Shown here: positions 1 through 64,000 of the stretch, piece by piece
Numbering within the stretch: position 1 is the first letter of the stretch
How the letters are laid out: each line of letters opens with the position of its first letter
NCBI RefSeq assembly: GCF_038025025.1
Contig: NW_027117354.1
Location: forward strand, 124,001 to 188,000
Source of the DNA: Phyllosticta citribraziliensis
Taxonomy: Eukaryota
Length of the DNA: 64,000 bases
Reading direction: 5' to 3'
Translations under genes and position numbers: made by a program
Notes under the pieces: model-generated
Databases searched by the model: none
Told to the model about the DNA's origin: nothing
The model's input: the letters and a program-made list of their open reading frames with translations, nothing else

Positions 1-806
1 GTCCTCCAGGCGCTGATATGTGCCGACGAGCGTGGTAAGCGCGATGCTGTACTCCGAGACAAGTCTCACGAGCCTGAAATGGAAGTTCTGACAGAGACCC
101 TCAACGTGATAGTGAGCCTGAGTAAACTGGGCGCGCGACTTCACGAGTTCCTTGACAGCGTCCTTGCCGCGGGTCTCGATTGCGTGAGGGTTCTCGACGC
201 TCAGGATCTCCAACAGTTCCAGCTCACTCGCGATAGGCTTGATCTCTTGGGCGTACGTGTCAACGAGGGCACCCATGGTGGAGACCGCGTCACGCAACTC
301 ATGAAAGTGGGCTGTAAGGGCGTTTTCGCACATGTTGTAGGCGTGCGTCTGGGCGATGCTGTCGTTCATGATTTTGTCTGCCATCTCAGATGCAGCGTCG
401 CACCTTTCTGACTCGTAGATCTGCTTGAACATGTCGAGGGCGTTGTCGTACGAAGGCTTGGGGCTCCACATGATCTTGGCGAAATCGCGGTTGAGCTTTT
501 TCTGGCGGAGGGCGTCCATTATCTTGCCGTGGTTGGAGTTCGCTCTGTGCATGGCTTCTCGGCGGGACGAATCGCCTTCGTGAAGGAGGTTAAATACGGC
601 ATCAAACGTGTCGGTGACGACGGCGACGGCGCGACCGTTGCACTCTTCGATAGTTTTGGTGTATGCTTCGACATTGTCGGCGAGAACTTGAAAGTCCTCG
701 GGAGCGTTCATTCCCAGTTCCGAGATATTGGCATTCAATGTGTCCTGATAAATTCAGTGTCCAAGCCCAAACAACATGAGGAAAAAGGACGTACTGGATC
801 GGCCAT
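1..806 (-). CDS. Orphan alpha-helical protein, 3' end truncated by the window edge; paralog of the gene at 16879-17655
   Basis: Not in the ORF track. ATG at 806, exon 1 ATG GCC GAT CCA, intron 794-745 (GTACGT...TATCAG), then an open frame to position 1: DTLNANISELGMNAPEDFQVLADNVEAYTKTIEECNG...FTQAHYHVEGLCQNFHFRLVRLVSEYSIALTTLVGTYQRLED. Confidence 0.75.
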
Positions 807-1832
807 GGCGGAGCGTGGAGGCTCGAGGAGTTGTAAGGGTATTCTTCTGACAGGGTGCACTGGCGCACTCGTTGATTGAGACTGAAGAGTCGAAAGAGAA
901 TCGTGGTTTGTTTCCGTGGCGTGGGCGCAGAGAATGTGGCTGTTGACGAGAGACCGTCCGGAGGTATACAGGCGCACGGGCTATCGCCGTGCAAGCTGGA
1001 CGTTGAATTGATAAGGATGAGATGGAACTTGGAAAAGATAACAGTGGCTCCGGAAGGTGTAAGTTTTCTGATTTTCTGTGTGGCCTGCGCCAAAAGTGAG
1101 TGAAAATTAACACTTCTATTTCACCTCGACCGCCCGTGATACAGTGTGGTCGGCAACTCAACGCAACGCAATACACGCCTCAATTACGTCGCAATGTCCT
1201 TTACGCATTGTTTAGCCAATATAATAAAGATCAGATTCGGGGTGGGCCGGCGAAATGAACTGCCAAAAAGCTACTCAAGACTGCCCTTAAGTAGTTCGCG
1301 CAACTTGGCAACGCAGTTCAATCAACCAGGGGTATGTGATTGACTGATTGCCCAAGCCAGCAGGTGCCTCATGGATTGAATTGCGTTCCGTTGAGCAATT
1401 CAATTGCACAACTGGTTGAGTTGTCGTCCACACTGCCCGCGTCTGATGAATCTTCTAACAAACGTTAGACGCGAAATTCAGCCAGCCGAACGTCGCAGCG
1501 GTGCCTTTCTAGCGGTCAAACTTACCTCCGCAGTCACCTCGCTTCAACAACAACAACAACCTCCACTTCCATCCACCGCCATCTCTTCTCGCCCTCTGCT
1601 TGCCGCGCCGCGTCTGCTTTCCAAGGGCTTCCATTGCGCCTCTTCCTCGTACGCCACCCAGTGAGAACGCATGGTGCACTTCAAACTAACAGATGTCTCT
1701 CAAGCCAACGGCCAATCGGACGCAACGTCATCTCATCATCGTGGTGGAACACTACTGTCGCGTCCCCTCAATCGCTCTGCATTCGCTTTTATCGCCTCTT
1801 TCCCAGCGCTACCCCTCATCTTCTCGGACACC

Positions 1833-3241
1833 ATGGAAACTGATGTCATGGCCAAAAATACACCAACTCCGTTTCACACTGGCTTTTCGAGGCACAAGAC
1901 AGGCTACCTGAGGTGTATTTATGACGTCGTGGGGTTGCAAAACATAACCGACATCATCCCAGCATCTATTGCGCAGAAGAACCCGTCAGGAACTCCATAT
2001 GAGCTCTGGGAATACACTGAGGGGTTCATCAAACATCTTAAGTTTGTCTTGTTGGTTGAGAAAGACTTCGCTCGTGTTAGGAGACTCTTTGTCGACACTT
2101 TTAACAGGAACGCTAGTACCCGTCGTCGCTCCAGCGTTTCTGGAGTTCAAACAGTTGACATTGAAGAGGTGCACGAGGAGCTCTGCGAAGAGAAAGAAGT
2201 CGACCATAGGGAAGTGGTTAAGCTGAGTCGTTCTACCGGTGCTTCCCTAGGCAGCGCAGGACGTGCACGAGGTCAGTCCCTTTTTGAATCATCTGGAATC
2301 GTCGAATCTAACCTTGAATAGGTCCCAGGCCCAAGACGAGGAAGAAGAAGAAGAAGGAGACTTCGGCGGAACAAAGAAAGCGGCGGACCATGGAGCGTGC
2401 CAAGCGTCGACGGGAGCGTTTAGCCGATGCTGCTATCCCGGACGACCAACAGTTGCCGACAGAGTCTTCTGAGGGGGAGCCTGCAGGGGAAAGGAGAAAG
2501 CGGCGGCGAGTGGAGCCCGCTAGGCGTCAACAGGACCGCTCAGCCACTGCCGTTAAGATGGAGATTGATGACCATCAGCTGTCGGTGGAGTCCCCTGAAG
2601 ACGACCAGCATCGTCTAACGACTGCTAGTCCGCTTGACAGCCACCAGCTTTCCGACGAACAGCAGGGCCCGACCCGTGCCACGCGCGGCCGCAAGCGTCG
2701 TCGCCTCAGCACGGCTACTTCGCCCGACGAACAACATTCGGCAGAGTCTTCGGACAATGAAAGGATTCTTGATGCTCTTCAGATGTATCAACGATCCCTG
2801 AACCGCATCACGGCCACTACGGGCGAAAGCCACCGGAACTTGAGCATCTCAAACAATGATCAGGGCCCAACCGTCGTCGCAACGTGCGACCGCCAGCACT
2901 GCATTAAAATCTCGTACGATGAGGAGGTCCCAAATGTTGCTACAGTCAATGGCCACCGATACTGGGGCACCTTGGATGATGAGCAGCGCTCGTCCCACAT
3001 TGCTACGAGACGCCACCGCCAGTACTGGGGGAGCTTGGAGGATGAGCAGCGCTCGTCGGAGCTGCCGAAGCGCGAACGGCAATTTGAGCTCCGGGCTACG
3101 CATGGCGGTGGATTTCGAGTGGTCAGCAGTTTCCCAGTCGACCCGATGTCGGCTGGCAATCATAGACGCCAGCCCCCAGCCGCAAGTCTTTCGCTTAAGG
3201 ACATGACGGCGGACATCCCCGAGTTATTTGTGCTCGTCTGA
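1833..3241 (+). CDS. Orphan two-exon protein rich in basic NLS-like clusters
   Basis: ORF 1671-2321 joins ORF 2390-3241 in frame through intron 2272-2321 (GTCAGT...CTAAC...TAG). The junction reads RARG-PRPKTRKKKKKETSAEQRKRRTMERAKRRRE. The start could be 1671 or 1833. Confidence 0.6.
2953..3060 (+). repeat. Two-copy in-frame coding repeat, period about 63 bp
   Basis: tactggggcaccttggatgatgagcagcgctcgtc versus tactgggggagcttggaggatgagcagcgctcgtc (YWGTLDDEQRSS / YWGSLEDEQRSS). Confidence 0.8.
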
Positions 3242-4655
3242 GGCCTGCTTGTCTGGGAAGCATTCGAAACATGACGACTTCTTGGTTCCCGGTTTCCGGC
3301 AAGGCGCGAGGATCGGGTGGACGACGACACCGGCGGTGGCAGACATTGTACGAGAGCGGACAAGCGGCGAAGAGCGATGCATGGGCATAGCTGGAGGAGT
3401 AATGGGATACGGCAGTGGTGCCTAGGTGCTTGAGAGGAAAAGAGACAGGCAGAGTCAACGATAGCTTCGTGTAGCAGGTGCTGTCCTACAATTCTTACTT
3501 GCTCTGAAGTCTTGAACGTGCTGGCCAGTGAAGTTGAGGCGCTTCCGCAAGTTCTCGCTAGCGGAGGTGGGTACGAGATTGACTCGATGGAAAGGTCAAG
3601 TGGCTTCGACGAGAGAGACGATGCAACATGAAATGAAGCTGATGGCATGGATGGACCTGCGGCATGCGAGTATTCGAGTCGGGGACGAGGCGTCGTCCGG
3701 GCGTGAGTGGAGCGAGCGACGGATCTGCCGGGCCGCGCGGGCCGAACACGGTCCGTCGCCGGACCCTGTCGCGGATCTTGACGTCAAGCTCTCTCGACTC
3801 ACGCCGTCAGCTGCACATCATTCATCTCCATCACCCGATCAGTACCAGGAACGCTTCACAGTTGTCTGGCTGTCAGCAATGCACCCCTACCGTCTACTGA
3901 ACGCGGACGAGCTGTGCTCTTCTCACAATCCGCCGCCAAAAAACCTTTTCCCGTGCGTCCGCTACCATCGCGATGGCCATCTGTATCCATCACCGCAGGA
4001 AGGGCTGAATGCCGGGTAGACTCTCGTAGGAGAGCTGATCGCTTGCGGTGGCAACATTCCAGCTCCCCAAACCCTCGAACCGGCTCTCCAGGCCCACAGT
4101 AGACCACAATGCGACGGCAATAGAGAAGAAATGTCCAAACACATTGAGAGGTGCGTCGCGAGCTGGAGAGGAAGCAAAGATGAGCTTGCCAGGTGGCCAT
4201 GACTGGGAAAGAATATTCTTGGCTTAGGAAATCCCTTGGAGTGGCAGAGATGGGCCAGATGGGTTGAAGTCGTCAGATTCTCTATGACACGCAGGCCGAT
4301 GTTGCTTTGTAGAATACGGTCGCTGCGGCCGGATACATCGAGCCGGTCTGAAAGAAGTCGAAGACCTTGGAAAGATCCAGTGGTATCGCTTTGCACCGGA
4401 AGCTTGCACCAGAGGCAGTCCAGTGTGGGCGCGGTTCTAGTTCATTGCACCAAACGCGAGCACCCGAAAGCAAGTACCGCCCGAAGCAACACCACCTGCC
4501 GCCGGAGCAACATGAAGCCGACTTCCCACGACACCTGGCAAAGAAAAACCTACCGCAAACTTGCCCTCTCCACAACACACTCTCTTCCACACCACCCAAA
4601 ATCCTCACCTCCAATCCTCACCACGAACCTCTCTCAACAACACATCCGTTTCACA

Positions 4656-5785
4656 ATGCCTTCGTACTCCATCATCCACGACCTCGGTGAGGTGTTCGCA
4701 AACCAACTCCAAAATGACTACGACCAGCACTTGGAAGCCACGTTCAAGCTCCATGCCCACGACATCCTTTCCGCGACTAACGACCAAGTTGGTGAGCGTC
4801 ATGGACGGTACGCTACCCAAAGTCGTCTTCGGAAACCTTGAGAACGTCCGCGCAGACAGGCTTGTTGCCAGAGAACTCGTCTCCATCTACAACGAAGAGG
4901 TGCGCTTGTCGGTCGCATCCGGCCAGTACCCGCCGGTCCTTGTCGCCCAGTACTTGGTCGACGCGCGCGGCGAGGCTCCCAGCCAGAGTGAGGTCGCCCA
5001 GATCCTTGAATACGTCGACATTTACCGCAACGTCGACCACCATTCCAGCACCGCCGTCGCCCAGTGCGTCGACACGGCCGTCAACACGCAGGGTTCTCTC
5101 GCCTGGAGCTCCGGCAAACGCCGCTACTTGAAGAATGGCGCCGCGTTTGACACTGTTAAGGACTTTGTTGTCAACTCTCGCTCCAAACTGCCCTCTGTGC
5201 CTGGAAACCAGACGCATTGGCGCGCATTTGCTAAATTCGCCTTCACTAACAATGCAAAGACTCTTTTCGAAGACGACTCCAAGCATCGCGGCCCCATGTT
5301 TGTCATGCATCTCGTCGAAGCCATTTGCGCCGCCTATTTCCCAGAGTACCGCATCCGCGGCTCCGTCATCTACAAGATCTGGCACATCCAGCAGACCTGG
5401 GTCGGAGAAAGGCTGTTCAACAGGATTGGACAGGGCAACATTTCGTCGGGCTTCGGTCTCCTCCATCGTCCCTGCCCGTGGGGTGTTCCTCAGCGTACTG
5501 CCGACATCTTGCACGTCCACCCCTGGGAGAAGTACACAGACAAAGCAGTCATGACTACCCAGCTCATTGGTATGTCTTTGTCACCGAGCTTCCTTTCTTC
5601 ACTAACTGGCTGCAGCAAACTACGAGAATGAGAAGGCCAAGGCCGAGAGGCGTGGCAACTTTCAGCGTGCGCAGGAGCTTGGCGCGCGTCTGAAGAATTT
5701 TGAGGAGCGTCGTGATAGGATCGTCGCCTCAAAAGCCACCAGCGCTGCCCCCAACAACCAAGACGAATTATTCAACTCGCATTGA
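4656..5785 (+). CDS. Hypothetical globular protein, possibly frameshifted near 4780 (candidate pseudogene)
   Basis: Coding-like frame from ATG 4656 (MPSYSIIHDLGEV) is out of frame with the long ORF (ATG 4801 onward). A clear 3' intron at 5570-5615 (GTATGT...ACTAAC...CAG) leads to a last exon ANYENEKAKAERRG...ELFNSH* ending at 5785. Confidence 0.55.
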
Positions 5786-6715
5786 CCGATATTTCTCCAT
5801 CCGACGGAATCTGTGTTGGCTTCCAACTAGGTACATACGGTCTGTCTTTGGAATAGACGAGAAATGGGTGTGCCCCAGGTCTGAGCGGGCTTAGCAGTCT
5901 TGGATTGTGCTGGACTGTCTGTTTTCGGCGTTGTTGCTAGTCCGGCAGCAATTTGCTTGGTCGTCTAACAGCGCCCAGGATAAATTCAGCAAAGGGAAGC
6001 ACTGATGCTACCCACCAACATGTGGATAGAAACGAAGTCTCATTGTCTACTCTGCCAGGTCTTGCTGTGTGTATTCCTGCTTTTGCTGTCCTTGTTCCGT
6101 TGTTGTCACGCTCCCAATCAGGCAACCTGAGCGAGCGCTGTTCGCGCCGACCTCACGTCGATGTCAACAGGCGTGGTTGGGTCAAGGTTCAGGCAAACCA
6201 GGGGCCGTGGCGCGGCTCACGTTGTCCCTTGCCGCCCTGCAGATCCAGCGCCACAAGCTTCTAATTCCAGTTAGGCCGTCGAAGCGCGTCCATCGGTGGA
6301 GCCAAGGAACACCAGAACGTCGGGCAAGATCGGACATGCTTCGACAACCACTGGTGTATAAGGGGACTTGCGAGGGCAAAACGCTTCGTGGTCTCTTTGT
6401 TCGTTCGGTATCGCGAACTGTTGATCTTTGCGAGCTCGCCGCGCCGAGCACGGCCGCAGAAACCAGCAAGATGACAACCGAGAAATCTGTGTCGCTACAA
6501 AGGCGCGCTTTGTCGGGAGAACGGTATTATTGATGCAAGCCCGCACGACCAAGCTCAACTCTAGCGCGAGTCAAGTCCATGCGAGGAGGCTCTTTTGTTT
6601 CTGTGCGCCAACTTGATCCATTTGCTACAACTCCTCTTCAGCTGTTTGCCCTCCCGACCGTTCCAAGACGCTCCTCAGCCGAAACGGCTCCAGCGTATGG
6701 CATTTTTGCTTGCAT

Positions 6716-7227
6716 CTAAGATGTACCGTTGTCCGGAAAGCCTGAGAGGACGCGCACGAGCTCCGCCCTGAGCTCCTCATGCTCCGCAACGCGATTATCC
6801 TCCTCATTAACGTCGGTCGAGTCATCGATAGGCTCATACTCGTCCACGCCCTCCTTGACGAGCTTGTAAAAAGCCTCATCAAGGCGAATAAGCTCAGCTA
6901 TACCCCTGGAGTTGGCTTCCGCTGCAGCCTTGTTCCACGCGTGAACTTTCCCATGAGTGTTAGCTTGTCCCGCCGGAACGGAAAGTGACTCACGCTTCGC
7001 AGCCACGTCTTCGATACTCTTGACAAAGTCCTTGAGAGCCTTGACTGGGGCCGATGACGCTTCGTACCGCTGAATGACTTCACGGCCTTGCTCGATGCAT
7101 TTGTCGACAACGAACATTTCAGGGACGTAGTCAGTCGACATCTCTTTGACCTGGTTGCAGAGAGCCCTGAAGTTGCCTTCAACCGTGAGTTGAAATCATC
7201 CACAGCATGGGATCTTTACTTACTCAT
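6716..7227 (-). CDS. Small three-exon orphan helical protein
   Basis: 4-nt first coding exon ATGA (7227-7224), intron 7223-7177 (GTAAGT...AAG), and in-frame intron 6993-6946 (GTGAGT...GCTAAC...AAG). Product MSNFRALCNQVKEMSTDYVPEM...ELVRVLSGFPDNGTS. Confidence 0.6.
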
Positions 7228-7869
7228 GGCAGCCGAAGCTTGCTCCGAAAGCATTTTGTAGGATGCGTCACAGGTTTTTGTGGAGGTGAGGTATGGGAGA
7301 TGTGTCGTAGGCAAGTTCTGCGACCGGGACAGCGCCACGGCACGTCTTAATTTCCATTGCCGCTGACCACTGCTCACGCGAAGACCGCTTCCCAGTTTTC
7401 GCCAGACGTTTGAAGTTCGCCGAGCCGCCCAATCGGGTTAGCTGGAAACGCAACTTCAAACATCTAATGGGATTGATCACAAACAGAACCCAGGTCTTTT
7501 GTTTCGAAAGGATGTGTGCCTGGCCCGCCCTCTAATGATAGAGTGTTCTATGTAGCTAGGCAAGCACAAACTTTGGTACACATCTGGAGCATCAAAGAGC
7601 AACGGTCTGGCTTCTCGCATCGGAGAGTCCTTTCGGCAGACTACCTCACCGGTTCGCGTGGAGGCATCCGACAAACGCCTCCTGTCCGCCCTTGACATGT
7701 TTGCGTCAGCGCCATACCGAAATCATTCTCGTGTTGGCGAAGTGGACTGTCGTAAGCAATCACGTATACTTCATCACTCACGCCCAGCGGACAGATTGCG
7801 CCTGGACGCATGTTGGCTTTGAGGAGTAGCCCATGTACCATTGAATCTCCCTGAACTTTGAGACGGTTG

Positions 7870-8499
7870 TCAAGTCTCACTAAGATCTTTCCGCCCTTGT
7901 GTAGTCCACTCCGACTCCGCAAGAAAAGTGCCCTCTACGCTCCACGATTCTTCAAGCTTGGCGACTCGCTTTTCGAGGTCTATCACCATCTTTCTCGTAG
8001 ACTCCCGCTGTCTCGTCAACTCCTCGTCAAGCTCGGCAATGCGCTCGTCCTTCTTCATGATCTGATTGAGAACTCGATAGGTGCCCCGGCGCAGAGCGCC
8101 CACGCGGTCGTAAAGTTCGAGGATCTTAGACTCTTGTTCCTCCCGGAGATTTGTATGGACCATTTCTTGATAGTCCACCCTCTGCAGCGCCTCTCTGAGC
8201 TCGCGTGCGAGCATGGCAATTTCCGACCTGTGCTCATCTTGTTCAGCTTCGAGGCTCCGAAATGTATCGTCCTTCTGCCGCAGCTGGTCGCTCTGCTGCT
8301 TGACCTGCTGCTGGAGAGCCAAGACTTCGGCCTGCAGCTTGGAAGTATCCATTGCGCCTTGGAAAATGGTCAATTGAATCGGTAACGGTGGGTGAGTCGC
8401 CATACCGGCCATGTTCGCTTGAGCGGGCAGAGTCTCGTCGGGCTGGACGGGCGCAACGGCCGTGGCGAGCTCGGGCGTGCGAATCTCTTCGTTGCTCAT
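7870..8499 (-). CDS. Orphan coiled-coil protein (209 aa)
   Basis: ATG-initiated ORF with a long heptad pattern (LQAEVLALQQQVKQQSDQLRQKDD...IAELDEELTRQRE...LEKRVAKLEE). Confidence 0.6.
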   Translation of the reverse strand: MSNEEIRTPELATAVAPVQPDETLPAQANMAGMATHPPLPIQLTIFQGAMDTSKLQAEVLALQQQVKQQSDQLRQKDDTFRSLEAEQDEHRSEIAMLARELREALQRVDYQEMVHTNLREEQESKILELYDRVGALRRGTYRVLNQIMKKDERIAELDEELTRQRESTRKMVIDLEKRVAKLEESWSVEGTFLAESEWTTQGRKDLSET

Positions 8500-8985
8500 G
8501 ATGCTACGGTTGTAAGCTGTGGTATTTGCAAACAGGTAATGCGAGGCTTACGTGTTGGGGGAGAATCTTTGCTGAGGTTCAAGCTCAGTGTGGATTGGAA
8601 GGCTGGTCGAAGTCGGGTGTTGGAAGGTTAAGGATTTTGGAATATTCGGTGTTGTCGACACTGTTGGCCCGCGGGCGCTTGGTATCGCTTACGATGGTGG
8701 ACAACCGGGAGCTGTGGCATATTCGTCACCCCGTCACCCTCCAAAATCCAGCTCCAAGAGGCTATTGTGTCTGTCATGTCTACCATTTCTTTCCCTACTT
8801 TGAAACGCAAAGCAGAAAATGAGCAATGTCCTGTTGCCAGATTCAAATCCTTCCAATTCGCTTCCCCGCCATCGCACTCAGTCCTCTTTTGCTGTTCTTG
8901 ACCACGCATGCCGCCTCAACCCTCCATTGCTTGTCCACCACTGCGCCCTTGAATACGTCCCCATGCTTGCCCATCGCTGGTACCC

Positions 8986-10003
8986 TCAACCCTGCAACTT
9001 GTGCACATAGATGACCGCCTGAGGGGTGTCCCTGTTGTACTCTAAGGGCGCATATGCCGAGACCTCACCTTCATCGTATCCGTCGGCAGACACATCGAAC
9101 AGCCCACCGAGAACCACCTTCTTCTTGCGGCGATGCATGCCGACGCCGAAGGCGACTGGCAGATACTTTTCTACTCGACGAAGAAAGAGAGAAGCGGACA
9201 AGTCCAGATCGAAGTCGTACGGCAGAATGAGAACGTCCGCCGCGCCAAAGTCGGAGCCAATGTTTTCACACAAAACGCCGGACGACTTGTCCAGGCTCTG
9301 CATATCCGGCCGCTTGATTTAGTCGAGGAAGCGGTGGTTGTTGTGGAAGCAGGCCAGGAGCTCAGGGTTGGGCGTGATGATGGGCAAGGCCACAGTGACA
9401 AATAAAGTGTCATTTGTCAAGCTTTGGCAAATCCGAGGTGACCGAGACGAAGATAGCCTGTTTCTTCCGAGCAAAAGAAAACAGAACAACGATGTTCTTT
9501 TTGAATTTGCAAATGCATGACGCTTCCGGCCAGACTGTCGTGATTGGAACAGGGTCGTTGTGGCAGTATCCTGGATCACCCCAGCGAGGATTGGAATGAA
9601 CCCGCGTCATGACGACCGCACCATTCTTCCAAATAGGGAGCTCCGCCCAGTCACAGTTAAAGATCTGCAATATGCCACGAGGACGGCGGCCAGATGCGAG
9701 GACCGCCTGGTTGTGCTTCGTGCGAAAGTCCAGTGGCCAGTACTTGGCCAATCCGAATGGAGTATAGATATTGCTGGTCCAGACCATCCACGCGACGATG
9801 TTGCTGAGAATAGCATACTTGGGTAAGTGACGCATGTTGTCTTGAGACCATTCGGGGATATAATGCCAGGTCTTGGGCTGTTCAGGGTCTCCGTTCTTGT
9901 CGCGTGGAGACCATCTGGGCACCGGCGAGTAGAAAATGTCGCTTTGCTTAGTGGAGTCGTCGTCTGCAAGGGTCAGCTTCAAACAGGACCCTAAGATATC
10001 CAC
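8986..10003 (-). pseudogene. Probable disrupted gene of unknown family
   Basis: The 197-aa ORF 10003-9410 continues after an apparent frame change near 9420, then through an in-frame TAA at 9321-9319 into ORF 9303-8986. Composition is protein-like throughout. Confidence 0.35.
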
Positions 10004-13000
10004 TCACCAGACGTATCCTAGCTGGAATGCTCCATCTTTGACTTTTTGGCTAGAGCGGGTTCGTCAGGCGCATCGCCAACTCTTTTGCCTTCACTATCTC
10101 CGACTGGGACCACAGGTCAAGGATCCATATTGCAGCGGACGGTGACAAGGGCAAAGGTAGGCTGCGAGAGGAGGAGGCGGCGTAGTGCATTCTTGAGGGT
10201 TATACGATGGGATTCGAGAGGGTGAAGCGGCGGAGAGGTAGAGGTCCACTCTGGGGGACGAGCCAACAGAGATTTGATGGATGATTGTTTGTGAATTGGC
10301 GGTGTTGTGCAGAGATAGTGTGTTGTCCCATGAACCAAAGCGAAGTGACGGCTTGTGAAGGCCCACCTGTGCGGGCGCACCTGCAAGTCCAAACCCTGCG
10401 GCACTGAACCAGAGTGCCCGGCTCATCAAGCAAAATACCGGTCTCGTGGACCCGTTGCAAGCCTGAAAGGGATCTCGGGGAGACCCAAAATGCACGCGTA
10501 AGCAATCTACAGGGCCAATTGTGAGCCAAGAGCTTTTCAGGTAATTCTTTCGTCATTTGTCGTCCGAAACAATCAGCACTCGCGACTTTTCAATCGGCTT
10601 TGAGCGAAGAAGATCGGTTGCTCTCGTGGCTCCTGGAAGCCGAGAAATCCGAACAAGAAGCAAATGGATGACCTCAGGGATAATGGTGTCGAAGAGTCAG
10701 TAGGACCTCAATACAACTTGCAAACATAGCCACCAGTCTTCCTCCTGGCTTTTACTTGTGTGACATTTCTACTCGCAATCCTGATAGAACGTTACGCAGC
10801 TGAACCAAAGCGCGGAGATGGCTTTTGGTGCTTGTGAAGCGATTCAGGTCAAGTGGGCTGCGCGATGGGGAGCATTCATGGGACGATCGAGTTACAGTCG
10901 AGCTGCATAACGTCCACGCAAAGGCTCTGCGGCATGATGCTGCAAAGGTTCTGGTCCGGGGCCTGGATGTTGGATCCGGGACCTCCTTTATGTACGCAGG
11001 CGAGCTTGCTGGAATGGGCTCGCTTGCGCGACGCTTGAAACATTGAAGGCGCTTCTTGAGGTGAGTCTCTGGCGGCTTGTCTGCCTGTCGCTCGTCTGCG
11101 AGCCGCTTGTTCCGGAATCACTCGATCGTCATAGCCTTATCAGCCGCCGAAGAAGGCAGAATTTCGTGGAAAAGATTGCGAAAGATCATGAAAAAGGACG
11201 ACGAAGAATCTCATGTAGCCAACTCGCGCCAAATCTTCTGAGCGGAGAACGGCAGGGTTGCGACAAGCGTTCCCCAGATCAACGCGGGCCGGACCGAGCC
11301 GGTACCCACTGGATCCCAGCCCAGGAACACCAGTCACCACATGCTCAGCGGCGCGCCTCTTGCGTCATGTCGATCTGGCTGGCGCCATTGAGGGTGAGCA
11401 GCGTCGGGCGTAACCTTTTCAAAGCAGAGTGGAGGAGACTGACATGTCGTACTCGGGTTTGAAGATGTGTACACCCACTACCAAGATGGTAGCATACTTG
11501 TCGTTTCAAGCCCGAGCTCCAATCCAGCAAAAATCTCCCATCGTATATACGAGTGTAACAGCGACGTGCTTTGAGCCGCACCGGAGAAGCAAAGGGCGTG
11601 TTTCCTTCGAGCCAACGCCGCACAATCGCAACGAGGCGCCTAAGTAGCGGGGGTTGCGGAGGTCACGGCGTCGGAGGAATGCGGGAGGCACGGCGGTGAG
11701 GTCAAGCTCTGCGTTGATGTTAGCGAAGGGAAGAATGTGAGGAAGTGGATAGAAAGAGTACCGTCTTGGTGCGCCGTCAATTGGAATGCCGTTCGGGACA
11801 CTCGAATTGAGGATACAAGTAGCAAATCCGGCCTCCGAGGTTCAGGCCCGTCTGCGCCACGTGGGTCGGAAAGACCGGGCCGGCCGAGGGGACGTCACCT
11901 CACATCGACTCGACCAATTTTCCCACACCACAGCAACCTCCACTCGTCGCTCGCAGGCGGAATTTTATTGTCGGCTTCGAGCTCCTCCGCCAGAGAGCAC
12001 AATGAGATCTTTCTTGGGCTATTCATCTGCCCATCTTTTCCCGAAGAAATGCAAACATCTGGGCCTGAAACAAAAGTCATTGTTTCTTCACTCTCAAATT
12101 CGTCTTCCCATGCTGACTCTCTTTCGCTCAGTCGACAGTTTCCGCGCTTCCGAACGTTGGGGAGCTAAGGGTCTGCCACGAAACTTCTGATTTGGAACCC
12201 GAGCGTGACCAGTCTGCTCTCTTGAGCTTGCAGAAGAGTGCAGAGCGGTCATAAGTGGCGAGCTCCGTCCCAGCTAGCAGCTTGTGCCCAGTCGGCTGGG
12301 TCTCCCAAGCAACTTTCATTCATGGCGCGCAGTTCCTCATATCCGGGCTCCTCCTGATCAATTAGCCCTTCTTTGGCCAAGCAAGTGATGTTCAGGCGAA
12401 GTTTTGGCTCAACGAGCTCCTCCGCGACTCCAGACTCCTCAGATCGCTCTTCCTGAGCTGCGCGAGCTTACTCTGTGACGGTGGCCTTGCGGTGGCGATC
12501 CGCTTGAACGGCGTGCTCACCTCCGGTCGACATGAGCCCCTCTTCAGCCATCACTTCGAGGCGTTGAACCTCGGCAGCGCCCGCGTCTTCGGTGGTGTGA
12601 GAGTATTGGTTCAAGGCACCCGGGTCGAGGCGGCGAGCGTCGTAGTCGCCCCGCACATTGAAGACTGCATCATTCTCGTCTTGAGGACAGCGAGCTACTT
12701 GGAGGGCTTGGTTGGGGGTGTGGTGGAAAAGAGCGTCGAATAATTGGTCGTCGCCGGAATCACGACTGGCAAACGGACGTTACCTCCGAAAGACTTCCGT
12801 TGTCCTGGTCGTGATGGGGCATCTCCGTCGGTGCATGCAGCGGAAAGGAGGCGACAAATTCGAGTAACAAAGTGACCGTCATCAATTCGCAGCGGGAGTT
12901 GATGCTCCTGGACGCATGCGATGAGGTGGGAGTGAGATCAAGATCGATCATGGAAGAGAGAGGAGCGTGTTGCGAAACCGCGATCCTTCTGGGTGGATCC

Positions 13001-13370
13001 TGACCGAGTTGTGCTAATAACCGCATCTGTGGCTGTGCCCTCTCCAACACTGCGGACCCCCACATCTTCTCGACAACAACATCCGCTTTCACTTACCACC
13101 TGAACATCAACGCGGCAACGATCTCCACTTGCTCTCGCTTCTCTTCTCTGTGTGTAATCCAAAGAAAATGCAAAGCGCACTTCAAACTGGCAAGCCCTTT
13201 CTAGTCGACGCCCGAGCACGTCCGCCACAGCCTTTTCCATCCACGTTATCAAAGCATCGCAACAAATCGCCTGAGGGGGAAATTGCCTTGCCCTTCTTTT
13301 CCGCCTTCAGCCTCACTCGAAGCAACACAAAATTACAATGGTCTTTCAGGGCCGAGGTAATCAATACTCA

Positions 13371-13408
13371 TACATGAAATCATACACAGTACATGAAATC
13401 ATACACAG
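13371..13408. repeat. Perfect 19-bp tandem duplication
   Basis: tacatgaaatcatacacag at 13371-13389 and 13390-13408. Confidence 0.9.
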
Positions 13409-13636
13409 CCGCTGATCTTGACTCTTAAATAGCAAACTTTTCCGGTTTGACGCCAAGTCCAGGGATGCTTGGCCTTCGATCGCGCTAGCAGTACGTAAAA
13501 AAAGACCGTTATCGACAATTTCTAGACCAATCAAAAGCTCATGATTTAACATTGCGGATGTAGGAAGCCGTCCATGCACATCCCAAAACCCTTCTATAAA
13601 CTTTGCTGATCTACATCAATGTGACCCAGTTCTACC

Positions 13637-14795
13637 TTAGTGTCTGATCACAACCTTGGTCTCCTCGTGCCTGCTGAAACGCGCATAGTACTCTGGCGCT
13701 TCTTCGATACCGATGATACTGCTGACGATGAAGGAAGGGTTTGCCCGACCGGAAGTGATCAAAGGTACCAGTTCTGCAGCGACGCTCTGTAGAGGAAGCA
13801 CGATACCGCCATGGATCGCAATGTTCTTCATGTAGGTTCCGCCAATGTTGAAATCATTCAAAGAGTCGTTGAACACGCCGAGAATACCCATTCCACCTAC
13901 AGGAGCCGTAACCTGTACCATCTCGCGCAAGGTGACGGACGAGTCGACCGTGCCGTTCGCGTTCACCGCTTCAAAGCCGACAGCCTCGACGCTTCGTCTC
14001 ACACCACCTGGCTCCATCCGCAAGATCTGGTCGACGGCAGATGAGTTTCGGAAATTGATGGGTATAGCACCGATCGAGGCAGCGAGGTCTAGACGTTCTT
14101 GCACTTGGTCGACGCTGTAGACACGCGAAGCACCGCGAAGAATGGCGGAGTATGCGGCCAGGAGACCGACGGGCCCAGCACCAAAGACAGCAACAGAGTC
14201 TCCTGGCTCGAAGCCAGACCAGGTTACACCAGTCCAAGCAGTGGAGAAGATGTCACCAACGAAGAGGTAGTCCATCAGGGTTGTTTCGCTTGTACTCGAG
14301 TTGACGGGGACTGGAATGAGAGAGTTGTCCGCAAACGGGATCCTGGTGTATTCAGCTATCCTTGTGGTCAGCAGACTGCGCGTGTTTCAGCTCGTCCAAA
14401 AGGAGATACGCACTCTGCACACCAGGAAGCGCTTCGCCTTCAGGTCCACTCAAAACGTGTTGAGTATCATAGACGTCCGGCTCGATGGTCCAATGCCCGT
14501 TGTCGAGGTTATCGGGAATGACGACATAGTCGCCAACATTCAGAAACTGTACAGCATCACCAATCTCAGTCACGTAGCCGATGGCTTCGTGACCATACAG
14601 ATAGGGCTGTTCAGGCGATCCTGAGTCGAAGTGATAGGTGTGCATGTCGCTGCCACAAATGGCTGACATGTTGATGCGGACAATCACATCTGTCGCATCG
14701 AGGATGGTTGGGACGGGGACGTCGACGACTGAAACGTTGAATGCCTGGCCAAATTGGGCAACGGCGCGCATCATGGCTGTCATGTTGGAGGCCAT
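13637..14795 (-). CDS. Zn-dependent medium-chain alcohol dehydrogenase (glutathione-independent formaldehyde dehydrogenase-like branch)
   Basis: ICGSDMH and YGHEAIG catalytic-Zn motifs, third ligand in VGDIFSTAW, Rossmann motif VFGAGPVG. Intron 14413-14356 (GTGCGT...GCTGAC...TAG) joins the two ORFs in frame. Confidence 0.92.
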
Positions 14796-14981
14796 GTTGT
14801 AACGATTGTGTGTTGAAAATGAAGTACTGAATGAGTACTGCTGCAGCACAGTAGAATGTACTTCTCTTATAATTAATCCCCCCCTTCAATGCAAACGGCG
14901 ACGCGCAAGTTGCATCGCCATGTAGCCAAGACCTCAAGATGCACAAGTTTGACATGTTGACGTTCGTGGGTTCCAAACTTC

Positions 14982-15103
14982 TTTGCCAAGAGATGGAGTT
15001 AGCGGCAATACCGGACGTATGCGAGATGTATCTCGATATATGATGCAATTGTGGGACCTGACTTATTTGCCAAGAGATGGAGATAGTGGGAATATCGGAC
15101 GTA
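14982..15103. repeat. Imperfect direct repeat of about 38 bp upstream of the ADH gene
   Basis: tttgccaagagatggagttagcggcaataccggacgta versus tttgccaagagatggagatagtgggaatatcggacgta. Confidence 0.75.
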
Positions 15104-15999
15104 GACCTTCCTCCAAGACGAGTGTAGCAGCCTGGGTGGTAGCCGGTCGCCCTGGTCCTACATCCCGCGGTGGACGAGGAAGTGGTATGCTCGGTACCGG
15201 TGGTCCCACCCAGGCGAGGCTGTCGTACGAAGCCTTTGGGAGATCGTGTGGCGGAGTATAACGCGGCGCAAAGGCTCAAGCGTCGCCGGGGCCCTGATTC
15301 AAGTCCGGAGACAGAGGGCAAACTCCCCAACCCTGCGTCCAAACCAAGCTCGTCCTTATTGAGGTTGGGAGACCGATTTCTGGGACCCTCCAGCGCGCCG
15401 CCGGCCAATAACGGCGCTACTGATGCTGCGGACAAGGATTGTCAGGCACAGAATAAGGCCATCACGGAGGAGACGAAGTACCGGTGATGGATCGCAAAAT
15501 AAAACCCAATTGGGATTACTTCCAGGTTTTCTCTTTCTCTTCTTTCCTTTCTTGCGGGCGGCTCTTATGAAATGGCGGTAATGCGGGGCAGAAAAGGCGG
15601 AGCAGAAACTCGACAAGTCGATTGGTCTTGGATTCAAACAAATAAATCGAGTGTCATTCCGTTTTGCTGGAATTTCAATGCGTGTCTTGGTAAATTCATG
15701 ATTGCAGCGCTTTGTTTTGTGGCAGGAGTTGAAATTGGAGTTGGTCTTCAAGAGATCGAGAGCTGATGAAAACCCCCAGATACGACACCCGTGTATACCT
15801 CCCGATACAATCCAGACAGTGACGCGCGCAAGGAGCGTTCAGAACGTGACGGCAGACTATGCGGCTCAACGGGGGCTCGGTACTGCACAATCTGGTCAGT
15901 ACGGTGCTCCGCAATGCGTCGACTGAGGCAAGGGCCAGATTTGACGTGGCTGAGCGGACTGCGCCCACCCAGGCATCTGTGTCCTTATCAAATATTGTG

Positions 16000-16478
16000 G
16001 GTGACACTGCGGTGACCTCCTGCAGTCTGGTTTGAAGAACGTGATGGAGCAGGCCCAACAAAAACCAAGGAACTCACTGTAGTCTACGACTTGGTCAAGC
16101 AATGCCAGCTTGGTCTCTCAGACCTCCCCTGACGCATCGCATCGACCGAGACGACAGCAAGCTTCGACGTTGCTATCAAGGCGAACTCAAGCCCCTGTCA
16201 CCCTCCTCAATGGCATGTATAACACCGTCGGCGACCTGCTGTGAGCTGGCTTGAAGGAGTGGATGAAGCAGGCACAGCACCAGACCAAAGAGCTCCCAGG
16301 ACTTGTCCGGCTGGAAATCCAGGCCATGCCCAAAAACGCACGCATGCTCGCTGATGTCTTCGCCAGTCTTCCAAGCCACGAATTTCCGCAAGAGATTGCC
16401 GAAAAGCAGTGTGTCCCAAAGGAGATGGTGGGTTAGCTGAACAATCTGGTCAGGGCTGCCGTCAAAAGTCGCAAGTGA
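16000..16478 (+). pseudogene. Degenerate gene with an internal helical duplication
   Basis: GDLLQSGLKNVMEQAQQ(fs)TKEL at about 16011-16075 versus GDLL*AGLKEWMKQAQHQTKEL at about 16230-16295. Stops at 16242 and 16434, plus a -1 slip in an A-run. Confidence 0.5.
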
Positions 16479-16878
16479 GCTTCCTCCGTGGTGACCAAGG
16501 TTTGTGAGATGGCGCAGTCTTGTCCTATCATGCAGTACTAAAGCGAAAGATTAGCTCTTGATTCCACGAATCAGGACGTGTTGCAGGTGTAGACAACTGA
16601 GTGAGGCCCATCTTTCGGCGGACCAAAGGGCTTTTAACACAGGATGGTGGGTGGTGTGTCAAAGGGAGCGACTTGAAAAAACCAAAACAAATACCGCCCG
16701 CACCCAAGCACCCACCATTGAGCACTCTCGGCTACCAGCTCCCCAGCATTCAAGCACCAACCAACACCTTTCGCCGTATTCCCGCCGTCTCGACATCTTG
16801 CAGTACCCCACCAACTTCCTCCGCACACAATTCAAACCGCGACGCATTGTATTGTCCTCCAAGTCTTCGCGCGCCATC

Positions 16879-17655
16879 ATGGCTAGTCCAGGAGTTTTTC
16901 CAGTGCGTCCTTTTGACTTTTCCCTCGCTCGATGCAGCTACTGACGTTGATAGGTCAAAATGGACATCGACATCACGAAGTTGGACCTCACGAAGCTAGA
17001 GGACTGCAAGACCTTTTTTCTCAACGTCACCGGCTACCACAAGACCATCACCGAATGTTACGAGAATGGAGCGGATATCTTGAAGACCACCAAAGAGTTC
17101 ATGGACAAGGTCCGCGACAAGGCTTCTGAGCATGACCTTCAGGCAGCCGACGACGATTCCAGAGCTCAGCTCGAAAGGATCGTCGTTGCCGCCGAAAAGA
17201 GCAAGCTTGAGGATGACGAGTTTGCGCTCAAGTGCGCCGACCGTCTCAGCGACGATCTTGACGACCAAGTCGATGCCCATGAAGCGCGTGTCGAAGCCAC
17301 GGACGACTACTACGACAAGCTGTCCGATGCCCTCGGCGCCATGCACAAGCTGAACGAGGAGTTTGTCCCGAAGTTCACGCCTTTCATGGGAGACCTTGTC
17401 CAGAGGGTCAAGATGCTGAGCAACAATGAGCCTCTCCGAACCGACATGTGCACGAACCTCGCCATGCAGGAGGTGGTCAGCGTCAGCATTCCGCTCACAA
17501 AAGCCCACAACGAGATCATGGAGATGACGAAAGACTTTCTCGTCAAGTTCGTGCTTCTCGTCGTGGACGAGGCCAGCGATCTCGCCATCCTCCTGCATTT
17601 GTACGGTCGCCTCAAGGAGATCGCCAGGAAGTACCCAGAGGCCGAGGGTGAGTAG
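16879..17655 (+). CDS. Orphan alpha-helical protein (about 241 aa), paralog of the gene at 1-806
   Basis: Exon 1 16879-16902 (MASPGVFP), intron 16903-16953 (GTGCGT...CTGAC...TAG), exon 2 in frame with ORF 16960-17655. Strong C/G-ending codon bias. Confidence 0.8.
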
Positions 17656-18873
17656 GCGCGGGAGATGAAGGACAGGACGGAGGATCAAGGGCACAGCGGC
17701 GAAAGAAGAGCATCAACGCGAGGGGATCCGCCGGGCACGCGATGGTAAGCACTGCTCCTACTGCCGCCCTTACTGGCGCTCCGAGCTGCGCTAATGCACC
17801 AATTCTCCAGATCTCGGTCTCCAGCGTGCAGTTAGTGTTCGTTCGCCCGCAGCCATGAAGCTCAAGGTTGCATCAAGGCCCAGAGGGCAAAAACGGCAAA
17901 AGTGAAATGGTTAGGCAGGCGTTGATGGGACTAGAGGGAGGGAAGCATTTGTAGCAGACAATGGACAGCCTTTTCCTTACTCTCCCGTCAGCTTTCACTT
18001 CGCAGATGTACCTGGAATAGATAATGAGGTGACTGGACTTCTGACTGATATTCCTGTTGTGAGCGCCTCTGGTCAGCCTTGTGCTTGCCGGCTGAGTCGG
18101 CTGGCTCGTGACGCTGCCGCAGCCGGCCGACGGCCGGCGAAAAAGCTCTCGATGTGACGTGAGTAGCTTCGAGGATCGCGTACTGATCGTCCGCAAGGCT
18201 GGACCCTAGGAAGACTATCCCATGTCTCCCCCAGCCGTCTTGGCCCAGATTTGGGACGTGACGTTCCTCCAGGTCCGCCTCTTGGGACGCTACTCTCCGC
18301 GCTTGCGCTTGGAGTCGCGAGAGGCCGTTTCGTCTTCGTCGTCCTCGTCGGCGTCCTGCGAGCCGGGGTCTTTATCGTCTTTGAAGAAGGGCGAGCTTCG
18401 GTAGTAGAGCGGGAGGGCGAGAAAGAAGTGATGGTGGCGCCGAGAGCGCTGTGTTGCCTGGGGAGCCAGCGGGGGCGCTGGTGTCGTCGTTATTTTCGTT
18501 GTCTTTGTCTTTGTTGTTGCAGCTGATGCGGCCCTGCGTGTATTGAGCTCGAAGTTGCTCCTGAGACACAGCGGCATGTATTCCAGCTCCCCAACCGACT
18601 CTGCACCAGACCACAACGCCACGACAAGCCAGAGTATGGTACCGAAGATGCTTTCAGGACGAACTCTGGAATTTGTTAGTCCTGACTGCTGTGATCCAGG
18701 TTTTCAGGCTCGTTCGCGTGCCTTTGTGTTGTAAAAGAGACCAGTAGAGTGCAGAGAAGAGAACAGAAGAGAAAAGAGGAGAAGAGAAGAGTTCGATTTG
18801 ATTCGACTTGGTCGTAATCCTGCCGTCAACCCACGATAATTCCATGCCCCACTCCAACGCTGGCTACAGCAGC

Positions 18874-19236
18874 CTACTCCTTGTCCTCCATCATGGCCTT
18901 GGCCTGCTCATTCATCCATTTCATCGAGTTGCGGATTTTCTTGAGCTCCTCCACCGCCATCTTGTTGGTCTCGACCACGGACTTCATCTTTGCCTGGAGA
19001 CGATTGACCTGACGCTTCAGATGGATGTTCTCGACAATGAGGTCCCTCTCGTACTGTTCCACCTTCTTCAGCTCCTCAGCCAGCTTCTCGTTGGCCTCGA
19101 CCGCGGCGGCCATCTTTTCCACGTCATAGTCGACCGCGTTCAACGCCTCCGTCATTTCGACGTTGTGGGCCATGTTCAGCTGTTTAATCTTGGACTCGAG
19201 TGCCGAGATCTTCTCACGATCATGGGGTGTCGTCAT
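18874..19236 (-). CDS. Small orphan coiled-coil protein (120 aa)
   Basis: ATG-initiated ORF with coding-like codon use and continuous heptads (ISALESKIKQL, ENIHLKRQVNRLQAKMK). Confidence 0.6.
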   Translation of the reverse strand: MTTPHDREKISALESKIKQLNMAHNVEMTEALNAVDYDVEKMAAAVEANEKLAEELKKVEQYERDLIVENIHLKRQVNRLQAKMKSVVETNKMAVEELKKIRNSMKWMNEQAKAMMEDKE

Positions 19237-19749
19237 ATTCGCGGAGATGATGGTGTGGTTGACAGGTGCACAGGCGGAGACTTGCAGTAGAGCTAGAGAA
19301 TGTTAGATGAATTGAGGAAAAGCTTCGGCGGCGACATACCTTCGATTTTTTGGGAGGGGCGAGGCAATGCCTTCGACACGGGCTTTGAGCTTAAAGTCTC
19401 GATGCCTTGGGAAATGTTAGCTTTTGAGACATGCAGTGAGTAGCGACGTACTCTCTGAGATCGACGTGAGGTTGCGTCAGCGGCTGGTAGCAGAGAAGCA
19501 GGCCATGGAGTTTGTTGATGTTGTGCTGTGGATGCGAGAGTACCTAGGTACATGTAGAGGAGCGCGGCGCAATGGCGGCCGGATCACGTCTACCTCAGCA
19601 TTCGCTTGCCCATTCGCACCACCACCGCAGCCTTTTTTGGTCTAGCGCCTCGCGGGCGGTACCGAAGGCCTGCTCTTCCTTCAAACATTGACTTTCCCAA
19701 TCCACACCACCACAAGATCGGAACATTGAGATGATAAACAAACATCACC

Positions 19750-20554
19750 ATGGCTCCTCGTACGTCATCAATCTTGAGTTTGGCCGACTTGCAGAGACTG
19801 ACGCGTCCAGAAGACCTCAAGACCGACTTGGAGAAGCTTGGCGAGCTCTTGGAGCAGGCAGCCGCCATGGCGAACGGTTTGTTGACCATGTCGTTTGCGC
19901 CTTTTCTTACTGACGACGAGGCAGGCTTTCGGACCAACCTTAAAAAGGACGAGGAGGAGCACGAGCGCGCCAACTTTAGGAAGATGGAGCAGGAGCTCAA
20001 CAGGATGAGGAGAAGCTTGAGGAGGATGAGGAGATCAAAAAAGTGATGGAAGTGCTCGTGAAGAGCATGGATGAGCAAAAGAAGTACAAGGAGGAGTACT
20101 AAAACATCCAGCAGAACCACCACAAACTGCGCAAGGAACTTGAAGTCTCCTCGGCCGATCATGATCGTCTTATGCAGTAGGTGGCAGCCGCCTCGGCTTT
20201 CTCGGGGTGATTGGGAAGGACAGAATCAACCAAAAGTCGATTTTCCAGGTCTCCTGCGCTGAGTTGGCCGAGAAAATCAAAGCACACCTGACCGATGCCC
20301 AGTACACATTCAAAGACACCGAAGGCGAACGTAGCACCCAACGGTGCGCAAGTTGGGTGGAACACGTCTCTTCGGGTCGGAAGATAGTCACAGAAAGGTC
20401 GGAGACTTGCGCGGCGTGGAAAGGAGCCACAGACAGACCTCTAATCAAACATTTTCCCAGTAGTTTTCATCTTCGCGAGACGGTGATTGCGTCTTGGTCT
20501 TTCTCAATTTTTCCTGTCGGCGGCGTTTGTAAAGGCGTCCAGGAAAGATCTTAA
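19750..20554 (+). pseudogene. Disrupted coiled-coil gene
   Basis: MAPRTSSILSLADLQRL... shifts frame near 20000 into EKLEEDEEIKKVMEVLVKSMDEQKKYKEEY*NIQQNHHKLRKELEVSSADHDRLMQ*, with stops at 20100-20102 and 20178-20180. It may shift again into ORF 20207-20554. Confidence 0.55.
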
Positions 20555-20926
20555 AGGTATTCAAAGGTCATCGAGTTCCGGCGATTTGAGGGCTCTGCCC
20601 CAAACTCCACCGCCGGTGCTGGTCCATCAAGTATTTCCCGAATGATGTCCTCGTCTATCCATCTCCACCAGTGTGGGCCGTGGCTTACCGCAATCATCCT
20701 TGACTATCGGAATCCGTCGAGCCTAGAAGCCTGCCGCAAGTCGGCCTCTCCCGCCACCAGCCTGAGACTTGTAAGATACGCGTAGATGAGACAAAAGAGG
20801 CAGAAGTGGCCGTAAAGTTGTCGACGTCGGAGCATGCGGGCAAAGCCAAGTGGTAGTTGTTGTGCCGCTGTCAGAACCTTCATTTCCGTCGAAGCGAGGG
20901 AGCGCAGAGGAAACGATCGAGATAAA

Positions 20927-21355
20927 CTAAAGAGTTTCAAGTATGTCAGTCATGCTCTCCGCGATGGGTGAAAAAAGGCCAGGGGTAGCGCAAAGGAGTA
21001 GCTGGAGGAAAGCCACCCAGGTGTCATGGTCTAACCGGACTTCATGAAGCGTGTTCTCAATCGCGAGGTCGCGGACGTTGAGCCAGGCGATGTCCTCTTT
21101 GACATCTTTGTATCCTTGCCTGATGAACTCGACCTCCTGCGGAAGGATGTCAAGCTGTACCTCGTAGCTTTCAATTTTCAAACGAGCAAGGGTCAGTTGA
21201 CGTTCCAACTCCTTGTTGCCATCGCTCTGCTCGTTGGTCGAGCGTTGCTCGTTGGCGTTTTCGAGCGAATTCTTCGCCGACGACCTGTCGGTCTCCGCCG
21301 CTAGTTTTTCAAGTACATTGTCGCGAGCGCAACATCTGGAGAAAGGATCGGTCAA
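20927..21355 (-). CDS. Possible orphan coiled-coil protein; 5' end unresolved
   Basis: 142-aa ORF with heptads (KELERQLTLARLKIESYEVQL). No ATG start; an acceptor-like tttctccag lies near 21340. Confidence 0.4.
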   Translation of the reverse strand: MTDPFSRCCARDNVLEKLAAETDRSSAKNSLENANEQRSTNEQSDGNKELERQLTLARLKIESYEVQLDILPQEVEFIRQGYKDVKEDIAWLNVRDLAIENTLHEVRLDHDTWVAFLQLLLCATPGLFSPIAESMTDILETL

Positions 21356-24206
21356 GGATTGCTAACGCAGCGATCACTCCCGGTCCTCGGCTTCCGCTCG
21401 CTGCGGATCGGGCCGACCGGGCCGCTCGGATTCCGACGCTGATCCTTCCATTCCGGTCGGCGCTTGCAGGACAACATCGGACCCCCACCAATCAACCTCA
21501 CCTCTCCACAAGTCTTGCTCCCGTATTTCTCACTGAACGCTCTCTCTAATACCCAATTGTGTCCGTCAACGACCTTCTTCCTCTCGTGAGCTCACTGGAA
21601 GCCTGAAATTACCGCTTCCTGGCACGCAGTCTCCAAAGAACACCCGAACCCGAGTAATGTCAACGCCTTCACAAACAACCGAATGATTGCATGTAGAATG
21701 ACGCCGCCGAGTGCCGGTCTGAACACAGTGGCGACTACACAAGATATCTGCTCCTCGCTACCAATTCAAACCGCCCAAAGCTGAACACAGCTGAGAGGCA
21801 GATACTGACCAGAAGCCCTGACAGAGCGCTGCCGCTGCAGCTCTCACTGCTCACGCTCATCTCGCCGACATGAGCCCCGCTTGTGACTCCGTATTTGTGC
21901 GGCGCTTTTGCAGCAGGCAGTGGTCTTTTTGCTCCACCGAAAGCGCCTCGCTTGATGCAGCTCACCGATGACTACTTTCGCGGGAGGGACGAAAGGAGAT
22001 GACGCCGGCAGAATGATCGCCAGTCCTTCCAAACGCGATGCAGCTCAGCTTCAACCAAGCTCGTATTTGGCCGCGGCCAGTCCAGGTGCGTACACTCGTG
22101 TTCCATGACTTTGCCCAATCTGACACCGGCAAAGCTTTCAATGGACACTACACAATTCCTTCCAGCCGAGGGGGCCGTTGCGCCTTGAAACGCCCATCGC
22201 GACCAATTGTCGCGGCTTCGGACACCAAAGTCGTACGACCATGGATCTGAGCACTCCTTCGGCTACTGATGGCATGACCGATAGAGATAGGGACATATGA
22301 AGTACGTACATCCAGAGGGAGTCAAACGACCTTCCGATCCTAACAGCGCCCAAGCTAACTTTCTGTTCTTTGGTGTCTTTCAGCCTCCCCCGAAAACCGG
22401 TCTCTGCAAAACACGTCCCTTCAGAGCACGCCCTTCTAGCCTCCAACCGATAGTCGATCTCTGCAAAACACCTCGTATCAGAGCACGCAGCCGAATTCAA
22501 GGACCAGTTTTGGCAGGAGCACTTTCAGGATGGGCGCTGGCATTCAGTAAAACATGCAGATTCATTCTTACGCGGATGCGACCTCGTTCATTCAGTTCAG
22601 CAGCCACCGCGACATCATCAACAAGGTCAAAGCAACGCAGAGGGCCAGATGTGGTATGATAAAGAGGAACACGGGAAATTTCGAACAGGGCGCCGAGAAT
22701 GTCGGGAGACGAACTCTTCCAGTTGGACTTGCTCGCGTCACGCCGTTGAGGAAGTCCATTCACGCGGCATGTTTCTTTTGCGGACGTGCCAGATCTTTAT
22801 CAGCTCATCTGTTCCAAGCTCACGTCACCAGCACATCCTCGTCCGAGCTGCCGGGAAAAGATATGGATGCCCAAAATCACGAAGATGCAGGAAAGGGTCA
22901 TCTCAGCCGCCGAGGTCAGGGGGGAGACCTTGGAAAAGACCCACCGAAGCAGCGAAGGCGTGGAAGGAATTCGAAAGACATGGATCAGAATGCTGCGAAG
23001 CTGCCGAGGAACCGCAAGATAGGATCAGACGCCGCAAGAATATGGCCTTGGAGGCAGGGTAAGGGGTGGAGAAGGCAGACAACCCCGCCCCGGCATCGAG
23101 ATCTTCTCCAGTCTCCCTGAGCAAAGCTGGCCAAATGAATGGGAAATCGACAAGCTCGGCACGGGCCAAAGAGGGTTACTCGACTCAGGCCCTCTCTCAA
23201 TGTTATGCAAGGTCTCCAGCCGCGGTCCGGATCGCCTTTCGGATACCCAGACCCACAAGATTGGGCTTCGGGAGGAGGATACCAAGCAGGAAGCGGAGGC
23301 GTACAGAGACGAGTTGTATTAGCGAGACACCTTCTGATATTCGTATCAGGACGGCAAATCTGGGACTCGGAAAGTTGCGAAGGAATTGTAAGTTCTAGTC
23401 GGACTTCTGCAACCCACGTTCATCGCTGCTCCCGTTCTCAACTGCAGTCCTCGGATTGAAACCTCTAAGACAACGCACGCAGGGGAGTAAGAACACCGCG
23501 AGAATGGTCAGTCAACGGAGCATTCCGCGGCGTCTCGTGGAGTTAACGTCCTGGCGAAATTTGAGACAGAGGCTTGCACCTGGCAGCAAGCGGCGTGCAC
23601 CATGCGTCAAACTATGTACCTCCAGTCCAGCTAACCCGCAGTGCAGACATGGCAAGCCGATTTTTCAGACTGGGATGACCGAAGCTCTTCGCTCTCGAGC
23701 CCAAGGTCACCCATGGGAAAGGGCTTCTTCAGGGGCACACCGACGTTGACAATGTATCCTCAGGCACACTCCAAGATTGCTTACTTGTTTAGCCGACGTT
23801 GTTAGTCGAAGTATTGCTTGCGCTGCTTGCGCAAGGCCGAAGACGATTCAACGCGCCGACTGTAAAGGTCAACTTGCACGAATATTCCTACGAAATCATC
23901 CCGCATCCGCTATGAACCAGGTGGAATATGGCGGAAGGCCGGGATTGAAAGCCTTGTGACAATATCGGTGCCGGCGCCAGCTGGGAGCATCGGTCCGCCA
24001 AACTACGGAATGGTTTGTATAGTCGGCGCTTCGCTTGCTGTTTGTCGCTTCGGGCGGCATTCACCACCCACATCCTCCACCCCTTCCACCTCCCTCCATC
24101 AACCTCCCAACCACGACCCAGTCTTTGCTCAAATCATTCTTCCAGGCCTACAAGGCATGTGAAACAGCTGCAGTCCTTCCTCGCTACTCCAACTGATCGA
24201 TTACAG

Positions 24207-24890
24207 ATGTCCTCTGACGCAGCCACCTGGGCCGAGCGCCAGAGGCTCCTCTGGCAGCTAGTCGACCACGTCTTGACCGACGCACTTGAATTCTTTGAGG
24301 ACATGAATGACATCGTGGAGAAAAGTCTCCAAGCTCTCGATTTTTCCATTGCCCGGTGCATCGCTCTCCTCAAGATTACCCAGTCGTACAAAAAGAGCGA
24401 GCAGACCAAACGTGGCCAGAAGTTCGACCAGCTTCCCTACTACTACCTCCGATGCAAGAATGCTTCCGATGACTGGATCGCTGCCCGCGAGCAGCTTGGC
24501 ACGATCTTGACTACAGAGAACACTAGCAGGGCCGCGTTCGCCTTCCACCTTGAGACCTACAGGAAATTGGTGGAGTTCGACATGCTCGTCAAGGACATAT
24601 TCGGAGAGGATGAGTTTCAGAAGGTTGCGGAGACTGCGAGCAAGGAAAAGTCATCAAGCTTCGAAGAGCTCATCGCCAAGCGCCATGACGACCTCCGCAC
24701 GTTCAAGAAGGCGCTCATTCGCAAGTTTCTCGAGATTGAGGTCTTCAACGAGCGCCTCAAGCAAATATTCGAGCAGGCCCAGCTCGTTATTCCCAAGGAT
24801 GAGTGGACCAAGGTTGAGGATGAGGAGAAGCGCAGGATGGAGGAGAGGGTTGCGGCTGCCAAGAAGGTCGAAGGCATGGGCGAGGAGTGA
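24207..24890 (+). CDS. Orphan alpha-helical protein (227 aa)
   Basis: ATG at 24207 inside ORF 24015-24890, strong coding codon bias, amphipathic helices and a charged C-terminus. Confidence 0.7.
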   Translation: MSSDAATWAERQRLLWQLVDHVLTDALEFFEDMNDIVEKSLQALDFSIARCIALLKITQSYKKSEQTKRGQKFDQLPYYYLRCKNASDDWIAAREQLGTILTTENTSRAAFAFHLETYRKLVEFDMLVKDIFGEDEFQKVAETASKEKSSSFEELIAKRHDDLRTFKKALIRKFLEIEVFNERLKQIFEQAQLVIPKDEWTKVEDEEKRRMEERVAAAKKVEGMGEE

Positions 24891-25718
24891 GAACATGGTG
24901 GTCGGGGGTGGTGCCGTCTCTGGTCATTGAGACACCGAGATGGGTGGCGGTTCTGGGTGGTACTGTACTCCTGGCTGGTAGTTTTGGTCACCGCTGTATT
25001 TGATGAGCCAAGCTAGATGGAAATATCAAGAACGACATTGACTGCACACCATGTACGAAATGGGGTGATTTACTGACGAGCTCAATATTGGGCAACTTTG
25101 GCAACTGTCTTGCGACGTTTGAAGTTGTGCGGAGCGCCCGATTCGGCAAGGTGCCGAATGAGCCGGATGCGACCTTTGCACCGAACACCACCATCGTCTT
25201 GCCCATCACAGCGGGTATTCCAGGAGCAACGATATGAGCGGACATGTCGTCCAAGCATCAGTCACGCCCTCAATTATTGCGCAGTACTGACCTTGCAAGG
25301 AAGCGTGACCACCTGGGAGTTCTGGCGAATGGATTCGGCAAAAGAAACCATTCCAAATGTCTGATGCCTGTTTGCCAGTCAAATGTATCCACTTCCTGCA
25401 CATCTCACCCCACCATGAGCATCAAAATGGAGAATCCGACGAGATTCGAGCGCCTCCTTCGCGGTTGCGGATCGCAGTAAAGCCGTATTGTTTGGATAGA
25501 AAATAAATCAGCCAGCGCACATACGCCCGACGCACAACCCGTAGACGAAGAACCAAGCCAACAAGACTCAAAAAGTAATAAGACAAGCAAGAACGAAAGG
25601 CTATGCCGCCAGCATGCACCCGTTGCCAACCATGCCGCCATCCCATTATGCAAACCAAAAATGCAAGGCAAGAAAAGAACCAGCCGCCTACCAACACTGC
25701 ATGTATGCACGAATCCAA

Positions 25719-28700
25719 TCAAATACTACGACAGTCAGCACGGCACGTCAGTCAGCGGAAGCAGGCAGGACTTACTAGATTTCCAAGGGCGCAATCTGAT
25801 CGACAGCATAAAGCCAGCCGCCATTCGCCTCCTCCTTCTCCAGCCAGTCGTACGGCCAGGCAACTAGATGGCCCTGGACGAGCTCCAACAGCGTTTCGGC
25901 GTCCTCTTTGGGGAGCAGTGCGGCGTCGTCTTGGGCTTGGAAGGCCTTGAAGGAGCCGCGGGTGGGGGCGCGCTTGCGGCGGCGCTGGGAGCCGGATGGC
26001 TTGGGGTCGGAGACGAACGACTCGGAGGGCTCCTCTTCGTCGAGGTGGAGGTGGTCGTGGATCTTGTCGCCGACCTTTTCGCCGACGGACGACATTTGTT
26101 TGCCGGCTTCGTGGGCTTTCTTGTTGATGGTGGTGGCGGTGCCGGGGGGGCCCGTCTCCTTCTTCTCGCGCCTGTAGACGGTGCCCATGCTCTTGGCGAA
26201 GCGCTCCTCAAAGGCCACGTATTCGCGGTATTCTTTCCACGTGCGGACGTCGGAGTCGGGCATGCAGCGAAAGACTTGACGGTAGATTTTGGTATTGTTC
26301 TCGGCGACCGTGTGCCAGGTATCAATGTAGAAGGAGTCGTTGATGGGGTCGGCCATGCAATCGAGCGTGACGACAGGACGACGCATCGTGGCGAGGAGGG
26401 CATTGATGACTTCACTGCCTTTGGCGGTAAAGGCGTGAGCGACGGGAGGGCCACCAATATCAGTGTCGTCCTGAACGGGGAGAGCGGGGAGTTGGGAGAG
26501 TTGGGTGAGACCAGCATCGCGAGTATTCATGCGAGGCATCGGAGGGAGGGGTTCTGAAATGGTGCTGCTAGGCCGGCGGACACTCGGTATCTCAGGAACA
26601 GGGGCTTCAAGCCCACTCTCCTTTGCGATGAGCTCCTCTTCTGCGCGGTATTTGTTTTCAATAAGCTGCTGTTCAATGGTCGGATTACTCTCGACCGTAC
26701 CAAAACTTTCAACCGAGTCGGAAGTGGAAGGCCTGCAATCGACGTCCAACCCAAGATGCTCCCTCATCAGACGCATCCTCAGGGAGTGAGCAAACTTGCT
26801 GACCTTGTAGGGCTTTCCACCCATCATCGAGTCAATCATGTCGTAGTCGCGGACAATGGCAGCAACTTCCGAATCGCGGAAACCCAACATAGAGCGCTCG
26901 TTAATGTTTGCGGAGCCGATAATGACGACCCTGTCATCAACAATCATACACTTGGCATGAATGTAGAGTTGTTCGGTGGTGAGGGCCTTGTTCGGACCAA
27001 TCCTTCCCCAGGACCGGAGGGAATAAAACTCGACGTAGTCGGCAGGGTCGATTCCAGCAGACCGCAATCTGCCAAAGAGGGAGGATTCTCCACGACAAAT
27101 GCTGCGGTATTGCGACTGCATAATCAGGCGAACGCTGGTTCCATCCTGACTGTCGACGGTACTCTGGAAGCCAGGCATGAGGGGAATGATGATGATGGCT
27201 CTCCAGGCCTCCCCGTCCCGGTGAGCACGTTTGATGCGCTCTACCAAGGCGTCGTTGATCTTGTTGACAATCTTCTTTCCGTCCATTTCGCATGAACTGA
27301 CGAAGAATTGATTTTCAATGTATACAAAGTGATCGCTGGCTTGGATGCTCTTGACGTAGGCATTCATGATGCTACACTCGACACGATCCGGAGTGCCAAG
27401 AGACCACCGACTCGCGGAGCGCAACATCTGGATCTCGCAGGTACCATCAAGCCCCAGAGCTTTCAGGTCGGCAGGATTAAAGTCGGGAGGCGGTAGGAGG
27501 TAAGGAGTCGGACGGGAAGGTGGTTTGTCGCGGCGGAGATAGTTCCATCTTTGGACAAAATGTCTGGTCAAATCTCTGGCGGGTTGGCCAACAATCTGCA
27601 TGCCAATATCGTGCCATGGCATGCGAGGAACCTTTTCTCGATCATACATCTCCTCGTACGGCTTGTCCAGGGCATAAAAGTCGTGCACCCTAGGATTTGA
27701 GTAATCTTTGCCGGGCCACATTTGACAGTGGTCGGCATCCTTCGGGAGATGATTGTCCAACTCAAAACCAGTCAACTTGTCGTCGTTCAGAACGTGCTTC
27801 GGAGTATCCCATCTTCCAAAACACAAATCGACACCGCCGCAAAAGGCGACGGTATGATCGACGATGCAAATCTTTTCGTGATGAGCCCAGAAGAACTGAT
27901 TCTTCTTGAATTGATTTGGCGACCTCTGGAAGAAAACGTTGGGATGAAGATCGAGAAGAGACTCCTTGGTGTATCCAGAGTCGATGGGAATTGCGGACTC
28001 GACATTGCGGTAGACAATGACAAAAATCTTGACGCCTTCTTGAGCCTTGCGTTGGAGGAGACGATCCAATCTCCACTTTTGACTGATTGCAGGAGGTCTC
28101 CTCAAATACAGTTCCGGACTCAACCACCAGTCGTGAATGTAAATGACGTCCCTGGCCATGCTGATTGCTCTGGAGACGTTCCACATGTAATCCCTAGCGT
28201 CGACCAACCACTGAGCCCAGACGTTGTATCTGACCGGAGCAAAACTGTCGAATCGATGGGGCTTTGCCCATTCGGTTTGGGAAAGCATGAATTTGATCGA
28301 GTCTTGAAACTGAATCATTTGCCTTTCATTCTTGGCGAGCAACTTTAGCCTCCTCTCGGAATTGACGAGACGAAGTTGGTGGGCTTTGGGGTGCGCAGCA
28401 GACGTTTTTGCTTTGCTGGCCATCTCACGAGCCCCCTTCTTCTCGTCAATGTAAAAGTCGGGATCCACCAGAAAAACATCATAAATGTTCATCTCTTCCG
28501 GAGAGTCCACACAACAAATGTAGCTGTGTCGGACGAGAAACCATTTAGGCAAATGTTTTTGGTGAAAGTTCAAATTCCATCCACGTTGGTTGGCAGCCTT
28601 GGTGGATTGAATCATCATGAAGCCTTCCTTCCCATGATAACCTCCCTCCTGTGCGAGACGAACTCCAAGAGCAGACAACTCCAAAAACTTGCAAAGCCTG

Positions 28701-30385
28701 TTGGAGTCGGCACGAAAGATGACAAACGTGATGAGTTGTTGAAGATATTGTTCCAGCTTTTTTCGTTGTCGTTCTTGATAGGTAGTCTTCGCCGGTGGGA
28801 CCTGACCAAAAAAGCTACCGGTCCTAGCAGTCATTTCTCCAACGATTCCCGGCGTCTCAGGACTTCCCAAGGTGTGTCGAGATGATCGACGATTGTGCTT
28901 TTTCAAGGTCGGACGTTCTGTCCCGCTGGCCTCTCCATCCGTCACCACTGGCTCCTCCTCTTCATCTTCCTGATCATCCTCCATGAGACCACGCATTCCT
29001 CTCACGTAGGGAAGCACACTTCTCGGAAAGCGAGGAAGTTGACTGCGATGCTCCTCGCCTCTGAAGCGAACGTATTTTTCCTTGGTAATGGCAGTTTTGT
29101 ACTTGAGGTGCAAATTGGCAAAGTCACGGACCGTCCGGTGAATGACCCACTTCATACGTGTAATGCCGCTGCCGTATTCCAGTTCCATCCTGAAGCTGTA
29201 GTGACGATCTCCAGCCTTGTCGCTGATTTTTGAGCTGTCGGTAATTCGAACCTTGAGCTGCTCCATCAAGATTGGAACTCGCTTGTGTCCATGTTCATCC
29301 CGTTGGAACATGCTTGCGAGGAAAAGAGCCGCAGGTGCACCAGCAAGCAATTCCGCAACCAACTCCGCCGACTTGGCGTGGTCGATTCGATTTTCTTCCT
29401 TTCGCTGCTTTCCCAACATCTTCAAGCCTTGTTTGAGTTGACGCCACTTTTGCGCGCTGATGCTGGTGGTCCTCTCACTCCGTTGTTTCCATGCCGAAGG
29501 AGAATCCGAGCCATCCATGCGGGCGATTCCAGTAAAACGTCGGAGATGGCTTGGTCGTCGAGGTCCATCAGAGTCGTGCGCATCAGGCCTGCGCCCAGAA
29601 AAGCTCAGTCGTCGACGACCATGCAATCCTCTTCTCCATGCACTCTCCTTGGCCAACATGTCGCGACCCTCATCCTCCGACAAGCCCATGCGTTGATTTT
29701 CGGGAATGTCACCCATGGTTCCGCGCCGCGCAAAAGGAGGGCGGTATCCTGCAACGGTGTTCGGGGTATCTGCAGGGGAATCTCGAAAGTTGTTGGTCTT
29801 TGGTGTTGAAGGGGCCGGATCGACGCGTCGAGTCTTTCGTCTCGTCCTTGCTGGTCTGGCTGGCCCCTCTCCTGCGCTCTCATCATCCGCCTCTCCCTCG
29901 CTCACATCGTACTGTGGTTGAGATCTTTCCGACTCTGGCGACAGAGGTCCATTCGGCGTAATCTCCCCAGCCGGTCCATCGCCAATTGTAAAACCGCTTA
30001 TGCTTCTATTATGACCTTGCAGAGGGTTCAGGGCTTTGATTCTATCAATCAACTTGGATCGGGAGCGGTCCTCCTCTTCTATCGAGTGTTGGCGAGAATG
30101 CGGGTTTGAAGCAGGATCTTGGGTCGAGTTGCGAGCGAATTGAACGCTTCGGCGGGGCGTCCCAGGAAAGTCGGTAGGGTCGGCGACTTGGTGGAAGCTG
30201 GGCGAGGGTTCGAGGTTGGGTTTGTCCGAATTAAAGGGGAATCCAGGTTGAAGGACTGCTGGAATTTGGTTTGCACCCAAATTTTGTTCGTATCGTAGAG
30301 GAGAGCGCGCGCGATCGTCTCCTTTGGGAGAATTGGAGCGAGGACTTGACATGGGAGAGAGGCTGGAGTCGCGAGTGTCTGCCAT
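25719..30385 (-). CDS. PLD1: Phospholipase D1 (Spo14/Pld1 type; PX, PH and two HKD domains)
   Basis: HHEKICIVD and HAKCMIVD HKD motifs, IHDWWLSPELYLRRP, PRMPWHD, GSANINERS. Likely start MADTRDSS at 30385. A terminal intron at 25775-25726 gives the C-terminus LEIYI*. Confidence 0.96.
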
Positions 30386-30642
30386 GCCGATGCGGGCGAG
30401 TGGGCGACCTCGCAGTAGACGTGGGCCTGACCGAACGAGGAGAACGAGACTGACCGAACAAGGAGACGTGGACCTGACCGAACGAGGACGACGTGCCTCG
30501 CAGGAGTATTTAGCGACGACCCCTAGATGTATGGTAAGGGATGTAATCTCGTCGGTGGCAGCGAGTGGCAGCGGATGACGCGCGAGCCGAGGGAATCTCC
30601 GCTCGCCGCACCCGCCACCACCACCACCACACAACCACCACC

Positions 30643-31637
30643 ATGGAGGTATCGCAATCCACCTTTACCATCGCTGGAATACTCACTACCGTCCATGGAC
30701 TTGATCAACTCCCTCCTCAACCGTCCTCCGTGGCCTGCCTCTGGCTTCTACACCCCCGACTCCAAACAAAAGAATGCATGGCACCTCTAGCCTCTCAAGC
30801 CATTCAGGCGTGGAATTCTCGTCAAACGACGTCTGGTCTCATCGCCGTAAGCTTCGACCAGCGAAACCACGGATCGCGCAAGGTCGACGGGGTTGCCAAT
30901 GAGGATTGGCGAGGTGGAAATCCCAGACACGCTCAGGACATGTTTTCTATATATCGTACGCCCCCGCTTGATCCTACCGCGCGCGCGCCCCTGCTGATCA
31001 TACAGACGGTACTGCAACCGATACCTCGCTCCTCCTATCCTATCTCCCGGCTTACATCTCCCTAACCCCCTCTCAACACTTGGTTCTCGGCCAATCGTTG
31101 GGGGGTCATGCGACTTGGCATTGCGTGTTGCATGAACCGCGGATTTCCACCGCCATCTCCATCATCGGTTGCCCGGACTATACTGCATTGATGGAACAAC
31201 GAGCCGCGAAATCCAAGCTGCCGTCGGACCTCGTAGGGTCGCAAAACTTCCCTCAAGCCTTGGTTGAAGCGGTTGGCCAATGGGATCCCGCCGGATCTTT
31301 GATGCGCCGATTGTCGAATGCGGAGTCTCCCACGCCGATAGAAAAGGAGAGGTTGCGAGCTCACATGTGGGCCAATCTTCAGGGCAAGAGGTTGTTGAAT
31401 CTCTCTGGTGGTGCAGACAAGTTGGTTCCGTACGAGTGCGGGGAAGCCTTTTTGCAATTCTTCAAAAAGACCATCCAAGAGGACCCTCGACTTGCCTTTG
31501 AATTTGAGGACTTGGTATTTGAAGGGGTGGGCCACGAGACGACACCGAAAATGGCCGAAATCGCCGTCAATTTCATCTGCGACAGCATAGCCAGCGACAG
31601 GCCGGTGACTTCTCGAGTCAAGACTTCGAAAATATAA
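30643..31637 (+). CDS. Alpha/beta-hydrolase fold protein
   Basis: FDQRNHG, nucleophile elbow GQSLGG, Asp in GGADKLVP, His in GVGHET. Intron 30956-31005 joins the two ORFs. Confidence 0.88.
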
Positions 31638-31644
31638 TGGCTAT

Positions 31645-32952
31645 CTACTTCTGCAACAGACTCAATGCTTGACTGGCCAGTGGTGTTGGACAGTTGACTT
31701 TTCTCGCAGCAGAAATGGCCTCGGCCAAGTCTTTTCTAATCTTGGTGTCGCTCGAGGTCTGACCTTGAATCATTTCGAGTCCCTTTTCACGAAATTGGAT
31801 GCTTCCACCTGCAGCATTTGAAGCCAGTTCGTGGAATTGCAGGAGGTCGAGGTTGAGGAATCGAGCAAAATCAATGGCCTCTGCAGCGGCACAAATCAAA
31901 ACTCCACGAAGCAGCTTGAAGACTAGCTCCACTTTTGCGTCCTCTTCGACCTTGACGGATTTGACAGGCTCGGGATAGTACAGGCGAATCATGGAAGCAT
32001 CATCTAGTCGACCCATTCCTTGACCGAGAGCGACGAGATACATGCTCTCTGCAGCAGCTGAGAGAGGAGTTGGAAAGTCGAGAAGACGAGCCATGGAAGT
32101 GATGATGCCCTGATACGTCAGCCAGAATTCAAACTTCAACGACAAACTTACTGCATCTTTCAGGATAATGGTTATTGCACTCGCACCAGGCACATAGTCC
32201 TCCTCAATCAACCTCGGCACCCGATTCTCAAACATCCAACACCAGGTGTCGCTCTTGTTGACGGCTTCGTACGTCTTTTGTGGGTCCAATCCCAACCTCG
32301 CCGCAAATCCCATGGCCTCGCTGGACAACAGAATGTGTACGGCTGCGAGGACTTGGTGGACCATTTTCAAGTTGCTGCCACTTCCAACTCCACCTGGAAC
32401 GTACAAACTCTTGGGATCGGACATTTCTTCGAGCAACCACTTTGCCTTTTCGAGAGCCTCGGGTTCAGCACCGGCCATGATGGTCAGCGTACCATTGGCA
32501 GCTCGCTGGACTCCACCAGAAACGGGAGCGTCAACGAAGAAAATGTCACTCTTCCCAGACTTCAACTCCTTTGCTACCGACTCGGCATAGGAAGCAGGGA
32601 CAGTCGAGCAGAGGAGCAATGTGGCGCCCTGTGGCAGTGCTACAGAAAATCAATTCCCCAAATAGGCAGTTTACGAGTCAGACGTACCCTTTACGACACC
32701 ATTTTCTCCAAACAGCGCTTCCTGTGCTTGGTCGGCCGACGCAACCATGACGACGTAAAAGGGAGAGTCGGTAGCAGAGTCGACGAGAGATGATGCAGCT
32801 ACACCTCCGGCTGCTTGAAATCTCTCGACGCTCGCAGGGAACACGTCGAAGCCTTTGACGTGGTAGCCTTGGTTGACGAGGTTGGTGGCCATGCCGAAGC
32901 CCATGGCCCCCAGGCCGACGAAGCCAATGCTGGGCTTATTCTGCGACGCCAT
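31645..32952 (-). CDS. Beta-hydroxyacid dehydrogenase (3-hydroxyisobutyrate DH family), L-threonate dehydrogenase LtnD/YgbJ-like, with a second C-terminal helical domain
   Basis: GFVGLGAMG Rossmann motif, DAPVSGG, GSNLKMVHQVLAAVH with the catalytic Lys, and WMFENR..DY. Introns 32687-32640 and 32151-32110. Confidence 0.9.
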
Positions 32953-33407
32953 TGAAAACAAAAACACAATTGATCTATACCATCCATTTCACCAACAGCG
33001 AGAGGCGTCGTTTTGTAGCGGCGAGAAGTGCGCGGTGTTTTGTCCGGGCGGGTACCCCACAGTTTGGTCCCCCGCAGTTCCGTGACGTTGTGGAGGCGGC
33101 CTTCTCTCCGGCGACACCGTCCCCCGTTGTCGGCGTTTGTCGAGCGAACCATTGCCGATCCAACCGTTGTTTGCGACCCTCCTCCAAACAATAATGGCTC
33201 CACCTGCTTCTCGGACCATGCTCGCCAGAGCTGTGCCTCGTCCTGTTTTGTTCGGGCGAGAGCTCCGCGGGCGGGGTGCGCTATATCCTGCAGACTGAAC
33301 TCGACCACCCGCCGCTATATCCTAACCTCTGACCTCGACCATCCGCCATTCTTTGCAGACGACCTCTCAACACTCTCCTCGACCACCGCCTCCTCCAACT
33401 CGCCAAC
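32953..33407. promoter_or_regulatory. Shared divergent promoter of the dehydrogenase and aldolase genes
   Basis: 455 bp between head-to-head ATGs. Several SYGGRG (CreA-type) matches (33055-60, 33070-75, 33090-95, 33271-76) and CGG-N8/9-CCG elements. These motifs are short and the DNA is GC-rich. Confidence 0.5.
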
Positions 33408-34310
33408 ATGTCTCTCAAACTCCAAACCAACCGCGCAATCCCCCTCCTCGAAGACGCCTACACGCGCAAGTACGCCGTGCCCGCCATGTGCTGCTACAAC
33501 ACCGAAGGCATCCTCGCCACGATCCGCGCCGCCGAAGCCAAACGCTCGCCCGCCATGCTGCTCCTCTTCCCGTGGGCCATCGAGTACGCCGGCGGGCTGC
33601 TCGTCCAGCTCGCCGCCACCGCCGCCCGCGCCGCCTCCGTCCCCGTCACCCTGCACCTCGACCACGCCCAGTCGCCCGCCATGGTGCGCCGCGCCGCCGA
33701 CCTCGCGCCCGGCTTCGACAGCATCATGATCGACATGTCGCACTACGAGCGCGAGCGCAACCTCGAGCTGACGCGCGAGCTGGCGGCGTACTGCGCCGCG
33801 CGCGGCATCGCGACCGAGGCCGAGCCCGGCCGCATCGAGGGCGGCGAGGACGGCGTCGACGACACGGCGGACCTGGAGGCCGTCCTGACGACGCCGGCGG
33901 ACGCGCTCGAGTTCGCCGAGACGGGCATCGACTGGCTGGCGCCGGCCTTCGGCAACGTGCACGGCGCGTACGGGCCGCGGGGCATCGTGCTGGAGTACGA
34001 CCGCCTCGCCGCGATCCGCGAGGCCGTCGGCGACCGCGTCAAGCTGGTGCTGCACGGCGCGGACCCGATGACGGGCGAGCACTTCGGCCGGTGCGTGGCC
34101 GAGGGCGGCGTGGCCAAGGTCAACATCAACAAGGTGCTGAACGGCCCGTGTACGGCCGTGTGGGCCGAGTGGGCGGGCAAGCGGCCGCTGACGGCCGTCA
34201 TCGAGGAGGCGACGGACCGCATGCAGGCGGCGGTCGAGGGGTGCATGGATTTGTTGGGCAGCACGGGCAAGGCGGACAATATGACGGCGACGGTGCCGGG
34301 GAGGCATTAG
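33408..34310 (+). CDS. Class II (metal-dependent) ketose-bisphosphate aldolase family protein, intronless
   Basis: LHLDHA, FDSIMIDMSH, EAEPGRIEGGED, LAPAFGNVHG, VLHG and AKVNIN motifs. Confidence 0.93.
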   Translation: MSLKLQTNRAIPLLEDAYTRKYAVPAMCCYNTEGILATIRAAEAKRSPAMLLLFPWAIEYAGGLLVQLAATAARAASVPVTLHLDHAQSPAMVRRAADLAPGFDSIMIDMSHYERERNLELTRELAAYCAARGIATEAEPGRIEGGEDGVDDTADLEAVLTTPADALEFAETGIDWLAPAFGNVHGAYGPRGIVLEYDRLAAIREAVGDRVKLVLHGADPMTGEHFGRCVAEGGVAKVNINKVLNGPCTAVWAEWAGKRPLTAVIEEATDRMQAAVEGCMDLLGSTGKADNMTATVPGRH

Positions 34311-34867
34311 GGGGATGGAGGGCGTGGCATGATCATGATGAGACGGCCGTAGCATACCCAGCTATACATTCTGCATGAGTCTGGACAGCGAGGACGCCAG
34401 CGAAGCGAAGGCGCGGAGACAGGACGTATCTCCCACCGTTCACGAGTAGGCAGCGTATCCAAGCAGACTTGCAAAGCAGGCGATAGGGGCAGAATGAGTC
34501 GACGTATGGAGAACAAGGAAACTAACAGAGAAGTCTCGTAGATATGTGAGTAAATGGTAAGAGAGTCTATAACGCACGCAACCACGCCAAACACAAAAAA
34601 ACGGGAGCATGTCGTAGGCAATGTAGATTTGCAAAAGGACCATCCACACGTCGCTCCCTCAGCCACACCGGCTGAATCCCACCAAGCAGCGCAAACGCCA
34701 GAACCAAGTGCAAGCAACGCAAACGCAGACACGGGAAGAGTTCGTTTCGGACTCGTGAGTCGGCAATGGTCGGTGGATGGATGGATATGTAGTGACAAGA
34801 AGGCAGTGGAGGAGCAGGGAGAAAAGCCGTTTGTCAACGATTCAACTGGTTACCGTCGACGCAAGCA

Positions 34868-35684
34868 TTACATGGCCATCTCGGCCTGCAACTTCCGCAA
34901 CTCCTCTTCCTCGTCGTCTTCCTGCACTGGCGCTTTGCCCCGAACTGTCAAGTCAGCAAGAATACTCTCGACGTGTATAGATCGATACTCACTCTCTCCC
35001 TGCGCCACCGAGGGTAATCTCGACACCTTGTCGGTGACCGGCACGTTGCCCGTCTCCAACATCTTGTTGTCCAACTCCTCCTGCTGCAGCTCGGCCAGCT
35101 CCTCGTCGAGCTCGTCTTCGTCGAGCGCCTGGTTGCCCATGGGCTGCCCGATGGCTTCTGATATTTCCTCGCCAATGGCGTGCTGTTCGCGGAGTTGTTC
35201 CCTGGCCACGTTAGCAGAATCTTGGGGGAATCTGACAAGACGTACATTGTTTGGTCGACCTTGTCGATGGTCAGGCCGGCGTGGATTTGCTGCATGGCCG
35301 CTCCGGCATTCTTCATGGCGTCCAGCGTCTCCTTGTTGATATTTGCCGTCTCGATGCTGTAGATTTCTCGCTCGAGCGTCATAATCTGCGACGAGGTCTG
35401 GTCGAGCGAGTGTTCAAACTGCTTCTTGCGCCTCAAGGCCGCCTTTGCCACTATTCCAAGTCAGCCCAGCCCCACCTTCACCTATCGTATTGGGACTCAC
35501 CGTTCTTGTTTGCGCTCACGTTTTTCCGTGCTATGGCGTCTTGCTCGTCAATCTGGTGCTGCAGGTGCTTCTCCCGCTTCGACAGCATCTCCAACTGCCC
35601 GCGCAGCTGCAAAATGGCATTCTTGGGGGCATCCTTCTTCTTGGTCGCGCCGCCGCCGAACCATCCGAGGCCCCAGCCCGACAT
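34868..35684 (-). CDS. SNF7: ESCRT-III subunit Snf7/Vps32, four exons
   Basis: WFGG..KKDAPKNAILQLRGQLEMLSKREKHL, AKAALRRKK, IETANINKETL, LDEDELDEELAELQQEELD and C-terminal EELRKLQAEMAM. Three GT-AG introns. Confidence 0.95.
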
Positions 35685-36006
35685 GGTGTTGCGTTCTCAA
35701 GGCCGTGAGACGTTTGTGGGGTTGCCGGTGTGGAGTGGGGTCGGGCGTGACTGTGCGGCGTCGGCAGCCGGGACGGTGGATAGAGATGGCGACGGCGTTG
35801 AGAGAGACGGAGGGGAGGCCGAGGAGGTGAGGAGACGGACGTGTTGAGGCGAGTGGAGATGTTGAAGATGGTTATCGGGCGGTCATGTTGGCGAAGCACA
35901 AGGAAGCGGGACCTGATGATGCGCAGGTAGGCCCGGTGGCACGTGCGTCAGCCAGCCAGCCCAGGTCGCCTCCGCGGTGGGCTCAACACCACGACAATGG
36001 CTCGAC

Positions 36007-36436
36007 ATGAATGGCCCTACACCCAGCCAGCTCATCCTCCTTTCGGACCTGAGGTCGATGGACAAGGCCACCAAGGTCCGCTTTCTGGGATGGTAAGATA
36101 CGTTCTGGCGCCCACCTCGTCCCTACTAACCCTAGCAGCGTAGAGAGATACGACGTAACGAATGGAATCCTCATCCTCAAACACGCATATCCCACCATCC
36201 TCCCACCCATCGATGCATACGTCAATGTTGAGCACGTCCTCGAGTCGGCCCACTCCACGGATTTGCAGACGGGAGCTTGGGTCAATATTGTGGGCTACGT
36301 CGGAACCAAATCGCGGGACAAAGTCCACGTGCAGGCCATCATGATGTGGGCAGCCGGACCGCTCAAGCTGGACGAATACGAAAAGGCAGTCGACGCGCGC
36401 AAACTGTGCGACATTGTCGGCCAGTACCAAGCATGA
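36007..36436 (+). CDS. TEN1: Ten1, OB-fold subunit of the CST telomere-capping complex
   Basis: Missed by the ORF track. Intron 36093-36138 (GTAAGA...CTAAC...TAGCAG). Product MNGPTPSQLILLSDL..KVRFLGCVERYDVTNGILILKH...LQTGAWVNIVGYV...VQAIMMWAAGPLKLDEYE matches the recalled fungal Ten1 pattern. Confidence 0.85.
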
Positions 36437-36486
36437 CCACGCCTACCCACGTCTACCGCGTCTAGGTCTAGTATCCATCCGGGTAT

Positions 36487-37066
36487 TTACTCCTCCAAAT
36501 GCTTCAAAAAGTTCTCCGAAAACCTCTTGACCTGAACGTACGCCTTTTCAAAGCCATCGTTGCCGCCGTAGTACGGATCCCGCACGACCTCGTCCTGCTT
36601 GCTTCGTCTGCCCTCGCCGGCAAACGCTCCAAACAGCATGACCTTGCCCATGTGGCTCGCCTCGGCCTCCTTGCCCTGCCTCTTGAGCTCCTTCTCGCGC
36701 CTCTCGCGCAGCTCCTCCAGATCCTCCAGGTTCTCCTTGTCCATGGCGAAGATGTAGTCAAAGGTGTGAAAGTCGTCGGGATAGGCAAACTTGCGCGCTC
36801 GATGGGTGTAGTCGGTGATGCCGTGGGCATTGAGGGTGGACAGGGTGCGCGAATCGGGAAGCGAGCCGACGTGGTAGGCTCCGGTGCCGCAAGAGTCGAC
36901 TTTGGCAATGGAGGGATGAGGGGGATGTTGGGTCAGGCTGCGAAAGACTCCTTCTGCCATGGTTGAGCGGCCTGACATGTTAGCCGAAGCCGCGACGAGG
37001 TTGACATGGCGTACAGATGTTGCCGAGGCAGACAAAGAGGACGGAGACGGGTTTCTTGTCTGTCAT
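36487..37066 (-). CDS. LTP1: Low-molecular-weight protein tyrosine phosphatase
   Basis: P-loop VLFVCLGNICRS rebuilt across intron 37014-36972; DSCGTGAYH, FDYIFAMD and DPYYGG motifs. Confidence 0.95.
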
Positions 37067-38173
37067 GTTTGCGTGTCGACGGAACGGTTCCGTGTAGTCG
37101 GCAAGCCGAGGAGCAGAGTGTAGAGGGACGGGAGGTTTGTGAAATGACGTCGAGAATTGGGTGAGGTGGGCCGGAGAGCAGGGTCCACCGAGCTGTGGCG
37201 CAGGCACGCATTGTGGCATCACTCCAACAAGAGAATCGACTAAGAGGCGCTACTGCAAGACCACCAAACGGAACACGGCACAAGCAACTTCAAACGCCGT
37301 TCGCAGCTGTCTGTGCGACATTGCTCGACGCCAGACTGACTTGTCGAGGCTACTTGGCGGGCGAGCTGCCAATACATTGATTGCGGGATTTGGTCCGGGT
37401 AAATGGTTAAGCATGTCAAGTCGCCATGTTTGAAGTTGCGGGAGGCGAGACGGCGTTCCTGGATGCATAGCGTCAGCGGAGCGGCGCGAGTTGGGCGTTG
37501 AGTATGTAGAGACGGTTTTGTGGCTGTGTGCTGTAGTATTCGCACGCATTTCGTCATGGCAACAACCTGGCGGTTTCAGCCTTACAGAGAGCGAGAGGGA
37601 CGTAATCGTGTGGGCGATTGACAAGGCTTTGCTCGCTGGTCTCCTGGATCATCCCAGCATCAAACCAATAGCAGAGATGGAAATGTTGCTGCCTGTTTCT
37701 GAACTAGTCGCAGCAGCTCCAAAATTAGATCCTAGTCAGCACTGTGGATGGACGTTGGTGTTGGTCTCTACAGTAGTTGACTAGATTCGGCCCGGCACCA
37801 TTGTTGGTCAGAGGCGAAGCAAGTGGAGACATGGCAAAGGCATGGCGAATGGCTCGGTGATGCCGTCGGGTCTGAAGAGTAAAGACGTCGAGACGGCTAC
37901 GCCACAGGATGAGGCTGTGCCTGAATCCTGAGAACAGACCGACGGAGCACTGAGGGTTGTCCGTGGAGCGCTGGAAGTTGACGCTGAGTGTAGTCAAGAG
38001 GCGAGAAGACGAGAGGACGAGAAAATGGGAGAACGAGAAATCGGACATGAGGAATAAAACATGTTCACTATTGGTTGCCAGGACACGGTGATGCAGTAGC
38101 AGTGGAGGTCAAGGCACGCGTCACCGCCTAGTTTCAGATCCCCGCCCGCCGCACAGCACCACAACAGCCTCTT

Positions 38174-38199
38174 TGCCTTGCCTTGCCTTGCCTTGCCTT
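38174..38199 (+). repeat. (GCCTT)5 microsatellite upstream of the chitin synthase gene
   Basis: tgccttgccttgccttgccttgcctt read directly. Confidence 0.85.
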
Positions 38200-38431
38200 C
38201 ACGCTTTTGGTTGCTACGGTACGCACAACATCTCGGCTCGCTTTTATGCTTGCAGCTGCATGCCGCGTCGCAACCTTTTCACCTCCACCTTACGCCTACC
38301 CTCCACCACCAACCAATCTGAAACTATTCAGTCGATCCATCCCAAACTCTATCTGAGGTCGTGCCAACACCGCACCCCTACCTGGCCTCCGCCTCCTTGC
38401 TCATCTCCGCAAAGCTGCTCATTCGCCCACC

Positions 38432-41400
38432 ATGTACAACCGCCTGGGTATGTGAATCACTCCTAGTGCACCCGCCGTCGTGTCCCAATAGCGTCGCCTA
38501 GCTCATCCCACGCCAACTTCTCAAGCCAACTGGTCATTTGCTCATCAACACAGGCCCCGCGGCAAACCGCCAGGACGAAGACGAAGAATACGGCTACGAC
38601 AACATGGACCCTCACAGGAGACCCGGCCCGCATCGCACTCCCTCGCCCGGACATCCTCTACAAACATACCAACTCCAAGACAATCCGTACTCGGCGCCTC
38701 TCGAGATTCCCATGGGACCTGGTCCTGGCCCAGGAACTCCAGGTGATCGTTTGCAAGGCCAGCCCACCGTGAGTCGACTCGAGCCCAGTCGCGACTAAGC
38801 TAATTGTCAGTTTTCGGTCGAAAACATCCAAAACACCTACGGCCACAACGAGGCATACGAGGCAGACAACAGGTACTCTCCCGCCTACGGGGTCCACGAT
38901 TATGCCATCAATCCCTCGGCGCATCACGACGCGTACGGAAACACCGCCTACAACCCCGACGATGCACAATACTATCAGGATGAAGCGGACAACAGGCCCA
39001 TGTTGCAGCCTCAAACCTCGTACCCGCCAGCGAGCGCATTGAGCCCCAGCGTTGAGAGCGCGGGCGGCTATTTTGACGACATGCCAAAACCCACACCAAG
39101 CCCTGCGCCAATCCGTAGGTGGAAGACGGTCAAGGAGGTGCAGCTGTTCAACGGCAACCTCGTTCTCGATTGTCCCATTCCTCCGCGTCTCCTCAATCAA
39201 GTCCCCCACGCTCAACCGCCCGAGCGCGACGAGTTTACCCACATGAGATACTCGGCAGCTACCTGCGATCCGTCCGAATTCTACTCGGAGCGCTTCACCC
39301 TGCGCCAGCGCCTCTTTGCAAAGCCGCGTCATACCGAACTCTTCATCGTCATTACAATGTACAACGAGGAGGACGAGCTGTTTGCGCGCACCATGATTGG
39401 CGTGATTAAAAACATCGAATTCATGAATTCGCGGACTAACAGCAAGACGTGGGGCAAGGATGCTTGGAAGAAGATTGTCGTCTGTGTTGTGGCCGACGGT
39501 CGTGCCAAGATTCACCCTAGAACGAGGGCTGTTTTGGCCGGTATGGGCGTTTACCAGGATGGAATCGCCAAGCAGACGGTCAACGGAAAAGACGTGACGG
39601 CCCACATTTACGAGGTAGGTCATTTTTGATTCTTGGCTGTGCTGGACTAACAAGACAGTACACGTCGCAAATGTCGCTTGAAATCAAAAAAGGAGTCGTC
39701 AATGTCAAAAAAGGCAACACGCCCATTCAGATGCTCTTCTGCCTCAAGGAAAAGAATCAGAAGAAAATCAACTCGCACAGATGGTTCTTCCAGGCGTTTG
39801 GCAGCGTCTTGGATCCCAACATCTGCGTCTTGATCGATGCTGGAACCAAGCCCGGCAAGGACTCCATCTACCAACTCTGGAAGGCCTTTGATCTGGAACC
39901 CATGTGCGCCGGCGCTTGTGGTGAAATCAAGGCACTACTGGCCCACGGAAAGAAGCTGCTGAACCCGCTGGTTGCGACGCAAAACTTTGAGTACAAGATG
40001 AGCAACATTCTGGACAAACCTCTCGAGTCGGCCTTTGGATTCATTTCCGTCTTGCCAGGTGCTTTCTCTGCGTACCGCTACGTGGCTCTGCAAAATGACA
40101 AGACCGGTAGTGGTCCGCTGGAAAAGTACTTTGCTGGCGAAAAGATGCACGGTGCCAATGCAGGCATCTTCACGGCCAACATGTACCTCGCCGAGGACCG
40201 TATCCTCTGTTTCGAATTGGTCGCCAAGCGCAACTGCCACTGGATCTTGCAATACGTCAAATCTGCCAATGGCGAGACTGATGTGCCGACTGAAATGGCC
40301 GACTTCATCATGCAGCGTCGTCGTTGGCTCAACGGTTCCTTCTTCGCCGCCATTTACGCCATTGCTCACGGACTGCAAATCTTCCGCAGTGACCACTCCT
40401 TCATGCGCAAGATGATGTTCTTGGTCGAGTTTACCTACCAGTCCATCAACATGATTTTCGCCTGGTTTGCTCTCGGCAACTTTTTCCTGGTCTTCCGCAT
40501 CCTCACCCAGTCGCTCGGCAACAAGGACTTGCTTGGAAAGGTGGGCAACATTCTGGCTGCAGTCTTTGAATGGGCCTACATTGCCATTGTCATCACTTGT
40601 TTCGTCCTGGCTCTCGGAAATCGTCCTCAAGGCTCCAACAAGCTGTACATGACCATGGTGTACTTTTGGGCCCTGATCATGACCTACCTCATGTTTGCCA
40701 CCATCTACATCACGGTCATCTCGGTGCAAAAGGAGCTCAAGGAGGGCTTCTCGGTCGCCAAGCTCTTCACCAACACCGTCTTCTTCACGCTCATCGTCTC
40801 CATGGCGTCGACCTACCTGCTCTATTTCGTGGCGTCCTTCATCTTCCTCGATCCCTGGCACATGTTCACGTCCTTCTTCCAGTACCTCCTCATGACGCCC
40901 ACGTACATCAACATCCTCAACGTCTACGCCTTCTGCAACACGCACGACATCACGTGGGGCACCAAGGGCGACGACAAGCCCGAGAAGCTGCCCTCGGTCA
41001 CGACCAAGCCCGGCGGCAAGGTCGACGTGGCCGCCCCCACCGACGACCACGACCTCAACACGCAGTACGAGCAGGAGCTCCGCGTCTTTGCGACCAAGTA
41101 CGTCGAGCCCAAGAAGAACCCCTCGGCCGCCGACAAGCAGGAGGACTACTACAAGGGCTTCCGCTCCGTCGTCGTGCTCGTGTGGATGTTCTGCAACCTG
41201 GCGCTGTGCGCCGTCGTCCTCGTCACCGCCGGCACCGACGCCAGTCTCAGCACGGGCGGCTCCTCGTCGTCGTCCAGCGGCAGCAGCAGCGGTAGCGGGA
41301 ACCAAAAGCGCCAGACCGACTCTGGCAGCAGTGGCAGCGGCAGCAGCAGCGGTGACAGTTCGAGTGATTCTAGCTCCTCCGGTGGCACGGAGAAGGAGAA

Positions 41401-41567
41401 GCGCGCCAAGATTTACATGATGGTCGTCCTGTGGAGCGTGGCGGGCCTCAGCGCTTTCCGCTTTATCGGCGCCGTGTGGTTTTTGATTGTGCGCATGGTG
41501 AGTTTTCTACCTGACCCCTTTGCGTGTGTGGATTTGGCTGACGACGCGACAGTTCCGCGGTGTGTAA
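38432..41567 (+). CDS. chsC: Chitin synthase class I (A. nidulans ChsC type), five exons
   Basis: N-terminus [77 protein letters not shown]-terminal transmembrane helices. Last exon FRGV* at 41553-41567. Confidence 0.95.
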
Positions 41568-41811
41568 GAGAGCGGAGACAAAAGAGCGCGGAGCGCTGCT
41601 TAATTGACGAAGCTGACGCTGTAGCTGGTCAAGTGCTCGTGGTTCATTGCATACTAGATTCCCTCTTCCCTTTTTTTCTCCCCCCTTCCTGTCTTGCTTG
41701 CCTTTGCTTTCCCTTTCTTCCAATCCTTTACTTACGTCCTCACGTCTGCCCTTCCTCGCCCTCCCTCCCTCCTTTTTTCTCTTCCTTCTCTTGTTTCTTG
41801 TTATGCTATGT

Positions 41812-41816
<5 letters not shown>

Positions 41817-41844
<28 letters not shown>

Positions 41845-42012
41845 TCTCTCTTCTCCTTCTTCTCTTGACACGCAGCGCTCGAATGAATGAATGCTTTGTT
41901 TGCTTGTTTGGTTTGGCTGGTTGGTTGGCTGGTTGATTTGGTTGACTGTTTGATGAATGGATGGATGGATGGCTGTTGGGTTGGTTGGACGGTTGTTTGA
42001 ACGGTTGGTTAG
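41817..42012. repeat. Poly-C tract (about 26 nt) plus GGTT/GGAT/GAAT microsatellites between convergent genes
   Basis: C-run at about 41818-41844 and tetranucleotide repeats at 41880-42010. Confidence 0.85.
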
Positions 42013-42199
42013 CTGGGAGGGAGGGTTGGACCCCACAGCTGTTGTTCTTCGTAGTAGCCGTCGAGGTGTACTGGTGGTTGGTGGTGTGGTGTATAGTAAA
42101 TACATACATACATGCATTCGACACTTGCTACACTTGCTACGCTTGGTTCTTCTGGCTGTACAGACGTGTGTATGTACGCGACTCTCCTCACCCATCTCC

Positions 42200-45100
42200 T
42201 CACCCACCGCCACCATCATCGCCGCCTCGACCATCGTTATCGCCTTCGACTTTGACCGCCGCCGCCGCCGCCGCCGCCGCAGTCCCTGTGCCTTTCTCAA
42301 GTCCTCTCCTGCCGCCAGTCTTCGCTCTCCTTGTCTGCGTCTGTTTCCCGCTACCCTGCCTCTCCCCCGCAGCCTCGGTACTGATGCCAACGTCCGCCTC
42401 TCCCTCTGCGTCTGCGTCTGCGTCTGCGTCTGCATCCTCCCCGGACGCACCACCAGCGGCAGCACTCGCGGCAGCAGCAGCATCAAACCACTCCATGCCC
42501 ACCCCACCCCCAGCGCCCAGCATATCCGGCAGCGGCAAATACTGCAGCCACGGGACGCCGACGCCGGCGAAGCCAATACCACCTCCCACACCTCCATTGC
42601 CACCACCACTAGCGGTACCAGCAGAAGCAGAAGCAGCGTTGCCCGCAGCAGCAGCGGGACCAGCGCCACCATGCACGAACTCGCCGTTAGTACCCCACAC
42701 GCCGATTCCGAGGGCGCTCATATCAATATCCTGACTCTCGATCATGAGCGAGTCGCCAAAGAAGTACGATCCAGCGCCCGACGGCGAAGAAGCCGCGCGG
42801 TGGTGGTGGTGCTGCGATTGCGGCTGCGGCTGCGGAGACGACGAGGACGGCGCGCGCTGCTGGTGGAGCGGAGGCTGCGCGAAAACGTTGTGCTGGGGGT
42901 GGGGGTGCGGGTGGTGATGGGCGTGGGCGGAGGGGGAGAAGGGGGCGGTAGGCGACTGGTGCGCGCCATTATGTCGAGGCGGCGAGGCGCCGGGGAAGGG
43001 CGAGTGCAGGTTCAGCAGGAGGTCGGCGTCGGAGACGAGGGGCGTGGCGGCGGCGTGGTGGTCTGCGAGGTGGAAAGGCTGCGGCTGGCGGTTCGAGGGC
43101 GGCGGGTGCATTCCTGGTGGTGGGCTGAACATGGCGTGCGTGTTTGCTGCGACGGGTGCTTGACTTTGGCTCATCAGCCGCGACGACGACGACTGGCTGG
43201 CCATGACAGACGAGATGGAGCCCATGTCTTGCGAGCGGCGGTGTTCGCGGTTTTCCGTTGGATACAGGACCGCGAGGCTGGTGCTGGGCGAGTTCATGGT
43301 GCCCGTAAGAGACCAGCCGATTGCTGTGTCTGTCAGTTGCTGACTACACTTTACTGGACGGAGAACAAACCTTGACCTTCCATTGGCGACCCAGCTTGAT
43401 TTGCCTTTTCTCCAGTCGGCGCAACATACGCGCCCCACGACAACTTGCGCCGCCAGCCAGGCGTATTGAAAGAAGGTTCAGGCCGCGGCACCTCCAGCGC
43501 CGACTCCATTTCCTCCCGCGTATACAACAGCGGATCCAACACGCCCTTTGCCTTTTGGTCGAGAACGGTCAAGATATATTTTGTGCCGGCCCAATACTGC
43601 TCCAACGATTGCAGCGCCCGGTAGCAGCGTTGGTAGTTTGCATTGGCCGCGCTGGCAAGAAGCGAATGCCTCATTTGCTTGTCAGTCTTGCCGCGCGCTC
43701 CATTATACTCGGGCGTTGGAGGATCCGGCGGCGAGGCATGTCTGGAATGCGGGTTGGATGACGCCGACTGCAGTGCACTCTCCTTGAGAAAAGCACACGC
43801 AGCAATGTAAATGGGTTGACTGCAAAGTTAGCTATTGCAATACTGCTCGGATTGCCGCGACCCACCTCGTAAAAGGATTCCCAAACCCCGCCCTATTCAC
43901 GTCGGCCAGCTCGGCAAAAGCCAAAATATCCGCAATAGTCTTTGCAGACGACATGCTCAACTCATGGCTGTTTGGGAGCAGCTGCTGAATCTCGCCCTCA
44001 AACGTCTTGAGCAACGTCGGCTCATGCAACAAAACAATGAGCGTGTGGAACCAAAAATGCAGCAGGATAAAGTTCGTGCCTTGCCCCGTGCGCAGGTAAT
44101 GCTGGAAGTTCATGACGCTAAAGTGCAGCCGCGACGACAGGTTCTGGTAGATTTCGGTCAACAGGCTTTCCATCGAGCCCAGCTGCTTGATGACTTCGGG
44201 CGTGACGTGCGAGACGGCCTTGATGTCGTTGAGAATGTCCGTCACGCGTCCATACAGGTGGATGACGCGAATCAGGGCGGGAAGAGGGAGCGGATCTCCT
44301 GACCGATCAATCGTGTCCAGCGACGGAAAGGCCAGTTCAATGTCCTTGTCCCTGATGGACACGGGCCGGCCTGTGCCGGACGAGACGACGCGATCCAGAA
44401 AAAAGACTGACCAGAAAGTGTCGACTCGTTCTCGCTCGACAGCGCGCAGCTCCTCAATGGCTTGCAAATCTTTTGGAGTCTCTGGAGAGGCGCCCGTCGT
44501 CTCACGCTCTCTGCGTTTTTTAGACACACTCGCAGGCGTCTGGCCGACTCGACCCTCGTACTTGAGGCCCTGCAACGTCTGCATGCCCAAATCTTGCGCC
44601 ATGCGAATGGCAATGCCAAGATACATCCACAAACCAGAATCGCGGCTAGCGCCGAATTCGTCATAAGCCAACAGCAGAGCAGCCTGGACGACGGCAATGC
44701 TTGGACACGCAAAGGTATCTGCAATGGCCGACTTGGCCCTCTGAGCAAAGGCTTGACCTCGTTCAGACGGCGCACAATCGTCTCCGCGACCCCTGGTCAA
44801 CAAAGGATCGCTGGAAAACCTGGCAGCGAGAGCGCAGACGGCATCCACAAGAATGGCGTCAACCTGCTTTTCTTCCAAATCGCGCATGAAGCGCTCCTCC
44901 TGCAGAAACGGAAAGTTGCAGCCGAGATGCCTGAAAAAGGTCTTGCAGAGTTGTGTAATCAACGGCGGCGGCGGGACGGAAGAAGTGTCGTACATGGGGA
45001 TCTCTGCAGGGGAAGGCGTCTCGGTGGGTTGCTGGGGGGTTGCACCGCGTATGGAGAGGGGAGGCGGCGATGAGAGGCCTTGAAAAGGTTGGCATTCGAC

Positions 45101-45617
45101 TTGCACGATTGAACGAGACGTACCATCCGTGGATGTGCCCGTGGCGCTATGCTGTTTGCCCTTGACCTTGACAACCATTTGTTTGAAGCCCGGCATGATG
45201 GCGGTTGGGCCAAAGTAGCGAAAGTAGGGCATGCGATTGCGGATGCTGAGGCTCAAGGCGTGTCCTAATCTGTTAGCACGTGGAATCACAACCTGGAGAT
45301 GTCTCACTCGAACTACCGTCATCCTCGGGACTTGTATCCAAGTTTGGGTCAATGTTGGAGGGTGGCGCGGGTGGCTGCGTCTGCTTTGGCGTAGGAGGAG
45401 GTTTGGGAGTTTCTTCCTGGCCGTAGCCGCCGCAGCTGTGGTTGTTTTTGAGACAGGTTTCGCACGAGGGGCGTTCGCCAGAGCAGCGAGTTTTGCGACG
45501 GCGACATGTCAGGCAGGCCGAGTTGATTCGCCGGCGTTTGGCATAGGGACCGTCGGTGTTTGTGACGAAGCGAATGGCCTTTGGTTGCGGCAAGGGAGAA
45601 AAGGTGTCGTGATCCAT
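42200..45617 (-). CDS. Zn(II)2Cys6 transcription factor with fungal-specific TF (middle homology) domain, multi-exon
   Basis: ACLTCRRRKTRCSGERPSCETCLKNNHSC binuclear cluster, RMPYFRYFGPTAIMPGFKQMVV, WMYLGIAIRMAQDLG, ERVDTFWSVFFLDRVVSSGTGRP, and a low-complexity C-terminus. The 3' exon structure is approximate. Confidence 0.92.
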
Positions 45618-46233
45618 GCCGAGCGAGCTTGAGGAGACCGGACGGAAGCAAAGTCTGCCGCGCGCGGCGGACCGGCGGCGCAGGGCAGGGCAGACTAGGA
45701 GGGCGAAAATGGAAGGAGCCGCGAGGGTCGACGATGGGGTTGTGGGGGTGGGAGTGGGTTCAGCGGCGACAGAGTCATTGTAGGTCAATCAGGGCCGTGG
45801 TGGGCTTGAGCGCGACGTAGAGGGATCATGGAGCGCGGCGTGGCGAGGGCATTCCTGGCCACGGCGGTGGGTGTCGTGAGGTCCCGTCGGGTGGGTGCGG
45901 TGGAGAGCTGCGTTCGTCCGGCTCGTGTCCCGCCCCCAGACAGACAATGACAGTCAATGCCATGCATGGAAACTTCCATGAATCATCCGACCGGATCATG
46001 CATGTCCATCCAATGTCAGCGGCCGTGGTACGACAGATGGTGTGCGTCGGCCAGGGCAGTCGTGGTGTCTACATGTACCTACTGTCACTACTGGCTACCC
46101 CAGCGTGGAGTCCCCGGCCGCTGGACCCCGCGCCTCGAAACGACGTCTCCGACCCGATGGCCCAAGCCCAAGCCCAAGCCCAAGGCGGTCAAGCCAACCT
46201 GCACTACACGACACACAATTCCACCTCAACACC

Positions 46234-47333
46234 ATGGAAATGTCCACGTCCCTCCTTCGCTGCTCACGCCGTCTCCGGCCCGCCGTGCGCTGCCTGCACT
46301 CGTCGCGTCCCGTCCCCGCAAACCCTCTCCCCCATCCCACCACCCCCGGTCCTCCCCCCGGGCCCCCCAAGCCCGCCGCGTCCACGCCCCAGGAACGCGT
46401 CGCCCGCAAGCAACAGCAAGCCGAGCTGGTCAAAAAGGGCCAGGAGCTCCGAAAGCCCACCTCGGCCCTCAAGAAGCGCTTCTGGAGCAACGTCCACGTC
46501 AAGCAAACCCCAGGTGCGTTTTTTCGTTGTCGGCCTGAAAATTGGTCTGACGCCTGGGCTCAGATGGCCTCCAAATCCTCCTCGACTCCCGCCCCGTGCG
46601 CACCCCGTCCAAGGACGTCCTGACCGTCCCCGCAAACAAGCCCCAGCTCGCCGCTGCCATTGCCCTCGAGTGGGACTTGCTCGTCAATGCCCAGCAGGCC
46701 CTCAAACAGCACTACATCCCGCTGACCTCGTTGACGTCACGCGCGCTGGACATACAATTGGCGGATGAAAATGGCGACAAGAGCCTTCGCGACGGCATTG
46801 TGAGCATGGTTCTGCGCTACTTGAGCACCGACACGCTGCTGTGCTGGGTGCCCGAAAAAGACGTGCACGACCCGGCCGGCGTCAACGACAAGGGCGAGAG
46901 CCTGCGCCAGGTCCAGATGCGCACCGCGCAGCCCATCATCCGTTTCCTCGCCACCCAGCTGTGGCCCGGCGTCGAAATCAAGCCCATCCTCGAGACCGAC
47001 AGCATCATGCCCGTCGAGCAGCCGCAAAACACGGTCGAGGTCATCCGCGGGTGGGCCTCGACGCTGCCCGCGTACGAGCTTGCTGGCTTGGAGCGCGGCG
47101 TCTTGGCCAGCAAGAGCTTGCTCGTGGCCAGCCGGCTGTTGGTCGATTGGAGTCCGCAATTCGCCCATTTGCGGGCTGCGTCTCGCTTTGGCATTGAGGA
47201 GGCGGCGGAGGCCAGCACGCTCGAGGTCAGCTGGCAGACGGGCATGTGGGGAGAGGTGGAAGACACGCATGATGTAGACAAGGAAGACGTTCGACGGCAG
47301 CTGGGAAGCGTCGTCATCTTGATTAGCGGGTAG
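46234..47333 (+). CDS. ATP12: Atp12, mitochondrial F1-ATPase assembly chaperone
   Basis: Arg/Ser-rich mitochondrial presequence, LKKRFW, LLDSRPVRTP, AIALEWD, PLTSLTSRALD, YLSTDTLLCW and WGEVEDTHDVD. Intron 46514-46563. Confidence 0.95.
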
Positions 47334-47378
47334 ATTTAACTGTGCCAATCTAGAATTCGGCTGCTGCCATCAACATCG

Positions 47379-48395
47379 CTAGGCATAAGGCGGATCCGCG
47401 CCGCGAAGTCGGGGGATGCGATAGGTGAGATGCTTTCCCAATGCCTTGACGACGACGGGATTGTACCGCTCCAGCTTGCCGTCGCGCTGCTCAAACGCAT
47501 CCAGCAGCGTCGCCAGCCTGACGGCCAGCTGCACGGCCTCCAAGTTGGCCTCAACCAGGCCCCTCACACCCTCACTCACGCCCTCCCAAACCTCATCCCA
47601 GAAGGCCCTCTCGGCCTGCTCAAATTCGGGCGGCATGTAAAACTCGCCCTCAGAGTACTCGCCCGCCAGCGTATGGATGCGGCCAAAAGCCATGCCGAAT
47701 GGCAGCGGCGTCGACAGCTCCCAATCAATGAGGCCCGAGACCTCGCAGTGCTCGTCCAGCATCATGTTGACCTCGTTCAGGTCGAAGTGCGTCACCCAGA
47801 GCGGCAGCACCTTGAGCGCATCGAGGCTGGCCAGCAGATGGCGCGTCGTGTCGTCAAACTGGCGAATCTGCGCGTCGCTGCTCGACAGGAGCAGCTCCAG
47901 GTGCGGGCGCAGCGTGTCGTCGACTACTTTTGCTGTGTCGCCTTCGACGAGACCGCGGGAGAGTACGCGGCCTAGCGATTTGTTGGCCGTCACCAGCTTG
48001 TTTGGAGGATCGGGGCCCCGCATGGCGTCAAGCCACATCTTGCCCGGCATGCACGTCATCCGATACGCAAAAATGGCATTGTCGTCGAGCTCCTTGTCGT
48101 GGAGGAGTTCAATCTCGGGGACCACGGACCCAAGCGTGCGGCGGGCGAGGTGAAAGCATTCGAGGTCCAGTGCCTCGAGGCGGAACTGTATCACGACCTG
48201 GTCTCCGTCTTCAAGCGTGACGATGACGGTGCGACTGAAGAAGCCTTGGAAGGGGCCCTGGAGCTGTGGAGCGTTGGCTTTGATGGTGGCCAGGCCTGTG
48301 CAGAGGGTGGCCAGCTCGCGGGCCTTTTTGGCTTGTTTTGTGGGCGTGTTGAGGCATTTGGGGAGGTCCTTGTTGGATTCGATGGGCAGGGACAT
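47379..48395 (-). CDS. Aminoglycoside phosphotransferase (APH)/kinase-like family protein
   Basis: QGFFSRT loop, Brenner-type THFDLNEVNMML and GLIDWE motifs; intronless. Confidence 0.8.
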   Translation of the reverse strand: MSLPIESNKDLPKCLNTPTKQAKKARELATLCTGLATIKANAPQLQGPFQGFFSRTVIVTLEDGDQVVIQFRLEALDLECFHLARRTLGSVVPEIELLHDKELDDNAIFAYRMTCMPGKMWLDAMRGPDPPNKLVTANKSLGRVLSRGLVEGDTAKVVDDTLRPHLELLLSSSDAQIRQFDDTTRHLLASLDALKVLPLWVTHFDLNEVNMMLDEHCEVSGLIDWELSTPLPFGMAFGRIHTLAGEYSEGEFYMPPEFEQAERAFWDEVWEGVSEGVRGLVEANLEAVQLAVRLATLLDAFEQRDGKLERYNPVVVKALGKHLTYRIPRLRGADPPYA

Positions 48396-49089
48396 GGTGA
48401 GATGGTGGAGAGCTGTCTCTGAGTTGTGTGTAGAGACGTCCGTCAAGTCATTCCTATCTATGGTATGTGGGCTGAATCTGTGCCGTATGCAGGCCTTGTG
48501 TCACAAAGAATGTCGTCCATGTCCGCCGAGGTCGCTGGGATTCTGTAAATCATTAGCACGTAGAAAGTGAGTGAGCAGGCACCGTCTGCCCACATAGGCA
48601 ATCGACTTGGATTGATCATTCTGTTTGTGGACGTCTGGAAGCGTGTCTGGTGGTGTTGAAGCCCGGCTGGGGTGCGATGGGAGAGAAAGAGAAGGAGATG
48701 GCGTATAATGCATCCAGGGTGTCACAGTGTCGCCAGATATCGCCAGTGCCGGAATAAAGAAAACGAAAGGAAGCGGAACAGGCTGATGTAGTCCGCAAAT
48801 CCGATGGTCGACGGCTCGACGCGTCGACTTGGCTCCCGCTGGCCCGGGCGCTAGCTGTGAGCTGGCCGCTGCAACGGACCACGAGGGCAGGGCAGCATTC
48901 CAACAGCAAACCCATTCCAGACACCCGCCTTGCCTCACCACACCCTCCGCGTGCAGACTAGACGCTTCGCCTCCTTCGCTGCCGCCTTGTGCAAGCGTCG
49001 GCGTTGCGCGCCTGTCCGGCCTCCCGTCGTTGGACTACTCACAAACCCCTGTCAAGCCGCTGACCTACTTTCAACATAAGCTACGTGAC

Positions 49090-52000
49090 ATGGACGAGCA
49101 AGTCTACCGTACTCCGCCCCCCAAACCTTGCCTTGCTGACGTCGTATAGCAACGGCCATAGGAGGACAAAGTCGGCCCAGGTCAAGTCTCTGCTCCAACG
49201 CGTCAGCTCAAAGCAAGACGTCACCGACGAACTCAACAGTCCCACACCCTCGACCCGCAACAGCATCCAAATTCCTCGCCATCGTCCCCATCTTTCTACA
49301 ACCATGTCGAATTCCGCCGCTTCGGACAGTCTCTCTCCATCGCAACCGAGTCATTCGCCTTTGTCGCCCACTGCCTCCAAGGGCGCCTCGATCGAACAGT
49401 CGGTGCGATTGTTCCGCATCTTCGAAGCCCTGCGAAACGGAGACACGGCCGCCATTTCAAAGGCCATCCGCGACGAAGCCGCCACATCGCCTGGGCCTAG
49501 ACAAAGCACCACCTCGATATCTTCATCCACCAGTCGCCTCGAAGGCACCACCATACTACACCTCGCCATACAATGCGCCGAGATTCCCGTCATCGAATTC
49601 GTCCTGTCGCATGCTGGCGCCGGAGTCGACGTGAATGGAAGAGACAAGGATGGCAATACTCCGCTACATCTGGCAGCCCAGTTGGGTAGAGCGCCCGTCG
49701 TGCGCATGTTGTTGGATCAAAAAGACGTCAACGACTCGCTCACAAACTACTACGCCCAGACTCCTCTCGACCTCGCCCGGACACCCGAAATCTTTCAAAT
49801 GCTGCAACTCTCGCGCTCCATCTTCATCGAGACGAATGTAAAAAAGATTCAAGACTTGGTGGAATCGGGCGACTACAAAGCGTTGGAGGTTTTGTTGAGT
49901 GACAACCGCATCAAGACGACGCTGGACGTTAATGGTGGGGAATTGACCAAGGACCCCGACACCGTTGCTACGGGCGGAACCCTGCTCCATGAGGCGGCCT
50001 GCAAGAAGGACATGCAACTCATCCAACTGCTCCTCCTCAACGGCGCAGATCCATTTCGTCGCGATCGCAAGGGAAAACTTCCTCAGGATGTCACCAAGGA
50101 CGACAAGACCAAGGCCATTCTCAAAAAGTCGCCCGCCGCCGCAGCCGCACAGCGTGGCATACAGGAAAAAACCATCCTTGGAGGTGCCGTCGCTGCTTCT
50201 GGAGTTGCCACGGCCGAGGTTGCAATTGGAGCAAAAGAAGGACGAGAAATGAAGGGTTACTTGAAAAAGTGGACCAATTATACCGGTGGATACAAGTTGA
50301 GGTGGTTTGTATTGGAGGATGGTGTCTTGAGTTATTACAAACACCAAGGTGAGTCTCCTGGATTCTTCGCTCTCCATTTCTGACGACAGTAGATGACGCT
50401 GGATCCGCTTGTCGTGGTGCCATCAACATGAGAATCGCCAAGTTGCACATGGACCCCCAAGACAAACTACGCTTCGAAATTCATGGCAAGTCTTCGGTCA
50501 AGTACCATCTCAAGGCAAACCACCAAGTCGAAGCCAAGCGCTGGTTTTGGGCACTCAACAATGCAATCCAATGGGCCAAGGATGAGGCGCGGGAAGAGGA
50601 AAAGAGACAGGTCCGAGAAAATGAAGCGTTGCGGCAGGCCAAGGAACAAGCATCCCCGCAGGCCGACGCACAGAGCAGTGGAAGCTCGAAGTTAAACAGA
50701 CGTAAGTCGGCCCAAGTCGGATTCGGCAGGACTAACGGCAGTAGAATCTCTTCTCAGCCCCTCGGCTGCCAACCTTGGAATCCCGCTGTCTACCTCGCGA
50801 ACCGGAGCAAGTAGCGGCGAGGAGGATGAAACTCCAAATAGCGCTTACGATGCTAGCCTTGTTGGTGAAGGTAGCCGACAGGAGAGCGTTTCCGGTACCA
50901 ACCATATTGGCGATTTGGACGACGATGATTATGGCGACGACAGCAGTCATGAACAGCAAAATCCTTCAGCCACCAAGGATGCTTTCAACATTACAGCACA
51001 GTCGGCCAAACTTCAGCTCGACTTGTTGAGTCGGGTGTCTGACGCTCTGCAGTCGGAGAGAAACAAAAATCCCTCCATGGCCATTTCAGACCCCGTCGCA
51101 GTGCAGGCCATTGCGTCGTACGAGTCGGCCGTCAGTAATCTCAAGGGTCTCGTTGGAGACTTGCTCCGCATTGCCCGAGATCGCGATGCTTATTGGCAAT
51201 ACCGTTTGGACCGCGAAGCCAATGTCCGCCGCATGTGGGAGGAGAGCATGGCCAAGGTTGCGCGAGAACAGGAGGAGTTGGAGAGCAGGATTGGCCAGTC
51301 GGAAGAAAAAAGAAAACGCACCAAAAAGGCGCTGCGAGATGCGTTGCAGGGAGTGCAGATAGAGGCTGCCGCTGAAAAGAGTGACGCCATCGCCTCGGTC
51401 ATTTCTGAAAAGGACGAGGAGGAAGAAAGACCCAAGACTAGCGGCACCGTAGCAAAACCCAACCCGCTTGCCGTCTTGTCAGACTCTGAATCCGACGACG
51501 AGGAGTTCTTCGACGCCATTCAGGAGGGAGAGGTTGAGGTTGTCGACACGTTCGATGACGCAGAACAACAGGTCGAGGAACCGGCCGAGCAAGACAAGAG
51601 GTTGGCCAAGGCCAAGGAGATTGAGCCTGCTTTTGTCGGCTACGAGGATCCTCCTCGCTCCAAGCTGAAGCTGGATGAAGACAATCGGCCGCGCATTTCG
51701 CTTTGGGTGAGTTCAATGATCTGGTTATTAGAACGCGCTAACGAATCAGGGCATCCTCAAATCCATGATTGGCAAGGACATGACAAAAATGACGCTGCCC
51801 GTCTCCTTCAACGAGCCAACGTCTCTCCTCCAGCGCGTGGCAGAAGACATGGAGTATACCGACCTACTCGACACGGCTGCGGAGCGCGCCGACTCGACCG
51901 AACGCATGGTCTACGTTGCCGCATTCGCTGCAAGCGAGTACGCCTCGACGATTGGTCGCGTGGCCAAACCCTTCAACCCCCTGCTGGGCGAGACGTTTGA

Positions 52001-52895
52001 ATACGCCCGTCCGGACAAGGGCTACCGGTTCTTTGTCGAGCAAGTCTCGCATCACCCGCCCATCGGTGCCGCGTGGGCCGAGTCTGCCAAGTGGGACTAC
52101 TACGGCGAGTCGGCCGTCAAGTCCAAATTCTACGGCAAATCTTTCGACATCAACCCGCTCGGCACGTGGTTCCTCCGCCTGCGCCCCGCGTCCGGCGGCG
52201 AGGAGCTGTACACGTGGAAGAAGGTGACGTCGTCCGTCATCGGCATCATCACGGGCAACCCGACGGTCGACAACTACGGGCCCATGGAGATTAAGAACCA
52301 CAGCACGGGCGAGGTGTGCATCCTCGACTTCAAGCCGCGCGGGTGGAAGGCCAGCTCGGCGTACCAGGTGGCGGGCAAAGTCATGGACGCGTCGGGGCAG
52401 ACGCGCTGGAGCATGGGCGGCCGCTGGAACGACAAGATCTACGCGCGGCTGACGCCGGGATTCGACGACGGCGAAAACGTCGGCAGCAAGAACGACAAGC
52501 AGGCCATTCTCGTCTGGCAGTGCCACGAGCGCCCGTCGGGCATCCCGTTCAACCTGACGCCCTTTGTCGTCACGCTCAACGCGCTGCCCGACCGCCTGCG
52601 CCCCGTGCTCGCGCCCACCGACACGCGCCTGCGCCCCGACCAGCGCGCCATGGAGGACGGCGAGTACGACCGCGCCGCCGACGAGAAGAACCGCGTCGAG
52701 GAGAAGCAGCGCGCGCGCCGGCGCGAGCGCGAGGCCAGCGGCGACCACTTCGAGCCGCGCTGGTTCCGCCGCGGCACGTGCGAGACGACGGGCGAGCCGT
52801 TCTGGGTCTTTGGCGGGGACTATTGGCGCGTGAGGGAGAAGGTGGCGCGCGGCGAGGGCGATTGGCATGGCGAGGGGTTGGAGGACATTTTCTAG
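49090..52895 (+). CDS. OSH1: Oxysterol-binding protein, Osh1/Osh2 type (ankyrin repeats, PH, FFAT and OSBP domains)
   Basis: Ankyrin [11 protein letters not shown] domain [21 protein letters not shown] motif [28 protein letters not shown] and EQVSHHPP. Several introns. Start at 49090 (via a GC-AG intron) or 49304. Confidence 0.95.
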
Positions 52896-53725
52896 TTGGA
52901 GCCGGTTGCCGTGGGCGGTGGGGGTTGCGGTGGACTGTAAATTTGGGTGGCTAGGTCGTCGTCTTGTCTTTTGCTTCGTGTCGTTTTTTACGCTTACTTC
53001 TTTTACTACTATAACCACCCAGTCAGTCAGTCAGTCAGTCAACAGGCAGTAGCTACGTGTGAGTGGCTTCTGTTTCATACAAAAATCTTGAACACTTATT
53101 TCTCTGATGCCGCGGAGGCGAGCGCGGAGGGTGAACGGCGTCTAGTGCGGTGCACGTAGTTCCTTGCTGCTGAAAGCCGCCGGGGCCTCTCTGCTCCTCT
53201 GAGTACTGTTCGGATGGTGTAGCGAAGCGGAACCAGACGACCTGGGAATGAGAGCCGAGCAAAGCGAGGTGGGGGAGGGGTGGGCAATGACGGGCGAGGG
53301 TTTGGATGGTGCTCGAGCGTTTGTTGTGGACACGGTTCGCTGAGAGGTTCGGCCGAAGTTTTGATGGATTGGAGGTTTTGCTGATGGGCCGGTGAAAATA
53401 ACTTAGAGGACTTGAAGAGTGCCGTGTACGCTGTGCGGCAGTCGTGTGTCGTTGGCGGGAGAGACATCAGTCTTCCTGTTGCTGCTGTCCAATTAAATAG
53501 ATTCAATCTGCCTTCACACATCAGGCTCGTTGCGCGGGAGAGAAGAGAAGGAAACCAAAATTTACGGGGTTGGACTGGGAAACGAAATCAATATCTCAAG
53601 ATGCGCAAAAATATTTCAAAATCACCACTCGTCCGATCTCGTCCAAGGGAGTGTCCCCTGTTCGTTTGACCTTTGAATGTAGTCTCCTATGCTCCGTCTT
53701 CTCGGATGAGCTTCCCGTCAGGTGT

Positions 53726-56700
53726 CTACACCGTTCCTCGTCGGAGTAGTAGTTCCGAGGCACTGTCCACTGGGCGTTGCTCTTCAGACCAACGTCGATA
53801 CTCGGCGTCTGAGTCTTCGTCTACCAGGTCCCAGGGCTCTGTGCTGAGTCTCTCTATTCCGAGCGGTGCATTTTGAGAATGAGGAGGATCCTCGAGTCCG
53901 GCATCTCCACCTGATCCTTGGTGACCCAGCGCGCTTCTCCGCTCTAAAAGCGTTTCCTCTTCTTGCCCTCCACTCTCGCGTCGACTCTGGAGGCTCTGAA
54001 GTTCAATTTCATCTGACTGCGGTCCCGCCAAGCGAGACCCAACGTCGGAACGTGGTCGCGCGTTGTCTTGCAACTCTTCCATGTCAGGTGGGTCATTCCA
54101 GCTCCGATGGACCACAGGCTCGCCAACGTCGATTCCCCATCGAAGTGGCGGTAACTTTTGTGCGGCATCCCCCTCTACGTTTTCGCTGTCGACTCTGTCT
54201 GCTTCCTTTGGCTCAACCCTCCTCCACCATCCCAACGCCGCGTTGCGCCGGACTTCTTCATCGGTGAGGTGCGTCACACCGTCCTCCCGGAGCCGACGCA
54301 CCAGGTCACTGTGCGCTACGAGTGAGAGCTGTGCTGCAATTGAGCCCGGCGATTTTGGCAGAATGGCGCGGTTGGGATAGCGGAAAAAGGTCCAGATATA
54401 ACAGCAAAGCATTATTCCCAGGAGTACTACGAGCGCAATGGTTGTCGGTTCATCTTGGTAGATGCGTGCTTCATAGAAGCGCAGTGTCCCGTCAAACGTT
54501 TGCGGTTTGATGCCCTGCGCGGTCGCGTTTTCCAGGGCGAAATGTCGGTACTCTGTCAGTAGCTCGACGTTGTAGGCGACAATCAAGGTCTTGATGGCCT
54601 GGATCCATTTGTCGTGGTCCAAAATGGCTGTCAGATTGCCGAGATTGTATTCCGCATACAGAGCCACCCATTGGAAGAAAGTGTCCGTATTTCCCGACCA
54701 TTGATCTGGCCACAATGAATTTGTTTGTGTCAGTTCATCTTCTCCAAAATTTGGAATGGATCCGTTATGTTTTAGAGAAAGCCCTTTACTACCGAAGAAT
54801 TGCTCATCGGCTCTGATCGTCGAAGAGTCGAACGCTTTTGGAGTCCAAGCGTCGTCAATGCCGCGTGAATAAGTGACTTCAACAAGCACTCTGGTCAATT
54901 CAACTGCTCCGTTGATTTTCATGGCTGATGGAAGCGAAACATTCAAAGACTGCGAAGATAGGTGGTCTTCATCTTTAATCGGTGTTGTGTTGGTGGCTGC
55001 ACTCAAAATGTTTGACATGTCCGTCAAATATGTGCAAAACCCGTAGTCCATATTGGTGAATTTGCCATCGTACTTGTACTGACGTTCAGTGCAGTTCCCC
55101 CAAGGGCCAGTCCTGAAAGTTATCCCGCGATAGCAGTCGAAATTCCAGCTGTCAACGTCCTCGTCATAGTAGGTGCTGTCAGAAATGAGCAAGCATCCAG
55201 TGTCGTCATCTAGATCCACAAGGCTCCAGCTATCATCCGCAGTAGATATGGAGACGTCAATAGATATGGCAGGGACTGTGATTGTCACCTCCTCTGTGAT
55301 GATATCTGCTGTCTTGCGCGGCCCCATGTAAGTCAAATTGCTGAAAACAAGGTTTCCAAGCGCTCCAGGCCTTGTTTGTACGTTGAAAGATGGAGTGAGA
55401 GTCCATTCGACGAATTGTCTTGCGTGAGTGTCCACTATGCTGTTCATCTGTGTTTGGAGGAAGTCGTCGACAAATTCAAAGTGCGTTACGAGCGAAGTAT
55501 CCACCAAAGGCTTGGCACGCTGGCTCATAGTCTCAGGCTTTACACCATAAAGCCCAGCAGCGAAAATCTTGATCATTGGCATGAGGAATATCGCGGTGCT
55601 TGAAGCAATTTGGGAGAATCCAGTCCAATCTTTTAGGATGTTGGCCAATGGGGCTTGGATGACGTTGATCGACGTCGGGTCCTTGGTCGACTTTTCAAGC
55701 AGACTCCGATATAGAGCCAACTCATCGACAGCCGCGCCGATCCCAGAACAGACGTAGCCGATAATTACGAGAATAGCGCTAGATGCCGACTTGAAAGCCT
55801 TTTGCAGAAAACGACCATCCTTGACGAGTCCATTGTGTCGATTCGAAGATATCAGGAGGGCCGAGAGAATGCCAACGATTACGGCAATGAGCAATGAGCA
55901 CACGGCTTCTGCTTCGAGACAAAGCGCTAGCGGTTGCCAACCAGAATGTTCGGAATTCCTCCAGTATTCGATCTCGGTGACAGACTTCCGGCACCGGAGC
56001 ACAATTGTTTCCTCATCCGTTGAATCCAACTTCCAATCGAGCAGCTCCAAGTTGCGTTCCATCGTTTCCGTTGACGAAATCTCCTCATGGGCATAGATGT
56101 CGTGGACACGAGGCATAGATTTCGACAATATCAGAGCCCCACCAGCAAGGCGTCCAGGATCCTCAAACAGTAAGCATCGCGGTCTCAAAATTGTTGCAAC
56201 CAGCACCACGACGCATCCTATCAGGACCAAGGCCAGTTGTAGCACTCTGAGAAGACCACGATGTAGGGAAAGTCTCTGTCCCATGGTCTGAATAGTTCCA
56301 AGGGTCTGTTTCGAGGTCCGCTCCCGGGCTCGAGAACTGACCACTTGCGTGATGGTCTCGGCTGCCAGGGTTTCAACGTCCAGCCGGAATTGTTTCAGAT
56401 CATCGATATATGACTTCAAAACCGCAGAATCACCTCCTGTAAGAAGTCCAAAGAATGTGTCCATTACCGATCCTCGAGATAGCTGCTCCGCAAAATACTG
56501 TACTTCTTCAACGTCTTCGGCGCTGCCGTAGGTCCCAGCAGGGCTGTTGGGGACGCCAGGGAAGGAAACCTGGTTCAAGTATAGCCAAATCTGAGTGGTG
56601 GTCAAGATTGGATCAATTCCCGGAAGAGTTTCGAGAAGCGCGACACGTTCAACATTTCCATTGGATCCGTTGACCCTTATCATCACATTCTGCCGTTGGA

Positions 56701-57829
56701 AATCAACTGTGCAGGCCAAGCCCACAAAAGGCTCAACTCTGAAAATGTGGGCGCCTGAACTCGGGTTCTCAGTGTCGTAGTACACGTTTGCGAGCGTGGC
56801 AGTCAGTAGACTTGTGTTGGCCTTGCATTGGGAGACGCTGAGCCAAGCCCTCGTAGTATTGGTCAGGCTCCCGTCGCTAGAAGGGCCCAGTTGATACCAC
56901 GAATCGAGGGTCTGAGTACAGTTGGACTGCATGCCATCGCTTGACGATGCGATGAGGAGGTAGTCATCATCATCATTTTCTTTACTGTAGTTGAACAAGC
57001 CACAATCGAATTGAGTTGCGAAAGACTCGACCTCTGCTGTCATGATTGCGTCGACGCCCGATTCATTCTTTAACAGAGTGAATGACTCAAATGCATGAGA
57101 GTCCAGGGTCCATGGTGCAGAGTGTCCTCCTGGAAGACGATAAAAAGCCACTGATGCATAAGGAGCGGTAGGGAGATGATTGGCAGGATACGGGATGTCT
57201 CCTTTCGAGTCTACCAGTGTGCCATTGAAGCTGAACGTTGAATTAATTAGGAAATCAGCTGATTCTTGGCGAAAAGCAGGGGGTTCGACTGATGTAAGAG
57301 CGTTTGCGAGTACGGAGAGAGCTCCACACAGAAACCCAACGAGCAAGGCCATGAAAAGCGCAAAGTGCCGATGACGGGCTGCATGGAATACAGACAGGAC
57401 CTCCATTTTCGTATTGTAGTCCAAGAGAATCGACTGAGAGGCCTTGGTCCATTTACCGCCCATGGATGCCCATGGTGTGACCTTCTTCAGGTCGTTGGTG
57501 ATTGGTTTCCAAAGGAACGAGAGAATCACGACGCCGGCAGTTGGCAGGTATGTCGCGGCCCAAATCGAATATCTGTGGTCGTCGTCCACTGGGATTCCGT
57601 CATGTTTCTGGAAGACCAAATCCATTGCCTGAAGACTCGCAGCGAAAAGCCAGCAGTACGCAGCCAGAGGGAAGGCCCGGGATTTTCGGAGCATTGGTGG
57701 GATCCATGGGGTTGGGCCGGAAATGCGCGATTCGCCGTTCGCAAGGAATGGCTCATGATGTTCACCTGGAGAAGGTCAGTGTCCCGGGACGACGGAATGT
57801 ATGGAGGATCACTTACTGGGTGTCGGCAT
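53726..57829 (-). CDS. Large multi-pass membrane protein, DUF3433-like
   Basis: 1322-aa ORF with two clusters of transmembrane helices, LKKVTPW..ASQSILLDY, W.P..L motifs and PKSPGSIAAQLSLVAHS. Short exon 1 (ATG 57829) and intron 57816-57766 extend it in frame. Confidence 0.8.
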
Positions 57830-58505
57830 GGCTCCAACGTCTGAGGATGAAGGCGAAAACCAGAGTGCGAGCGAAAAGGGACTCGCTGTATTGAATAGCG
57901 CCATCTCGTAGGCAGCCTGTGCCACAGCCACATTGTGCGTCAGGCTATCTGACAAAGGCAAGGCTGTGAGCGTCAAGCACCGTGCGCCTCTTCGACACCT
58001 TGAGAAGCCAACCACAGTTACCTACCGCGTTGTACTTCCAAGGCTCTTCAGCCTTGTCTTTCCGTCGACCTGGGTGACACGACATGTTGTGCGTAGGATC
58101 GATTCATCAACCCTGCAGATGAATCGGCCGAGCATGACACCTCCCGTCGTCTTGCTGCGGTGGTAGGCTGCGGCAGTGGAAAGCCTTGTCGAGTTGATGG
58201 CATCATCGTCAAGCCTCGTTGCTGAAGTTCTTGGCGCAGACAGCCATTGGGGTGAGATCTGACGTGCTGGAAGGAGAAATATCGACTTTGAAAGTGACGC
58301 GGCAAAATTGAGGGTTGATGATGCGTCGAGCATGGTGTTCAGTCAAGCTTGTTGTGACTGAGCCTGCAGGAGACTACTGCAGGTCGGCGAAGGCCGGGGG
58401 GCCAAGTAGTGGGCCTTCCTGATTGGCTGTAGTGGCACCCCTCCCAATCAGGTTTAGCGGACTCAGGAGTCAGTCGAGTATTTCAGTACCTACTATGCAC
58501 ATGTA

Positions 58506-58795
58506 CAGTCGTGCTCACTACGCGTTTGCCATATTTGATATGCTCTCAGTTTATGTGAATTAGGCACTAGCCTCCTTAGAGTAGATACTATCTTATCTAA
58601 TTAGCCAGATAGGTGGCTAGATAGGGATAATAGACCTTAGTAGTAATAATAGATCTTTTTAGCCACCTCTTTAGCTAATAATATAAGCTAGGGAGTAGGC
58701 TATATAGTATAATAGGCCCACTCCAGGGGTCTAGTAACTACTTCGCAAAATTCAGAGCATACACATAGATGGCAAACGCGTAGCGAGCACGACTG
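58506..58795. mobile_element. 290-bp non-autonomous Tc1/mariner-type MITE with TA target-site duplication
   Basis: Left end TA|cagtcgtgctcactacgcgtttgccat and right end atggcaaacgcgtagcgagcacgactg|TA form a 27-bp TIR with 1 mismatch, extending imperfectly to about 65 bp. The interior is AT- and TpA-rich and non-coding. Confidence 0.9.
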
Positions 58796-59098
58796 TAGTT
58801 AGGCCACGCTCCAATTGAGAGTTATTCGTCGTTGCCAAGATACAACAAGCTCGCGCTAAATTAGTGCGCTAACTTATTTCGGCAAGGGTGCCAAAGTTGG
58901 ATCTCCGACCTCTTTCAAGATGAATTTGGACAACCTTCTGCAGTCAGTCTGCCTGTCGGAGAAGGAGCACTCCAGGTAGAATGATTTGGCTCATCCGCGC
59001 TCGAGTTTGCTCCGTCGGCACACCCAACAGCCTCCTCGCTTGCAGCACATGGACGCGCCGTGCACCCCAGCTCCCGCCACCCAACGCAATCCGCGGCC

Positions 59099-60046
59099 AT
59101 GCCTGTCTCAAACTTCGGCCTGTCTACCCAGCAAAGAATTGTGGAACTTGAAATATACCGCAGGCCTCAGCAAGAAAATCAACTCTGGAATCGCTGTGAA
59201 GAACAATGGGAGGCGTACATAGACAGACGCCCCAAGCCCGATCGTCAAAACTTGATCAGATACCACCATGCCGGCCGCATCATGGAAGATCATCAACACA
59301 GTGAAGCGGCTGGACCGTGTGAAAAGTGCGTTGTACGTAATCGAGAGTGTCGTGTTTACCACGGGGTTGAGGCGGTTCTTCACGGATCCACGTGTGCTGC
59401 TTGCAGAGTCAGCAATTGTAATTGTTCGTTGAGCACCAACACCGGATCGAATAGTGGAGCCCGCCGTGGTAGATCCCCGGCTGCTCCGCCGGATGGCAAT
59501 TTCAATACCGGAATTGGAGTTTCGGACATCGATCGTCTGACCAATCGTGTGGAGAACCTTGAGGCCACAATGCGCAGCCAACAGGACGCTTCCCGTGAGC
59601 TACATGACCGGGTCAGCGACCGCAACGATATAATTGAAGCTGCACTTCAGCATCAGCAAGATGCATACGACGAGCTGCACGAAAGAATCGACGACAGCAA
59701 TGATGTGGTTGGTGATCTTTAATCTCAGCTCCACCGCCAACAGGGCCGGTACGATGAATTGCAGGAGAGACTCAACAGCAGCACGCGTTTGAATGAGGAG
59801 CTCGAGGCTACACTCCGCCCCCAGCAGGAAATGATTGAAGAGTTTCAGAATCACAACCACGCGCTGGAGATGAAGCTTGCACGAGGTTCCAAGGCCGCGG
59901 GCGAAAAGTTGGAGGACGCAATCGACCGTCTCGAGTGTCTCAAAAGGACCGTGTCACGCTTGGATCCCACCGTGGGCCCTCCAAAAGCGAAGAAGCAAAA
60001 GACTCAGCACACGGCCAGTCCAGAAGCGGAATATGGCTGGTTCTAG
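59099..60046 (+). pseudogene. Cys-motif plus coiled-coil repeat protein interrupted by one in-frame TAA
   Basis: ORFs 59060-59722 and 59759-60046 share a frame and are separated only by TAA at 59720-59722. Motif CEKC..RNREC..CAAC...NCNCS, repeats of about 25-28 aa, and C-terminal NLS-like PPKAKKQK. Confidence 0.65.
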
Positions 60047-60369
60047 CTGACACATGGCATGCGGAACGGGATTCGGGGAATCGCCGCAGAGAGGCTAGGC
60101 TTTCTTGGGGAAGTGTATTCGTATTCGTACCTCATAAGAATGATAGAGAGAAGAAAACACAAGATGCCCTGTGGAAATTCAGCCAGATGAAATCCCGAAC
60201 ACTTACCAGGCGGTTCTACTTCAACCGCTCTCAAGAACATGCCAGCTTCAAAACAATATCCTCCCGACTCTCGCCAAGGAAATGCTCGCTGAATCGCTTC
60301 AACCAAACCACAATGCCATCAAACTAGACCCAAACGTAAGAAACAAGGAAGAGAAAAGAAATCGTTACC

Positions 60370-63300
60370 TCACTTGACGAGCTTCTTCAGTGACCCAAAA
60401 AGGCCGCCACCACTGTTTGCCCCCTTGTCTTTCGGCCTCTCTCGCTCGCGTTCTCTTTCTTTCTCCTTCTCTCTTGGCCTTCCACTGCTCCTGTGCTTAC
60501 TCTCCATGACGCTATCCCTCCTCTTGCTTTCCTCTGCGTACACCTTGCTGCTTCGACGTTTGGTCTTGTCGCGTTCTTGATCCGCCGCTCGGTCTCGTTT
60601 CTTGCCTCTATCTTCTCTTTTGTCAGTCTTTGCACCCACGAGCTCGTCCAGCGCGGCAGAATTTCTCCTTCGATGACGGTGTCGCCTCTCTCTGTCCTCT
60701 CTGTCACCGTCGTGATGCTCGTGTCGCCTTCGATGTTTCCGTCGCTCGGAAGACCCTACTTGACTGGATCCCGGCTCGACAGGTCCAGCATCGTGTTCAG
60801 CTTGCCCATATTCGGCAAAGGTCGTCGCTTGAGGAAGAGGTGGTGGAATATCTGGCTCTTGAACGGATGCAGGCTCCACCTCTTCTTGCACCGGGCTCGA
60901 CGGCATGGGCTCCGGCTGTTCGGGAGCAACGGGAGCGTCCTCTGGGATTGGGTCGTGAAGGACGGGCACTTTGAAGGACGCTGGAGCTTTAGAGCCACGG
61001 CGCTCCGCTTTGCGCTCCTGATGCCTGCGCTCTTCGCTTGGCGTCCTCTGGTGTTTGCGGTGGGAGCTGCTGCGATGCACGTTGCTCGGTCGACGAGGTG
61101 CCTCACTGGGTCGCTCTTTTTCAGCCTTTGGCACGACAGGCTCCGTAGTTGAGCGACCGAGTCCAAAAAGGCCGCCCATGAGACTTTGTCGTCTGGGTGG
61201 AGGTGGAGGAGCTTTGGTAACTTCTTCAGTGCGCCTGCGTCGGGGCTTCGGTGGTGGCTCCTTGTCGACACTTTCTACCGGTGGGATGACGGGTGGATAG
61301 CCATCTCCTTCTGCCATTGACACGCGTCGTTCGCGCTCACGATGTCGGCGCTCGCGCTTCCGCTGCTTCCGCGCTTCTTCCTTCTCCAACTCTTCCATTT
61401 CACGGCGCTTCAACTCTTCTGCTTCTTTGGCTTTCAGTGCCTCGCGCTCGGCACGTCGTCTCCGCTTCTCATCCTCGTGCTTTTGGCGCTCTTCTTCTTC
61501 TCGGACGCGCCGCTCTTGCTCTAGGCGTAGGGCCTCTTCTTCTTTGCGCCGTTTCTCCCGCATGGCAGCTTTCTTTGCTTCATGCTTTTCCCTCCGCTCA
61601 CGCTCGGCATGCGCCATCTCCTTCATCTTCAACTCGGCTGCTGCTTGCTCGGCTTTGAGCCTTGCTTCCTCGACCTCGGCAGCCTCGCGCTCTCTCCGTC
61701 GACGTCTCCTCTCTTCATCCGCATCCGCTGGAGCATGGGATCGTCGGCGCTCTGCCCTCCTCCTCTGTTGACCACCGTCCTCATTCTTTCTGATTTCATC
61801 AGGACTTGGAATTGACACTCGCCTGAAGCTCTTATCAACAGTGCTTCTGCGACGAGTATCAGCGAGTGGAGGAGGCGCAACGGCCGCTTGATCACGGCTG
61901 GACGAAGACATGGTGTAAGAGCCTTTGCCGGTACTCGTAGTGCTGTGGCGGCGCAGATACGGGTAGTCATGATACGAAACAGAAGACCGACGACGATGTT
62001 TCCGCTCCTTGTGCATATCGGTCGGCGATGGCGGCAAGTCGTCGACTCGGTCAGGTACGCTTTCCGCAGGCGGGGTTTCTCTTGCCGAAGCTTCCGGGTG
62101 GTGTTGTTCTGGTGGTGCCTCAGGCTCCTTTTCGCTTTGGGGTACAGAAACACCCAACGGAGCATCCTCAACTGGTGCAGGGCTAGGCTCTTTTGCGTTG
62201 TCGATTGGTAATTCAGCCTCTGAAGTCGGTACTGGCTCCTCTTGAACAGCAGAGCTCATTCCGGGATGCTCTTCGGTCTGGACAGACTGATTCTCTCCAA
62301 CGGGTGGTTCTTCAGCAGCGGGCACGTCGGGAGCAGCTTCATCAGAAGCAGGTCCGTCAGACTTTGGAGGGTCTTCAGTATTATCGGAGATGGCCGGTGA
62401 GTCTTCGGGAAGGGCAGCATCCTCGATGGCTGTTTTAGGGGCCTTGTCTTTTGTGTCCAGATCTTCTGCATCTTGCTGTTGCTCAGCAATTGGAGCTACC
62501 TGGTCACTCGCTTCCTTGACAAGCGCCGCGTCTTGACCAGCGCTCTCGACAGGCGCTGTAGCTGGCGCCTCGTCATGGGAAGTTTCTGCATCTTTACTTT
62601 CTGGGCTGGCGGCCTGCTCGACGTCTTTCTCTTGGTCACTCTGGGAGACCTCATTCTCGGGGAGGTCGTTTGCAGCGATCTCAATTTGCTGCTTTTCCGA
62701 GTGTGACGGGTCCTCAGAAGCGTCATCCTTCGTTCCCGACATGGCTTCGACACTGGTGGGAGCCTCTTCGCCCTCACTCTGTGGCGTGGACGTTGGGTCC
62801 TCAGTCTCGGGCTCGCCAGGTACCTCTCCAGCTTCTTGGTCCACGTTATTGTCGCCAATTGTCAATTGCTGATGAGCCGTAGCATCGGACTTTCCAGACC
62901 CTTGATCTGTAGTGCCGTCGTTTGCTCCATCCGAGTGCTCTGTCAGCGCAGTGTCTTCGCTACCGCCTTGGTCAAGGGACTCGCTGTCCTTTGGATCCGA
63001 CTCAGTGGTGGGCGAGCTCTCTTGCTCGTCACTGGGAGCGGCTTCGGGAGAATTTTCTCCGGCAACGCCTCCAGAGACTGGATCGCTGACCCCATGTCTT
63101 TCCGATTCGGGTGGATTGGTCGTAGTCTCACCGGCGGGAGGGCTTTTGCCTGAGTCCTGGGCAATGGACTGGGAGTCGCCTTCAGTTCCATTGCTTGTCT
63201 CTTGCGAGATCTCTTCCTTTTCGGTCGATTCGTTTACAGTCTCGCTCGACTCTTCGGGTACGACTTGTGTCTCTCCAGGCGTGGCCTCCTGACCTTCGAC

Positions 63301-64000
63301 CGAATCAACATCTTCCAGTTTTCCGTCATCGTCAGCAGTATTCGACTCCGCGACACTCTGTTCTGACGGTGAGGCCTCGGGCTCAGCGGAGTCGCCTTCA
63401 AGCGACATTGGCTTCTCATTTGTAGCAGCTGAGCAATCTTGTACAGCAGAATCAACTGCGTCGTCCCCAGCTTTTGACTCGGACGACTCCTTGCCACCTA
63501 CTGCACAGTTGGGAGCAGATTCGCCTTGAGTTTCGGCCTCGTCCTCATTTGGAGGCGAATCCGCTGAAGACGACAGCACGGTTTGACTTTCTAAGCCATC
63601 CGCCGCAGCATCATCGCCTCCAGATTCACTGGCAGACTCGTCCTCGCCTCCAACCGCCGCCGCCATGCTGCTGGCCACAGACATGGCGTCGTCCGTGTCG
63701 TCCAAATCGCTATCCTCTTCGTCCGAAATGTCCGAGTCCAGGTCTTGCGGCGAGGGTGATTGTCCTTCGGATTTGGCATCCGGAATGTTCGAGGACTCAC
63801 TGTCATGGACGATGTTGTTCTCGTCGTGACTTTCCGCTTCTCCTGCAGACGATGGATCATCAGAGCTACTTTGCCGATCCGCATCGATCTTTTCTGCTGT
63901 CTTATCTTGCATTACAGGCTCAAGAGGATCTTTGGCTGACTCGTCGTCTTTGTGCGCCGGGCTCGTGTTTTCTGGAATCGAGTCATCAGTGGGTTGATTC
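60370..64000 (-). CDS. Large intrinsically disordered protein (acidic N-terminal half, Arg/Glu/Lys-rich C-terminal half), 5' end outside the window
   Basis: 1180-aa ORF whose frame stays open upstream of the ATG at 63912 to the window edge. Contains a charged single-helix-like ER/K tract and a terminal amphipathic GLFGSLKKLVK. Confidence 0.8.
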   Translation of the reverse strand, partial: NQPTDDSIPENTSPAHKDDESAKDPLEPVMQDKTAEKIDADRQSSSDDPSSAGEAESHDENNIVHDSESSNIPDAKSEGQSPSPQDLDSDISDEEDSDLDDTDDAMSVASSMAAAVGGEDESASESGGDDAAADGLESQTVLSSSADSPPNEDEAETQGESAPNCAVGGKESSESKAGDDAVDSAVQDCSAATNEKPMSLEGDSAEPEASPSEQSVAESNTADDDGKLEDVDSVEGQEATPGETQVVPEESSETVNESTEKEEISQETSNGTEGDSQSIAQDSGKSPPAGETTTNPPESERHGVSDPVSGGVAGENSPEAAPSDEQESSPTTESDPKDSESLDQGGSEDTALTEHSDGANDGTTDQGSGKSDATAHQQLTIGDNNVDQEAGEVPGEPETEDPTSTPQSEGEEAPTSVEAMSGTKDDASEDPSHSEKQQIEIAANDLPENEVSQSDQEKDVEQAASPESKDAETSHDEAPATAPVESAGQDAALVKEASDQVAPIAEQQQDAEDLDTKDKAPKTAIEDAALPEDSPAISDNTEDPPKSDGPASDEAAPDVPAAEEPPVGENQSVQTEEHPGMSSAVQEEPVPTSEAELPIDNAKEPSPAPVEDAPLGVSVPQSEKEPEAPPEQHHPEASARETPPAESVPDRVDDLPPSPTDMHKERKHRRRSSVSYHDYPYLRRHSTTSTGKGSYTMSSSSRDQAAVAPPPLADTRRRSTVDKSFRRVSIPSPDEIRKNEDGGQQRRRAERRRSHAPADADEERRRRRREREAAEVEEARLKAEQAAAELKMKEMAHAERERREKHEAKKAAMREKRRKEEEALRLEQERRVREEEERQKHEDEKRRRRAEREALKAKEAEELKRREMEELEKEEARKQRKRERRHRERERRVSMAEGDGYPPVIPPVESVDKEPPPKPRRRRTEEVTKAPPPPPRRQSLMGGLFGLGRSTTEPVVPKAEKERPSEAPRRPSNVHRSSSHRKHQRTPSEERRHQERKAERRGSKAPASFKVPVLHDPIPEDAPVAPEQPEPMPSSPVQEEVEPASVQEPDIPPPLPQATTFAEYGQAEHDAGPVEPGSSQVGSSERRKHRRRHEHHDGDREDRERRHRHRRRNSAALDELVGAKTDKREDRGKKRDRAADQERDKTKRRSSKVYAEESKRRDSVMESKHRSSGRPREKEKERERERERPKDKGANSGGGLFGSLKKLVK

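Follow-up and report, generated by a model that had tools for sequence, protein, structure and literature searches.

The window, a 64-kb stretch of Phyllosticta citribraziliensis DNA, contains two genes that lie head to head across 455 bp: a spliced gene for an LtnD-type dehydrogenase and a single-exon gene for a class II aldolase-fold protein (Table 1). This divergent dehydrogenase/aldolase pair had been described in a first-pass annotation and is confirmed here; coordinates and layout proved right, and the motifs quoted at the time are present, i.e. KMVHQVLAAVH and WMFENR...DY in the dehydrogenase and VLHGAD in the aldolase. Both dehydrogenase introns are of the GT..AG type, and the spliced product aligns gapless from end to end with an annotated 405-aa Phyllosticta protein (P0132) at 96.8% identity.

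Table 1. Features of the dehydrogenase/aldolase locus, in positions of the window.
Feature	Position	Strand	Remarks
LtnD-type NAD-dependent hydroxy-acid (L-threonate-like, putative) dehydrogenase gene	31645..32952	-	405 aa; PF03446 and PF14833; best model ThreonDh NF043037
Dehydrogenase exons	32688-32952, 32152-32639, 31645-32109	-	ATG at 32952, stop 31645-31647
Dehydrogenase intron 1	32640..32687	-	48 nt, GTACGT..CTGTAG; from sequence and RNA-contig joint
Dehydrogenase intron 2	32110..32151	-	42 nt, in frame, GTAAGT..TATCAG; from sequence and RNA-contig joint
Dehydrogenase C-terminal extension	31648..31990 (bounds approximate)	-	second all-helical NAD_binding_11 copy
Divergent intergenic region, presumably shared promoter	32953..33407	.	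455 bp, ATG to ATG
Class II (Zn) aldolase-fold gene, DUF1537-associated (2-OtnC / LTD C-terminal) clade	33408..34310	+	300 aa, single exon; PF01116, 269.5 bits

RNA contigs from three RNA-Seq runs of one plant-metagenome study cover both genes with both introns removed; they derive from a relative that is about 94% identical. The joint of intron 2 (32109>32153) is found in RNA contigs of X6, X8 and X9, and so is that of intron 1 (32637>32688), which is absent from X1. Contig depth is unsuited to ranking expression. Between 32962 and 33350 the spacer is without RNA-contig cover while both genes are covered, which is a weak hint only. The spacer holds sites of the CGG-N8-CCG type. No significant promoter motif shared between loci emerged: CGGAGAG occurs in five of seven non-redundant divergent spacers, and some 7-mer reaches at least five regions in 60 of 300 shuffles. 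The two genes may be co-regulated from the 455-bp spacer that they share.

Conservation of the gene pair in fungi

The pair is widespread, with members in plant-associated Dothideomycetes, Aspergillus, Penicillium, dermatophytes and Coccidioides. Among metagenome loci of the HG[AS]DP orthologue group of aldolases, 16 were informative, and in 14 of them the dehydrogenase gene lies 0.3-2.7 kb from the aldolase gene, either divergent or in tandem; beside paralogous aldolases it was found in none of 26 metagenome loci. Adjacent or near-adjacent locus tags occur in three species (TRV_07644/45, FE257_006658/59, AJ80_06644/46), and for 23 named species both proteins are recorded on a contig of the same size. 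The pairing on which the first-pass reading of the locus was built is conserved across Dothideomycetes and Eurotiomycetes. Because it recurs in other fungal classes and in two orientations, and is specific to one aldolase orthologue group, we consider it to go beyond chance.

Family relationships of the two proteins

Public annotations name the proteins of the pair 'fructose-bisphosphate aldolase' and '3-hydroxyisobutyrate dehydrogenase', and the crystal structure 3PM6, which is about 70% identical to the window aldolase (415.5 bits, residues 5-292), is titled 'putative fructose-bisphosphate aldolase'. Taken literally, these names describe an ordinary fructose- or tagatose-bisphosphate aldolase beside an ordinary 3-hydroxyisobutyrate dehydrogenase (HIBADH) of valine catabolism, without a functional link. 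We find this hardly credible, given the model scores of both proteins, the absence of the phosphate motifs from the aldolase, and a linkage that is kept in two orientations across fungal classes and restricted to one orthologue group.

The dehydrogenase shows the NAD_binding_2 (PF03446) and NAD_binding_11 (PF14833) architecture. ThreonDh (NF043037) is its top NCBIfam model, with 222.6 and 66.8 bits on the two pieces of the window protein, and is also the best model on the larger piece. Six full-length fungal orthologues reach 301-333 bits on ThreonDh (318.6 for P0132, 300.9-332.8 for the other five), versus 166-186 bits for HIBADH, whose cut-off is 291.6, and 146-180 bits for tartronate-semialdehyde reductase. 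The lead over the next model is about 130-160 bits in all six cases; the ThreonDh equivalog cut-off of 350 bits is not reached by any of the six, which stay just under it. The motif K..HQ.LA..H recurs in 93 of the 120 best fungal dehydrogenase matches. On these scores the earlier view that the enzyme is LtnD-like and not HIBADH-like holds; it appears to belong to the LtnD type, and NAD+-dependent oxidation of L-threonate is predicted. Furthermore, PF14833 matches in two stretches of the window dehydrogenase, and a second PF14833-like domain is a feature of the fungal proteins: the extra exon of one orthologue (L001:5027-5617) on its own matches positions 6-121 of the 122 of PF14833, and the P0134 extension is similar to the helical parts of LtnD domains (E 5e-7 to 3e-6).

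The aldolase falls below the cut-offs of all 20 NCBIfam aldolase models (71-179 bits versus 216-558); its best model, TIGR00167, gives 178.6 bits against a cut-off of 215.6. We searched 1.84 billion representative proteins exhaustively with this protein as the query. Beyond the fungal clade, some of the top full-length matches are 1046-1393 aa long and carry the aldolase as their C-terminal part. A Pfam scan of 18 such long matches found DUF1537 (PF07005 and/or PF17042) in 12, six of which also carry LtnD domains. Among 11 longer matches there was no fungal DUF1537 fusion, the sole DUF1537 carrier being the JGI protein P0131 (34% identity). The nearest non-fungal relatives of both proteins of the pair are domains of the same fusions of LtnD, DUF1537 kinase and aldolase (40-44% identity); for the dehydrogenase, these are the LtnD domains of P0287, P0288, P0294 and P0295 (second LtnD domain), aligned over some 290-305 aa. 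The analogy to the plant fusion that had been drawn earlier is exact: the dehydrogenase and the aldolase each share 40-44% identity with their counterpart domains in LTD-type fusions.

A quick maximum-likelihood tree of 79 aldolase rows with SH-aLRT support places 11 of 11 DUF1537-fused rows and 18 of 18 fungal-clade rows on one side of a branch with moderate support (84). Rows labelled GatY and FBA are found on the opposite side, in a group of 37 rows with a support of 99. For P0252-P0304, 'fungal' denotes grouping with named fungal proteins and shared motifs only. The earlier suggestion that the aldolase is neither a glycolytic nor a tagatose enzyme is borne out by this grouping, by the model scores and by the motifs described below.

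The window aldolase keeps the zinc ligands H86, H185 and H216, the catalytic Asp (D85) and N239; the YaSqiA counterparts of D85/H86, H185 and H216 are D82/H83, H180 and H208. The phosphate site has changed. In YaSqiA, Ser211 and Thr233 hold the substrate phosphate, roles that are known from complexes with SFP and DHAP (PMC10665668); the corresponding residues of the window aldolase are Asp219 and Lys242, the latter being Arg in 3PM6. The replacement of Ser by Asp and of Thr by Lys or Arg holds throughout the dehydrogenase-linked orthologue group. Accordingly, the window protein has HGADP and NINK and is without HGxSG and NxxT, and its best 120 matches contain LHGADP in 117 cases, LHGSDP in three, HG[AG]SG in none and N[IV]NK in 108. 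Other pocket positions are remodelled as well (CCYN for FNVYN, DMSH for DGS). The DUF1537-fused aldolases have HG[AV]SG in all 12 with this region aligned and NVNT in all 11 with the second motif aligned; more generally, all non-fungal rows with the motif region aligned keep at least HG..[SG] and N..[TS], and nearly all of them HGxSG and NxxT.

Such remodelling at several conserved positions (CCYN, DMSH, HGADP, NINK) could mean that the pair acts on a different hydroxy-acid or sugar acid, for example some other C4-C6 aldonate or a compound from secondary metabolism, in which case the homology to LtnD and LTD would reflect ancestry and not the present substrate. The dehydrogenase scores under the equivalog cut-off, and its additional helical domain is specific to fungi; both would fit such a shift. 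So would the other contexts of paralogous fungal aldolases of the same clade, which gene models fuse to a terpene synthase, a methyltransferase, a Zn2Cys6 factor and an MFS transporter. However, ThreonDh leads every other model by the margin given above, the two partners have the same fusion proteins as relatives, and the catalytic zinc ligands, Asp85 and Asn239 are intact. We consider a different substrate unlikely.

The kinase step and the proposed pathway

As noted in the first-pass annotation, a DUF1537 kinase is not visible in the window: tblastn gave no match at E 1e-5, and at the same threshold none of 185 ORFs of at least 120 aa matched PF07005 or PF17042 in a Pfam scan. In 46 fungal-type metagenome loci, there is no DUF1537 kinase within up to 10 kb, and in seven annotated fungal loci no kinase of any family is conserved beside the pair. 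The only kinase-like match of the window, an APH-family ORF at 47382-48500, lies 13 kb off; we set it aside as a pathway kinase because neither APH nor another kinase family occurs beside the pair in the seven annotated loci. Ascomycota seem to possess stand-alone DUF1537 kinases: an ESM Atlas cluster comprises 1216 stand-alone DUF1537 proteins of about 492 aa, of which 73% are eukaryotic and Ascomycota are the commonest phylum (an unaligned cluster, and as such a lead only).

The 25 closest prokaryotic aldolase loci (38-44% identity) include seven non-cyanobacterial ones, all with DUF1537 directly upstream, although the match in one of them (L098) is partial, covering 53 aa. The 18 cyanobacterial loci contain no DUF1537 within 8 kb; in five of five such genomes, PF07005 is located on another contig, and an unlinked kinase therefore has a precedent. 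Among the next 55 prokaryotic loci (32-36% identity), none has DUF1537 directly upstream of the aldolase. LtnD was not found beside the closest bacterial aldolases (L080-L104, tblastn E 1e-8), and the best ThreonDh matches in the five cyanobacterial genomes reach only 110-192 bits.

Sequence comparison shows the two proteins to be homologues of the enzymes that open and close the three-step pathway for L-threonate, a four-carbon acid sugar, of bacteria and of plant LTD. Our preferred explanation, to which we assign a probability of about one half, is that it represents a conserved fungal catabolic pair, a split relative of this pathway with an unlinked kinase. The split-pathway reading is well supported by homology because of the ThreonDh ranking, the shared fusion relatives and the conserved pairing. 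Of the earlier proposal of a split, co-regulated fungal version, the split relationship is supported by the homology of both proteins to LTD-type fusions and by the conserved pairing; co-regulation may follow from the layout described above, the RNA contigs showing only that both genes are transcribed, and the threonate may come from the breakdown of host ascorbate.

We infer the substrate and chemistry of the pair, as well as an unlinked kinase in the genome, along the following lines. The LtnD-type NAD-dependent dehydrogenase would oxidise C2 of L-threonate, or of a closely related acid such as D-erythronate, and so produce a 2-oxo-tetronate. Phosphorylation at C4 would fall to a DUF1537 kinase whose gene lies elsewhere in the genome, and the Zn-dependent, 2-OtnC-type aldolase-fold enzyme would form a metal-bound enediolate and release CO2, yielding dihydroxyacetone phosphate for glycolysis. 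A bacterial route of this kind, LtnD > 2-OtnK (DUF1537) > 2-OtnC (F_bP_aldolase family), was reported by Guo et al. 2024, as cited in the available passages of PMC12540250. The earlier proposal needs one correction: the aldolase calls for no special pleading, a route with a decarboxylase of the F_bP_aldolase family being already published for bacteria (PMC12540250, same passages). In plants, L-threonate is a major product of ascorbate breakdown. Its catabolism was worked out for bacteria in 2016 and 2024, whereas the link to a plant gene dates only from 2025 (PMC12540250). The literature searched describes no fungal threonate route.

More difficult to interpret is the altered phosphate pocket (Ser to Asp, Thr to Lys or Arg), which led us to consider a variant without a kinase. 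Here, the aldolase-fold enzyme would isomerise and decarboxylate the unphosphorylated 2-oxo-tetronate to dihydroxyacetone, the ordinary fungal dihydroxyacetone kinase would then phosphorylate it, and the pathway would have no dedicated enzymes beyond the pair. The dehydrogenase-linked orthologues have exchanged the two side chains that bind phosphate, with HG[AG]SG in none of the 120 best matches, and nearly all non-fungal rows with the motif region aligned retain the motifs HGxSG and NxxT; no kinase of any family is conserved by the pair in the seven annotated loci or in the window, and through rearrangements these two genes alone remain linked. However, we know of no enzyme of the class II FBP-aldolase family that takes an unphosphorylated substrate. 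Stand-alone DUF1537 kinases appear to be common in Ascomycota, unlinked kinases are normal in the cyanobacteria that possess homologues, and phosphate ligands provided by backbone amides are not readable from sequence. Moreover, the Lys or Arg at the former Thr site could itself bind phosphate, as does the lysine of E. coli FBP aldolase that binds the 1-phosphate (PMC10665668). On balance, we consider it doubtful that the 2-oxo-tetronate is processed in unphosphorylated form; that the threonate pathway of Pezizomycotina has shrunk to two dedicated enzymes, with the phosphate pocket lost and no DUF1537 kinase needed, seems to us rather improbable.

If the split pathway with an unlinked kinase is correct, two families would be renamed that hundreds of fungal genomes now list under 'fructose-bisphosphate aldolase' and '3-hydroxyisobutyrate dehydrogenase', and the orphan crystal structure 3PM6 would receive a function. 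The pair would also provide a soluble two-protein system for a chemistry beyond reach with the insoluble plant fusion; recombinant expression of LTD failed, according to the available passages of PMC12540250. The altered pocket sharpens the question whether the fungal aldolase clade still acts on a phosphorylated substrate. Should the kinase prove dispensable, the fungal enzyme would extend the class II FBP-aldolase family to a non-phosphorylated substrate for the first time, and ascorbate-derived threonate would have its first fungal route.

Comparison with known systems

The Arabidopsis protein LTD (AT1G18270; L-threonate metabolizing domains) combines the same dehydrogenase and aldolase families as the fungal pair, and in planta it is required for threonate catabolism and for L-threonate dehydrogenase activity (PMC12540250, available passages). 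An LTD-type representative, P0295 (1393 aa), shows 40% identity to the fungal aldolase and, in its second LtnD domain, 42-43% identity to the fungal dehydrogenase. Plant LTD is a single polypeptide with two LtnD units, a DUF1537 kinase and an aldolase, whereas the fungus has two genes on opposite strands and no linked kinase; its dehydrogenase consists of one LtnD unit plus the extra helical domain. P0295 keeps the phosphate motifs HGASG and NVNT, both of which are missing from the fungal aldolase.

The three-step bacterial pathway of Arthrobacter sp. ZBG10 and cyanobacteria (Guo et al. 2024, as cited in the passages of PMC12540250) resembles the fungal pair in its LtnD-type dehydrogenase and in a last enzyme of the F_bP_aldolase family. 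Cyanobacteria and Chloroflexota supply the closest prokaryotic homologues of the aldolase (38-44% identity); outside the cyanobacteria, these are encoded directly after a DUF1537 gene. In contrast, the fungal neighbourhood is without a kinase and the phosphate pocket is changed; the likeness to 2-OtnC is drawn at the level of the family. With the four-step YgbJ-K-L-M pathway of E. coli (LtnD, OtnK, OtnC, OtnI; Zhang et al. 2016, as cited in passages of PMC12540250 and PMC12506659), the fungal locus shares the dehydrogenase step, which corresponds to the best model ThreonDh. The E. coli OtnC, however, belongs to Aldolase_II (PF00596) and not to PF01116, and the isomerase OtnI is needed in addition (PMC12540250, same passages); neither occurs in the fungal pair.

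Among known structures, 3PM6 is an orthologue of the fungal aldolase with the same HGADP motif and Arg at the position of Lys242. Zinc is shown in its active site according to a figure legend; it is a structural-genomics entry that was solved as a phasing case study, and the available passages of its paper assign no substrate or pathway. YaSqiA (8Q57/8Q59), AgaY (1GVF) and the Thermus aquaticus FBA (1RV8) share the fold, the three histidine zinc ligands, Asp82 and Asn230 with the fungal protein, at 113-123 bits. In the class II aldolases for sulfofructose phosphate, tagatose bisphosphate and fructose bisphosphate, Ser211 and Thr233 hold the DHAP phosphate, whereas the fungal protein has Asp219 and Lys242; in the tree, too, the fungal clade is set apart from these three groups of enzymes.

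Gene models and transcription of the divergent pair

The dehydrogenase and the aldolase lie head to head with 455 bp between their start codons, as the first-pass annotation had described, and every motif that it quoted for the two proteins is found in the sequence. That reading had passed through the second dehydrogenase intron because this intron is in frame; the spliced product aligns without gaps, over residues 1-405, to an annotated Phyllosticta dehydrogenase (P0132) at 96.8% identity. The window is fungal. In protein searches, the best named match of the dehydrogenase piece is a Phyllosticta protein (92% identity), and the top named aldolase match comes from P. citriasiana (93%), with P. 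capitalensis at 91%.

RNA evidence comes from one plant-metagenome study, of which three RNA-Seq runs contain contigs from a relative about 94% identical. Both dehydrogenase splice joints occur in these contigs, which span the aldolase between about 33351 and 34313 and have zero coverage at 32962-33350 of the divergent spacer. The spliced and covering contigs therefore confirm the gene models, and both genes are transcribed, as judged from contig presence in this relative. Run X1 holds a full-length contig that lacks the splice joints; X1 is probably DNA rather than RNA, and the assembly may derive from it. The dehydrogenase RNA contigs extend into the 3' end of the convergent gene, to 31400, the edge of the examined stretch. 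Further contigs (1.4-3.2 kb), from DNA-like and RNA runs alike, match the window solely at the 36 nt of 33713-33748, with 3 differences; this segment codes for the conserved GFDSIMIDMSHY motif. An expressed paralogue of the aldolase, or more than one, is probably present in the organism.

CGGAGAG, often inside CGG-N7/8-CCG, occurs in five of seven non-redundant divergent promoters (window 32953-33407 and the metagenome loci L006, L010, L013 and L015). As a shared promoter motif it is not significant: some 7-mer hits at least five regions in 60 of 300 shuffles. The remaining genes across 13640-57775 are housekeeping-like, and no transporter near the pair is found among the window genes.

Features of the window and of related metagenome loci (L-numbers)
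Feature	Coordinates	Strand	Details
Zn-dependent alcohol dehydrogenase	13640-14885
Phospholipase D	25775-30385
Gene convergent with dehydrogenase	30643-31637	+	by eye resembles alpha/beta hydrolase; no Pfam hit at E 1e-5
LtnD-like dehydrogenase	ATG at 32952, stop 31645-31647	-	two introns, 405 aa spliced
Dehydrogenase intron 1	32640-32687	-	48 nt
Dehydrogenase intron 2	32110-32151	-	42 nt, in frame
Second NAD_binding_11 copy	31648-31990	-
Second NAD_binding_11 copy	L001:5027-5617, L007:8949-9497, L009:9031-9627
Class II aldolase-fold gene	33408-34310	+	single exon, 300 aa
Snf7	34871-35460
Ten1	36053-36433
Low-molecular-weight phosphotyrosine phosphatase	36490-37062
Chitin synthase	38799-41812
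Zn2Cys6 factor	43835-45788
ATP12	46551-47330
APH-family phosphotransferase	47382-48500
Ankyrin/PH/oxysterol-binding protein	49064-52892
Open frame	53729-57775		1349 aa; DUF3433 sole match
Open frame	60373-63999	-	1209 aa, running past window end; no Pfam match at E 1e-5
DUF1537, then at once aldolase	L047:604-2775, L048:663-2844		aldolase 34-37% identical to fungal one

Conservation of the pairing and protein families

The pairing is kept in other fungi. Dehydrogenase and aldolase stand on contigs of identical listed size in 23 named dothideomycete and eurotiomycete species; pairs carry the adjacent locus tags TRV_07644/07645 in Trichophyton verrucosum, FE257_006659/006658 in Aspergillus nanangensis and the near-adjacent AJ80_06644/06646 in Polytolypa hystricis. 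Our metagenome sample comprises 46 loci with fungal-type aldolases, 19 of which have the HG[AS]DP motif. At 14 of these 19 the dehydrogenase lies 0.3-2.7 kb away, in divergent (L004-L006, L010, L011, L013-L016, L020) or tandem order (L001, L007-L009), counts that include the near-duplicates L004/L005, L007/L008, L013/L014 and L015/L016. It is absent at L029 and L037 despite at least 4 kb of flank, and the contigs of L002, L003 and L012 are too short to judge; L032 has only 2 bp of upstream sequence. None of the remaining 26 loci (HGTDG-like or motif unread) has a dehydrogenase beside the aldolase; 17 of them have 10 kb on both sides. Other neighbours are variable (DUF4419, aldo-keto reductase, MFS transporter, rhodanese domain, RTA1). 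That precisely this pair stays linked even where its order is inverted speaks for a functional unit.

Paralogous fungal aldolases with HGTDG or HGTN motifs (52-66% identity; among L018-L046 and proteins P0127-P0130 and P0253-P0278) never adjoin the dehydrogenase. Some are fused in public gene models to a terpene synthase, methyltransferase, Zn2Cys6 factor or MFS transporter, which hints at other cluster contexts.

The dehydrogenase had been proposed to be LtnD-like rather than HIBADH-like, and the scores of six full-length fungal orthologues on NCBIfam models agree: the L-threonate dehydrogenase equivalog gives them 301-333 bits, just short of its cut-off of 350, and the HIBADH model 166-186 (cut-off 291.6); tartronate-semialdehyde reductase models reach 146-180 and sulfolactaldehyde reductase 117-148. 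The window pieces give the same ranking, which clearly points to the LtnD side of the superfamily, formally just under the bacterial threshold. The closest solved relative is 3G0O (162.7 bits; remaining structures at most 110), which we take to be the Salmonella YgbJ protein. PF01116 spans the full length of the window aldolase, and all 20 NCBIfam aldolase models stay under their cut-offs for it. Set against this ranking and the conserved linkage, a chance adjacency of an ordinary FBP aldolase and a HIBADH is highly improbable. A crystal structure from Coccidioides immitis, 3PM6, represents an aldolase orthologue (415.5 bits); the accessible part of its publication treats it as a phasing case study only, with zinc in the active site and without an assigned function.

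The proposed unlinked kinase and the prokaryotic relatives

We consider it most likely, with a probability of about one half, that the pair represents a split, fungal form related to the three-step threonate/erythronate pathway, with a DUF1537 kinase encoded at an unlinked site. As the first reading had stated, no such kinase is visible in the window, either by tblastn or by Pfam on 185 ORFs of at least 120 aa, and none is found in the 46 fungal metagenome loci. An ESM Atlas cluster of 1216 stand-alone DUF1537 proteins (about 492 aa) is 73% eukaryotic, with Ascomycota most frequent; an unlinked kinase in the fungus is therefore plausible. A kinase-free variant ending in dihydroxyacetone, which we rank next, appears unlikely.

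In a prokaryote scan with one genome per species, the best 80 loci by similarity to the fungal aldolase were retained. Of these, 18 cyanobacterial loci and seven from Chloroflexota or Desulfobacteraceae make up the closest 25 (38-44% identity). A DUF1537 match ends directly before the aldolase gene in all seven of the latter (the match at L098 is partial, 53 aa only) and in none of the other 55 (32-36%; Firmicutes and others). No kinase lies within 8 kb of the 18 cyanobacterial aldolases; a full DUF1537 protein is on a separate contig in all five cyanobacterial genomes examined. Cyanobacteria have the three-step pathway according to PMC12540250, citing Guo et al. 2024; no word in PMC12540250 begins with 'fung'. 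Across the result listings of our full-text literature search, neither a threonate pathway in fungi nor a function for fungal DUF1537 is described.

The phosphate site and the LTD-type fusions

In the class II sulfofructose-phosphate aldolase YaSqiA, ligand roles are known from complexes with substrate and DHAP (PMC10665668, accessible part): the zinc ligands are His83, His180 and His208, the C3 hydroxyl is bound by Asp82 and Asn230, and Ser211 and Thr233 side chains, backbone amides and a sodium ion hold the phosphate. A HMMER alignment with YaSqiA shows D85/H86, H185, H216 and N239 retained in the window aldolase, with Ser211 replaced by Asp219 and Thr233 by Lys242; 3PM6 has Arg at the latter position. 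Among the best 120 fungal hits, LHGADP occurs in 117, LHGSDP in 3, N[IV]NK in 108 and HG[AG]SG in none, whereas all DUF1537-fused relatives whose region aligned keep HG[AV]SG and NVNT. From these residues, two readings fit: the phosphate may now be held differently, with Lys/Arg in place of the cation, or the substrate may lack a phosphate ester. Action of the pair on a diverged substrate is possible, though doubtful.

The split-pathway reading draws on the likeness to plant fusions, which the first-pass annotation had raised. Searched exhaustively with HMMER, 1.84 billion representatives yielded 79 aldolase hits at E 1e-30 or better; beyond the fungal clade, long proteins whose C-terminal domain is the aldolase are among the best full-length hits. 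Of 18 long hits scanned with Pfam, five (1046-1104 aa) have the layout LtnD, DUF1537, aldolase, P0295 (1393 aa) has that of plant LTD with two LtnD units, six combine DUF1537 (whole or cut) with aldolase, and six show a terpene synthase, SDR, PfkB or RPE domain or no second family. One DUF1537-carrying fusion, P0131, has the same layout as the metagenome contigs L047 and L048. As a lead only, the ESM Atlas neighbours of fusion P0287 are Streptophyta clusters (1349-1379 aa) that carry the automatic names 'L-threonate dehydrogenase' and 'Ketose-bisphosphate aldolase class-II family protein'.

In a quick maximum-likelihood tree of 79 aldolase domains, the 18 fungal-clade rows group together (SH-aLRT 99), and a branch with SH-aLRT 84 has them and all 11 DUF1537-fused rows on the same side; the rows reaching NCBIfam GatY or FBA cut-offs fall on the opposite side, in a 37-row group (SH-aLRT 99). 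Because the tree is a quick one, its support for joining the fungal clade and the fused aldolases is moderate. Both fungal proteins resemble domains of the same fusions: over about 290-305 residues, the LtnD domains of P0287, P0288 and P0294 and the second one of P0295 share 40-44% identity with the dehydrogenase, and the aldolase domains of these four proteins share 40-42% with the aldolase. The fungal dehydrogenases differ in carrying, after the normal NAD_binding_11-like helical domain, a full second copy at the C-terminus, which is missing from the LtnD domains of LTD-type fusions; this copy may be what is left of a second LtnD unit such as plant LTD has.
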